Shown here piece by piece: positions 1 through 64,000 of a stretch of DNA of 64,000 nucleotides (positions within the stretch are counted from its first letter, which is position 1; each line of letters starts with the position of its first letter). The notes under the pieces were generated by a model that was not told where the DNA came from, did no database searches, and saw only the letters and a program-made list of their open reading frames with translations. This stretch comes from Botryllus schlosseri (lineage: Eukaryota). The DNA lies in assembly GCA_051294905.1 (NCBI GenBank), contig CM119371.1:5520001-5584000 (forward strand). Reading direction: 5' to 3'. Made by a program: the position numbers and the translations under genes.

Positions 1-204
1 GCAGGTTCATTGACGTTTTTTATCAATAATCTACAAAATGAGAAATGGAGAGATTTTTTCAAATTTTGGACAACCCTAATAGTTAGCTTTATATTCGTTA
101 TTCGATTCAGGATATCTGTTCATTTTGGTGAATTAATCTGTATTTTACATAGTCAGCAAAATGTAATGACTTTTCAGTTTACAACATCACTCTCACTTCA
201 AAAA

Positions 205-390
205 TTCAGTTTGACTTGAGTCATGACTTGACGCGTGACTTGGCTTGACTTGATTAACATCCGAAATTGAGTGACTAGAATTGACTCGAGTCGCCTTCGA
301 AAATCGATTGACCTGACTTGACTCGAGTCAAAATTTGCAATGACTCGAGATGACTCATGACTCGAAGGTAGAGGCTTGATCCCAACACTG
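205..390. mobile_element. GACTCG/GACTTG-rich MITE, right part
   Basis: Clustered GACTTGACTCGAGTC motifs ending in CCCAACACTG, as in the element at ~24947-25196. Confidence 0.55.
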
Positions 391-3300
391 GCTCAAATAC
401 AGATTCTAATCTAATCTGTAAAAGTTTGTATACTCTCATTTTATTTCTTATCAGCTGTCTGGTTTTATTGAAAATGTTACGGGAGAACTGTACCGTGTGA
501 AACGAGCCAGGATTGATGTACACACATTTTCATGAGTGTGAGAATGAGCTCTGAGTTGATATCAGGTTAAATTGATTCGACTACAAAGTTTTCACGAATT
601 CCATATCAGTAACTTCAAGTCTAATCTAATTTGGAAATTTGAAAAATGTTAACTAGCGAGCTAACTTTAAAAAAGCTGAAAGCTTTCTAGTTGTCCAAGT
701 CTGCCCTCACAAAATAAATTCTAACATGTTCACCGGAAACACTTATTGGTGATTATCATATTGTTGTGGATAGAAAAGGACCCAAACGTGGTGAATTGAT
801 CCCCACACTGGCTACAATTGACGACAGGACTAAAATTGAAGATTTTAGAACATACTGCACACAGAGTGGACAATGCCTGATAAATCCTAGTTTTCAAATT
901 GGTTCCATTTTTATAGGCCTCATTTCATTTTGAACTTCTGCAATCAAAACGAGATGGAAGAATTTTGTATGGCAATTTAGCATATTTATGAAAATAGTTA
1001 ATGAAAGCTATGTATATGACTTTTTGTATTCCCGGAACCATTCAATATGATTTCAACAATTTTAATTCCAATTTTATATCTTTTAACTTAGTGCCCGCAT
1101 GAGCTCCCCCATGTGTAATCAGTAGATCTGAATCGAGTATTAGGCTTCGAGTCAAGTTAGGGATTTGAGTATCCTTCATTATGATGACATAACAATACGA
1201 AAGATGTGTTAAGTTCAGATATGTACCATTTATGCGATCACGAAGTGTATAATGCCAGTTTTATACACAATAAAGATAGCTTGGTGTTTTTAGACCATAA
1301 CCATTTCATTCAATTTTTGACAACAATTCGTGTTTTAAATCCTTTCACAGAAGAAAATAGCATCGAAACTCGAATTCTCGTTGGTAAGTTACGAGTGACG
1401 AGGATCATAGGATTTCGAAACTCAAAAAAAAAAATCCCTTATTGTCCTAATCAAATCATTAAAATCTATGTGCTCACTGTCCAGCCCTAGCAATTACTAT
1501 TGTAGGATTTGTAGCGCTTTACGGATCATCTTTGGAGCTTACCAAAATTTACCATCACGGGACTCAAATATCGTTTTTGGTTTCACAAGGCGTAGTTAAC
1601 TATGCAAGACTGCAACTGTGCAATGATACAGGCTCATGAACCCGCTCAATCCAGTTTTAAAGATGGAATGTCCTATTGGAAATAGTATTATTTTTCATAA
1701 TCCAACATTTCGTACCCTGCTACTTCTATGGGTTGGAGTTGATGAATATGCATCATTCAATATTTTTGTAGACAACCTAACCATTCCATGTGGGAGCCGA
1801 TACAATTTCAATGAAACTTTTTATTGTTGTTAAAAATCAATAATTTTCTACCATATTACTTTTCGCTTAACAAACTTGGTATTTTCATCAACTAGCCAGT
1901 AAAATTTGAAAACAAAATTGATTTTCAAACAACCCCAAAAGTCTGTCTACTTTACAAAGCCCAATTATTATAACACTGTAATACGAGCAGGATCGTTGGC
2001 AGTATCCCGAATAGATATCTTCTAGAACAGTTGTTCTTCAACTGTTTAAGACACACCTCCTCGGTCAATATTAAAAACTTCCACCACCAACTTATCACAT
2101 CAAAAGGCAAGGCATTGTGAAAGCTATAACTCTTTTAGCAGTAGTTCATGGCCTTTCCTAGCTACGATAACTAGGCAAGCCCATACGATAATCTGCAGGC
2201 CGTAAGCAAACTACAAATTTTCGACTAATTACGAAAACCAAAATTCATCACATTGCACAACTTATGCATTACTATAGAATACTGGTGCGCAAAATCAAAT
2301 GTGCATAAACAACAGCGCCAAAATTATTGAATGTTTTTCACAAAAATACAAAAAATATTAATGAAGATTTACAGTAGTAATAACCCTACTAATTATAGAT
2401 AGAAACAGAATAAGCAAGTGCTTGCATTTTAATACGAGAAATTCAGCTCATAATAGCTGATTGCTTTACTTTCAACAAATTCGATCACCGATGTATGGCC
2501 GTAATAATATATCTCTTAATATCGTATAAAGGATTGTAAGATTACAGTACCGTACTTGAAAAAATCATCTCTCACTAATCAACCTGAATTATTGCGATTA
2601 ATACTAAGTTCGAATACAGTAATGTAATCATTGTGCCCATCGGAACTAGTGGCATTTACAACAGTGAAAATATGAACATAGGAACCAACGATAAGACACC
2701 ATATACAAGCAGCTCTCACAAATCATAATGTGACATTAACCAAAAACATCAGACAAACATCAATACTTCCAGGGATGCAAGCTTTATATGACAATAATCA
2801 GTCTGAAGATTGTTAAAATTAGCAAACTTATGCACATGCTGCAATACCTTATTTGGTATACTCCACACACTGGAAAATGTTCCCCATGATTACCAACAAT
2901 CAATGTTCCCTGTGAGCAATTGAGCATGTCAACATTTACGGTTTTTGAGCGATATTCAAGTGTTCCCTATTTCCATGTCTTGGATATCTCTCTTAATCGA
3001 ATAATAATTGAGTTGCATTTGGCTAGTGAAATACAATGCCGCTTTTGAATGTGCACAAACAAAACATCATTTCCGTACCCGCCAAAACAAAATGTAACAG
3101 TGTCAGATCTTTCATCCTCGTACTATAGTCATGGAGTTTTTGGGAACGCAGATTGGTGGTGATCATGGGGATCACTTTCCAATGTGTAAAGGCGTACCGA
3201 ACAAGTGCTGCAGAATGTCAGATAACCTTTTCGAAGATATATATTTATCCAAACTCTATTGCAGGCCCTTTTCAAGATGGACATATGCATGGAAAAAGCA

Positions 3301-3474
3301 TCGTTCTCAGTCATACTTGTACAGACTACTGAATTTTCAAATTGAGTAAACAAAACTCGAATTACTCACTTTTAGACACGCTAGAACTAACTGCCTTCGC
3401 AACTATGAATCACAAGTATAGATTCAATCTTGAATCGACTTCATATTTATCTTATTAGAATCGGATTTCTTCAT

Positions 3475-3495
3475 GAGAGAGAGAGAGAGAGAGAG
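3475..3495. repeat. (GA)n microsatellite
   Basis: ~10 GA units. Confidence 0.9.
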
Positions 3496-4440
3496 TCTTT
3501 ATTTTTTCATCGAACCAAAATACATAACAAACGGCAGTGATGGTGGTACAGAAAATATGCGTGCACAGTATTCGGTATTAGATAGGAATGATCGATAAGA
3601 CCATGGAGGTCATCTAGTCTGATCACACCAGCATCAAACAGGTATACTTGACTCAGAACAATGAAAATCAGTGCAAGGTTGAAATGGGAGGGGTTTCGAC
3701 CCTCGAAAACCACCCCTTAGCTGCTCAACCGTTACTAGTGATGATTCTGAGCTTGCAATTGTTATTAGTTGCAAGAACATCACCCAATAAAACACTGGCA
3801 TCACAATTTACGTTAGATGACAATACGTTTTCTAATTCTACTTCTGATTCAAGTTCCAGTTTATCGGCAGCTAATTTACTCTAACTATGACTATAACCTA
3901 TTCAAAATCACGAACTAGAATTAGAACTACTTGAAAATTCGACCTACAACTTAACAACTAAACTAAACTGAGCACTGAGCAGCGAATATGAAAACTGAAA
4001 AGCAGAACACCTGAGGACCACTGTGATTCTATTAGAATTTTTAGCGAAAATCGGTGATTGGGTGAATCATGAATATATACTCGGGTGTCATTACATTTTG
4101 TGCTTTGGAAATTACATCGGCATATTCAGGAACCTCTTGCCATACTGTTTCTTGATGATGTATTCAATGACAAATGCACGTAAACGACCGTTTTCGGGTG
4201 TATTTCCAGGTATTATCACGAAAAAACAATTTTAAGAAGACGAAGAGATACCTACTACACAGCCGTTTGACTGAATATTTTGCAGTTGAATCGTAAGAAA
4301 TGTGTCGGTGATAACGCTCAACAGACCATGTCTATCGACTATCCTTGGGTATAAATATATTTCGAAGAGTGCGGGAATGATTTGACACCGGCGGCTGCTA
4401 CGAAGAATCATCATTTTCTCGAATATATGATCACGACGAA

Positions 4441-7357
4441 TAGTAGAACACTTTTTTAAAAGATTTAGGCTCCGGACTCTACATACAACTCATTAGAATC
4501 GAATTGAAATCGGACATTTTCGAAATTTCGGTAATCCGGACACACTTATGGCCCCAGTTCGACCCTTGGGACGTCGACTTGAATAATAATTTTAGTCTCG
4601 ATAGAAGCGGCCAGATTAGTAGAACCCATTTCAAAACGAATTAGGCTTCGGACTCTACATATATCTCATTAGAATCGAATTGAAATCGGACATTTTCGAA
4701 ATTTCGATAATCCGGACACACTTATGGCCCCAGTTCGACCCATGGGACGTCGACTTGAATAATAATTTTAGTCTCGATAGAAGCGGCCAGATTAGTAGAA
4801 CCCATTTCAAAACGAATTAGGCTTCGGACTCTACATATATCTCATTAGAATCGAATTGAAATCGGACATTTCCGAAATTTCGATAATCCGGACACACTTA
4901 TGGCCCCAGTTCGACCCATGGGACGTCGACTTGAATAATAATTTTAGTCTCGATAGAAGCGGCCAGATTAGTAGAACCCATTTCAAAACGAATTAGGCTT
5001 CGGACTCTACATATATCTCATTAGAATCGAATTGAAATCGGACATTTTGGAAATTTCGATAATCCGGACACACTTATGGCCCCAGTTCGACCCTTGGGAC
5101 GTCGACTTGAATAATAATTTTGGTATTGATGGAATCGGCTAGACTAGTAGAATCCATTTCAAAACGAATTAGGCTTCGGACTCTACATATATCTCATTAG
5201 AATCGAATTGAAATCGGACATTTTCGAAATTTCGATAATCCGGACACACTTATGGCCCCAGTTCGACCCTTGGGACGTCGACTTGAATAATAATTTTAGT
5301 CTCGATAGAAGCGGCCAGATTAGTAGAACCCATTTCAAAACGAATTAGGCTTCGGACTCTACATATATCTCATTAGAATCGAATTGAAATCGGACATTTT
5401 CGAAATTTCGATAATCCGGACACACTTATGGCCCCAGTTCGACCCATGGGACGTCGACTTGAATAATAATTTTGGTATTGATGGAATCGGCTACACTAGT
5501 AGAATCCATTTCAAAACGAATTAGGCTTCGGACTCTACATATATCTCATTAGAATCGAATTGAAATCGGACATTTACGAAATTTCGATAATCCGGACACA
5601 CTTATGGCCCCAGTTCGACCCTTGGGACGTCGACTTGAATAATAATTTTGGTATTGATGGAATCGGCTAGACTAGTAGAATCCATTTCAAAACGAATTAG
5701 GCTTCGGACTCTACATATATCTCATTAGAATCGAATTGAAATCGGACATTTACGAAATTTCGATAATCCGGACACACTTATGGCCCCAGTTCGACCCTTG
5801 GGACGTCGACTTGAATAATAATTTTAGTCTCGATAGAAGCGGCCAGATTAGTAGAACCCATTTCAAAACGAATTAGGCTTCGGACTCTACATATATCTCA
5901 TTAGAATCGAATTGAAATCGGACATTTTCGAAATTTCGATAATCCGGACACACTTATGGCCCCAGTTCGACCCATGGGACGTCGACTTGAATAATAATTT
6001 TGGTATTGATGGAATCGGCTACACTAGTAGAATCCATTTCAAAACGAATTAGGCTTCGGACTCTACATATATCTCATTAGAATCGAATTGAAATCGGACA
6101 TTTACGAAATTTCGATAATCCGGACACACTTATGGCCCCAGTTCGACCCTTGGGACGTCGACTTGAATAATAATTTTGGTATTGATGGAATCGGCTAGAC
6201 TAGTAGAATCCATTTCAAAACGAATTAGGCTTCGGACTCTACATATATCTCATTAGAATCGAATTGAAATCGGACATTTACGAAATTTCGATAATCCGGA
6301 CACACTTATGGCCCCAGTTCGACCCTTGGGACGTCGACTTGAATAATAATTTTGGTATTGATGGAATCGGCTACACTAGTAGAATCCATTTCAAAACGAA
6401 TTAGGCTTCGGACTCTACATATATCTCATTAGAATCGAATTGAAATCGGACATTTACAAAATTTCGATAATCCGGACACACTTATGGCCCCAGTTCGACC
6501 CTTGGGACGTCGACTTGAATAATAATTTTGGTATTGATGGAATCGGCTACACTAGTAGAATCCATTTCAAAACGAATTAGGCTTCGGACTCTACATATAT
6601 CTCATTAGAATCGAATTGTAATCGGACATTTACGAAATTTCGATAATCCGGACACACTTATGGCCCCAGTTCGACCCTTGGGACGTCGACTTCAATAATA
6701 ATTTTGGTATTGATGGAATCGGCTAGACTAGTAGAATCCATTTCAAAACGAATTAGGCTTCGGACTCTACATATATCTCATTAGAATCGAATTGAAATCG
6801 GACATTTTCGAAATTTCGATAATCCGGACACACTTATGGCCCCAGTTCGACCCTTGGGACGTCGACTTGAATAATAATTTTAGTCTCGATAGAAGCGGCC
6901 AGATTAGTAGAACCCATTTCAAAACGAATTAGGCTTCGGACTCTACATATATCTCATTAGAATCGAATTGAAATCGGACATTTTCGAAATTTCGATAATC
7001 CGGACACACTTATGGCCCCAGTTCGACCCTTGGGACGTCGACTTGAATAATAATTTTAGTCTCGATAGAAGCGGCCAGATTAGTAGAACCCATTTCAAAA
7101 CGAATTAGGCTTCGGACTCTACATATATCTCATTAGAATCGAATTGAAATCGGACATTTTCGAAATTTCGATAATCCGGACACACTTATGGCCCCAGTTC
7201 GACCCATGGGACGTCGACTTGAATAATAATTTTAGTCTCGATAGAAGCGGCCAGATTAGTAGAACCCATTTCAAAACGAATTAGGCTTCGGACTCTACAT
7301 ATATCTCATTAGAATCGAATTGAAATCGGACATTTTCGAAATTTCGATAATCCGGAC
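4441..7357 (+). repeat. 176-bp tandem array in left TIR (~16.5 units)
   Basis: Motif CACACTTATGGCCCCAG recurs at 4541, 4717, 4893 ... 7181 (16 copies, period exactly 176). The array breaks off mid-unit at 7357. Confidence 0.97.
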
Positions 7358-8835
7358 TTACTTTGATTCAACTTCAGGTATCATAAAATCCTATCCTGGT
7401 TTGAAACCCTACCAAATCTATTCGCTGTTGGTGCGTAATCCATTTAAAGGGCATCTTGGGCTACCAGTTGCCAGCTACGTAACAACGAGGCACACGACCA
7501 ACAGCATACAAACCTTCCTCGGCTTCTTCCAGGAGAAATTACGATCAACAATCAAACCAAGGTTGATCATTATTGATGGGGCTATGGCAATTTGGAATGC
7601 AGTACTGCAAACGTTTTGTCACGAAACACGATTGCAGTACTATCACCGAATCTACCGGATAGTCAATGGCCACGCACAAAGAAATGACCTGGAGTTGCCA
7701 TTTGTGATAAATTGCTTGAGTCATTGCATGCATGCAGCCTCAATCTTAACCAGGAAATATTACAAAAGAAAAACACATAAAACTGCAATGCACTGGATGG
7801 GACTTTTATTCATGTTGTCTGACATCAGTGAAATATATTCGGCATTTTACCACATATTGGTGCTTCTTCTGTTTGAAAGGAACTCGCCACAAGTTTCGAA
7901 CAGTTACGGGATTCTAAAAAACGCTTCTACATCTTCGGGGCTTGAACGTTTCGATTGTTCGGTTGTTGATGAAAATGACGTAATCATAAACGACGCGGAT
8001 TTCTTTTCGAACATTGCGAAGAAAGATAAAAATCAGGAGGCACAATCACCTTTTTTTGTTCAAAGCAAAACCATAATGGACAATTTGAAAAATTCTGAAA
8101 TTTTTGAGGAAGGATCAAATCCTGTTTACACAAAAAATGAATATTATTCTCCGGATTTCGCCGACAAAATGTTGCATGTTATCATGCCCCGGATTGGTGC
8201 CACATCAGGCCTTTTGCTCGGAGATTTTATTAGGCATGCTGAAGCGAAAGATATTCCAAACTACGCGCTGTACGAAAAATACAGCGCTAGTTACAAAAGT
8301 ATCGAGAAGTATGCTGCCAAGAATAACACACGATCAATTTGCGAATACAACCGAACCCAAGGCGTGATTGAGGAGCATTTTCACCAACTGAAGCACGTTT
8401 ACTTGGGTGGCAGTCGTGTAAGTGATCTCGATCGATTTGTGTACAGATACAAGAAAGAAATCGCAAAATCGTGCAAGATTTTTTCTGATGTGTTACTGCA
8501 CTCGGGATACAGGAGTGGAAAAACAGCATTATCAGCTGTCTCGGAATTCGATGACTCGGACCTTTTACATTCCGAGTTCAAAGGGTGCAATAAAGCCAAA
8601 TCGGGGACGAAAAACGTGGAACATCAACCGAAGTTGTCAGGCAACTCGAGAAACAAAACGTCTCATCGAGACATCAATACAGGAATTTACACGTCGGGAA
8701 AATTTGGGGATAATATAATTTTTCTGAATAAGCCTAACTCCCTTGCTGCCACAACGCCTAGCGTCAACGATGTCGAAACTACTCTGTGTGCAGAGACAGC
8801 AGGAGATCACACGAAAAAACCAGTAAAATTCTCAG
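7358..8835 (+). CDS. MULE-family DDE transposase catalytic domain exon, N-terminally truncated
   Basis: Within ORF 7320-8858: YFDSTSG (D1), PVASYVT..H...I..FL, IIIDGAMAIWNAV (D2), CLSH (CxxH) and TQGVIEEHFHQLK (E). The ORF start (TTG) lies inside the tandem repeat. Probable donor CTCAG|GTATT at 8835. Confidence 0.85.
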
Positions 8836-9084
8836 GTATTAACCTATCATGCTTCTAAATATAAAATAATCGAGATTCATAGGACACGTACGGGAAGAGG
8901 TTGCCAAAGTAGAAGCAGAATTTGCTCTCCGTAAAAACAGGAACGATTACGAACGACAGGATAACGATTCGACCGCATTATCTGGACGCATTATCGGAAC
9001 CACGCAAGCGGTGTATAGATTAACAAGCCGAGACTTTCGTAGATGTATTCTATAGTGATCTCTCCATATAGATTTCGCGCGAAG

Positions 9085-9533
9085 CAGTGATTGCCCTACG
9101 AACGGGGGGCCCTGGGCGAGACTTATCGGGGGGCTATAAGTATCTAATAGTAACTTCTGGGGGTCTCCGCCCCCCAGACCCCCTTTTGCATCTGTTATTA
9201 TTATCCATCTTTCACCACGTCAGGTTGGGCCAGGTGATGGATTCGGCTATATCTATTATTGCATGTGTGCAAGAGGTAGACGACATCAGAACTAAGTAAT
9301 TCTACCGCATGCATAGACGTGATGATGATCGGGATACGGGACTTTTCTAACAAATGCAGGGATTTGATGATGATTGACACATCTGTACGGAATCATATTC
9401 TTGCTTGGTACACCGATTTCCATGTTTATTCGCTATTAGCCTTTAAAAAAGCGCATAAACCAAAGAGGGGGCCTTCGACCAGGGGGGGGGGGCGGGGGAC
9501 CACCCACCTCGCCCACCCCAAAAGCCACCACTG
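9085..9533. mobile_element. hAT-type MITE inserted inside the MULE
   Basis: CAGTG...CACTG termini; exact 8-bp TSD GCGCGAAG (9077-9084, 9534-9541). Confidence 0.85.
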
Positions 9534-9670
9534 GCGCGAAGCATGATCAACATTTTTGTCTCTCCGCAAAAACTGGTACTCAATTGGTCTCTCTCTTCCT
9601 CTTATTAGAAGTACATATTACTTCTACTTGATACAGTGTAAGTAGCGTTTGATTACACTTCTTTATACAG

Positions 9671-11318
9671 ACATTAACACGCTGTGGTTGTCAGAGGCTT
9701 GCGACAGGGTGGAAGCGGTTGTCAGGAGGAATACACTAACATCAAGGGATCTGCATTTGTTGTCAGGGAATGAATGGCTAAATGATAAGGTATGTGCTGC
9801 ACCAGTATAACTAGTTTTCTGATTCATGGAATCTTTTCTGTCCAGATTATGGATGCGGCAATGCAGACGCTGTGTATAAAGGTAACATTCATTTTGTTTG
9901 CCAATTGTGTTAGATTATTATGCAATAATAATGCCGCTCAATTCCTATTAGAGCGGGAAACCCTATAACTGCATTTCCTGTCAACTTTCGACACCATGTT
10001 GGTACCAGGGTCTTTACCACGGGAAGGAACTCACCAAAGCGGTACGGCATCATCACATTCCTCGTAGCATTATTTGGAATAAGTCGTAATGCATGGTGTG
10101 TTTAGATGCAGAATAAGCCGCTCGAAAAATCCATCGTGACATCTATCCACCTTGGGAATCATTGGATTTTTCTGGTAATCCATTTTCTTGATAAAATTTC
10201 TGTTGTATGCTGGACCAGTCATACCTCGCTTTGCGTTTTTGTTAAGGCCAGCGACATAGAAGCAAAGCTTCTTTATGTTTACGATTCCCTTGGCAATGAA
10301 GAAGATTACACAGAAACTTTGTTGCAACACTGGAAGTGAGATTATCGAAAAGGTAGAATTAAAAAAATAATTTCATTGCTCGGTTTATCGAAAATTAGAG
10401 GGTACTGGACTCATCACAAGCCCGAGCCCGAGAGTTCCGTGGATTGGACCGTAATATGCTTTCCACACGATGCCCAAACAGACACTTTTAACTGTGGAGT
10501 CCTGGTGCTGAAGGTATGAATTTCATTCATATATATATATGAAAATATGATTTTTTTCGTGCCAAACGTGAATAGTAATAGTATATTACATTTTCACGAT
10601 GTTTTTTGGAATACCTATCTGCAAGGTCCCGCCAAAAAGGCCTACTTGGAAATTATACATTGAATACCCCTAATAATGATGCTGCGGCGGCCCGCGGCGT
10701 CATTAAAAACTAGGAAATTGACCCGCAAGCACGTTTGAGCTGGAGACCTCGGGCTTAAAACATGTTTCAATCAAAGTGTTTTGAAGCACCGTTTGTTGTA
10801 AATGCAAGCCTAGTTACATCAATTCTATTCAAACTCCCAGCGACTGATTTATCATTTTGCATTGTCTGCGATGAGGCTTCTTTCAGTTTAGAGAACAGTC
10901 ACCTCTGATCGAATACCAAGAGCATATGACGCCTCGACCAAATCTACTTTTCTAAATTACTTGAGTTCTTTTGAGACCTATCACGTTCTTGGAAATCGAT
11001 ACCTATACCTGTAATTGATTAGAAATTTAAGATATTACTGGCACTGCTACTGCAGTAGCAACGATAACTATACGTCAGCCACCTCTGATTACTCGTATGA
11101 AAACATTTGGTTGGTGTTCTAAGTTTGCGGAAAAGTTCTTGTTGGGTGAGGCCACCGATTTTCCGGCAAGCACTGAAGATTGCAAACGCTATCGCGAGAC
11201 CATTGGAAACATGTTGCTCGAACGAACAGGTATAAATGTTAGCTGTTATTTAGTGGTAAAATATAATATTGCTTCTTTTACATATAGATGAGAAAGTTCT
11301 ACTCGAAAGTCGAAATGG
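9671..11318 (+). CDS. Spliced Ulp1/SENP-like (peptidase C48) cysteine protease domain
   Basis: Phase-consistent GT-AG exons 9671-9789 (..LLSGNEWLNDK), 9846-9881 (IMDAAM..), 9952-10041, 10106-10174 (..LGNHWIFL), 10247-10335 (..YVYDSLG..), 10399-10513 (..AQTDTFNCGVLVLK), 11124-11229 (FAEKFL..YRETIGNML), 11288-11318. WLND, HW, DSL and QxDxxxCG motifs are all present. Confidence 0.88.
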
Positions 11319-11734
11319 GTAAGTAGAATGCTTGCTGACTCTCGAATCTGAAATTAACTTATTGTTCCAAGCGAGATAGCGTAATGTTGATCGAGTTCGA
11401 CATTATGACGCAACAATTCTGTCTGGAGTGAAGCTCAGTAAAAAGAGCCAGACAGCATAGTTGCGTCACAAGGTCAAGCTCGATCACCATGCAAAATTCG
11501 AGGCTGATTTTGGGGTGTTCAATGAACATGATCAGAATGAAATATATATTTTCGTAATCAGCACAGCAGCAGCTTTCAATTGATGCCCATTTTATCAAAT
11601 TTAGCGATCGGTAAGCCGGTCAAAATTGGTCGTAAAATTGCCCTTGGACAAATGGAAAGTGTGTCGTCAGCCAAATGCAGTGGGCCGTTCAATCTCGCTG
11701 TGACAACACCACGCTATGTTGGCTTTTATCAAAA

Positions 11735-12220
11735 TACGAAAATGACTCGAGCCTGACTCGACTTGGACTCGAATCATTGCGCATGACTCGCACCAAGTCA
11801 TATGACTCGAATCTCAACGGCATTGACCGACAATTCATTGTAATTCAAATGAATAGTAAAGCAACCAGCCAGCACACTGCTGGTATTTCGCCTTGGTACT
11901 GGCACTTGAAAATGCGAGCAGAAACTGTTGAAAGTGAGGAAAATTAGTATATTTTAAGTGCGCACCATTCGATATCACCAAACAACGTTTTAAAAAGTGG
12001 TTCCAACAAGACTTCAAGTAGAAACTGAGCAGTGAGCAGTCAACTCAATTACTTCGACTCGGACTTGAGTCAGAATACCACGACTCGGACTGGGCCCATT
12101 GCTCGCTGACTTTGACTTGGACTTCGGGGTGAATTGAAAATGACTCGACTTGACTCAAGTCAAAACTATAGAAGTGAAATTGACTCGTGACCCACAGCCT
12201 TGTGACTTGGTTACTAGCCT
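11735..12220. mobile_element. Degenerate GACTCG-rich hAT MITE copy in last intron of the MULE gene
   Basis: Similar to the copies at 28727-29259 and 30732-31316; termini eroded, boundaries approximate. Confidence 0.7.
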
Positions 12221-12432
12221 GCTATGTTCACATCATCCCTATTGGTGTAGCCTATTTTAATCGAAATCGCGAAGTTCATGTTCAAGTTCAAATAAATTAA
12301 TTCCGGAACTGTAGGTCTTCACAATATTTTCCCTTTTCACTGTGTTATAGGTTACGTTATAATTAGACGACAGAGACAGAAAGTTATACATTTTTTTAAA
12401 TATCACATCAATAAACGTTTTAATTGTTTCAG

Positions 12433-13099
12433 AAACGATGCTAAAAGACCGCATCTGCTAATCCAATCGAGCTCTGAGGATGACGATATAGCCACGGAAA
12501 AAGGCAAAAAATGTATGGGAAAGCGCCGCAAAATGCCGGAAATTTCTTCAACAGTTACCTATCAGAGAGTTCCGATTTTCACTACATTTAAAGCACCGAT
12601 CCCGGAAATGTTATCGGAAGAACAAAGCGAAGATATTTTTGAACACATTAGGAACATTTGCGTAAGCTCGCTAACCAAATCAAATGAGGAGCAGCAACAC
12701 CTTCGTCGTCACGGGCTTTTTATGCTATCAAAGAATCATGACAGGTTGAGAAAGCATGGCTATACAAATGATCTTTGGGAATACAATGACGTAGATTCGG
12801 TGTGTAAGTACGTCAAGTCGAAACTTTGTTTGCTGAGGACGTTTGCGAATAAATCAAACGCATCCGGCCGAATACTTCCGAGACCAGGGGAATTAACAAT
12901 CGAGGTAATCAACCCTGGCGTCATTGGAGAAAACTGTGATGTAATGAAATTTTTGAAACCAGATTTCAAAGTCCATTCATATTTTAGACTTGTAATTTTG
13001 ATTGAAATTATAATTAAACTAACCATGGTAAAAAAAAATCTCAACTACAAAGACGCTGAAGATCTTCTAGGATGTTATTCAACGATGGTAATAAGTTGA
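12433..13099 (+). CDS. Terminal exon of the element-encoded protein, unrecognised domain
   Basis: Acceptor TTTCAG|A at 12432. The frame is open into ORF 12515-13099 and phase-compatible with the exon ending at 11318. Contains a basic NLS-like stretch (KKCMGKRRK). Confidence 0.7.
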
Positions 13100-13307
13100 A
13101 TAATAGAAGCGCTACAATTTTGAATAAGCTTTCCCGTATTCGTTATGTTGTTGTTGTTGTTATCTTGTACATTCTTACAGTTCGAAAAATATGATAAAAT
13201 CGGAATTGCTAGAATGTTGTTTTATTGTTCCGGCTGTATCATTAGTGGAGGCTATGTACACTGGATAAGAGGACAGAGCAGAGCCATAAATCACGCGCTC
13301 TAAACCG

Positions 13308-16300
13308 AAGGGTCGAACTGGGGCCCTAATTGTGTCCGGATTACGGAAATTTCGAAAATGTCAAATTTCAATTCGATTCTAATGAGATATATGTAGAGTC
13401 CGAAGCCTAATTCGTTTTGAAATGGATTCTACTAGTCTAGCCAATTCCATCAATACCAAAATTATTATTCAAGTCGACGTCCCAAGGGTTGAACTGGGGC
13501 CATAAGTGTGTCCGGATTATCGAAATTTCGAAAATGTCCGATTTCAATTCGATTCTAATGAGATATATGTAGAGTCCGAAGCCTAATTCGTTTTGAAATG
13601 GGTTCTACTAATCTGGCCGCTTCTATCGAGACTAAAATTATTATTCAAGCCGACGTCCCAAGGGTCGAACTGGGGCCGTAAGTGTGTCCGGATTATCGAA
13701 ATTTCGAAAATGTCCGATTTCAATTCGATTCTAATGAGATATATGTAGAGTCCGAAGCCTAATTCGTTTTGAAATGGATTCTACTAGTCTAGCCGATTCC
13801 ATCAATACCAAAATTATTATTCAAGTCGACGTCCCAAGGGTCGAACTGGGGCCATAAGTGTGTCCGGATTATCGAAATTTCGAAAATGTCCGATTTCAAT
13901 TCGATTCTAATGAGATATATGTAGAGTCCGAAGCCTAATTCGTTTTGAAATGGATTCTACTAGTGTAGCCGATTCCATCAATACCAAAATTATTATTCAA
14001 GTCGACGTCCCAAGGGCCGAACTGGGGCCATAAGTGTGTCCGGATTATCGAAATTTCGTAAATGTCCGATTTCAATTCGATTCTAATGAGATATATGTAG
14101 AGTCCGAAGCCTAATTCGTTTTGAAATGGATTCTACTAGTCTAGCCGATTCCATCAATACCAAAATTATTATTCAAGTCGACGTCCCAAGGGTCGAACTG
14201 GGGCCATAAGTGTGTCCGGATTATCGAAATTTCGAAAATGTCCGATTTCAATTCGATTCTAATGAGATATATGTAGAGTCCGAAGCCTAATTCGTTTTGA
14301 AATGGGTTCTACTAATCTGGCCGCTTCTATCGAGACTAAAATTATTATTCAAGTCGACGTCCCAAGGGTCGAACTGGGGCCATAAGTGTGTCCGGATTAT
14401 CGAAATTTCGAAAATGTCCGATTTCAATTCGATTCTAATGAGATATATGTAGAGTCCGAAGCCTAATTCGTTTTGAAATGGATTCTACTAGTGTAGCCGA
14501 TTCCATCAATACCAAAATTATTATTGAAGTCGACGTCCCATGGGTCGAACTGGGGCCATAAGTGTGTCCGGATTATCGAAATTTCGAAAATGTCCGATTT
14601 CAATTCGATTCTAATGAGATATATGTAGAGTCCGAAGCCTAATTCGTTTTGAAATGGGTTCTACTAATCTGGCCGCTTCTATCGAGACTAAAATTATTAT
14701 TCAAGTCGACGTCCCATGGGTCGAACTGGGGCCATAAGTGTGTCCGGATTATCGAAATTTCGAAAATGTCCGATTTCAATTCGATTCTAATGAGATATAT
14801 GTAGAGTCCGAAGCCTAATTCGTTTTGAAATGGGTTCTACTAATCTGGCCGCTTCTATCGAGACTAAAATTATTATTCAAGTCGACGTCCCATGGGTCGA
14901 ACTGGGGCCATAAGTGTGTCCGGATTATCGAAATTTCGAAAATGTCCGATTTCAATTCGATTCTAATGAGATATATGTAGAGTCCGAAGCCTAATTCGTT
15001 TTGAAATGGGTTCTACTAATCTGGCCGCTTCTATCGAGACTAAAATTATTATTCAAGTCGACGTCCCATGGGTCGAACTGGGGCCATAAGTGTGTCCGGA
15101 TTATCGAAATTTCGAAAATGTCCGATTTCAATTCGATTCTAATGAGATATATGTAGAGTCCGAAGCCTAATTCGTTTTGAAATGGGTTCTACTAATCTGG
15201 CCGCTTCTATCGAGACTAAAATTATTATTCAAGTCGACGTCCCAAGGGTCGAACTGGGGCCATAAGTGTGTCCGGATTATCGAAATTTCGAAAATGTCCG
15301 ATTTCAATTCGATTGTAATGAGATATATGTAGAGTCCGAAGCCTAATTCGTTTTAAAATGGGTTCTACTAATCTGGCCGCTTCTATCGAGACTAAAATTA
15401 TTATTCAAGTCGACGTCCCAAGGGTCGAACTGGGGCCATAAGTGTGTCCGGATTATCGAAATTTCCAAAATGTCCGATTTCAATTCGATTCTAATGAGAT
15501 ATATGTAGAGTCCGAAGCCTAATTCGTTTTGAAATGGATTCTACTAGTGTAGCCGATTCCATCAATACCAAAATTATTATTGAAGTCGACGTCCCAAGGG
15601 TCGAACTGGGGCCATAAGTGTGTCCGGATTATCGAAATTTCGTAAATGTCCGATTTCAATTCGATTCTAATGAGATATATGTAGTGTCCGAAGCCTAATT
15701 CGTTTTGAAATGGATTCTACTAGTCTAGCCGATTCCATCAATACCAAAATTATTATACAAGTCGACGTCCCAAGGGTCGAACTGGGGCCATAAGTGTGTC
15801 CGGATTATCGAAATTTCCAAAATGTCCGATTTCAATTCGATTCTAATGAGATATATGTAGAGTCCGAAGCCTAATTCGTTTTGAAATGGGTTCTACTAAT
15901 CTGGCCGCTTCTATCGAGACTAAAATTATTATTCAAGTCGACGTCCCATGGGTCGAACTGGGGCCATAAGTGTGTCCGGATTATCGAAATTTCGAAAATG
16001 TCCGATTTCAATTCGATTCTAATGAGATATATGTAGAGTCCGAAGCCTAATTCGTTTTGAAATGGGTTCTACTAATCTGGCCGCTTCTATCGAGACTAAA
16101 ATTATTATTCAAGTCGACGTCCCATGGGTCGAACTGGGGCCATAAGTGTGTCCGGATTATCGAAATTTCGAAAATGTCCGATTTCAATTCGATTCTAATG
16201 AGATATATGTAGAGTCCGAAGCCTAATTCGTTTTGAAATGGGTTCTACTAATCTGGCCGCTTCTATCGAGACTAAAATTATTATTCAAGTCGACGTCCCA

Positions 16301-16426
16301 AGGGTCGAACTGGGGCCATAAGTGTGTCCGGATTACCGAAATTTCGAAAATGTCCGATTTCAATTCGATTCTAATGAGTTGTATGTAGAGTCCGGAACCT
16401 AAATCTTTTAAAAAAGTGTTCTACTA
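13308..16426 (-). repeat. 176-bp tandem array in right TIR (~17.5 units, inverted relative to left array)
   Basis: Reverse-complement motif CATAAGTGTG at 13501 ... 16317 (17 copies, one a variant, period 176), plus a degenerate innermost unit at ~13308-13340. Confidence 0.97.
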
Positions 16427-19400
16427 TTCGTCGTGATCATATATTCGAGAAAATGATGATTCTTCGTAGCAGCCGCCGGTGTCAAATCATTCCCGCACTC
16501 TTCGAAATATATTTATACCCAAGGATAGTCGATAGACATGGTCTGTTGAGCGTTATCACCGACACATTTCTTACGATTCAACTGCAAAATATTCAGTCAA
16601 ACGGCTGTGTAGTAGGTATCTCTTCGTCTTCTTAAAATTGTTTTTTCGTGATAATACCTGGAAATACACCCGAAAACGGTCGTTTACGTGCATTTGTCAT
16701 TGAATACATCACCAAGAAACAGTATGGCAAGAGGTTCCTGAATATGCCGATGTAATTTCCAAAGCACAAAATGTAATGACACCCGAGTATATTTTCATGA
16801 TTCACACAATCACCGATTTTCGCCAAAAATTCTAATAGAATCACAGTGGTACCTGAGGTCTCGCATACCCAGTCATAAGGCAGACCTTATGCAGTCATAG
16901 CGACACCGTAGGGTTGTACGGCGGCAAAAAAGTAAAAAGCAGAACTGCTAGCCAGGAAATATTCTTTCTAATATTTTTTTTCGTGAGACAATCTTAGGGT
17001 GTCGTTCTTTTGATGCACTGTTGACTATAGGTACCAATATTTTGTAGTGATGTGCCAGGCGTATATTGACGTGGATTTTCGTATTCTATGTTACTCTTAC
17101 TGGGCAATAATTTTAGGCCATAGAAGGCTTGTTGATTAGCGCAAGACTTCGTCATGTTAGTAAAGATTGAAAACCACTGATCTAATATCAGTTTCGCAGA
17201 TTAATAAATCTTTCATTCCACATCTTGCATAGTTATTAACATTAGCTTTTTTATGATCGACGAAATAAAAAAAAAACTGTCGTCTGTTTTGTTGTCTTTG
17301 CGTCTTTTGTTTACGGCTCATTGACCTCGGCCGCAATATAGATGGGTGATTCCCGTCTGTCTGAGTAGATATTTGATTGCTCACTGCTCACGCTCAGTGA
17401 AAGTATAGATTACTAACCTCAGAAAGTTAGTAATCTATTGCAAAAGTATGATTCAGATTACTGATATTATAAAGAAGAAGCTATATAATTTATGACATAA
17501 CCTTTTACCAGTGTCAAAGACTAATACCAATTATCCCACGCGACTTGTTTTTCTCAGTTTGCGAATTATCATCAAATTATCTCTCTGGACTAGACATCGA
17601 GAAATTAGGATGTTACCGTCACCGCTTATGATCAGTGCCGCTATTATAATTCCATTCTGCCTGAGGACCTCAAGTTGAGGTTCTGTGCAGACTTCTACAA
17701 ATTATTGAACTGGTTGGTTGACGGTCAATTAATCATCGCTCTGAACCCTGATTGGAATCGCTGGTTTTTTTGCCTGATATATCAGGTGAGCAGCGATGAT
17801 TTTCCAAGTTGAAGTAATTTAATGAAAAATAATTAAAAAATGAAATGAGCACAGGACACCGATTCCAAACAGGCTCTGAATTAGTAACCGAGATGGCACG
17901 ATGATACCATCACCGCAAATCATCATCCATTTCTCTACTATATTTTTATCTGTTTTACTTGAGGTTCTGTGCAGACCTCTACAAACTACCTAACGGTATC
18001 CAGTTAGTTAGCTAATTGCTGGTATTTTGAGTAGATCAAGTTTCATATCAATCAGTAGCGTACTTTGAAAATTCCCAGTTGTATAGTTCTATAGTTGTGC
18101 ATTAAAAAAAAAAAAATTGCCAAACCATGATAGAAAACACGTGTCATAATTTAGTATGAATCGTGATACCCGTGTTCTGTTGTTGTGCCATTAGCAATGG
18201 TCCATTGCAGGCTCACAATCATCGCTACTAACAGGGATGTAGCCTGAGGTTATAGTTCCAGTTCTGGCTGTCTAGTCTTCTATAAGCCTAGTCTTTGAAC
18301 TACAAGTATAAAGTATGAATCAAGTTTGTTAAACAACAACATATTTTTTGGACAACCTAACTATTACGGTATATCAACTAACCAGTAAAATTTTTCAAAA
18401 AATGGTATTTTTAAACAACATAATAAACCTTGTTTTGGTATCAGTTTGTCTGTCTGTTAATACACGATATTTCATTTTCCAGACTGATTTGTATTTGATT
18501 TCACTATAATGTAAGATAAAGTTGAGATCGCTACTAAAGAGATCCCGTAGTTGTGTGTGATGACTCTACTGGGAAACGATACATTTCTTGGCAAACGGGG
18601 ATTTGCGAAATGCTTCAAAAATCACGCAAGTCGGAACAAAATGAGTTTTTGCTAGTAAAATTGTGCTGAAGGTGAGTGAAGTTTGTTAACGCGAGGAATC
18701 TATATGTGACTGGTAGGCCTATATGTTGTATGCACCAATGACTTCTGGTGAAAACAAGGATTTGGTCTGAAACTTGCAAGTTGTTATTCAACTTTGAACT
18801 GAGAGGGGTTTCGGCCCCACACCCACACCTTGCTAAGCCCTGTTAGTAATAACGTCTCTGAGCTAGCAATGAATGCGACAATATCACACAACAAAACACC
18901 GGCAGCAAGATTTGTGTCAACTAATTGTAGGGTAAGTAATTTTGTTTCAATGCGCATCTAGAACTAGAGCTATCAAAAAGCCATTAGCTAATTATACTTG
19001 ACCATCAACAAACTAGATGGGTAGTTCATGCAAGACTATATAGTTATGTAACTGGATTTGCATTGACAGCTGAATAACCTCTTCGTGAACAACAACATGG
19101 AGGTGAAGATTGGAAATTTTGGACAAGCTACCAAAGTCAACTTTGACAACCAAACAAAGAACACTTTTTGGGCCACACCAAACTATATTGCCCCGGAAGT
19201 TCTCGTCAAGAATGGACACAGTTTCAAAATGGACACCTTTTGGCTGGGATGTGTTTTGTGAGTATGGTGCATCACTCATCTAGGACTTACTAAAATGGGC
19301 TGCAACGGTCTTAGGTGTAGAAATGGGTAAAATCGAGCACATGAGAAATTTAATTCTGAATCACTTATTAGTCTTCGACTCGAGTATCACTCGTTATGAC

Positions 19401-19655
19401 TTCATATTATTCACGCCATATGAGTGATGCTCCTACATAGGATATGTCTAATATCAAACCTATAGGCATCATTCCATGTCATTTTTTATTGGCAAGGTTC
19501 ACTGATACGCTAAATTTGTTGTCAGATTTGACCAGTCAGGTTGAGAAACACCGATTCAGATGTGCCTAACAAATAATATTCTCTAGCAATCCAATTAGCT
19601 TTTCATTTTGTTGTCAGTCATAGGTGGAAGTTTATAAAGGACGATGAGTCATCAC

Positions 19656-20489
19656 TAGGGCTATTTTTTTTGACATGTCAAAAAAAGTCAAAATTAGGTC
19701 AAAATTGTAGCGTTAGGTCAAAATTTGTCAAAATTGTTTACAAAGTCAAACATTTTTTGACCTCTGCATTTCGTTTGCATCGTAGATTTTGCGCTGTCAG
19801 TGAAGTTATCATTTGATATTTTACAGCTTGTGGCCTACTTTATAGGCCTACCGTTGTAAACGGCCCATCGTCTGCTCAATGTGAATCATAAACGGTAAAA
19901 TGAAACAAATAGTACCATGGTTTTATGGTCAACGTACCCAATATCCTAACTGAAGCAAGAATGCTTGGACATTGATGTTCTTACTTCAAGAATCGCAAGC
20001 TGAAAAATTGTGATATAGATAACATTGTCAGAATGAAGCAACACGGTGTGTCACCAGCAGTGTGCACATAACTTCAGTGTTGTCAGCCAACAACTGCTGC
20101 TATTGAACGTTCTTTCTCCATTCTTGACAAATTATACTTAATAAGGACAGATACTTTCTACCGGAGAATGTAGGAAAGTATCTTTCGTTGTACTACAGCA
20201 AATATTAATTAATTCCACCATAATAGGCAACGTGATGTAACTACTGGAATTCTTCATTGGGTCAGATTTCGTTGAAATATTAGTTTTTTATGTAAAAATT
20301 TGTCAGTTTTTGAGCCAAAAACGTTTTTTCAGGCCAATTTACTCTGTAAGAACAGACAGTTCTAACCAGAAATGAAAATAAGTAATAGGCTGCAATTTCA
20401 ACATTATGTGCGAAAACACCTAATTTGCATACGTGAGGTCAAAATTTGGTCAAATTTCAGTTTTTTTAGGTCAAAACAAAATCGCCCTA
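19656..20489 (+). mobile_element. Non-autonomous hAT element (TAGGGC termini, TTTGACC-rich), copy 1
   Basis: TAGGGC...GCCCTA termini; exact TSD GTCATCAC; internal decayed 'PTTAAIERSFS' hAT dimerisation remnant; interrupts a PLK exon. Confidence 0.9.
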
Positions 20490-22199
20490 GTCATCACGTA
20501 ACCAGAGACTTGTTATTACATGCAACAGATTCTGCTTGGTGATGTTTATCTTCACGGAATATCAAGGTAACATAGAAAGGACTTTTAAAAACTGCTGGAT
20601 TTATTGAAATGCGCTACTAATACTAGAACTAGACTGCCTACTCCCTTTTCGAAATTTTCAACTACAACTAGAACGAACGACTTAGAATCCACAACTAACT
20701 ACTTGAACTAAAACGTGACTTACTGAATTGTAATGATGTAGGAAATAAGAACAGCAAACGACAGCTAAACGGTATTACGATTCACACCGAACGCGTTTTC
20801 TAGTTGTCGGACAATTAAACTCATCAAATCCAAACTAGAACTACAGTACTAAAAAATCGGTTGTTTGTTGGTCATCAATTAATGCGTTTGGAAATTTGTA
20901 CAATTCTGGATGCTTGTGTAACTAAATGCAAAATTTGTATTGACAGCTTAAGAATTTATTCCTGAGCAACAACATGACGATGAAGACTGGATATTTTGGC
21001 CTAGCTACCAATGTCGACTTTGGAAGCGGACCAAAGAACACGTTTTGCGGCACATCCAACTATACTGCCCTGGAAGTTCTAGGAAAGTAAGGAAACAGTT
21101 TCAACGTGGACATCCGGTCGATGGGCTGTGTTATGTGAGTGTGATACAACATTGGGGTTGCAAGGTTCTTAGGTGTAGAGATGGAAAATATCGCGCACCC
21201 GAGTAATTCGACTCTGAATCGAGTCGAGTATTTGAGTAGCATTCATGACAGCGTTAATAGCATTATGACTGAACTGCAAAACTCAAGTATGTACTTTTAT
21301 GCAACTACAAACAATGTAATGCCAGTCCTACATCATATTCGATACAATTTTTTGTATTTTTTCGGCAGTGCTGTGGGTTGATTCTTTCCGAGATATGTCA
21401 TTTCCACTAACGTCTGTAGTATTGTACCACATATCTCGTATGATGTTATATGATCAATCGCTACTTCATGGCTTCCACACTGGAAAATCATATCAAAACT
21501 ATACCTCTAGTTGATAGATTTCCTCTTGGTGGCCAGGAGCGTATCATTTTAAAACTAAAAAACACATCTCTCGCTTGTCAACTCCAATCATTAGAATTGA
21601 TGCTTAACTCAGATTCCAATATCCGAATCACTATGCCGGTCCTAGCCACGAGCTTCCCACTTTATAACTCGATGCAGATTTTTTCATCACCCTAGGTATA
21701 CATGGTTGGCCGGTAAGCTACCACACTGGATTTTCAAACTGAACAACCATATAACGACTCAATATCCAAAATGTACAACTATAACTAGAAGCCTACAACT
21801 ACTTACTTTTCCGAGTCCACAATTAGACATAGAGCTAGTCAGAGAAAGATTCAGTTTGTTGCTCGTCACATAACTAGATTGACCATTTATGCGAATCGCA
21901 ATTTCAGGCAATGACCATCAGAAAGACAAAATTTCAAGACATCAGTCTCCGTCGCAGCTGGAATCACAAGCACATTGGATTTCACGGATTTTTCCAAGAC
22001 GATAATTTTTTCGTCATCATTCTCGAGTTGTGCAAAAGAAGGGTAAGAACATTTCCTTGTTACAGCTGCAATGTCTCTCAAACTGTTGAGGTCGGAATTG
22101 CATCAGCTATGTAATGATCGTTACTAGCAGATTTGGACAACTAGATAATCGAGTATTACATTTTGAGTGGCGTCCTACTCAAATCTCATTCATGATAAC

Positions 22200-22810
22200 T
22201 AGAGCACGGCCGATATCGTATATTTGAGCCGATAACGATAAGTAGCACCTTCACTGATACGCCCGATATACTCGGCCGATAACAAAATAATATGGCAACT
22301 AGGTTGAGGAACATTTCCAAACCTTCAGAGCCTTTATTGGAACAACTTTGCTTGTTGCTATAATCCTGTAAAGTGGTCAGTAAAAAGAGTACTTCTACTT
22401 TGTCAGAATACTAAAGAAGATTTTGATGTGGCGTAGACATGCACTATTTCTCAGATCACCTAAGGGGATATTATTTTGAACTACTAGCATACCTCTATGT
22501 AACAGTTTTTTTGCAAAACTAGTCCTAGAATACCTACTTTATAGCCTACTTCAAAATCGCTACTTCTGCTTGTACTTCAGTAAAATTACCACGTTACTCC
22601 TGTACTCGAGTATCAGTGATGACTATTTTGACCACTTGTAAGTAATAACAAATCGATGAATATTCCCAGTGTAGCAATCGCAGATCATAGTTCTCCGACT
22701 GCCTGCTACCATGTCGTGCTGTCATGGAAATTGCTGATATTTTTTTACCTTTCATGGCCGATATCTTTCGAACAATAATACAGACTCGATATGATTGGCC
22801 AAACAATATA
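22200..22810. mobile_element. Decayed MITE(s): CCGATA-rich element with nested AGTA/TACT-rich segment
   Basis: TAGAGCACGGCCGATATC start, repeated CCGATA motifs at both ends, and an internal block of TACTT motifs at ~22380-22600; no clean TSD. Confidence 0.4.
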
Positions 22811-24946
22811 ATCTGCCGGGTAATCAGGATACCTTATTAAAATATACACCTCCTGACACTCCTGCCACCAGTACCTGGTATTTGAATTCCAGGCATTGCT
22901 GCGGATGATCACCAGGAAGACAAAATGTCAAGAGATCATCTTCATCACAGTTTGAAATCACGAGCACGTCGTTGGATTTCATGGATTCTTCCAAGACAAG
23001 GTTTTGTCTACATCGTTCTAGATATGTACAAAAGAAGGATAAAAGCATTTCCTTGACACAACTGTACTGTCTAGCCTATCTAACTATAGCGCTCACAAAT
23101 GTATCAGCTCTGTAATGCTCCTTACTAGCAGACTTCAACAAGTAATTGATAATAATTTAACTGATTTGTGGTGCATTTCGTTTGCGAATTCAGTAATTCT
23201 AGGCTAATTTCTATAACAAAATTACGTCAGTGTAATTCTAATACCAAGTACAAGTGGAAAACCAGCTGTAATTATAATTATCATCTTATTGAGAAAAAAA
23301 TTGTGTAGGCTACATATCATTTTGATTCTAAGCCAGTTTGGAAAAGGCTCAAAATTTTCTTGATTTTTTTTATTCAATTCTGATCATTAGGGCTGGGCAC
23401 AATCATTCCAGTAGAGATATGAAGTTTTAGAATTCTGAAGTATATGCCACAAAAGCCAACAATAAAACCAACTGAACTAACTGAGAGTTATGAATTCAAA
23501 TGCATTTTCCACTGTGTATATCTGTAAACCCAGATTGGTCTTATTGCAGTATACAAAAAATTGTAGTACAAACTCTACCCACGTTAGTGGAAAAGTCATA
23601 TCTGTGTTGTCGTAATCAACCTACAGCAATGTCACAGACTGCAAGAAATAGGTACCACATCGGTATGATTATAATATACAAATTATCTTTATCTTCGCAA
23701 TTTGAATTAGAACTACAACTACTCTCTTTTCAAAACTCTGAATACCAACTAGAACTACCCACTTTGCAACAACTGGAACTATAACGACTGTTGAATATCT
23801 GCAACTAACTTAACTAAAAACACGACCAACTAATAATAATTGATTATACGCATAACTGAATTGCGTATGGGCCAAGAAATATCAGAGATAGCATCAGCTC
23901 TTCAAAAGAACGGGGTTTCTAGTTTGAAATGAGAGTGGATTCGAGTTCGATCCCAAACCAGGCTATGCTTATTTTAGTAGTGAAGACTCTGAGCTAGTAA
24001 TGGCTGCAAGAACATCACAAAACAGAACACCGACAGTAAGATATGTGTCGACTAGTTGTTTGTAAACTATTTTTTTAATGTGCTTCTAGAACTTGAACTG
24101 CTCATAAAAACCAGTAGCTAGTTGATCACAAGCAACTACATTGGCAATTTGTACAAGTCTATATAGTTGTGTGACTGTATTTGTCTTGGCAGCTGGACGA
24201 CCTCTTCCTAGACAATAACATGGAGTTGAAGATTGGAGGTTTCAGCCTAGCTACCAAAGTTGACTTTGACATCCGAACAAAGAACACTTTTTGCGCCACA
24301 CCCAACTATGTTACCCCGGAAGTTCTCGGCAAGAATGGACATAATTTCGAGATGGACACCTGGTCACTGGGATGTATTTTGTAAGTATGACCCAACACTC
24401 ACCTGGGACTTACTACAAGGGATTGCAAGGTCCTTAGGTGTAGAGGTGACTAATTCAAATACATCAGCAGTTTCATTTTGAATCGAGTATCAATCTTTGA
24501 CTCTAGTATCTGAGTATCAATCATTATGACGCCATAACAGTATGAATGATTTGAAAGTTGCAATATGTACATTTTCTGCGACCACAGAGAATATAATGCC
24601 AGATCACACTAAGGATGATTTGTTATTTTTTGGGCCATACCTATTTCATCTCACTTTGTGACAATGTTGTGTGTTGATCACTACCTCCCAGAAATGTCAT
24701 TTCCACTAACACTGCACATTTCTTAGCTGCGATATGACCCATCGATGTTTACAGCCTTCCTCTGTGGAAAATGTTATTCAAACTATAATTCTTGTTGTTC
24801 AATTTACTCTTAGTGGCAAGAAGCGTATCATTTCAGAACTAGACAAAATCATCTCACTGCTCCTTTACAGCTTGCGATCTTATCAAAACGTATGTTATAG
24901 CTGAGACTTGGAGTTGGTATTCTGAAATTTTTTCTAATGTGCTCTG

Positions 24947-25196
24947 CAGTGTTGGAATGACCGAATCAACTAATTCAAGTGTCTTAACTTAACTCGAGTC
25001 ACCATCAAAACATGAGTGACTTAACCTAACTCAAGTCTCCTTCAAAAAATAAATGACTTAAATTGACTCGAGACACAATCAAAAATCGAGTAACTTGGAC
25101 TTGTGTGAAAAAAAACTAGTAGCTTGACTCGATTTAACATGTGTAATGACTCGATATGACATGCGGCTCAAACATAGTAAATCGTTCCCAACTCTG
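24947..25196. mobile_element. GACTCG-rich MITE
   Basis: CAGTGTTGGAA...TTCCCAACTCTG imperfect TIRs around repeated GACT(T/C) motifs. Confidence 0.6.
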
Positions 25197-27664
25197 ATCT
25201 ACCATGTTTTTGCCAGCATATTGTCTGTTGACCCATCACAATGACCTACCAGGAAACAAGCATTGTCCAGTGAGTTTTTCCAAGGCTACATTCCACGACA
25301 ACTAACGACACCCTGCTTGTCTATGACGTCCAGATTATCGGACAGTCAACTGGAGCCAAGTTTGAAAAGTGAGATTTTTACAGTTCTATAATATGGTTAC
25401 AGCTAGTCACAATCAACTACCCGCGTGACTTAATTCTGGATCAGGTATTAGTCTTCGAGTCTAGTGTCAGTGATGACGTCATAACAAGATGAAAGATGTG
25501 GAAAGTTGAACTATGCTATCGCAAACAAACGTAATTCTAGTTCTACATCACAATCAAGAATATTTTGTGCGCTTTTACGACCACTCCTATTCCATTGCAC
25601 TTTGTGACAATGGTATGGCTTGATCACAATTCAGAGATATGTCATCGATGTTTACAGTCTCCTACAGTGTGTAATAGTATCGAAACTGTAAATCTCGCAG
25701 TGGCCGCAGAAAAGGAACATATTTAAACATTCCACATCTTGACTGGCGTCAGGAACAATGATCTCAGTGCCGTCTGGATCAATATATTGTTTGTGGTCCC
25801 ATAGAAGGTACATATGTAAAATTTCAACCTCATTCATACTGCTTTGATGTCATAATGAGGGATACTCGAATACTCGACTCGAAGCCTAATACTGTATTCT
25901 GAATGGAATCACTCAGGTATTCAATTTTTCCCTACGTATGACAACTCTGATATCAAGACGGCAGCCTGAAATGAATTTTCTAATTTGGACGGTTCACTGG
26001 GTCTGCAAAATTTGTTGTTGAATTTTACCAGCCGGCTAGCTCCAGAAGATTTCGAACCACTGATTTAGATTTTCCGGCAAATAATATTGTCAATCTATCA
26101 ATCCAATTACATTTGATTTTTGTTGATCAGTCGCTGATGGAAGTTTACAAAAGAAGACGCGTCATCAAAGAATCAGAGACTCGTTATTACAAGCAACAGA
26201 TTCTGCTTGGAGTTGTTTATCTTCATGTTTGTAAGATCACTCACAAAGATATCGAGGTAAGATGGCTTGCAGTGGTGCCAGAATTGTACAAACTACTGCG
26301 AGAATTAGCGAGAAGCGTGTTGCAAAACGAGCAGCTCAGCCAGGGTTATCCCTGAGCACAGCATGCGGTCTCCTGCTGAGTCAGTTTGCCATTTTTACGC
26401 GTGCGAAATTAATTGGGTCATTGAGCACGACAAGCCACAACTAGAATCTAGAATTACTTGCTTTTCCAAGTCCACAATTACAAATAGAGCTAGTCAGAGA
26501 ATGACGTAGTTAGTTGCTCGTAACGTAACTGGATTTTTTAGTTTCACGAGTCTCAATTTCAGGCAATGATCATCAGAAGAACAAAAGGTCAAGAGATCAT
26601 CTCCATTGCAGTTTCGTTCATAAACACGTCGTTGGATTTTGACAAGGCTTTTACGTCTTCATTTCAATATCAATCTAATTTCTAGTATTCGCAAAAATGC
26701 TACAGGAGAACTGTATCGTACTAAACGAGCCAAGCTTGGTGTACTGGAATTTGCAATTGTCGTGCTTATGAGAATAAAATGGAAATTGATATCAAGTAAA
26801 CTTTTTGTACTATTTCTTAGATGGATCAGGTAAATAGAATTCGAATCTAATCTGGAAAGACTTGAGTAGCTATCATTGTAATTCTGGTCAAATTCGAAAA
26901 AAAGTTCATCTATCATGTTATGATTCACTCCAAATGAAGACTCATGTTTTCTAGTTTGATCGGCAACTGAAATTATTATAAATTCGCAAATAGAACTAGA
27001 ACTACTCACTTTTCAAAATCCACAACTGAAACCACTACCCAGTATCTAAATTCCAGGCATTGCTCGCGGATGAAGAACAGAATATGTCAATCATCAATAT
27101 CCCGGTTTGAATCACAAGCACGTCGTTGGATTTCACGGATTTTGTCTGCATCGTTCTCCAGATGTGCAAAAGAAGGGTTATAGCATTTCCTTGTTACAAA
27201 TGCAATGTCTCTGTGATTGTGTCGGTCGCAAATGCATCAAATCTGTACTTTTTTTACTGGCAGACTCGGACAATCAATTGATATCAAGTAAACTGATTTT
27301 TGGTGTATTTCATTCGCAAATTCTGTAATTCTAGTCTAATTTGTAAATAAAAATTATGTAGCTATGTCTCTATTTCAAGCATATTTGGGGAGAGACAGTA
27401 GCTATATTTCTAATTCACATCTAATTTTGAAAAAAAACTGTGCAGCTATAATTTTAGTTCTGATCTAGTTTCGCAAAGCTGAAAATTTCGTTACACAACT
27501 TTATTCACTATCACTTTGGTCACAATGATTCGAGCACGCGAATCTGAATCGAGTAGCGAAAGTCGATTTTCCCGAGCACTGAAATCATATGTTCCTTGCT
27601 ACAAGAGGTAAACAAACTGAGCTGAAGTGAGAGTGAATTTACCAACAAGAATTATGGTTTCGAT

Positions 27665-30137
27665 CAGACATGGGGTGATTACTTCACGAATGTAATCGAT
27701 TGCGATTACGATTACTTGTGAATCCCGCGATTACGATTACGATTACGATTACAGCGAAATCAGGAATTAGTCGATTACGATTACGATTACATTTCAAAAG
27801 TAATCACGATTACTCACGATTACATTTGTTTGGCTTCTAATATATTGGAGATATTGGAAGACAATATAAGGCTTGCGATGAAGATAAGGTCTAATGAGAT
27901 ATCAACTTTCTTTATAAATGATACGTCATTTGCTTGTTACGTCATAATGCACCCATTGCCCAACTATATGCAGGACTATTCGTCGCAGCCAACGATTTGC
28001 ATTCTTGTCAGGTCCGTAACTGCCACACCCCGAACTCCCCAATACGACCGGGAGCGAGTTCTAAGGGGACTCAAAAGTATTTCGTAAATCAACATAAATT
28101 ATAATAGAGTATTTGCAAGAGAGTTAATTAACTTGAAAATTTTCTTCGAGATAATGTCTCTAAATAGCTCGATTTTGAAATGCATACCTCTCCCCCTCAA
28201 GAAAAAAAGCATGCATAATTCATAAGAATATGCATTTCGGTGGCCGTCATTACCCCGGTACGACACACCAAAAGACGCATGCAATTTCGGCCAACATGCA
28301 ACTCCACAACGTGTGCTACAAAAGAATGACCTTGGCCAAAACTTTGGGTATGTGTCCATTGTCAGTAGCCGCGCTCTGTGGGCGTGACGAATAATCCAGT
28401 CTCTCCAATCTGAGCCCCAACAATGCAAATGCTAGCAGGGGTACTCACAGAAGAATGATGACATGACAATTTGTGTGTGCGTCTCACGAAAATTTTCTTA
28501 CGTTTGGGCGAGTGCAGTATCTTTTGATTACATAAAAGGTGGGAGGTCACGAATTAACAACATACAATAAAGTAATTATAACAACATACCAGATGCTATA
28601 ATTATGAATTACGTGCCCCCAGCTCTACCGGTAAATCTGAATGTATAGCAATATAATGCAATTACCCACATTAAGACGAAATTCAGTGATCAACTTGAAA
28701 ACTGACCACCATGGGGCCCCAATACCCAGGGTTGTAATGACTCGAGTCGCGATTTTTTGGTGACCAGACTTGACTCGAGTCAATTTTTGTATTGACTCGA
28801 CTTGTACTCGAGTCATTTTGCATGACTCAAACCAAGTCATAGGACTCGAGACTAGAACGGCCAAGACGGACATTCCATGTAACTTCGAAGAATAGTAAAG
28901 TTACCACATTATTTGTATTTCGTCTATCATCATGCAGTCCTGGTACATGGAGATAGGGCCGCATACTGATAAAACTGATAAAAATTACTATATTATGAAT
29001 ACGATCCATTCGATATCACTCGAGCAGAGTTGAAAAAAGTGGCTAAAGCCGGATTGATCTGAAAACTGATCAGTGAACATAACGACTTGTACTCGTAGTC
29101 GAGTCAAACACTATGACTCGGACTCGACCCTATACTAGCTGACTTGGACTCGGACTTGACTCGGGGGTGAATTGAAAATGACTCGACCTGACTCGTGTCA
29201 AAACTATAAAAGTGAGATCGACTTGTGACTCGTAACATTGTGACTTGGTTACAACCCTGCCAATACCAACGATTGGAGTGGGGGACGAATTGCTCTTTTG
29301 ATCCTGATTGTACCTAGAACCCACGCTAACATGGTGTATAAGCGGATGGCTATGGCGACAGGTGTAAATGTCGAGTGAAGAATTGTGAAATAACGATTGG
29401 CGCCCGTTTTAAGTAGAGTCATATGAGAATAAGATAAAGTGAACTTAAAATTCTACCTTCCACTTAATACAGATACTGCAAGGTGCCGTTACGAGAAACG
29501 GCAAAGAACGGCACGGTTATGATATATATCAGCAGCTGTTGCTTTTAACCATCGTAATGTTTTATTTGACGTACGTATATTACATAGATAGGCCTACTGC
29601 TCGCCAAGCAGCAACGGTCAAACTGTGCATATCTAAGCATACCCAAACATCAATACATAAGTTACTATTTGAAACTAGGCAGAGTGGTGATTATTATCTT
29701 GCTGCGAGGTAGTGCCGTCTGAAACGTATTGATAACCTGATATACAGCGTGGCTTACACTGTTCTAACAATAACACAACAATGTACATCGAATATATATT
29801 TACTACGTGTGGATACTTCTTACGCAAGGACGAGCAAAGCTAATGCTTCTGACGTAATAATGAGAAGTGGCGTTTGAAAATCAACCGTTTGCGCTATCAA
29901 TAACCTGGTAGAATATCTCTTCCTTGTTCACGAATGGTCGGTTATGTCATATTCATTATACAAATAAAAAGTAATCGTCCTTTCACAAAAAAATCGATTA
30001 GATATGTGAAGTAGTCGATTACGATTACGATTACTTTGGATTTTTTTCGAATGTAATCGATTGCGATTACGATTACTTGAAAATGCTGTAATCGTCGTAA
30101 TCGATTACGATTACTAATCGCGATTACCCCATGTCTG
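27665..30137 (+). mobile_element. Non-autonomous hAT element with (CGATTA)n subterminal repeats, copy 1
   Basis: CAGACATGGGGT...ACCCCATGTCTG TIRs; exact TSD GTTTCGAT; paralogous to 58817-62245. Confidence 0.92.
28727..29259. mobile_element. GACTCG-rich hAT MITE nested in the CGATTA element
   Basis: CAGGGTTGTAA...TTACAACCCTG TIRs; exact TSD CCAATACC. Confidence 0.92.
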
Positions 30138-30731
30138 GTTTCGATACTACTTTCCACAATGTGGAAAGCTGTGAACCTCGGATGGTCATATCACATTATA
30201 CGAAACATGTAGTATAAAGCTAAGCAAGTTACTTGAAATGACATTTCAGTCGCAATCAACTCATAGCATTGTCACAAAGTGCAATGAAATAGGTGTGGTC
30301 GAAACTATACAAATTATCCTAAAGTGATGGTGGACTGACATTATATTCTTTGTAGTAGCGTAGAAGGTAGTCTACATATTTGAACTTTACACATCATCCG
30401 TCCTGGTATGGTGTCATAATAAGTGATACTCGACTCGAAGCCTAATACTCGACTCAATTTCAAATCAGTCAGGCACTCGATTTCACCCAGCCTTACGTAT
30501 AACATGTCAAATATCAAAAAGACATCATAAAATGAAGTTTTTAATTTGAAAGTTCATCGGTTCAAAAAGTTTGTTGGCAGATTTTGCCGGCCCGCTATCT
30601 CAAGTAGGTTGAGAACCGCTGAGATAGATGTTCGCAACAAATTATATTGTTGTTTTCATGCTGTCAAACCGATTACCTTTTATTTGTGTTGTCACTCGCT
30701 GATGGAACCTTCCAAAAGAAGACGCGTCATC

Positions 30732-31316
30732 GAGGGTTGTAATGACTCGAGTCATGACTCGACTCGAGTCACGTTTCTCAGATGACTCGACTTGACTCGA
30801 GTCATTTTCTAAAAATACGGAAATGACTCGACTCGACTCTAGTCAGTTGGTGTATTGAGTCGACTTCGACTCGATTCATTGCGCATGACTCGAACCAAGT
30901 CATATGACTCGAGACTCAGAAGGCCAAGGGCGACGTTTCATTGTAATTTCGAGGAATAGTTAAGTAATCACACTATAGGGATTTCGTCTATTGGTACTGG
31001 TACTTAAAAATGCGCCCAGAAACTGCTAAAAATGACGAAAATTAGAATATTATAAATGCGAACCATTCGATATCACCAAACAGAGTTATATAAAGTGGTT
31101 TTAACAAGCCTTTAACTGGAAACTGGGCAGTCAACACAATGACTTGGACTCGACTCGAGTCATAATACCATGACTCGGAGTCGACCTTCTGCTCGGTGAC
31201 TTGGACTCGGACTTGACTCGCTGGTGAATTGAAAATGACTCGACTTGACTCGAGTCAAAACTATAAAACTGAGATTGACTTGTGACTCGGAGACTTGTTA
31301 CTTGGTTACAACCTTG
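30732..31316. mobile_element. GACTCG-rich hAT MITE inserted in a PLK exon
   Basis: GAGGGTTGTAA...TTACAACCTTG; exact TSD GCGTCATC. Confidence 0.9.
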
Positions 31317-32222
31317 GCGTCATCACAGAACCAGAGACTCGGTATTTCATGCGACAGATTCTGATTTTAACGTCGTTATCCTCAATGGAAGATCATTCAC
31401 AGAGTTATCAATGTCATAATTGTAGTGTAGTTATATAATTACACTAATCAGATCGAATGCCTGTAATCTAAATCTAATCTAATTTGTCAAATGTTTCAAT
31501 GTTCTCATTTTAGTTCTAATCTAATTTCTGGTTTTCCAGACATTGCTACAGGAGAACTGTATCGCGCGAAAGTAAGGAAGCTCGATGCACACACTGTACA
31601 GACATTTGTCATTCTCGTGCTGGTGAGAATGAACTCTGATTTGAAATGAACTGAACTTCATTCGATGTCTCAAGCTTTCTTGAGCTCAGTAATTATAATT
31701 GTGATCTAATTTTTGAAAATTTATGTAGTCATCATTCCAATTATTGTCTAATTCGGAGAAAAACTGTTTGCTTTCATACTAATGCTAGCCTAATTCGAAA
31801 CAAAAACTGTGTAGCTATCATTCTCATTTTCATACAATTTGAAGATTACTGTGAAGCTATCAGTATAATTGTACTCTAATAAGGAAAAAAAGACTTTGTA
31901 GATGTACTGTGATTGAAATCGTAATATAAATTCATAAAGCTGAAAATTTTCAAGTGGTCCTGGTCTGCAAATCTGCCTGAATCCTGATCCTTGAATCTCT
32001 CCCTATCCAATCACAGAAGATGTTTATGACATCAAACCCAAATCTAGATTCGTGTTATAATTATAATTCCTCAAATCTTGATTTCCAAATATAACGAGTT
32101 AGTATTTCGGACAAGTGACATCGTGCTACATGTAAACAACCATTAACATTAACTGCGCCGTTTGTGAGTTACGAATATATTTTGTAAAGGAAATGTTTCA
32201 AATATTTCCGATTGCAAATCAC

Positions 32223-33112
32223 TAGGGCAATTTCTTTTGACCTAAAAAATCTAAATTTTGACCCAAAAAAACGGAAAATTTTGACCTAAAAAATCTAAAT
32301 TTTGACCTAAAAAAACTGAAATTTGACCAAATTTTGACCTCACGTATGCAAATTAGGTGTTTTCGCATATAATGTTAAAAATGTACTACTTATCTTCATT
32401 TCTGGTTGGAACTGTTTGTCCTTACAAAGTAGATTGGCCTGAAAAAACGTTTTTGGCTCAAAATCTGACAGATTTTTACATGAAAAAGTAGTATTTTAAC
32501 GAAATCTGGCCCTATGAAGAATTCCAGTAGTTACATTACGTATTCTGGTGGAAATAATTAAAATTTGTTGTAGTACAACGAAAGATCCTTTCCTACATTC
32601 TCGGGTAGAAAGTGTCTGTTCTTACTACGTAGCTTGCCAAGAACGGAGAAAGAACGTTCAACAGCAGCATTTGTTGGCTGACAACACTCAAGTTGTGCGT
32701 ACACTGCTGGTGACAAACCGTGTTGCTTCATTCTGACAATGTTGTCTATGTCACAATTTTGCAGCTTGCGCTTCTTGATATAAGAACCATGCAATGTCCA
32801 AGCAGTCTTGCTTCAGCTAGGATATTGCGGTACGTTGACCATAAAACCATGTCACTATTTGTTTCATTTGACCATTTATGATTCACAATGAGCAGACGAT
32901 GGTCCGTTTACCACGGTAGGCCTATTAAGTAGGCTACAAGCTGTAAAATATCAAATGATAAGTTCACCGACAGCGCAAAATCTACGATACAAGCGAAATG
33001 CAGAGGTCAAAAAATGTTTGACTTTGTAAACAATTTTGACAAATTTTGACCTAACGCTACAATTTTGACCTAATTTTGACTTTTTTTGACATGTCAAAAA
33101 AAAATTGCCCTA
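32223..33112 (-). mobile_element. Non-autonomous hAT element (TAGGGC family), copy 2
   Basis: TAGGGCAATTT...AAATTGCCCTA; exact TSD CAAATCAC. ORF 32558-32794(-) has CQPTNAAVERSFSVLGKLRSKNRHFLPEN, resembling the hAT C-terminal dimerisation motif. Confidence 0.92.
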
Positions 33113-35095
33113 CAAATCACTGTAAAGCAGGGATGTTGAACCCCATTGCATTCCAACTTTTCGATCAATCAAATAACAGAAATGATAAAGCAGTCAGCAC
33201 TGCTACTCAAGTAGAAGTATAAATAATGACATAAATGTCTACTAGAATATAAGTAGCGATGCCTGAATTAATAAAAATGAAGTTTTCGAAAACAGAAAAC
33301 TACGAAGTAGAAATGGGAGTAGTTTTCACCTGACCTTGAAATCGCTTCTTCAACTTGTAATTGAGTAGAAATGTGTGAAGTTACTTCTACTTGAGTGATA
33401 ACTCTGACTGTTTTGAGCACCACTGAGAATGACAATGTAATCCTATCATGCAGGACCACACCACTGATCCTGTGTCCTCTGATTGCTGCCGTTACTGCTA
33501 CAAAAATACCGATACAACCGTAATCGGGGCACGCGCCCACGATACGCAGATTGTATCTTGGAAAGACTCATGTCTGAAGACTCTACTTTAGATGAATTTT
33601 CATGACACGCTTGATACACGGAGCAATACATTTCTGTTCGCAAATGGAATCGCTTCAAGCTGTTCAACTGATTCTTTTTTGAGCTGAGGGTGAATCAATT
33701 AATGCATAACATAAATGTTTTGTTCGTAGCCATATTACAATTCTGTAGCGCGTGGATGTTATGTAATAGACTTAGTGTAAATTGACTTCGAATTGTTGTG
33801 TCTTGTATATCAATAGCAGCTTTCGCAGGGAATACTTTCTCTTGTAAAAAGACTTGATTGTATTCATCCAAAGAGATCGTGTGTCGGATTGAATTTGTGA
33901 CGTAGGCTTTGTGTTTGACCTTGTTTTTTTGGCGTGCAGGGCTGGTCAAACGTGGCATGACCTCGCTATCCGTTTTAAGATCTCGAGGTACATTTCCACA
34001 GAATTACGAGTAGAACTAGCAATCTTGAAGACATCTCATTAGGCAAGCACATAATGAAAGATCTTAAAAGTACTGTAGTTTCAAAAAGCTGATATGGCTG
34101 AGCTTTCATTTATGAGCAGTTCGGTCTGCAGTGTCTATTTTTGAAATCGCAACTCGCAAGATGGATCTTCGCGGAAGACGAAAAATTTCAAATAGCTGCG
34201 AGATATATTCAGTTACCGTGGTACAGGTCGTGTTTCGCCCAGTTGTCCTGATAATTTTATTTTAAAAATACTTTGTACTTGTCAAGATACCAAGTGCGTC
34301 AAATAAGTGGTGTTGCTGGAAAACTGTTTAGTAGTAGTCTATTATACAAGGTCACTTGAGTAAGTAGCGTAACTGCCCAAAAGGATAAGTACTTTGATAC
34401 TGACAACCTCTGGCCGTAGGATAAATATTGAGGAAGTTTAATATTTCGAGTCAAAGTCTCCATCATTCACCAACGCTGACTATGCCACCGTTTCAAAATG
34501 ATAATGGTGAACAACTGGTGTCATAGTTATAGCCCACTTTTGGCGTTGACTGAGAGAGGGATTCATTTCGTCAAGCGATGAGGCCAACACACATATACAT
34601 GTTCGTTTCTAGTTGCTCAAATGTATATCAGCTACGAAATATGGGAGATTACATCTGAATTTCAAACAACGGGTATTTGAGTTTGAAATAAAGAGTGGTT
34701 CCAAAACCCTAAAATCTCGGCTACGCGAGCGTTAGACGTGATTACTTTGAGCACGACAGAGCAGGGGTTATTAAAGTATGGGTCATGAAGGGTATAATTT
34801 TGGGTCATGACTGTTCAAGTGATAATAACGTATGCAATATTTGTCGAATTTTTGGCGCTTCGCGCGATATCCTATGGTTGATTTGTGCACATCCGAGGTC
34901 GCGGTATTTGGTATGGGTACATAGAAGTGTCGCTACTACAGTGTGGTTTGATAATGAAGATAAGATCGGTAACACGACTCACGCCCAACGACGATACATG
35001 TTTTTTTAGTTGTTCTGCAACAAAATTTTCAATAAAATACTCCTTTTTTAATATATGCATAGATAACTGGTAGCGCTCGCAACCTACATTTAATC

Positions 35096-35885
35096 AAGGG
35101 GTGTCAAACCCACCAGACGATTTCATCAATGTTGGTATATGTTGTAGGAAATACTTCCACAAAATAATACCCCGCGATGGCAAATGTAGAGTAATTCATC
35201 TCAGGCCCATTATAACCATATCCAACAGCGGTGTTGTGGTATTACCGTTAGGATCAAGTCGCTTACATTGACACCCAATTAAGAGAAGGCAAAAAAGTGG
35301 ATACGGAGTTCAGTTTTATTGGAAAAATAGAGTCATAATTAATTATCTACATAAGCGAAAATGCCGCTATATTCAGGTTACATTGAAAATAAAATAGTTA
35401 CACAGAAATATAATACAAATATATGTGGTTGCACTGCTGCATCACTTCTAACTCAAGACGTCGCATGCCTCAATAGAAACCCGAATCACGATTTAATAAT
35501 AATGAAGCAACTTCCAAAGTCTGCGTTTACAATTAAATCCCCTGTATTCGTCCTAACGTATAGGTTACGCAGAGTTGAGGCCAGTATACGACTAAATAAG
35601 GGACCAGCAACTGTTTTAGAGTTTATAACTGTATTCAACCTCCCAGTCACCGTATTATAGCAAATAACATTGTTTGCAAATAACTGTCCAACTAGAATAT
35701 ACCCCATGATCCGTAATATATTGTATTATACTATTTTACATAAAGGAGCGATAATAAAGTATCCGAATGAGAAACAAGGTCACGGATTTGGAGGTACAAT
35801 TTTGAAATCATTTGACTGGTGCGGCCCACGAGCGATGAGAAGGTTCGAATCCGGCCCGCGACGCAAATTGAGTTTGACACCTTTG
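35096..35885. mobile_element. Charlie/Buster-type hAT MITE
   Basis: AGGGGTGTCAAAC...GTTTGACACCTTTG; TSD ATTTAATC/ATTTAAAC (7/8); subterminal CGGCCC motifs. Confidence 0.75.
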
Positions 35886-37506
35886 ATTTAAACCATATGC
35901 CGCCCGTACTCGAATAACCACTGCTATACTGTCGAGATTCATCGGATGCAACGGCATATGGCGTTAGTTCGTACCCTGCCAGCTTCAACGAATATATAGA
36001 ACGATTGTTGGCTCATTCACATGTATTGATCGAATAAGTAACTTCAATATGCTGCATGTGTCTCAAAAATGAGCATGAGAGATACGTAAGCTTACATGGC
36101 ATGATAGCGAGAGACAAGTAGTAAATATATTCAATGTTGAGGGCAATTACAGGACGGAGCAAGCAGCTAAACATCGTCGTGTTAATGGGTCTTGACGGAA
36201 TCGAGTGGTGACAGATGATTTTTACAGTACTGCAATGATACGTTCCTTTACTGAGACGTAATTTTCCAACGCGAAAATTGCAATGACATAGGCGGGGTCG
36301 AAAAGTAACATATACTCTTTATTGAGATATAGAACTGCCTGACACAATTATTGGCCTCTAACATACTAGAGTACTAGACAATGTTAGGATAACAAAATAC
36401 GAGGCTATTCAAGCCTAACAAAATACACCAACACATTATCGAAACAATGGCAACGCATTAATCTCAAAATATTTTTTTTACCTAAGTGACGACACAACTA
36501 ACACTAAGACACAACAAATATACAAATTGTACACAATTTCTAGGCAAAATGCTAGAAATAACTCAATATTTCCCATTGGTGGCTCAAAAATATCAAGAGT
36601 GGCACAACTGCTCACCAAGGGAGGATATCTAACTTCAAACAGCATTCCTGGACACCAATATGTACACTTGTACAGGTATGCCATGCTGAAATTGTACTAA
36701 CCACCTCTGTGTCAATATGATGCGCGACTCAAGTGGTAAGCAACATACCCTTAGTCCGCTAATATGTACAAGTGGGGCAAATAAAAAGGTACATATATTT
36801 CGATCAGTGTGGTACACTGAGCATGATCGACGTATCCTTCAGTCGCGCAGTGCACGTCTACTACTCAATAGCTGAGGGACATCTGCATGCTGTGGTATGT
36901 CCAAGGCAGACTTTGTATGGGTCTGGCATGTCTGGCTCTTACTTTCAGGTGTGGTGAACAGCGTAATATTTGTTTTGATTCTCGGGCTGGTCTGTCTTTG
37001 AACAGATTTCTGGGAATTGTGCTCTCGCAGTACCGTAGCTGGTATTTCGTACGCGGCTACGCATTTTGTTGTCAACACTAGTCTGGTCGATTGAATGCTG
37101 TAGAGGTCGAGGTCGAGTCGGCCAATTGCGGGTCGGTACATTTGATTTCGTCAACCGAAATTCATGCCAGAATTGTTCCCCAAGGATTGAAAACGTTCGA
37201 TGTCCCTTTCGCTATGAGAGCTCGGATGAACCGGATGTGAATGCTACATCGGAACGTGCGCACCAATCTGAAACAGCACACGACAGTCAGCATCACTTTG
37301 AAAAGGACTTAAGAACTACACTCGCTAACTTATAGCGTCAACGACAGACCCAAACAGTCGACTCTCCAACAAGCCTGGTTCGCATGATATATGCCTAATC
37401 GTTGGGCTGAGCAATCACATCTGTGATAGGGATCGTGCACACCATATCGTCACTGGTCTGAACTATCGCGTCACAGGCACTGCAGGGGCGTCTTACACAC
37501 GGGTAA

Positions 37507-38910
37507 TTACGGTACATCACAATAATGAATTTTGGTGCCAGCATGCACCGCCATATGATGATTGAGGTTGCCCTTAAGAGTAAATGCCTTCCCAAATATA
37601 TCACAACCATGATTTTTGATGCAAACATGCATATCCATATGTTGCTTGAGGTGCCTCTTTCTAGTAAATGCTTTCCCACATATATCACAAACATGATTTC
37701 TGATACCAGCATGCATATCCATATGAAGCTTGAGGGTACCCTTCTCAGTGAATGCTTTCCCACATATATCACAAATATGATTTTTTATTCCAGTATGTAT
37801 ATTCATATGACGATTGAGGCAACTCTTACGAGTGAATGCCTTCCCACATATATCGCAAACATGATTTTTGATGCCAGCATGCTTATCCATATGAAGTTTC
37901 AAGAAACCTTTCTCAGTGAATGCTTTACCACATATAGCGCATTTATGATTTTTAATTCCAGCATGCTTATCCATATGCAAATTGAGGGTACCTCTCCGAG
38001 TGAATGCTTTACCACATATATCACAAACATGATTTCTGATGCCGGCATGCATTTCCATATGAAGCTTGAGGTGACTCTTACGAGTGAATGCTTTACCACA
38101 TACCTCACATTCACTGTTGTGTATACCAGCATGCACATCCATATGAAGCTTGAGGGTACCCTTCTGAGTGAATGCTTTACCACATACATCACATTCATGA
38201 TTTTTTGTTCCAGTATGCATATGTATATGACGCTTGAGGGTACCCTTCTCAGTGAATGCTTTACCACATATAGCACATTTATGATTTTTGATGCCAGCAT
38301 GCATATCCATATGAAGCTTGAGGTGATTCTTACGTATGAATGCTTTACCACATATAGCACATGTATGATTTTTGATGCCAGCATGCATATCCATATGACT
38401 CTTGAGGTGATTCTTACGTATGAATGCTTTACCACATATAGCACATGTATGATTTTTGATGCCAGCATGCATATCCATATGACTCTTGAGGTAAGGCTTT
38501 TTAGTGAATGATTTCCCACATACATCACATTCATGATTATTGATGCCAGTATCCGTATCCATATGACGCTTGAGGTGACCCTTCCTAGTGAATGCTTCTC
38601 CATGTAAATCACATTCACGATTGTTTATTCCAGCATGCACATCCATATGACGCTCGAGGGTACCCTTCTGAGTGAATGATTTACCACATATATCAGATTC
38701 AACATTTTTGATGCCAGCATTCATATTTATATGTTGCTTGAGGTTACTATTCCCAGTAAATGCTTTCCAATATATATCCAATTGGCGTTCTTTCAAGTCG
38801 TGATCAATAGTTGATACTGGATCCAAATCATGCTTTTCTTTATGACACTAGGGAAAAGACTCACCGAGTTTCAGCATTTCAGCATATAAAATTGGTTCGC
38901 TTATCAACAT
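37507..38910 (-). CDS. Tandem C2H2 zinc-finger exon (11 intact, 4 degenerate, 1 truncated finger)
   Basis: 28-aa periodic CxxCGKAFTxKxxLKxHMDxH repeats with AGIKNH linkers. Candidate acceptors at 38911 (TGCAG) or 38848 (TTTTCCCTAG). Upstream exons not identified. Confidence 0.9.
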
Positions 38911-39230
38911 CTGCAATGCATGAAAGAGTGGAACTATTTTAAACAAAGAGCATTATAAGATTGTAGACGGAGCAATCACCATGACTTCATCAATGATAGT
39001 GTAAAAATCATTATATTACATTGTAATGTAGTCTTATTGTTTAATGTAGGCGGATATCGTCAAGAGCAGTGATTCCCAACCGCGGCCCCCAGCTAGCTTT
39101 CTTGCGGCCCCCACAAAAATATTGAGAAATCTATTTATGAAAAAAATTATATTTATAAAATACTCTTGCTTGGATTGGAGTCTGGAGTTTTCAATTAGGA
39201 TTGCAGGAAATTTGTAAGTAGACTGCTAAA

Positions 39231-40377
39231 CGGATGATTTTGACCTAAAAAATCTAAATTTTGACTTTTTTGACCTAAAAAAACTGAAATTTGACCAAAT
39301 TTTGACCTCACGTATGCAAATTAGGTGTTTTCGCACATAATATCAAAATTGTACTGCTTATCTTCATTTCTGGTTGGAACTGTCTGTCCTTACAAAGTAG
39401 ATTGGCCTGAAAGAACGTTTTTGGCTCAAAAACTGACACATTTTTACATGAAAAAACTAGTATTTTAACGAAATCTTGCCCTATGAAGAATTGCAGTAGT
39501 TACATTACGTATTATGGTGGAATAATTAAAACTTGTTTTAGTACAACGAAAGATACTTTCCTACATTCTCGTGTAGAAAGTGTTTGTTTTGTTTGTTTGT
39601 TTTGTGGTATTCATGGTTTGTCAACTACTATGGTCATTTACACCAGGCCGATATTCTTCATTATTTTCCGTAACTGCCAACATATAGCACGGTCCACCTC
39701 TAGGATTTTTTGTAAGACACCGCTTACGCGGATGAGGTGGCGAGGCGGAGCCTAGGTGAACCTCCAACACTTAGCTATCGGAATTATGAAGTCGACCTCG
39801 GTCGGAATCGAACCCACACCCATTGGTGTTGCAGCCGCAGATTATACCACTGCGCTATCTAGGGTAGAAAGTGTCTGTTTTACTAAGCATAGCTTGCCAT
39901 GAATGGAGAAAGAACGTTCAGCAGCAGCAGTTGTTAGCTGACAACACTGAAGTTGTGTGCACACTGCTTGCTGGCGATGCACCGTGTTGCTTCATTCTGA
40001 CAATGTTGTCTATATCACAATTTTTCAGCTTGCGCTTCTTGATGTAAGAACCATGCAATGCCCAAGCAGTCTTGCTTCAGTTAGGATATTGCGGTACGTT
40101 GACCATAAAACCATGTCACTATTTGTTTCATTTGACCGTTTATGATTCACAATGAGCAGACGATGGGCCGTTTACAACGGTAGGCCTATCTAGTATAGGC
40201 TACAGGCTGTAAATTATCAAATGATAAGTTCACGGACAGCGCAAAATCTACGATACAAACGAAATGTTGAGGTCAAAAAATGTCTGATTTTGTAAACAAT
40301 TTTGACAAATTTTGACCTAACGCTACAATTTGACCTAATTTTGACTTTTTTTGACATGTCAAAAAAAAATCGCCCTA
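39231..40377 (-). mobile_element. Non-autonomous hAT element (TAGGGC family), copy 3, left end damaged
   Basis: Collinear with 32223-33112; right end ATCGCCCTA; flanks CTGCTAAA/CTGCTAAG. Confidence 0.85.
39584..39863 (-). mobile_element. tRNA-derived SINE
   Basis: Minus-strand head AGATAGCGCAGTGGTATAATCTGCGGCTGCAACACCAATGGGTGTGGGTTCGATTCCGACC (A/B boxes), (AAAC)n tail and TSD GTAGAAAGTGT. Absent from the paralogous hAT copies. Confidence 0.85.
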
Positions 40378-42306
40378 CTGCTAAGATTACGTCACTGCTG
40401 TTTCAATGCAATGTGCCCTAACTTTCCAGTTGAACGGGCAGTACTAATAGATATAGGTATAAGTAGTGAAGGTGGTATCGTTTCGTGCAGGCCAATCAAA
40501 TTACGCCACGTCGCTTAATTGCCACGCCTACATTGCCACATCATCCGCCCATTGCCTCACCTATAGCACACCTATTGCCACATCATCCATCCATTGCTAT
40601 ATCATCGCTGCATTGATTGCCGCATCTTGATAGTTTTCTCAGATATTGTATTATGTGTATTTAGGACTAATATCATCCGTCCATATTTTTTAAACTTGAT
40701 TTTATGTGTACAAGTTACGGTTTCTGTAGTTTCCACATTTTACGACTTATGATTGCTGCGTCAAAACTTACCTTGGCTAGAATCGACAGATTTTCTATTA
40801 TGTGTATTTAGGACTATGTCTTTAAATTCCTATTCAGATTATACATAAATACGAAAACTATGATGTCTATGTAAGGTTATATTCTCCGGATAATATTATT
40901 AATATCAAAATTCTACACATCATCACTAATTACTTAATATAAAATGCGATTTTGAGCGCTGCGACTTGATAATATGAACCCCTACGCTTCTGATGCATGA
41001 TTTTTTGTGATAAGGACCTAGGTAACATTCAGAGTCTGCAACGATTGTTTGGATATACATTATAGCAATACCCCACTAAACTATAGGCGGTTATATTACT
41101 CTATTGGTCAGAGATAACTCATCCGACCATAATTTTAAACTTGATTTTATGTATACAAGTTACTGTCTCTGCAGCCTCCACATTTTACGACTTATTTTCA
41201 TTAGACGCAGGCAAGCGATTCTCCAGTTCCGAGCTACAGAAACAAATCACTCGCATGTGCGCGTTCCGAATAGTATTGTAGAATTTTCTAAAGTCGTAAC
41301 AGCTTAGTAGCATATACGCTAATCCCAAGGTGAAAAATAATCGAACGAACTATAGCCGTAGGCGTGCGATTCGCAGGGCTTTATTTATACAAACTCTATC
41401 GATGCCTGTACGCGAACCCCTGCGTTAAAACGATTAGGTCTAATTAACACGTTCTGAAGCCGAAAATTTAGTCAACATCATTGAGATAGCCATGATTTGA
41501 AGATGGTGATCTAGTGTGACAATAGCACTCGCCAAGGTTAGACAAACATAACCTTAAACTACTCTCTACTTCACAAAATATAAAGTTATAAAAGTAAGCA
41601 GATTTCTATGAAAACCCGTGAAATAGAAGTAAAAGTAGCCTAGAAACATAACTACTTAATGAAAAATCGTGATTCTTGAAGTGACCACATTTCATACGAT
41701 TCAGTCCTTTTCATGTCACTAGAATAAGGGTGATTAAACCAACAGTGAAACGCCGCCGGCGTCTTATAACGTAATAATGTAAGCTGCGTCGGGTGCTGCT
41801 ATAATGTTAGGAGCGAATATAGTAGAAAGTCCACGTCTGGACACCTGTAAGCAAGTGCGCATACTACCGTAGTAAACGCATAACAGAATTCATGCAAAAG
41901 TCTATATTGCTTTGTGATGATTTTGATGTTGTTCCATACCGATTGGGAAGATAGGACTCCTAATTTCCTTATCCCGGAACGTAGCAAGAAAAATCGTATA
42001 AATTTTGTAAAGTAGATAGAAAACTACACTATTCCGATGCAGTAAAGACTCTTACACGCTGGATTTTGTGCAGTATATACTAATTTTACATTGCGGAGTA
42101 TTCCATAAACGTTAATCCAGTGACCCTCCTTCTATTTTCAATCACGATCCGCTTATTATTCTAGGCTTCGAACCCCACACCCAGTACGTTTTATGGGGAT
42201 TAATATTTTTAGATTAAATATAGGGTATCGAGACTTCGTGAAACTTACTCGGAAATAGTTATTTCTACCCTAATTTAATAGATTTCTCAGATATCGTAGC
42301 AACGGA

Positions 42307-42389
42307 ACTGGCTTCAGCGAGCGGTTAAGGCGTTGGACTTAAGTTTCAATGAACAAGTGTTCACATAGGTTCGAATCCCACACCCACTA
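42307..42389 (+). pseudogene. tRNA-Leu(UAA)-like sequence, copy 1
   Basis: GAGCGGTTAAGGCGTTGGACTTAAGTTTCAATGAACAAGTGTTCACATAGGTTCGAATCCCAC: Leu-type D loop, TAA anticodon, long variable arm and GTTCGAATC T-loop; acceptor and T stems mismatched. Confidence 0.8.
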
Positions 42390-43534
42390 CGTTTACGAGA
42401 ATTAATATTTTTAGATTCAAATTTAGCGTATTGAGTACTTTTTCTGCATTTTTCAGTGCATTAGAGACGTTTACACTATTGATTTCGTGAGCTTTACTTA
42501 AGTTTTATAAATTAACGTAAAAGTAGCCATTTCCGAGTAAGTAAAACGTTCGTATTGTAGGTTCATTTCTGCTTAATACTATAATTATCATGGAGTTGAA
42601 GCAGTCCAATATCAAAAACACCCGAAAGTATTTGTTGCATATAGCTAAAAACCTAATTGAGTACTCTGAAGAAGTACAAGTAGCACAGTTTGTGGTATTT
42701 CTATGACATCGAAATTTAGCTAACCAGAACTTATACTTGAGTACTCCGAAATGTACAAGTACTTTACCTTTACACGACGTTTCTGTAAAATGAATACTGA
42801 TTTTATTAAAAAATAAAAAAGCACGAAAAATTACATTTTATCCCAAACCATCAGAATACTAAAGTAGCTTATCGCGTATATGGACCTAATACTAAAGTGT
42901 TTATGATTTCAGTTCGCTTCAACTTCATGACATTTTCAGTATTAAACAGAAGTATAGGCCTAGAATGCTAACTTTCTTCGTAAATTGCTACTTCTGCCTT
43001 AATTTAACGGATTTATCTGAGATCATTGCTTTACTTAATCTCTCCAAAATGTGCATTATACTAGTACGTCACCATCGAATCCCTCTGGCTATAACTACCC
43101 GATAGTATAATTGAGCCAAATACTCGAGTACTAATTTTAAAGTAGCTTAGGTATCTAAATGAACCAACGGTCAGTAAACCATTTCGAAGTGCAAGTACAG
43201 GAATATCATAGTTCGTGAACCGTGCTCAAATTTTGTAAAGTAGATAGAAAACTACACTATTCCGATGCAGTAAAGACTCTTACACGCTGGATTTTGTGCA
43301 GTATATACTAATTTTACATTGCGGAGTATTCTATAAACGTTAATCCAGTGATCCTCCTTCTATTTTCAATCACGATCCGCTTATTATTCTAGGCTTCGAA
43401 CCCCACACCCAGTACGTTTTATGGGGATTAATATTTTTAGATTAAATATAGCGTATCGAGACTTCGTGAAACTTACTCGGAAATAGTTATTTCTACCCTA
43501 ATTTAATAGATTTCTCAGATATCGTAGCAACGGA

Positions 43535-43617
43535 ACTGGCTTCAGCGAGCGGTTAAGGCGTTGGACTTAAGTTTCAATGAACAAGTGTTCACATAGGTTC
43601 GAATCCCACACCCACTA
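43535..43617 (+). pseudogene. tRNA-Leu(UAA)-like sequence, copy 2
   Basis: Same sequence in the second unit of the 1228-bp duplication. Confidence 0.8.
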
Positions 43618-45431
43618 CGTTTACGAGAATTAATATTTTTAGATTCAAATTTAGCGTATTGAGTACTTTTTCTGCCTTTTTCAGCGCATTAGAGACGTTT
43701 ACACTATTGATTTCGTGAGCTTTACTTAAGTTTTATAAATTAACGTGAAAGTAGCCATTTCCGAGTAAGTAAAACGTTCGTATTGTAGGTTCATTTCTGC
43801 TTAATACTATAATTATCATGGAGTTGAAGCAGTCCAATATCAAAAACACCCGAAAGTATTTGTTGCATATAGCTAAAAACCTAATTGAGTACTCTGAAGA
43901 AGTACAAGTAGCACAGTTTGTGGTATTTCTATGACATCGAAATTTAGCTAACCAGAACTTATACTTGACTACTCCGAAATGTACAAGTACTTTACCTTTA
44001 CACGACGTTTCTGTAAAATGAATACTGATTTTATTAAAAAATAAAAAAGCACGAAAAATTACATTTTATCCCAAACCATCATAATACTAAAGTAGCTTAT
44101 CGCGTATATGGACCTAATACTAAAGTGTTTATGATTTCAGTTCGCTTCAACTTCATGACATTTTCAGTATTAAACAGAAGTATAGCCCTAGAATGCTAAC
44201 TTTCTTCGTAAATTGCTACTTCTGCCTTAATTTAACGGATTTATCTGAGATCATTGCTTTACTTAATCTCTCCAAAATGTGCATTATACTAGTACGTCAC
44301 CATCGAATCCCTCTGGCTATAACTACCCGATAGTATAATTGAGCCAAATACTCGAGTACTAATTTTAAAGTAGCTTAGGTATCTAAATGAACCGACGATC
44401 AGTAAACCATTTCGAAGTGCAAGTACAGGAATATCATAGTTCTTGAACCGTGCTCAATGCTCAATAGACCGTTTTTGCTATTTTTCATCGCCATAAGTCA
44501 TTCTGGACCGCGTAAACGCATTGTACGTTATAGATGAAACTTATGCAAATCCCCGGAACGCAACAAGAAAAATCGTATGAATTTGTAAACTACTTATTCA
44601 TGACATAATAATAATTCTACTTGTACACATTTTCACATTTTATAACACTTTAAGTAGTACTTGAAAGTTTTGTCAAGTTAACAGGTTAAAAACTTATACT
44701 TGAGCACTACGAAATGTACAAGTACTTTACCTTTACACGACGTTTTGTAAAATGAATACTAATTAAAAAATAAAAAATAAAAAAGACCGAAAAATTACAT
44801 GTTATCCCGGAACGCAACAAGAAAAATCGTAGGAATTTGTAAACTACTTATTCGGTAAACTACTCTTTACTTCACAAAACAAAGTTACAAAAGTAAGCAG
44901 ATTTATATGAAAACCCGTTAAATAGAAGTAAAAGTAATAACAATGCATCATACCAAATTTGATCGCAATTTCATGATGCAATACCTTTAAAACTAACGCA
45001 GTTCTCTATACACTTTTGCGTAAATCTGTGTTTCGCTAGCGTAGCACGTACCTATACATAGTAAGCTTCAATAACGGAATTACCATGCTAATAATCAAAT
45101 CCCCACCCTGAAACTCGGTACGCGGTTGTAGGACATTATGAAAATACAACATACCAAATTTCATCAGACATTTCATGATGTAACACCTTTAAAACCAACG
45201 CAGTTCTATACCGACTTTTGGCTAAATCTGTTATCCATAGCGCAGCACGTACCTATACATCAAGGGTCGGCAACCTACGGCCCGCGGGCCGGATCCGGCC
45301 CGCCAAGCGAAATCGTCCGGCCCGCGACATAATAATTCGTTATCACAAGAATGCGGCCCGCCGTTTCATAATGAGTTTCAATCTGCAGTGCAGCACTGCA
45401 TGAAAAAAATGCGGCATTGCTACGATATAAT

Positions 45432-46022
45432 TATAGAAATTAAACATGAAACGGCAACGATCGATTTTGCAGCTTCGTTCCGCTTCGCTGAGGCTGCAGT
45501 GGAGAACTGTTTTGCGTAAGCGACCGTAGGATTTCTGGCAATCCAAAAGCTATCTTCCCGAGCGCAGAAATTACTGAATCTGGTCTTGATCGAAAGCTAC
45601 TGTAGCGCCGATTCCGAAAATATAAATTAAAATATTGATCAGGCTTTGATCCACCTAGAATCTGTCCTGCAAGTCTGAAATGTCGGCATCGTTCAGAACA
45701 ATCGGGTAACCGCAACACAATGGCCATAAAAATGACCCGTTGCGACACTCCGATTGTTCGAACAATGCCGATATTTCAGACTTGGAGGACGGATTATTGG
45801 TGGATCAGTGCCTGATCATTATTTTAATTTATATTTTCGGAATCGGTGCAACAGTAGCTTTCGATCAAGACCAGATTCAATAATTTCTTCGCTAGGGAAG
45901 ATAGTTTTGGGATTGCCAGAAATCCTACAGTCGCTTACGCAAAACAGTTCTCCACTGCAGCCTCGGTGAGGCGGAACGAAGCTGCAAAATCGGTCGTTGC
46001 CGTTCCATGTTTAATTTCTATA
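45432..46022. mobile_element. ~590-bp palindromic (foldback) MITE
   Basis: Arms ~45432-45706 and ~45750-46022 are reverse complements around a ~45-bp spacer; flanked by ATATAAT on both sides. Confidence 0.85.
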
Positions 46023-46286
46023 ATATAATAGTAGCCTACATCGTATTAGTCTATTGCTACGCCATAAAACGAAGGTGGTTGAAGTAGGAGATGGAGATGA
46101 ACTAGACTGGAACAGTGCTTATCAAACGGGTGTATCTCGCAACCGAAGGTGTTCCATACTTTTTTTAAAGGGTTTACCACTCTAACGGGGTGTGACAATA
46201 AAGGTGTTCTACCATTGCTTCAAAAACGCTTGGAACATCTCTGACGCAATGACGGAATCTCAAACTGTTCAATTATAGATAACTAG

Positions 46287-46803
46287 CAGTGATGAGCGGA
46301 TAGTGCTTTTCGAGACTCCGAATCCCTCCGACAACTTCAGTGTCTGAGGGAAACTCCCTCCGACTCCGAAGACCTCAATCCCAGACTCCGAGATACTCCG
46401 ATGAATCTCGTCAAGTATCCGAAACAGTGGCAAGCATGGTACACTTGGTAATGTGTTTTACTAAATTAATCTGATAATATGGCTGGTCTCATAGTATTCT
46501 CCACTCTCCAGTCCCCAATTGCAGTGCAGATGGCTGATTTTTATACATTTGGCAATCATTGTTGCATGTTACCAGTCATATTACAACTTCACAAGGTGTC
46601 AACTGTCTGTGTTTTGGTTTGTAATCATAATCAAGAGTGTATTCTGGTCAGAGCTATCCAAAGATATCGGAGACAAAAGTTACAATACTCCGAAATTCTC
46701 CGAAAAAATATCAGTAGTAAACTCCGACTCCGCTCCGACTGTCACAAAATCGGCAAAACTCCGCTCCGAATCCAATCCGACTCCGCTCCGATGCTCATCA
46801 CTG
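46287..46803. mobile_element. hAT MITE with ACTCCG subterminal repeats
   Basis: CAGTGATGAGC...GCTCATCACTG; exact TSD ATAACTAG. Confidence 0.92.
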
Positions 46804-49800
46804 ATAACTAGCCTCCGTATGTTAGTTAGCCTATCTATAGTTTGATTTTCCAGAAGGCATTGTGTGCCGAGACAAAAAACCTGAATAGTGTTTTAACCAC
46901 AATGGTGAAAACTGTTAATATGATTTTTGTCTCAATAACTGAATCAGTTACGCCAGATATTACTAGAAGCAGAGAATCAATATGGCGATGTCATGCAGGC
47001 CTATATCTGTCATTTTCGCTCATTGAGTCGAGCAGCTATGCTTACACGAGTGTATGAACTGAGATATGAAATAGCAACTTTCCTCGAAAACGCAAATATC
47101 GCCGACTCATAATCTTGTAATCGAAAATGGGTATCTCATCTTGCTTTCCTGGTACATTTAACGTCACATCTGAACAAATTGAATTTGCAACTCCAGGAGG
47201 AAAACAACTAAATACATGAGATGTTGAGGCACATTCAAAACAAATCTGTAGAAAATTATGCTCACTTTCCTATATTGGAGGAGAGAAAACCTAGTACCAA
47301 CACTACATTTGTAACTGTGATACGAAATTTAACTACTGAATATTCACCCGCTTTTCCGACATTTCTTCTCTACAAAATGAATTCTGACTATTCAGTACTC
47401 TGTTTAATGCGGACGCCAATACCAATGCCTGAAGATTTCAAATGGGCCTTTCTGAAATGCGATGCAGTTGAATTGAATGACAAATTTCATACAAAGAGCA
47501 TATCGCTGCATGACTTTGACAAAGAGTACGTTCTTGAAATTGGTCTTTATCCCAGCTTGACCAGCAATGCAAAAGAAATTGCATCGAATTTTGGAAGCAC
47601 GTACGCATGTGAACAATAGTTGTGAACAATGAAATTCACAAAGAGCAAGCTAAGATCACGTATTTCTGACGTCCATTTTGAATAGGGTCTGATTCTTGTT
47701 TCATCTGACTTATTACCAGAAGTTGAAAACCTTTCAGAAAGCAAGCTGCGCCAATTGTCACAATTATTCTGTGTTGTTGAAGTGTAAATACATGTGTCTT
47801 CTGATTGGTATGATTGAGATTGCAGCACTGTAGGATAACATACCGAAGTAAGCGTAAAATATAGTACTAAGAAAAATTCCGGCCCGCCAAAAAGTTCTAC
47901 ACCCGAAATTTGGCCCGCGACTAGCAAAAGGTTGCCGACCCCTGCTATACATAGTCAACTTTAAAACGGAATTACCATGTTAATAATCGGCCCCCCACCT
48001 TGAAACTCGGTACGCAGTTGTAAGACATTATGACAATGTAGCATGTCAAATTTTGTTACGCATTTCATGATTGAACAACTTGAAAGCTAACGCAGTTCTA
48101 TACCGACATTTGCGTGAAACTGTTTTGCGGGAGTTTAGCGCATACCTATGCGTAGTCAACTTTAATGACGGAATTACAGATGTAATTAGGTTTCAACACT
48201 TTTACAACGATTCTTCTTGCTTCCTATAACATCGCACTCGAAGCCCTCGTTATTAGGCTATGATCTCAGCCTGAGCTATGTCTTGAAGCCTACGGGACTT
48301 TGCAAATTGTTTCGATTTATTCTATACCCGTTTTAATGTAAGGAAGCCCATTTCACTCAATGTATCGATGCCTACAGTATAGAGTATACTCTACAAAATT
48401 TTCTGATTAATTCTCCCTATGTTAATTTACCATAAGACAGACAATTTGACTCCTAAAGTCCGAAATACTTGTTCGCTTGAGCTAAGCCGCAGCGCCTGGA
48501 GTGGAATTTTATAGTTCTTGTAAAAAGTTGTTTATACACAATATATGTTTAAGGTAAGTCCTACGAATTCATGATTTCGTCCGAGTTTGTATTTTAGTAA
48601 TATATACTAATACCGCGTTTGTAACTTGTGCAAGTAGGCCTACAGGAATATCATAGGTAAAGTCTCTGTCTTGCATTTAGTTGCCGGCTCTGAAAGCAAG
48701 CAAAGTTTGTGGTATTTGCGCAACATCGAAATTTGTACACTTCACGCGGGGCCTACGATACTTACGGCCTAATATGGCACATTACACTTGCTGGATATGA
48801 GGCCGACACTCCCAACCAGACATCACGACTGACTCAATGATTGCTTGCGATCTCACTTCTCGATACCAGACGCCTCGCCATACAAGTCTAATAAAGTATT
48901 ATAACAGACAAAATTAGTTCTTTCAGATGAAACAACCCAATTAAGAGCCAAGTGACAGCGTCGCAATGTATTTAATCGTTCGGGTAGACTTGAATCGTGA
49001 TCCGGATCTCGTAACATAGTAAAATCGAGGTATGTAGTTTAATTACTCACTCACTACTCTATATGTTGGTGGTGGTCATACCCTGCAAACTTTTTTTGCT
49101 GCGAACGTAGTGTTTCACCTTACATCAGTTGGTTCAATGTATGTACCGGGTTGTGAAAACTGTCGCTGTTTTGACTATGAGTCACAATCAATACTAAATA
49201 CGAGAATTCGTTACTCGTCGAAACGCCGCAGTCAGGCATCGTTAACAGCGATTCCGTGTATGGCAATCTTGAGTTCAATTGCGGTTTTTGTGATGTTAAC
49301 CAAGCGGCTGTGTTTCTGCGGTGTGAAGACTGAATTCGTGTTGTTTCCCTGCAAGAGTGCGATGTCTATTTCACACCTAGAGCAATTATAAAACGCATCT
49401 TCGAAACTTTTGGTCTAGTTCATCCGCTTCCATTTCGAAACGGACCATCACGACAAGACTCTAACCCACCACATCCGAGGTTTCAGTTGATCATATCGAA
49501 GAATATCATGTCCATCCGTGTTACCACCCACATCTTGGTTGAATGGCCGATGATAAGCCAAATTTAATAACGGAATTACCATGCTTAACATTGAATCCCA
49601 ACTCTAAACTTGATACGTAGTTGTAGGACATTATGGCAATGCACCATGCTAGATTTCATCACACATCTAATGATGGAACACCTTTGAAACTATCGCAGCC
49701 GAATACCGACTTTTACGCATATCTGTTTTTCGTGAACACAGCATATACCCATACATAGTCAATTTTAATAACAGAATTAGTATGCTAAATATTAAATTCT

Positions 49801-52800
49801 CACCTTGAACGTTGGTACGCAGTTGTAGGACATAATAAGAATGCACCATACCAAATTTTGTCAGACATTTCATGATGTAACACCTTTAAAACCAACGCAG
49901 TTCTATACAGACTTTTGGCTAAGTCTGTTTTTCCGTAGCGTAGCACGTACCTACGCATATAGTCAACTTTAATAACGGAATTATCATGTTAATAATCGAC
50001 TCCCAACTTTGAAACTCGCTACACCGTTGTAAGACATTATGACAATGCACCATGTCAAATTTTGTTACGCATTTCATGATTGAACAACTTTGAAACTAAT
50101 CCAGTTCCATGCCGACTTTTACGGGGGCGTAGCACGTACCTATGCATACTCAACTTTAATAACGGAATTACCGAGCTTAACATTGAATGCGCAACTTGAA
50201 GATTGGTTCACAGGTGTAGGACATTATGACAATGGAACATACCACTGCGCTAACTTTCAGAATTGTTAAGTATAGTACTCGCACTTTGTGAGAATACCCA
50301 TGTAGGTTTTTTGCCTACATGCACCAAATACTATCAAGTCCTTATGATATTGGAGTACATCAACTTCATGATAGCTAGAGTATTGAACAGAAATAGACCT
50401 AGAGTACTAACGTTTTACTTACTCGGAAATGTCTACTTCTACCTTATTTTAAAGGAAACCTCGTTCGAAGCGAAATTTATGTGGTTTTTGGATAATATCC
50501 AAGATGTAGGCTCACTTTGAAGGGTACTTCCTAAAACTCAAATATTGCGCAAAAGTACAATTAGGGATCTAAAAGTAACTAATATAGATGGTTATTTTCG
50601 TAGATTACTTACCCTCTACTCAAGAGGTTTTTCAGGTGGAACTACCTACTTTTAGGACTGTGTATGTCAAAGTAGTTTGAGCTTACGTTTATATCACCTT
50701 GACAAGTGACATTATCACACATGAAAATGATATTATCGCGTAATACCAGAAGTTAACACACGTCAATGTGTTTCGGAATTCACTAGAAATTGGTTACTAA
50801 GAGAAGTATATTCTTGTGTACACAATAGCGGAGAGAATATTTAAAATGTAGTAAGCAGGCCGATGGGTATTCATTGAGTTGTATAAGCATAAAAAACATT
50901 CCCGCGCGCTCCTAAACCCTGCCTAACCCTACCACCTAATCCTAAGACGCGCGCGGGAATGTTTTTTATCGATAGAGTTTGTATAAATAAAGCCCTGCGA
51001 ATCGCACGCCTACGGCTATAGTTCGTTCGATTATTTTTCACCTTGGGATTAGCGTATATGCTACTAAGCTGTTACGACTTTAGAAAATTCTACAATACTA
51101 TTCGGAACGCGCACATGCGAGTGATTTGTTTCTGTAGCTCGGAACTGGAGAATCGCTTGCCTGCGTCTAATGAAAATAAGTCGTAAAATGTGGAGGCTGC
51201 AGAGACAGTAACTTGTATACATAAAATCAAGTTTAACATTATGGTCGGATGAGTTATCTCTGACCAATAGAGTAATATAACCGCCTATAGTTTAGTGGGG
51301 TATTGCTATAATGTATATCCAAACAATCGTTGCAGACTCTGAATGTTACCTAGGTCCTTATCACAAAAAATCATGCATCAGAAGCGTAGGGGTTCATATT
51401 ATCAAGTCGCAGCGCTCAAAATCGCATTTTATATTAAGTAATTAGTGATGATGTGTAGAATTTTGATATTAATAATATTATCCGGAGAATATAACCTTAC
51501 ATAGACATCATAGTTTTCGAATTTATGTATAATCTGAATAGGAATTTAAATACATAGTCCTAAATACACATAATAGAAAATCTGTCGATTCTAGCCAAGG
51601 TAAGTTTTGACGCAGCAATCATAAGTCGTAAAATGTGGAAACTACAGAAACCGTAACTTGTACACATAAAATCAAGTTTAAAAAATATGGACGGATGATA
51701 TTAGTCCTAAATACACATAATACAATATCTGAGAAAAGTATCAAGATGCGGCAATCAATGCAGCGATGATATAGCAATGGATGGATGATGTGGCAATAGG
51801 TGTGCTATAGGTGCGGCAATGGGCGGATGATGTGGCAATGTAGGCGTGGCAATTAAGCGACGTGGCGTAATTTGATTGGCCTGCACGAAACGATACCACC
51901 TTCACTACTGGTATGGCTATGGGTATTGAACAGACCGTAACTGCTGCACCCCAAGCCCCCCAATTGGAGGGAGCGAGATCGAAGGGGGACCAAAATTATT
52001 TAGTGAATTAGCATAAATTAGAGATTTTTCGCGCTGCGCGCGATTTCAAATCTCCGAGTACTTAATTACTGGGTACTCTTCGACCAAGATAAAATACGCA
52101 AGATTTATAGAAATGGGCATATCGGCGTTGGCCATTACCGCGCCACGACGCACGAAGACATATAAAGTTTTAGGCCAGCATGTAACGATTGTAACATGCG
52201 ACTCCAAGAAGTGTACCAGAACGATCGGCAGCGACAAAACCTTGGCCGAAAGGACTGCCCTTACGCTGACCGAACACTTTGTTATGTATATTCAAGATAC
52301 ATATAGGTATAATTGACCATAGGCGCCTAAATGACTGGCGCAAAATGTTCCTGTCCTGGCAATCTGAACGTCACGAGACAAATAGGCTACCATCCCGCAG
52401 GGAATAATTATATGCCAGTGAAGAACTACCAATTTGAAATCGTGTGCATCTTTTAGTTTAGTATGTTTGGGCGATTCTATATTTCTTGATATAGCAGACT
52501 GGAGGTCACGAAATAACAAATAACATCATGTAACGGAGTCGTACCTACGGGTCCGCCCGTCCGAATATGATTAATTATTATTTACGTGCCCTACAGTTTC
52601 TAAGACACCTCACTCAGCTCTACCGGTAAATCGGTAATTGATAGCAATATATATATGCAATTCCTGATCTTATTGACCTATTTTATTTTGAATCATCGAA
52701 AATTTTCGCGCTCCATGCTGGCTCACTAAACGTGGATCCTGATTTCATGGCAGAAGCGAACAACGGCATGGGGGGTCGGTTTATCACTCTATGGGAGCTC

Positions 52801-54874
52801 AAGACCTAAGTGTTTTGGGGGCCTGACGAAGTGCTGTTTCGTTCCTGTTAACGGGTAATAGCCCGAAGATGTTTAATTATTATTGAGTGACACACTACCT
52901 TTTCAAGCACAACTCACTCGGCTCAACTGGTCAATCTGATTACCTGAGCAGAGAGAGGTTAAAAATTGATAGCAATACATATGAAATTCCCGATTATATT
53001 GACCGATTCCATCATGAATTATAGAAATTTTTCGCGCTTGGCGCGATTAGTCGAGAGGAACTGCCTAAAACGGACATCCGAGTTAGATGATAAATAGTGT
53101 TAAACAGCCATCTAGCTTGAGGGGGTCTGGGGGCTTCGAAGTTCTGTTGATCACCCTATGGGAGACCCAAGAGAAACTTATTTTTATGGGGGTTGCTGAC
53201 GAATTGCCGTTACGGCCCTGGGTATTGAAAACTAATTTACGGATAGATGTGCAACAAGTGACTCACCATTGAATACGGCGAGATGCGTACTGCTTAACCG
53301 GCAAAAAGCAGCATCATTGGTAGTCCTATAGCTCGCGACCCAAGCGCCCGAATAATTTGATATGTCGGTGTTTATCGAAAGCAAGTGTCGCACTGATTCC
53401 AAAACTGCGAATTGAAATCTCGCCAGGGCAATAAAACTACTCCGAGATAGTCAGCAAAGGTTGATTGTTCTGAACAACGGGAGCGCGGCAACACAATGAA
53501 TGGCCAATGGCGTCAAGCGAGTGATCGGAAAAATGCCAATTTTCATATTTTGGTGACTATTTTGGGTTCCTTTCATTGCCTAGGTAGGCTATTCAAGCGG
53601 CCCCGGCCGTACTCTTAAATTCTAAAATTGGCCCTGCCACCGTAAAAGGTTGGGAACCACTGGTCAAGAGAACTATTGTTATATCAAGTTTAGATTCTGA
53701 ATCAATTATCAAGATTCGAGATGCAGGTCTTCTTGTTTAATGCAGTCGGATATCAGCAATGGAATAATCAGTATATCCAGTTTTGATCAATTAAAACGAT
53801 GAGAAGATAGGTATGTTGCATTTGCTTCCACTAGCAGTTTAAAGCATATCGATGTTAAGCATTAAATGCCAAAATAGAAAATAGCTAATATCATCCATCA
53901 TTGGCCGATGAATTAATCTTGATATAACTCAGGGATGCATTAATTCGACTTCAGCATTATAAAATTTATTTTCCTCGATATTGCTTTTTCACCCTCCCGA
54001 AACAATCCGCCAATTACCATTTTTCCAAATTAGACTCGAATAGAATTGAAGCTATGATAAACAGGTCTTTCCAAATTAGATTACAATTATCTGAATCGGC
54101 GAAAACTTGAAATTGAATCAAGTTCCTTTCATTATTAGAGGAACGAAACATTTCGCTGCACAAGTTGGATTGGCATTAGATTACTGACATTTTGCTCCAA
54201 TTAGTCTAATTTAACTAGATCTCGTTGTCCAGGTCTGCTAACAGCTATAGACATTTACCAACATACTTGAGTCAGGGATATTTTCTGTTTGGTCCTACGT
54301 CTGGTGATCAGACAAATTCAAACATTGGTAATGTGATGCATGTTACGATACAGTGATGACATTTAAAATTAAAATAATATTAGGACGATTGCCGAAGTTG
54401 AAGACTTTCACAACAAGTTTAAGAACAATTCAAATTCATTTAGCGTTGGAGAATCCATCTTATAAGGGTATTTACAGGCCAAAATCTATGAAGTACTGGT
54501 GTATATGGTAGATACGACACATTGATTAGGTAACGATCATTGCTCGTAATAAATGCTTTGATGGTAAAGCTCGACTCAATTGATTCTACCTCAAGAAGAT
54601 TTTGCGCCATTGGAATCTTTCACGCTACCCCATGACGAAGAAGCAGTGGTAAAACTAGATCATATACACTGGACTATAGCAGTGCTAGAACATTTTCAAC
54701 TTTTTTTCAGATTAGACTAGAATTAGAATTATAGCTAAAGATTTTTTTACAAATTAAATTGGAATTATCAAATTCGCAACAGTTGCGAAATTAAATTAAA
54801 ATCAACATCATAACTTCTTGGTATTCATGCTCATGAACTGGATCTAACTAAAAACTAAAACTAGATGGGACACT

Positions 54875-56160
54875 GTAAAACCCGCAAAACCCACAAAACC
54901 TGTGAAACCCGCCAAACCCGCAGCGTGAGTAGCAGGGTTTTGCGGATAAACGCAGGGTTTTGCGGGTGACAAAGTGTCTTTGGCGGGTGAATAGCAGGGT
55001 TTGCGGAGGAATGCCAGGGTTTTGCGGGTGACGAAGTGGGTTTTGCGGTTAACCAGCAGGGTTTTGCTGGTGAATACCCTGCTATTCCCCCGCAAAAGCC
55101 ATCGGCAAACATCTGTTAGATAATCCAATTTCATCATCATCATTGGTTTATTACAGATTTTATCAGTTCAATACACCACAAAAAAATGCGATACAATGAA
55201 TAGACAGGAAGATGTCGAAGCGACTTGGATTTGTCTATGGAATCAGACACCCACCTTGGCCTAGGCCAGTGGTTCCCAACGTTGGCTATTTGGCGGTCCA
55301 GGGGGGCGAAAATGACGAAGGGGGCGATAGGGGGGCGAAAATGGACAAAGGGGGCGACAGGGGGCGAAATTAGCCAAGGGGGCGATAGGGGGGCGATGAC
55401 GCGCCAAAACGGCTGACTTTTTTTTTTAGTCATCCACCTAGCAATGCGGAGAGAAAAACGTTATTTTGAGCTCTGAGCGGAAAAATAAATATAACAGTGG
55501 ACAGTCTGCAACATAGAAGAGAATAATAATCACAAATAGAAGAAAATTATAATCACAAATATATAACAAAGACAGTAGCCATGGCAACATACTAGGTAAA
55601 GCAATATGAAGTCAATAAATAGATGTATAATTTATAAATCAACGGGTACTAGATTGTAGATACTCTCATATCTGATTATACTTTGAAAAAAGGTGATCCT
55701 GGTATTGGGTTTTAAATTCATGCTGAGGTAGCTCTTTGATACTGTCGGGCACGTCATTCCAAATATTTGGGCCCATATATTCAATGGACTGTTGGGTCAG
55801 TCTGGAGTTCCTGCGGTGAACATAAAGATGACCAGATTCCGATGATCTAGTAGAATACCCAGCAAATCTTTGCTATTCAACTGCAAAACCCTGCTATTCA
55901 CCCACAAAACCGTGCTAGTTAACCGTAAAATCCGTTTTGTGACTCGAAACCCTGCTATTTACCTGCAAAATCCGCTTTGCCACCCGCAAAACCCTGCGAG
56001 TTTTGTCACCCGCAAAACCCTGCTATTCCCCCGCGAAAGCCGCTTTGTGACCCGCAAAACCCTGATAGTTAACCGCAAAACCCGCTTTGTGACCCGAAAA
56101 ACCCTGCTATTCACCCGCAAAATCCGATTTGCCACCCGCAAAACCTTTCTATTCAGCCGC
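54875..56160. repeat. Two oppositely oriented arrays of ~21-bp CCCGCAAAACCC repeats with an inserted Charlie-like end
   Basis: GGGTTTTGCGGG units at ~54935-55075 and CCCGCAAAACCC units at ~55880-56150; CAGTGGTTCCCAAC at 55267 followed by GGGGCGA repeats. Confidence 0.75.
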
Positions 56161-59100
56161 GTGATGTATCAGACGTGCAATGAGATAGATTTTTGTAGTT
56201 TATTAGACTGGACGAAAATCCTGGGGCCAGAATGCAAGTTTGCGCAAGGGTTCGCCATGATGCATGGTATTCAAATTCATCTTTAACACAACTGACCAAA
56301 TCTCCATCACTATGATCTGTGGCTACCAAATAGCTGTCTTCATTTGTCCATTTGTCCATTTGTTCATTTGCTTTTTATTACATTTTGACAAGAATTGGTT
56401 TCAGATGATATTAAAAGACCCAAGATGACTAATGTGGTGCTTAAAGTTGGTGTGTTACGACTTAGTTTCCCTAAAGCTCACCAAATTTTCCAGCACATAA
56501 AAAAACTCAGCATCATATTTAGAGCGCAGTGCACATTTCAGACCAACTTTCATCCATATACATTCTGGGTAGTTAAATATACTATTACCCAAAAAGTATA
56601 TTCTATTATCCAACTGCGAAATGTTCAATAACTGCATGCATGGGCATTGGGCAATTGGCATGGTTACTGAGAGGTTTGGCGCCATCCGAAGGTTTAGGAA
56701 CGATATCCATATATTCCGAATCGAGTATCAGGCTGTGGAGGATTTCATTGCACTGTTTAACAAAGCTGTAGGTTGATCATAGTTCACAGACTTCTACCGT
56801 GGAATATATTCGACTGGGATCACTAGATTTAATACACTAATCAGATCCCAGTACTCCATCGTAAAAGCTGCCCTCGATGTCAAAGGACAATCCCAAAGAC
56901 CCAAACCTAGACTTCCGATGTCGACATCACTACCTTTTTAAATCTCGTGAAATTTAGCACCTGCATCGATGAGCTAATTCCAAACAGGATCACAGAAGTT
57001 ACGCCATTTTAAAAATTGACAATTTTCCACTCATTGCGGGTCTGAACAGTACTTTGTTTTATCAATACATTAATCAAGGTGTAGCTGAAATTGAAAGACA
57101 GTTGAGATTTTTCACTTGGATTTCTCGGTAGCTTGTCTGATAGTCTATATGTCAAAGTGACATTTAAGACCTTACCGCGTAGGGTCAAAGGTTAAATTGA
57201 GTGGAAATTTGCTTAATGACCTGGTATGAGTCAAGCATTGCAATATTGCTCAAACACATATCAAAATATAAAAACAAGTAGGTTCTCAAGGGGAATTCGT
57301 TCAAAGCTGTTTAATTTTGGTCCCAAATCTCTGAAGATAATAAATTGCAGTCTCAGTCCCCGTCTCTCTCAAACGCACTGCATTTGTGCGCAAAGTTTGG
57401 AATATGCTAGACCAGGAGGGGGCAAACTACGGTCCGCGGGCCACGTGCGGCCCGAGACAACATCTTGTGCAGCCAGTCAAGGCATTGAATATTTTAATAG
57501 AAATAATGATAATGCGCAGTTCAAATCTGATCACTAGAGAGACTAGTTTAAACTTTTTCTTGAGATATTTCATCATGATAATAAGTGATAACCGTATAAT
57601 ATTGCATTTCGAAACATTTCGCTTGCTAAACATCCAAGAAAATCTAATTGGAAATGAATTAGTTCGTATAACAATTGTGATTTCGGGTTAGAATTCCAAC
57701 TTTTAGTTCTGTACTTGGAAAACTGATTTTGTGCGTGTTATTTAGATTCGTCCTCTCATCAATATGCGCAGTTAGGTGCAAATTGTTCCTAACTTCAGCC
57801 TCAATTTAATCATAATCAGTTGTCTGAATCAATACGAAACGCGGAAAGTTGAAGATGAATGCTTTGTAATGGTTAAAGGATCAACTGATAGGTAGCCTAC
57901 TTCGGTTCCTGCGTCTGAGGTAACACAGTATATATTACTTCATTGACGCGCTGTGAGGTTTGTGACTGGTGAGGCATGGACCCCCCCCCCCCCCCCACAC
58001 ACACACACACACAAACACCCACGCAAAGTACCTGATAAAGAGACCCAATATGTGAATAACAATAAGAGCAGCGGGTATAGGGAGCATTTTCTCTGCGCAG
58101 TGATATCCGTTGCAATTCCACATTCTAAAATATATGTCGTCGGACTGGTCGCTATTGTGCTAAATGGGCAAGTTTAGACGGATATTAATTACTATCTTTT
58201 CAAGTATCGGTATAAATTATCCGAAGCACATGAAAATAGTATCCTTATTTACAGATATTTTTTCAGTAAAAAACACTAGATTTGCCTAATTTCGCAAGAA
58301 AATACACTAGGACACTAGGTCAAGTCAAAATACACCACATCTAGTGTAAAATCACTAGGAGTGGCACCACCGACCGCGAACAACGACAACGCAGGCTATG
58401 TAAGTATAGCTATAACATACCACAAACACAGCTAAAGGCCACAAAAAACGACGATGTAGCCTATGCAAGTAGATATCACATGCCACAATTTAACGGAAAG
58501 TACATAACAGCTACATAAGTAAGGGACTGAATTTGCTCCGCATTACGTATTGGCGGTCGCTACTATATAATTCCTACAGGACTGCTGTATTCCGAAATCC
58601 ATAGGCAGTTTCGCTGTGTTGCGATTGTCCAATTGTTAGCGAATAGTACATGAGTCAGATTAGTTTGTGCCTCACCTGGCTATTGTTTCTCTGCGATCGC
58701 ATTGTTTGTAATAAAACCGAATGTCACCTTCCTTGGCGATTTTTTTTTTTGGGGGGGGGGGGGTTCTGGTGCTCTGACACTATTAATATTTAGATTTTTG
58801 GAATGAGTGTGACGATCAGACATGGGGTGATTACTTCATGAATGTAATCGATTGCGATTACGATTACTTCAGAATCACGCGATTACGATTACGATTACAG
58901 CAAAATCAGGAAGTAGTCGATTACGATTACGATTACATTGGAAAAGTAATCATGATCACTCGCGATTACATTTATTTTGCTTATTCTAAGAACTAAGCTT
59001 ACGAGATATATTGGAAGACAATATAAGGCCTATTGATTTAACAACTTTCTTTATAAATGATGCGTCAGTTGCTTGTTACGTCATAATGTAGCCATTTCCC

Positions 59101-59796
59101 AACAATGTAGGATTTATCGCACCCAACGATTTGCATTCTTGCCAGCTAAGTCCGTAACTGCCGCACCCAAAAATCACCAATAGGGTGGGGAGCGAGCTCT
59201 AAGTGGAATCAAAAATACTTCGTAAACCAACATAAATTATAGAATATTTTCGAGAGATTTAATTAACTTGAAGTTTTTTTCGAGCTTCGCGATTTAAATG
59301 TTTCTAGACTTTTGTGATTCATACCTGTCCCCCTCAAGAAAAAAACATGCATAATTTATGGTAATAGGCATTTGAGAGCCGGTCATTACCGCGTCACGAC
59401 ACACCAAAAGACATATGCAGTTTGGGCCAATATGCGACTCCACGGAGTGTGTTACTAAAGAAAGACTTTTCCGAAACTTAGGGTATTTGTCCATTGTCAA
59501 TATCCGCGCTGGGTGGGCGTGACTAATAGTGCTGTCCTTCCAATCTGAGCCCACAATGCAAATGCCAACCGAGGGCACCCACAGACGAATATAAACATGA
59601 CAATTTGTGTGAAAGTCTCACGAAAGTTTTTTTTTGGTCTGCTATACGTTTGGGCGACTGCAACATCTTTTTATTACTTAAAGGATCGGAGGTCACGATT
59701 TAACAACATACCAGATGGTAATGATTATGAATTACGTCCCCCGGATTTACAAGTAAATCTGACCATCGGGGACTGGAGAGGATCAAAAATGATGAT

Positions 59797-60222
59797 TAGG
59801 GTTGCATTTAAAACAAACGGTGTTCCAAAACACTTTCTTTAAAACATGTTTTAAGCAGTGTTATAAACCAAGGCCTTTAAAAAACAATATTGTGTTTTTT
59901 TAGCTATGAAATTATGCCATAATTGTGTGAATACTTTCCAAAAAAACATGTTGTATGGGCCTACGGACAATCACCATCCGTATATCGATATGGGATGGTT
60001 GAAACCACCAAAATAGTCGGTTCAACAGCAATAGTACATATATTTCGTCACATGAGCTAAAGTTATTCTATATTTTCAATTGTCAATGTCAATCCACCAA
60101 GACATCAAAATAGAATATTCGTGACGTCATGGCTTAAGGGAAAACAATTAAACATGTTTTAAACAAGGCATTTGTTTTAAACATGTTTTTTTTAATTGAT
60201 TTTCGTTTTAACTGCAACCCTA
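59797..60222. mobile_element. MITE (TAGGGTTGCA termini, AAAACATGTTTT-rich) nested in CGATTA copy 2
   Basis: TAGGGTTGCA...TGCAACCCTA; absent from copy 1; no clean TSD. Confidence 0.75.
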
Positions 60223-60628
60223 AATACAATGCAATTACCAATATTATTGGCGAAATTCAGTCTTGAACTAGAAAATTGACCATGGGGCCCAAGACTCACA
60301 TTTGGAGTCGGGGACGAATTGCTGTTTTGGTCTGATTTTAGCTATACAATAACCCACGCGCACACTGTGTATAAGCGGATGGCTATGTCGGCAGGTCCGA
60401 ATATTGAGTAAAGAAGTGTGAAATATCGATTGGCGCCCGTTTCAAGTAGAGTCATATGAGAATAAGATAAAGAAAACATAATATTCTACCTTCAACTCAA
60501 TACAGATACTGCCAGCTACCGTTACTAGAAACGGCAAAGACCGTCTCGGTTATAATATATATCAGCAGCTGTTGATCTTTATTTGTTCGTTGTGGAAACC
60601 GTAATATTTTATTTGACGAGTACACAAT

Positions 60629-61623
60629 TAGGGATGGTGTGAACGTGAGGTTCACGTTCGCGTTCTGTGTGTGAACCTCGAAAATTTAGAGGTTCGCGTT
60701 CACAACAGAACCTTGGTAGGTTCTGCACTGTGAACCTTTTTGGTAAATTACAATTTTCCCTTCATTATAAGATCTTTGGTTCAAATTTATTGCATTTCAA
60801 CTGCGGGCCACTCTATGCATGGCGCTGGCAGCGTAGAAAATCAACACTAATCGAGCATGCACCTTGACAATTTTAAAAGTTTTACTTGCTTTGTTACAAA
60901 AATGTTCTCGTAATATCCAGCTTTCCGTTCGTGAATATTTAGTGACTCTCTGTTGTGAGCTTGACCCACAATCGCACAACATCACGAGAGAAATACGTAG
61001 TCAGCGAATGATGCTTATTCAACCAATCAATTACATTGATATCGTTTTCTGGTGTAAAAATCTAGCAGGCGTACGGGGTCAATTTTGACTTCATATCTTT
61101 ACTGTCCCATTAAAACCAAAACCGTGCGATTAAGGTGTTGGCTACTGCTGTATAACTTGTTGTTGTTTGTGGTATCGGTAGCCAGTATAGAAACCCGTTT
61201 TACACTCTGCTCATTATTATCAATGTAGCAATACTCAGACGCCGAATACATTGTCCGGTGAGGCCTAGACCGTTAAGCCCCAAGCTTATATTCCCTGGTA
61301 AGTCCTCGTAGAAATTGTTGGCAAAGCGACGGAATGTATTGATTTTATGGGATTATTATATTCTTTGACTACCGCGGTTGATACATTCAGCAACGTTTGA
61401 AACGCCAGTATGTACTTCAGCATTGTGGCATTATGTGGCCCGTGTCGTCGCTAGGTATCGTGTACATTATTATAAGCTATCACTTCATTGAAAGATAGGG
61501 TTTGGAATTAGCAATATGACGTCACGTGACGTCATGAGGTTCACGTTCGCGTTCACACAGAACCTTTCAAAAAGGTTCGCGTTCACACGAACCTGAACCT
61601 TTCAGAGGTTCACACCATCCCTA
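60629..61623. mobile_element. hAT MITE (TAGGGATGGTGTGAAC termini) nested in CGATTA copy 2
   Basis: TAGGGATGGTGTGAAC...GTTCACACCATCCCTA; TSD TACACAAT/TACAAAAT (7/8). Confidence 0.88.
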
Positions 61624-62307
61624 TACAAAATTTCAAATCTTTGTATGGTGTACGTTGTACGTACGTACAGTCGTACATGCTACATAGGCCTGCTGTTCGC
61701 CAAGCAGCAACGGTCAAACTACGTATAACTAAGAATAACCATTAACCAAACATCAATACATAAGTTACTATATATGACACTAGGCAGAGTGGGGATTATT
61801 ATCCTGCTGCGAGGTAGTGGCGTCTAAAGTGCATTGATAATCCGATATTCACAGCGGTGTGTGTTATTACAATCACACAACAATGTACCTCGAATACCTA
61901 TTTACTATGTGTGGATACTTCTTACGCAATGACGAGCAAAGCTAATACTTCTGACGTAGTCTAATAATGAGGAGTAGCGTTTGAAAATCAGACGTTTGTG
62001 CTATCACTAACCTCGTATAATATATGTTCATTGTTCAATAATGTTCAGTTTATGTCATAGTCCTTGTACAAATAAAAAGTAATCGTGCTTTCACAAAGAA
62101 ATCGAATAAATATTGGAAGTAGTCGATTACGATTACGATTACTTCGAATTTTTGTCGAATGTAATCGATTGCGATTACGATTACTTCAAAATGCTGTAAT
62201 CGTCGTAATCGATTACGATTACTAATCGCGATTACCCCATGTCTGGTGACGATAGCATTTGATTGATACCATTTGTTATGAATTACGAGATATTTATGAT
62301 GAATTGC

Positions 62308-62559
62308 AATGTCGCAGGTGAGGCAAGACGCGCACGTGCCTCACCTGTGCCCAACTCTCCTTTCGCGCTGTATTTTTCAATAAGAATTATGCAAATTGAT
62401 AATGTTGGGTGAAAAAATGTTCAAATTTAGTTATTTATGAACATCGATGTAAAATATTGATAATCATCGACTCATAGAGGGTTTTCACGATTTTCACTTA
62501 CTCACCCTGAAGACAGGTGAGGCACTACCTCACCTGCCTTATTGGACCGCACGTCACTG
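62308..62559. mobile_element. Short MITE remnant with AGGTGAGGCA/CCTCACCT motifs
   Basis: Repeated AGGTGAGGCA..CCTCACCTG at both ends, finishing CGTCACTG; left terminus eroded. Confidence 0.5.
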
Positions 62560-62821
62560 TAATACTTATTGTATTGAATTCGTTGTTCTAATCCGAATCC
62601 GAACATCCTAATTAGAGGTCTAATGTACCAAATTATGAGGTTCTATATGAATCAACCGAATTAATGAAATGTCTGAGACAACAGTAAATTATGTTGATGT
62701 CCTCCCTAACAAATGAGCTTGAAGAAGGTAAGTTTACCACAGTAACGCTTTTACTAAAACGTTTTTAAGGTAACATGCTATTAAGCGGTAACCAAACCCA
62801 GAATCAGCATACCAATGACAC

Positions 62822-63544
62822 CAGGGCCGGCCAACCCGTGGCCCGCGAGCCACATGTGGCCCGTCTGACAGTATTGAGTGGCCCGCGAGGTAATTTCCGA
62901 AATCAGTAATATTATCAAAAATGGATTGCACAGATTGTGAACTTGCAAGGCCAACCAAAAATTTGATTAGTCTGGCCGCAATTCTTGAGATTTGATGAAT
63001 AAAATATCAGTTCCGACGCATTGGCAGATCCATGAGCCATCCACATTTTGGTAGATCTTCGTACACTACAATAAAGCAGAATACTTTGCGATAGATTTAT
63101 CATAAGTAAAAATCTAATACACGCTTCGCTCAACATGTTGTCATTCGATTTTTTGCTTTTAATATTGTTACCCCTTTGTGAAAATGAAAGAACGCCTAAT
63201 GTATCGGATGGAGTGTAACTATATTCGCGATTACGAGACAAAGTGTCATTCAACATATGCGACCTTGCGTTTGCGCTTGCAGAAAGACCGTCGACTATGA
63301 AACCTAGGCCCAAAATGATTGACGCATGTTGGTCAAAGCTTCCGATATCGATATGTCCAGGCGCCGAATAGTCTATTCCTTGCATCTGAGCCCAGCGATA
63401 TACAGCCGGCCCGCAATATAGTCAAGTGACAATATTATTGACCTACGAACTTCGAAAAACTTTCGCGCTTCGCGCGGCTGGTGGCCCGCGCAATAGTTTG
63501 CCAATCAAATGTGGCCCTTTGGCTAAAAAGGTTGGCCACCCCTG
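62822..63544. mobile_element. Charlie/Buster-type hAT MITE
   Basis: CAGGGCCGGCCAACC...GGTTGGCCACCCCTG; TSD AATGACAC/CATGACAC (7/8); GGCCCGCG motifs. Confidence 0.85.
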
Positions 63545-64000
63545 CATGACACGATCACTTCTCACTTATTCAAATTTCCAACTTGTCATAAGAATCGGCA
63601 AAACCTACTTCCATCCCCAATGTTGACGAATTGATTGAGGATGACCAGCTAATAAAAAGGCTAACACATGTGCGTTATCATCAAATCAAGGTTTAAATTG
63701 TTTTATTCCATGTCCATGTATTATCTCCATGTCGCCATGATTACTATATAATCATACTATCATACAATCATATTATAATGCGGCCCGCGAGCAGAAAAGT
63801 TTGCCCACTCCTGTGCTAGACCCTAATGTCACGTAGCTATCTGTCAATAACGATGAAGAAGCGCGGTATCTCATCATAACTACAGCACATTCATAATACC
63901 TTCGGAAGCCTAAATATATATTAATGATATAAATGTCTGCGCTGCAGCCAACAGCGCGTGAAAATAAATATCGTGAATCCTAAAATTCGCAGCAATTATT

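Follow-up and report, generated by a model that had tools for sequence, protein, structure and literature searches.

The DNA analysed here (hereafter the window) is a 64,000-nt stretch of the Botryllus schlosseri genome (GCA_051294905.1, contig CM119371.1, positions 5,520,001-5,584,000 of the forward strand). A search of the window for inverted and direct repeats revealed a DNA transposon of 12.8 kb at positions 4017-16850, and eight small exons for a protease-like domain lie inside it. The features of the element outside these exons are as follows.

4009..4016, no strand: left copy of a probable 8-bp target-site duplication, ACCTGAGG
4017..7363, + strand: left terminal inverted repeat (TIR), with an outer unique part (4017-4440) followed by a 176-bp array (4441-7357, 16.6 copies)
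7365..8858, + strand: Mutator/IS256-like DDE transposase ORF, 5'-truncated, with its stop codon at 8856-8858
12296..13099, + strand: open frame of 267 codons inside the element, 3' of the protease exons
13305..16850, - strand: right TIR, with a 176-bp array (13308-16426, 17.7 copies) followed by an outer unique part (16427-16850)
16851..16858, no strand: second (right) copy of this probable duplication, ACCTGAGG

The inverted arms (4017-7363 and 13504-16850) are 3347 nt long and 97% identical, and the outer unique parts of the two TIRs match each other at 420 of 424 positions. The same 8-mer stands directly outside both ends of this one insertion and is probably its target-site duplication; because the 8-mer is itself nearly palindromic, the inverted alignment of the arms continues into it at the cost of one mismatch and one indel. 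The domain had been called transposon-borne in an earlier reading of the sequence alone, and its position inside an element bounded by long inverted arms and a probably duplicated target site bears this out. The 267-codon frame matched no Pfam family at E ≤ 1 and no relative among 150 proteins of the transposase family, and its best Atlas score of 0.86 is a lead only.

The ORF at 7365-8858 encodes an RNase-H-fold DDE transposase of the Mutator superfamily, kin to MULE and IS256. The ORF opens right next to the end of the tandem array, with its first catalytic Asp (YFDSTSG, 7365-7367); the second Asp follows at 7575-7577 and a candidate Glu at 8373-8375. We found 359 relatives at E ≤ 0.001 (best 1.2e-90), and the ORF scored 287.2 bits against an HMM of the family core over model positions 7-385 of 509. 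Among Pfam families, PF21056 matched the ORF below its cut-off (E 0.0017) and PF10551 (MULE) matched 2 of 46 relatives (best E 0.0014); 18 of 30 Atlas matches belong to MULE-annotated clusters. The transposase core in the predicted model of one relative, P0014, has a pLDDT above 90, and a Foldseek search with this model returned the IS256-family ISCth4 transposase as the best match (E 2.8e-4, prob 0.99), followed by the P element and Hermes. IS256 transposases are the bacterial kin of Mutator. A word-index protein search with the transposase found none among longer proteins and only P0001 among those of similar length.

We rejected a Zisupton/KDZ affiliation, a guess prompted by the 8-bp duplication, which alone would fit it (PMC12730594), in view of the MULE/IS256 evidence and the missing KDZ domain: PF18758 was not reported for the window ORF (E ≤ 1), for 25 relatives (E ≤ 0.001) or among the 11 families listed for 46 relatives (E ≤ 0.01).

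The transposase of this copy is 5'-truncated and its N-terminal part has been lost. A conserved N-terminal region of about 300 residues (a 299-position HMM) is present in no frame of the 64-kb window. Of 16 related metagenome loci, 15 show a match to the same HMM directly 5' of the core; in four of these 15 it covers only the last 28 positions (E 0.0013). The copy is therefore defective. The first in-frame ATG (7584) lies 3' of both catalytic Asp residues, and with neither the N-terminal part nor a start codon before the first of them, no working transposase can come from this copy, which could at best be mobilised in trans. Terminal inverted repeats were not found in six related metagenome loci, which are probably partial.

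From the 3' end of the transposase ORF onwards, the following features make up the protease part, where the omission cost is the loss of score against the C48 profile described below.

8836..9670, + strand: putative intron from the transposase ORF to exon 1, with matching phase and with G- and C-runs inside
9671..9789, + strand: protease exon 1, ending in NEWLNDK, no ATG; omission costs 20.2 bits
9846..9881, + strand: protease exon 2; omission costs 16.3 bits
9952..10041, + strand: protease exon 3, a variable region, weakly supported; omission costs only 3.5 bits
10106..10174, + strand: protease exon 4, with the catalytic His at 10160-10162 (NHWIFL); partial match to Pfam PF02902
10247..10335, + strand: protease exon 5, with the catalytic Asp at 10283-10285 (YDSLG)
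10399..10513, + strand: protease exon 6, with the oxyanion Gln at 10475-10477 and the catalytic Cys at 10493-10495 (QTDTFNCGV)
11124..11229, + strand: protease exon 7, C-terminal helices; omission costs 12.5 bits
11288..11318, + strand: protease exon 8 (to 11322 if the TAA is used); adds 1.9 bits

All eight exons have AG before and GT after them (16 of 16 canonical border dinucleotides), and the introns between them measure 56-72 nt, except one of 610 nt. With the GT at 11319 unused, a TAA codon (11320-11322) follows exon 8 at once, so that this may be the last coding exon. The sequence-only reading had proposed eight exons that join in phase without stops, and this held: they give one stop-free frame of 655 coding nt and 217 residues, in which all four of the peptides it had quoted are found (WLNDKIMD, NHWIFL, YDSLG and QTDTFNCGV), the first of them straddling the junction of exons 1 and 2 as WLNDK|IMD. 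The proposed catalytic His, Asp and Cys with the oxyanion Gln correspond to His100, Asp117, Cys166 and Gln160 of the spliced product, and in an alignment with eight relatives the His, Gln and Cys are invariant (9/9) and the Asp is present in 8 of 9. The 610-nt intron, which precedes exon 7, holds a fragment of a dispersed repeat (10753-10824 against 59787-59856, 85%).

Seven C48 domains of transposase relatives, all of which pass the gathering score of PF02902, served to build an HMM; the spliced product aligned to model positions 21-224 of 255 with 61.8 bits (single-target E 3.5e-21), in agreement with the SENP-type assignment made earlier. Twenty shuffles of the residues reached at most 0.5 bits and ten shuffles of the exon order at most 29.0 bits. 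The score fell by 12-23 bits each time that exon 1, 2, 4, 5, 6 or 7 was omitted; the borders of exons 3 and 8 are the least supported, since these two add so little. Single exons scored 10 bits or less on their own, and when the HMM was run against 3,839 six-frame ORFs of the window, the top three were the ORFs that hold exons 4-5, 1 and 6, at E values of just 0.083-0.42, consistent with the earlier remark that the domain is largely invisible among the ORFs. Pfam matched PF02902 to the unspliced ORF 10106-10336 with E 0.0034 and 17.7 bits, below the cut-off of 20.7. Judged by its sequence, the 217-residue product is predicted to be a domain of the Peptidase_C48 type (Ulp1/SENP, clan CE). The motifs come in the same order as in cellular Ulp1/SENP proteases (PF02902, MEROPS C48), with an N-terminal WLND-type helix, HW, D-S and Q...C-G carrying His-Asp-Cys and Gln; compared with these, however, the window domain is very divergent, brings along no N-terminal targeting region and forms part of a transposon gene. 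SUMO, NEDD8 and ubiquitin are all candidate substrates, as the sequence does not discriminate between them.

The closest single relative of the spliced product, P0129, scored only 24.4 bits; the HMM evidence is thus indirect, and the window domain stands far from the domains of its relatives. The C48 part of the P0014 model is of low confidence (pLDDT mostly below 50), and a PDB sequence search with P0014 returned only OtDUB (E 0.055). The unspliced ORF 10106-10336 gave no matches in the PDB sequence search, a word-index protein search with the unspliced protease ORF returned nothing, and an exact 27-base pattern from exon 6 was absent from the metagenome contigs searched. The C48 domain of one relative also matches models of bacterial CE deubiquitinases, RickCE_cat and, weakly, the OtDUB just mentioned.

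Neither exon 1 nor the frame before it contains an ATG. A donor site (CAG|GTATTA) follows position 8835 in phase 1, seven codons before the transposase stop, and the acceptor before 9671 is also in phase 1, so placed that the protease exons are probably spliced to the transposase ORF from 8835 to 9671. The sequence-only reading had missed both the truncated transposase and this probable splicing of start-less exons to it. In a first set of long relatives, Peptidase_C48 was found in 7 of 25, UCH (a USP/UCH deubiquitinase domain) in 10 and both in 6, and in relatives carrying both, the two domains are always C-terminal to the transposase match; P0014 has the transposase followed directly by C48, as in the window. 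In a second set of 46, sharing six proteins with the first, C48 occurred in three and UCH in six. Across both sets, only 10 of 65 distinct long relatives, many of them fragments, show C48, so that not every family member has the domain. The relatives that carry it are distant and come from unrelated assemblies. Because C48 often lies 3' of the transposase in such distant relatives, we count the protease as a component of this family, most likely as the C-terminal domain encoded by the transposase gene. An HMM of UCH from nine relatives matched nothing in the window at E ≤ 1, and phmmer with all frames of 7300-13400 against the 150 family proteins returned only the transposase ORF and weak scattered matches; therefore, this copy shows no USP remnant. 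PHD matches were seen in 5 of the 25 long relatives, one above the gathering score, and in 2 of the 46 of the second set.

We therefore consider it probable, with room for doubt, that the eight exons encode an accessory cysteine-protease domain of the Ulp1/SENP type (Peptidase_C48) at the C-terminal end of the transposase gene, the element being a 12.8-kb Rehavkus-like member of the Mutator superfamily. In intact members of the family, such a domain would act as an isopeptidase for ubiquitin-like proteins, fixed to the transposase. Its targets at the element could be proteins of chromatin or of silencing, or the transposase itself; removing SUMO or a related modifier from them would favour expression or transposition of the element. 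An anti-silencing role as a deSUMOylase is suggested by analogy, from the published link between SUMO and silencing and from the plant KI-MULE/VANDAL precedent. That the domain looks intact in the window may reflect a young copy rather than one demonstrably in use.

The strongest competitor, which we nevertheless regard as unlikely, is that this element captured part of a host SENP/Ulp gene, by transduplication as in Pack-MULEs and KI-MULEs; the protease exons would then not have been inherited with the transposase family and might do nothing for the element. The 655 nt of protease coding sequence are broken up by seven introns and the 1.5-kb transposase exon by none, which would fit a separate capture, and the low score of the closest family protein points the same way. 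The order of domains varies among relatives, a weak C48 piece preceding UCH in L003 and L004, and capture of Ulp1 by plant MULEs and CACTAs is documented in the available parts of two accounts (PMC2528002, PMC13317346). However, distant members of this transposase family, found in unrelated assemblies, also have C48 3' of the transposase, the 61.8 bits were obtained over the whole length against a profile made of transposon-borne domains only, and the exons have no start codon and are in phase with the transposase ORF, all of which argues against such a capture.

A bolder version of the accessory-domain reading is that the family carries an old, selected 'double deconjugase' module on its transposase, USP/UCH plus Ulp1-type, that would erase host SUMO and ubiquitin marks of the silencing or repair machinery at its own DNA. 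We hold this to be rather improbable; if it were true, young truncated copies could still supply the protease in trans. A family with transposase, USP/UCH and Ulp1 was not found described in the literature searched, although the supplements of the Rehavkus and HELIANO papers may list domain contents.

Less credible still is a self-processing protease, also raised in the sequence-only reading; the proposal as considered here is that it cuts a transposase polyprotein after Gly-Gly in the manner of adenain and other viral clan-CE proteases. Viral clan-CE proteases do process polyproteins, the relatives are very long and multi-domain (up to 2113 residues, with PHD, transposase, UCH and C48), and one of them has a weak Peptidase_C5 match (E 0.0088). 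Yet the 12 linkers of six transposase-UCH-C48 relatives contain 2 Gly-Gly against about 3.5 expected from shuffles, a weak test as the sites need not be Gly-Gly; no conserved LxGG occurs at the domain borders of these six, and the linker in the window, the tail of the transposase ORF, has no Gly-Gly, leaving the proposal unsupported. A look-alike without coding meaning, produced by chance or decay, can practically be dismissed as the source of the exon pattern, for although single exons score poorly alone, exons 3 and 8 add little and the defective copy contains nested repeat fragments, the eight exons are collinear and open with canonical borders throughout, the joined score is far above both kinds of shuffle and all four catalytic residues are in place.

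The accessory domain has precedents in plants. Ulp1 domains have been described in MULEs and CACTAs, including KI-MULE/Kaonashi of Arabidopsis, MULEs of melon, rice and grapevine, and CACTA-ULP (PMC2528002, PMC13317346, PMC8978399). As presented in the accessible sections of these papers, the plant elements resemble the one in the window in being Mutator-superfamily (or CACTA) DNA transposons with a C48/Ulp1 domain of about 200 residues, which in some families has the same orientation or frame as the transposase; there the function of the domain is given as not established, with a suspected link to escape from silencing. KI-MULEs, by the same sections, are devoid of TIRs, and their domain is encoded by a gene of its own that runs opposite to mudrA, whereas the window element has tandem-repeat TIRs of 3.35 kb. 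Unlike in the plant elements, the domain of the window is probably spliced to a transposase of a different, Rehavkus-like lineage whose relatives often carry USP/UCH.

The Rehavkus group of the Mutator superfamily is known from Repbase and from Tribolium and Helobdella (PMC6446971, bioRxiv 10.1101/2024.12.02.626372), and we call the transposon Rehavkus-like on the basis of the published description rather than of Repbase Rehavkus sequences. Like Rehavkus, the window element has long TIRs with subterminal tandem (minisatellite) repeats, here the 3347-nt arms with the 176-bp unit. The target-site duplication stated in the consulted portions of these two accounts is 9 bp, against 8 bp here in one insertion, and the same portions mention no protease domain. 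The Rehavkus transposase has a PHD finger, and the window copy lacks the N-terminal part where this would lie. Beyond the Mutator superfamily, the part of the HELIANO survey of Helitron-like elements at hand (PMC11417382) describes captured UCH, C48 and OTU domains stably at conserved positions beside the transposition protein, comparable to the C48 domain here; those elements, in contrast, are rolling-circle with Rep/helicase, and the window element is of the cut-and-paste DDE type.

Ulp1 domains in MULE, CACTA and Helitron-like elements are thus already published, a recurrent theme that the sequence-only reading had overlooked, and the window provides a new example, not a new kind. Given a defective copy and an idea that has been put forward before, the finding is useful but unsurprising. 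Ulp1-type proteases recur across unrelated transposon superfamilies, and to our knowledge nobody has demonstrated their role there. The present example is a clean one, with clear borders, a defined exon set and a transposase family with distant USP-bearing members, and it offers a concrete construct for asking whether transposons use deconjugation of ubiquitin-like proteins against SUMO-dependent silencing. For annotation, it illustrates that an accessory transposon domain can be split into exons of 12-39 codons and so escape masking based on ORFs.

Sequence analysis confirmed a C48-type domain (Peptidase_C48, Ulp1/SENP, PF02902), predicted to carry all its catalytic residues, within a transposon of the Mutator superfamily. 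Profile score, aligned residues and element borders support this claim; a transposon-borne SUMO/Ubl protease had already been proposed in the sequence-only reading. We searched for the exons by direct reading of 9000-12000 together with a listing of every stop-to-stop frame. A pyrimidine-rich stretch lies ahead of the acceptor AG at each of the eight predicted exons.

Predicted protease exons (each with AG before and GT after) and catalytic codons
9671-9789, +, exon 1
9846-9881, +, exon 2
9952-10041, +, exon 3
10106-10174, +, exon 4
10247-10335, +, exon 5
10399-10513, +, exon 6
11124-11229, +, exon 7
11288-11318, +, exon 8
10160-10162, +, catalytic His
10283-10285, +, catalytic Asp
10475-10477, +, oxyanion Gln
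10493-10495, +, catalytic Cys

The eight exons join in phase, as claimed from the sequence alone, and give a single open frame of 217 residues. Every peptide quoted in that claim is present in the spliced product, as is the His/Asp/Cys/Gln set. Of the limits proposed at that stage, 9671 falls at the first acceptor and 11318 at the last donor. Exon 8 may be the last coding exon of the protease because the frame hits TAA (11320-11322) at once if its donor is left unused. Six introns measure 56-72 nt and one 610 nt. Within the latter, intron 6, 72 bp (10753-10824) match 59787-59856 (-) at 85%, a nested repeat fragment that may account for this intron being ten times as long as the others.

For the profile we used seven C48 domains from relatives, i.e. 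proteins matching the transposase ORF of the element, each passing the Pfam PF02902 gathering score. The spliced product scored 61.8 bits against it (E 3.5e-21, one target), with 21-224 of the 255 model positions aligned. The score fell by 12-23 bits whenever exon 1, 2, 4, 5, 6 or 7 was omitted. Exons 3 and 8 contribute 3.5 and 1.9 bits, and their borders appear to be the weakest points of the predicted set. Among the 3,839 six-frame ORFs of the window, the three scoring highest hold exons 4-5, 1 and 6; they are individually weak (E 0.083-0.42) and collinear in C48 model order. Pfam matched PF02902 to the unspliced ORF 10106-10336, in which an intron in frame joins exons 4 and 5, at 17.7 bits (E 0.0034), below the 20.7 cut-off. 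When the product was aligned with eight relatives, His, Gln and Cys were found in nine of nine sequences and Asp in eight.

The sole long frame near these exons, 7263-8858, has 359 relatives at E<=0.001 and 104 at E<=1e-10 in a library of 1.84 billion proteins, the best with 47% identity (E 1.2e-90). Their consensus reads D-A-T-G-S ... D-x-S-x-A ... H-x-C-x-S-H ... E-x-x-F-x-x-L-K.

Acidic residues of the predicted transposase
7365-7367, +, first catalytic Asp
7575-7577, +, second Asp
8373-8375, +, candidate Glu

Pfam returned a sub-threshold ZSWIM1-3 RNaseH-like match (E 0.0017) alone for the window ORF and weak MULE matches for 2 of 46 relatives. The structure model of one relative, P0014, is confident in the transposase core, and its closest solved structures are the ISCth4 transposase of the IS256 family (E 2.8e-4, prob 0.99), then P element, Hermes and RAG1. 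IS256 is the bacterial kin of Mutator. In a protein-language-model search, 18 of the 30 hits belonged to clusters annotated as MULE. Zisupton was rejected, the KDZ domain being absent from the Pfam matches reported for the window ORF and both sets of relatives. Taken together, the IS256-like model, the MULE clusters, the weak Pfam matches and the absence of KDZ place the predicted transposase in the Mutator superfamily.

The element measures 12,834 bp, with the protease exons in its 5.9-kb centre. Two ~3-kb tandem arrays of a 176-bp unit make up most of its inverted ends.

Terminal structure of the element
4017-7363 / 13504-16850, inverted pair, arms of 3347 nt, 97% complementary
4017-4440 / 16427-16850, inverted pair, outer non-tandem arm parts, 420/424 positions identical
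4441-7357, left 176-bp array, inverted relative to the right, 16.6 copies, 96% matches
13308-16426, right 176-bp array, inverted relative to the left, 17.7 copies, 96% matches

Both arms terminate in ACCACTGTGATTC..., and the 8-mer ACCTGAGG flanks the element at 4009-4016 and 16851-16858. Because this 8-mer is nearly palindromic, the inverted alignment extends over it at the cost of one mismatch and one indel; a direct repeat, or target-site duplication (TSD), is the better reading, since the match is exact, and it rests on one insertion. The published TSD of Rehavkus is 9 bp, whereas the direct repeat of the B. schlosseri element is 8 bp; we therefore call the element Rehavkus-like rather than a member of that group. 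Rehavkus elements in Tribolium are described as seeding satellite DNA, which the 176-bp arrays could possibly do as well.

No ATG was found in exon 1 or in frame before it. The acceptor ahead of 9671 is in phase 1, as is a donor (CAG/GTATTA) after 8835, seven codons upstream of the transposase ORF stop. Because the protease lacks an ATG and the two phases agree, a transposase-protease fusion through a putative 835-nt intron is the simplest model, and the protease is probably spliced to the adjoining transposase. The stretch 8860-9670, between the transposase stop and exon 1, is marked by long runs of G and of C, and GCGCGAAGCA-type sequence is directly repeated in it, near 9078 and 9535. This stretch may represent a small insertion or a deletion scar, for example of the USP domain found in relatives.

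Homology of the transposase ORF sets in precisely with the first catalytic Asp, where the left array has its inner edge, and the first in-frame ATG of the ORF (7584) lies past both Asp residues. Run against all frames of the 64-kb window, a 299-position profile for the N-terminal region conserved among the relatives gave no match. Of 16 related metagenome loci, 15 match the same profile directly upstream of the transposase core (four of the 15 over its last 28 positions only, E 0.0013), and the sixteenth is a fragment. Because this region is missing here and present in relatives, the window copy lacks the DNA-binding front of the transposase. It is truncated and probably non-autonomous, and its near-identical ends and intact TSD make it look like a young derivative. 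Youth would explain the intactness of its protease as well as use would.

We scanned two sets of long relatives (25 and 46 proteins, six common to both) against Pfam. C48 occurred in 7 of 25 and USP-type UCH in 10 of 25, with both in six, and in 3 and 6 of 46, respectively; these fractions are lower bounds because many of the relatives, taken from metagenome assemblies, are fragmentary. In the first set, every C48 and UCH domain follows the transposase match on its C-terminal side, and the PHD fingers precede it on the N-terminal side. P0014 carries C48 directly after the transposase, as in the window, where profile and family-protein searches detected no UCH remnant. Two related metagenome loci (L003 2841-3626, L004 5426-6466) have a C48-like piece of weak score (~18 bits, model positions 170-221) just ahead of UCH within a single ORF, the reverse of the UCH-then-C48 order of the long relatives.

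These architectures indicate that the predicted protease belongs to the transposase family. A captured piece of a host gene was weighed as a rival to this reading; in favour of the rival are the many introns of the protease and its low pairwise similarity to the relatives (best 24.4 bits). The self-processing protease suggested from the sequence alone found no support: across 12 linkers from 6 relatives, Gly-Gly showed no enrichment (2 observed versus ~3.5 expected). A chance pattern is excluded by the conserved catalytic residues and by the shuffled controls, which reached <=0.5 bits (residues, n=20) and <=29.0 bits (exon order, n=10).

In intact members of the family, the C48 domain would act as an isopeptidase on SUMO or another ubiquitin-like modifier and would be kept at the element by its transposase. 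The anti-silencing function put forward from the sequence alone stays a hypothesis. Transposon silencing of the piRNA-guided and SetDB1 types is reported to require SUMO (bioRxiv 10.1101/533091, PMC10363806, bioRxiv 10.1101/2021.07.27.453956). In plants, Ulp1-bearing VANDAL/KI-MULE elements are linked to silencing escape, the role of the Ulp1 part itself not being established (PMC13317346). The frequent USP deubiquitinase alongside in relatives points in that direction too. Ulp1 domains in transposons are already known, from plant MULEs and CACTAs (PMC2528002, PMC8978399, PMC13317346), and the Rehavkus-like element is a further example; UCH and Peptidase_C48 both occur in Helitron-like elements (PMC11417382). 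Our literature search, covering few subscription papers and no supplements, turned up no account of Rehavkus-like elements with a protease, nor of a USP and Ulp1 pair behind a Mutator-type transposase.

Downstream of the protease, the element holds a 267-codon open frame (12296-13099, +) that matched no Pfam family and none of 150 transposase-family proteins; its Atlas leads are weak (best 0.86). This frame may be a second gene of the element, another exon or noise. Between the protease and this frame sits a nested dispersed repeat of ~460 bp (11754-12214), with further copies at 30856-31309 and 28793-29260 (79% and 72% identity). Elsewhere in the window, a 446-residue frame (37510-38847, -) encodes an array of ~12 C2H2 zinc fingers (PF00096, E 1.8e-78) and is overlapped by a repetitive frame on the opposite strand.

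What the first reader, a model, noticed from the sequence alone, without database searches (positions are those of the whole stretch)
40462..51909. Gene-less Polinton/Maverick-like element with near-identical 942-bp TIRs
Seen: AGTAGT...ACTACT termini, long TIRs with short internal repeats (TTGCCACATCATCC) and a 5/6-matching 6-bp flank duplication. Established: Polintons have 6-bp TSDs and long TIRs starting 5'-AG, often AGTAGT. The interior has no recognisable viral or replication ORF, only repeats and nested TEs. Inference: a recently mobilised non-autonomous parasite of an active Polinton/endogenous virus in this genome.
Basis: partly seen in the sequence, partly recalled or inferred. Interest (0 to 1): 0.7.

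Follow-up and report, generated by a model that had tools for sequence, protein, structure and literature searches.

The report
Gene-less Polinton-ended insertion with nested transposons
This 11.4-kb stretch of animal DNA has the end signature of virus-like Polinton/Maverick transposons but no detectable gene of its own, so it is most likely a hitch-hiker that such an element inserted, a known kind of parasite whose helper and copy number could not be checked here.

Summary
40462-41403 and 50968-51909 are 942-bp inverted repeats (937/942 identical) ending AGTAGT..ACTACT, the commonest vertebrate Maverick end motif, with a 5/6 flank duplication (random rate 0.65%). No other duplication length from 2 to 11 bp fits. 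The interior is a patchwork: a 2.7-kb hAT with perfect 8-bp TSD and decayed transposase, smaller nested elements, a 1.23-kb tandem duplication with a tRNA-Leu-like piece, and old 204-bp repeats. No Polinton gene was found, but the Pfam test was weak: it also missed the hAT remnant. New here: the near-perfect right arm stops exactly at a 77-bp hairpin insertion, and weaker inverted similarity (69-79%) lies further in, as if the ends had been re-copied onto each other. Best reading (0.65): a non-autonomous Polinton derivative inserted by a helper's integrase. Recent mobility, copy number and a helper were not tested: no genome was held and no reads were laid. Earlier scan notes (unchecked) report many gene-less, fully palindromic Polinton-ended elements and gene-bearing Mavericks elsewhere in this genome. 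My sequence look-ups found no look-alike of this element among them. Gene-depleted, cargo-carrying polintons are already in print. Interest 0.35.

The parts
40456..40461 (.). left copy of the 6-bp flank duplication (GGTATA)
   Evidence: 5/6 match to the right copy
40462..41403 (+). left terminal inverted repeat, 942 bp, starts AGTAGT; holds a 19-nt tandem repeat (40531-40606) and a 78-nt internal repeat (40673-40750 vs 41119-41195, 88%)
41511..41656 (+). module A: decayed inverted match to 50587-50723 (69-74%) at nearly the mirror offset (1049 nt from the left end; 1186 from the right end, 1107 without the hairpin); part of it recurs directly at 44853-44936 (92-94%)
   Evidence: E 5e-9; 0 of 200 shuffles reach the score
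42000..44457 (.). head-to-tail duplication of a 1228-1229-bp unit, 12 differences (1.0%); could be real or an assembly duplication of two alleles
42307..42390 (+). tRNA-Leu(TAA)-like sequence, probably a pseudogene or SINE head; second copy 43535-43618
   Evidence: ARAGORN; no Rfam tRNA match at E<=1; does not fold better than shuffles, z -0.29
42508..42686 (+). module D: inverted match to 50272-50451 (78-79%), but also to 42849-43006 (73%) and to 22389-22572 outside the element (69-75%), so it may be an old dispersed repeat
44911..48180 (+). array of 204-bp units split by the hAT insertion (44911-45260 and 47945-48180); the two pieces align end to end on the second array
45261..47944 (+). nested hAT transposon, 2684 bp, TIRs 13 of the first 14 nt matching, perfect 8-bp TSD CTATACAT
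45419..46035 (.). fold-back palindrome inside the hAT, arms 87-90% alike
46287..46803 (.). 517-bp insertion inside the hAT with 11-bp TIRs and perfect 8-bp TSD ATAACTAG (hAT-like MITE, by TSD length)
46945..47772 (+). decayed C-terminal half of a hAT transposase, 5 stops in 276 codons
   Evidence: best E 3e-45, 1172 hits; 6 of 8 tested relatives carry Dimer_Tnp_hAT
49038..49567 (+). short overlapping open frames (117, 50 and 77 aa) with no detected relatives; probably not genes
49556..50244 (+). second array of 204-bp units, copies 73-76% alike
50891..50967 (.). 77-bp hairpin insertion with perfect 19-bp inverted ends and AT on both sides, abutting the inner edge of the right TIR
50968..51909 (-). 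right terminal inverted repeat, 942 bp, ends ACTACT
51910..51915 (.). right copy of the 6-bp flank duplication (GGTATG)

Best explanation
The 11,448-bp segment is one insertion made by a Polinton/Maverick-type integrase, and it was already gene-less when it was inserted: a non-autonomous derivative that keeps only the cis-acting ends. Shown: the ends, the TIR pair, the 6-bp near-duplication, the nested elements and the absence of long frames. Inferred from the published model (excision of a single strand whose TIRs pair into a panhandle, protein-primed copying by pPolB, insertion by the retroviral-like integrase): polymerase and integrase came in trans from a gene-bearing Polinton with compatible ends. 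Also inferred: the outer 942 bp were made alike by copying one end onto the other, during panhandle replication or by gene conversion, and that copying stopped at the 77-bp hairpin. The inner sequence, which is not corrected, drifted and collected insertions. Whether each nested element came before or after the last move is not known.
For: End motif, TIR length and duplication length fit the published Maverick criteria (PMC8097293). The motif and the duplication are each rare by chance (3e-4 per position; 0.0065). Decay in place at 0.5% TIR divergence should leave kilobase-long frames, yet the longest outside the hAT is 117 aa, reached by 28 of 200 shuffles. Pfam found 0 families in 18 read-through frames and PHROGs 0 in 12. 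The interior repeats are much older than the TIR match (204-bp units 73-76%, modules A and D 69-79%). The perfect arm ends at the hairpin; a random placement would do so with p about 0.001 (computed after the fact). Polintons that lost polB, carry TE cargo and apparently stayed mobile are described (10.1101/2025.02.07.637071). Panhandles are a proposed homology-restoring mechanism of protein-primed replicons (PMC11886824).
Against: No second copy, no helper sharing the TIR and no empty site were seen. The duplication is imperfect, whereas the vertebrate survey started from perfect ones; it could also be read as 5 bp plus one extra base. Pfam missed the hAT remnant that phmmer found at E 3e-45, so a decayed Polinton gene could have been missed too, and no Polinton protein was on hand for tblastn. 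Module D also occurs outside the element, and neither the first 107 nt inside the left TIR nor the stretch between A and D aligns better than shuffles (88 and 48 of 200 reach the score), so the decayed inner arm rests mainly on module A. The panhandle paper itself says direct evidence for such structures is lacking.
Confidence: 0.65

Rival explanations
1. An old Polinton that integrated whole and decayed in place: its genes were deleted and replaced by later insertions, while gene conversion between the two linked inverted repeats kept the ends alike. It never moved as a gene-less unit.
For: 96% of vertebrate Maverick loci are degraded (PMC8097293). The flank duplication has a mismatch that is unlikely (p 0.03) at the TIR's divergence. 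Conversion is proposed to restore TIR symmetry, over more than 1,100 bases in one maize Mu element (PMC10401008). The nested insertions are layered.
Against: No trace of any core gene in about 5 kb of non-nested interior. A 5/6 duplication survives, which limits the age.
Confidence: 0.17
2. A composite: two Polinton TIRs, from separate or broken elements, came to flank ordinary repeat-rich host DNA and moved it once, or an inversion between Polinton copies produced the arrangement.
For: The interior looks like host repeat DNA: tRNA-like piece, 204-bp arrays, module D with a relative outside the element. Polinton TIRs and partial copies are linked to rearrangements in C. elegans (10.1101/2024.01.15.575659).
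Against: Module A sits at nearly mirror offsets on both sides and has no hit outside the element in the window, which suggests an older element architecture. The duplication at the outer ends marks a single integration.
Confidence: 0.1
3. A non-autonomous member of another long-TIR cut-and-paste group (Mutator/Foldback, Galileo, IS3EU/GingerRoot, Ginger).
For: Long, internally repetitive TIRs are typical of these groups (recalled; a Mutator-like element with 3.35-kb TIRs lies in this window). An 870-bp, 96.7% TIR pair on a nematode MULE is described (10.1101/2022.07.12.499685).
Against: 7-, 8- and 9-bp duplications match 1, 1 and 0 bases. IS3EU/GingerRoot ends are TA..TA. Ginger ends are TGT with 4-5-bp TSDs (PMC2836005).
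Confidence: 0.05
4. An assembly artefact that placed one repeat twice in inverted orientation.
For: All 5 TIR differences are transversions, which could be consensus errors. The 1% tandem duplication could be two alleles joined.
Against: A mis-join would not be expected to end on AGTAGT with a 5/6 flank duplication.
Confidence: 0.03

Closest known systems
Autonomous Polintons/Mavericks (vertebrate survey PMC8097293; anole Polinton PMC3014272; nematode set 10.1101/2023.08.22.554363)
   Same: 5'-(AGT)2//(ACT)2-3' ends, TIR within 46-1,447 bp, 6-bp (5-8 in the nematode paper) duplication
   Different: No pPolB, integrase, ATPase, protease or capsid gene detected; 11.4 kb, below the 12.7-24.6 kb of intact vertebrate elements; duplication imperfect
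Gene-depleted polintons with TE cargo in butterflies (10.1101/2025.02.07.637071, passages)
   Same: TIR-flanked, lack polB, carry nested transposons, need a helper
   Different: Those keep other polinton genes and were seen as polymorphic, multi-copy variants; this one has no detected polinton gene and only one copy was seen
Repbase non-autonomous Polinton families such as Polinton-1N1_DR (name seen in PMC9341505; that N marks a non-autonomous family is recalled)
   Same: Same category: Polinton ends without the coding core
   Different: Their sequences and structure were not seen here, so no direct comparison was made
Palindromic gene-less Polinton-ended families noted by earlier scan agents in this genome (unchecked notes)
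   Same: Polinton-type ends, no core genes, 13-18 kb, arms kept near-identical
   Different: Those are reported as about 93% palindromic; here only 16% of the length is perfect TIR, and three sequence look-ups found no look-alike
Maize Mu homomorphs (PMC10401008, passages)
   Same: Left and right TIRs re-made near-identical, sometimes far into the interior
   Different: Different superfamily, ends and TSD; mechanism proposed there is conversion or recombination, not protein-primed replication

Membership tests
Polinton/Maverick (autonomous) | (AGT)2//(ACT)2 or (AG)3//(CT)3 end motif | tested here: met
   motif from PMC8097293 section 7
Polinton/Maverick (autonomous) | long TIRs (46-1,447 bp in vertebrates) | tested here: met
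   942 bp, 99.5%
Polinton/Maverick (autonomous) | 6-bp target site duplication | tested here: inconclusive
   5 of 6, random rate 0.65%; best of lengths 2-11; one locus only
Polinton/Maverick (autonomous) | protein-primed PolB and RVE integrase genes | tested here: not met
   no frame over 117 aa outside the hAT; 0 Pfam families in 18 read-through frames
Polinton/Maverick (autonomous) | packaging ATPase, protease, major and minor capsid genes | tested here: not met
   decayed remnants could be missed
Non-autonomous Polinton derivative | Polinton-type ends without intact core genes | tested here: met
Non-autonomous Polinton derivative | ends shared with a gene-bearing Polinton of the same genome | not testable with these tools
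   no genome held; no TIR relative in viral or metagenome contigs
Non-autonomous Polinton derivative | several copies with the same gene-less interior at different sites | not testable with these tools
   no genome held; no reads laid; look-ups in earlier notes empty
IS3EU/GingerRoot | TA..TA (sometimes TG..CA) ends with 6-bp TSD | tested here: not met
   ends are AG..CT; criteria from PMC10045372
Ginger1/Ginger2 | TGTNR ends, 4-5-bp TSD | tested here: not met
   criteria from PMC2836005
Mutator/Foldback and P/Galileo | 8-9-bp or 7-8-bp TSD (lengths recalled) | tested here: not met
   7 bp 1/7, 8 bp 1/8, 9 bp 0/9
hAT (nested element 45261-47944) | short TIRs, 8-bp TSD, transposase with hAT dimerisation domain | tested here: met
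   6 of 8 relatives scanned (of 150 listed) carry PF05699

The most novel reading that the evidence does not exclude
This is an old-lineage, wholly gene-less Polinton satellite whose two-tier ends record how Polinton ends are copy-corrected. Its arms were once longer, as in the palindromic families that earlier scan notes report from this genome; the inner parts drifted to 69-79% while the outer 942 bp were re-copied, and a 77-bp hairpin set the limit of that copying. Across a family, such boundaries would be sequence evidence for the panhandle intermediate of Polinton replication, for which a 2025 paper on the related PRD1/adenovirus model says direct evidence is lacking, and the element would ferry host transposons as cargo.
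Probability: 0.2. Interest if true: 0.62.

Novelty: new member of a known kind. Interest (0 to 1): 0.35.

Why it matters
Non-autonomous elements are the rule in transposon biology, and gene-depleted polintons with cargo are in print, so one more copy changes little. It would matter more if the family is multi-copy: a wholly gene-less Polinton rider shows that the ends alone suffice for trans-mobilisation, and the point where end identity stops could be used to test how Polinton ends are kept alike. It also warns that TIR identity may not date such insertions.

Tried and rejected
Whole-genome search: no genome is held for this window. Public runs: 24 rows listed, 20 hold part of 44460-53500 (12 studies; 1 row holds half or more of the words and may be the source sample); no RNA holder listed; no reads were laid, so I cannot say which part is shared and draw nothing from it on copy number, other species or expression. 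Collection scans: terminal 24-mer, 0 matches in viral and 0 in metagenome contigs; 18-mer 21 loci and 16-mer 33 loci, of which 0 of 54 extend into the TIR (5-15 of the next 41-42 bases; no BLAST hit at E<=1e-3), so chance matches. Empty site in a paralogous repeat: the right flank matches two repeats in the window (0 of 300 shuffles reach the score) but the 81-nt left flank does not (114 and 171 of 300): rejected. A small central gene: frames at 49038-49567 gave nothing in Pfam, the 5.8-billion protein set (2 candidates, none at E<=0.01, lengths 70-224 only), viral contigs or the Atlas (best 0.82, a lead at most). Functional tRNA cargo: not supported. Rfam's only match in 39000-53000 was SNORD93 at E 0.82, far below its threshold. 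A hairpin at the TIR tip: the first 239 nt fold worse than 197 of 200 shuffles. A whole-element decayed palindrome: not supported beyond modules A and D. Read-through Pfam scans covered 40462-43230, 44850-47950 and 47945-50970; PHROGs covered the first and last of these; the rest is the second duplication copy, the second TIR and about 0.4 kb seen only in the ORF lists.
Full report
Observation. The two arms, 40462-41403 and 50968-51909, are 942 nt long and differ at 5 positions, all transversions. They begin AGTAGT and end ACTACT. The terminal 18-mer occurs only at these two places in the window, against 0.03 expected. The flanks read GGTATA and GGTATG. Random position pairs reach 5 of 6 in 0.65% of 200,000 draws, and no other length from 2 to 11 matches more than half its bases. 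AGTAGT occupies 40 of 128,000 strand positions. The 19-nt tandem repeat in each arm is real. The host is an animal-like eukaryote, judged from a C2H2 zinc-finger array and the transposon content of the window; I did not try to name it.

Interior. Of 11,448 bp, 1,884 are TIR, 2,684 a nested hAT, 1,229 the second copy of a tandem duplication, about 1,275 two arrays of a 204-bp unit and 77 a hairpin. The hAT (45261-47944) has a perfect 8-bp duplication and splits a 204-bp unit cleanly. It holds a palindrome, a 517-bp insertion with its own perfect 8-bp duplication, and the C-terminal half of a transposase with 5 stops in 276 codons. That remnant has 1,172 relatives at E<=0.001, best 3e-45; of 8 long relatives that I scanned out of 150 listed, 6 carry the hAT dimerisation domain and 6 the Spin-doc zinc finger. 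The duplicated unit (12 differences) carries a tRNA-Leu(TAA)-like piece that ARAGORN calls but Rfam does not and that folds no better than shuffles. The 204-bp copies are 73-76% alike. Several modules of 45-180 nt recur inside the element in both orientations.

Is it gene-less? Outside the hAT the longest stop-free frames are 110 and 117 aa, and 28 of 200 shuffles reach 117. Eighteen read-through frames gave 0 Pfam families and 12 gave 0 PHROGs. The short frames at 49038-49567 have no detected relatives. The limit of this result is plain: Pfam also missed the hAT remnant, and no Polinton protein was on hand for a direct search. Intact core genes are excluded by frame length; old remnants are not.

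The right arm's inner edge abuts a 77-bp hairpin with perfect 19-bp inverted ends and AT on both sides, seen once in the window. A random placement would touch a TIR edge with p about 0.001, computed after the fact. Further in, inverted similarity returns at lower identity. Module A (41511-41656 against 50587-50723) is 69-74% identical, E 5e-9, and no shuffle of 200 reaches its score; it lies 1,049 nt from the left end and 1,107 from the right end once the hairpin is discounted. Module D is 78-79% identical and in the same order, but it has further copies, one outside the element. Against a simple decayed arm, the first 107 nt inside the left TIR and the stretch between A and D do not align better than shuffles (88 and 48 of 200). 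I went looking for this after reading earlier scan notes on palindromic Polinton-ended families. The cautious reading is that the ends were once alike over a longer stretch and that the outer 942 bp were re-copied later. If so, TIR identity dates the last copying, not necessarily the insertion. The mismatch in the flank duplication, with a 3% chance at the TIR's divergence, points the same way or reflects imprecise integration.

What could not be shown. No genome is held and no reads were laid, so copy number, polymorphism, a helper and expression are open. No TIR relative exists in the viral or metagenome contigs scanned: 0 matches for the 24-mer, and 0 of 54 shorter matches extend. No empty site was found in paralogous repeats. 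Earlier scan notes, which I could not check, report hundreds of 13-18-kb palindromic gene-less Polinton-ended elements and some 54-60 gene-bearing Maverick loci in this genome. They make a helper plausible but are leads only. Three look-ups with this element's TIR and interior found no look-alike in any indexed window, so it may belong to another family; I had no positive control for that index.

How it most likely works. Shown: Polinton-type ends, one integration mark, no intact core gene. Inferred from the published model, which I read as summarised for casposons (PMC4046053, passages) and not in the original 2006 paper: a strand loops out through its TIRs, is excised, forms a panhandle, is copied by a protein-primed polymerase and is inserted by the integrase. 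An element with only the ends needs both enzymes in trans. Panhandles are also the proposed route by which PRD1 and adenovirus restore homology between their ends, though direct evidence is said to be lacking (PMC11886824, passages). I give this reading 0.65. Decay in place with gene conversion gets 0.17 (PMC8097293; PMC10401008, passages), a composite of two TIRs around host DNA 0.10 (10.1101/2024.01.15.575659, passages), another superfamily 0.05, an artefact 0.03.

Comparison with what is known. The end motif, TIR range and 6-bp duplication are from PMC8097293 (passages; section 7 in full), PMC3014272 (passages) and 10.1101/2023.08.22.554363 (passages). It fails the gene criteria, so it is not an autonomous Polinton; it looks like a dependent of one. 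IS3EU/GingerRoot (PMC10045372, passages) and Ginger (PMC2836005, passages) fail on ends; Mutator and P-type groups fail on duplication length (lengths recalled). Polintons lacking polB, carrying LINE or LTR cargo and apparently still mobile are described in butterflies (10.1101/2025.02.07.637071, passages). The name Polinton-1N1_DR appears in PMC9341505 (one passage); that it denotes a non-autonomous family is recalled. PMC5499653 (passages), PMC6431247 (passages) and 10.1101/2022.07.12.499685 (passages) gave background. Searches (listings) showed no paper describing a wholly gene-less Polinton-ended element of this size or stepwise arm identity in Polintons; one search found only 2 papers with the non-autonomous phrases. 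The library lacks most subscription papers and Repbase reports, and I opened no supplements; those of the vertebrate survey and the butterfly preprint may hold such elements.

Verdict. A real, single observed insertion with Polinton-type ends and no detected core gene: most likely a new member of a known kind, with mobility and helper unproven. The hairpin-bounded, two-tier ends are the one feature worth following up. Interest 0.35; the novel case has probability 0.2 and would deserve 0.62.

Noticed in passing
window 4009-16859: A second large fold-back element: 3.35-kb inverted arms (97%) filled with a 176-bp satellite, around frames at 7263-8858 (weak ZSWIM1-3 RNaseH-like hit, E 0.0017) and 12296-13099. 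Earlier notes call it a Mutator-like element with a Ulp1-type protease.
   Followed up: partly
window 37507-38847 (-): 446-aa open frame made of tandem C2H2 zinc fingers, 84-bp period, about 15 copies.
   Followed up: partly
window 19653-20476, 32269-33113, 39228-40380: Three copies, about 90% alike, of a roughly 0.85-kb dispersed repeat; the copy left of the element has an insertion at about 39589-39857 and ends in a 22-bp palindrome.
   Followed up: no
window 27661-28579, 58813-59725, 51924-52392: Older dispersed repeat (about 75-78%) of which the element's right flank is a partial copy.
   Followed up: partly
window 57409-57477, 62810-62903, 63482-63580: Weak matches to the ends of the nested hAT, suggesting further related hAT elements in the window.
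   Followed up: no
window 25984-26355 (+): 123-aa frame with a partial protein kinase match (PF00069, E 1.4e-06, below the curated cut-off); probably an exon or pseudogene piece.
   Followed up: no
window 42162-42236 and 42366-42440: The 3' part of the tRNA-like sequence is repeated 204 nt upstream (84%), the same period as the unrelated-looking 204-bp arrays; unexplained.
   Followed up: no
window 47407-47616: A 70-aa public protein (P0004) is 93% identical to this part of the hAT remnant, so close relatives of the nested hAT exist in public data.
   Followed up: no
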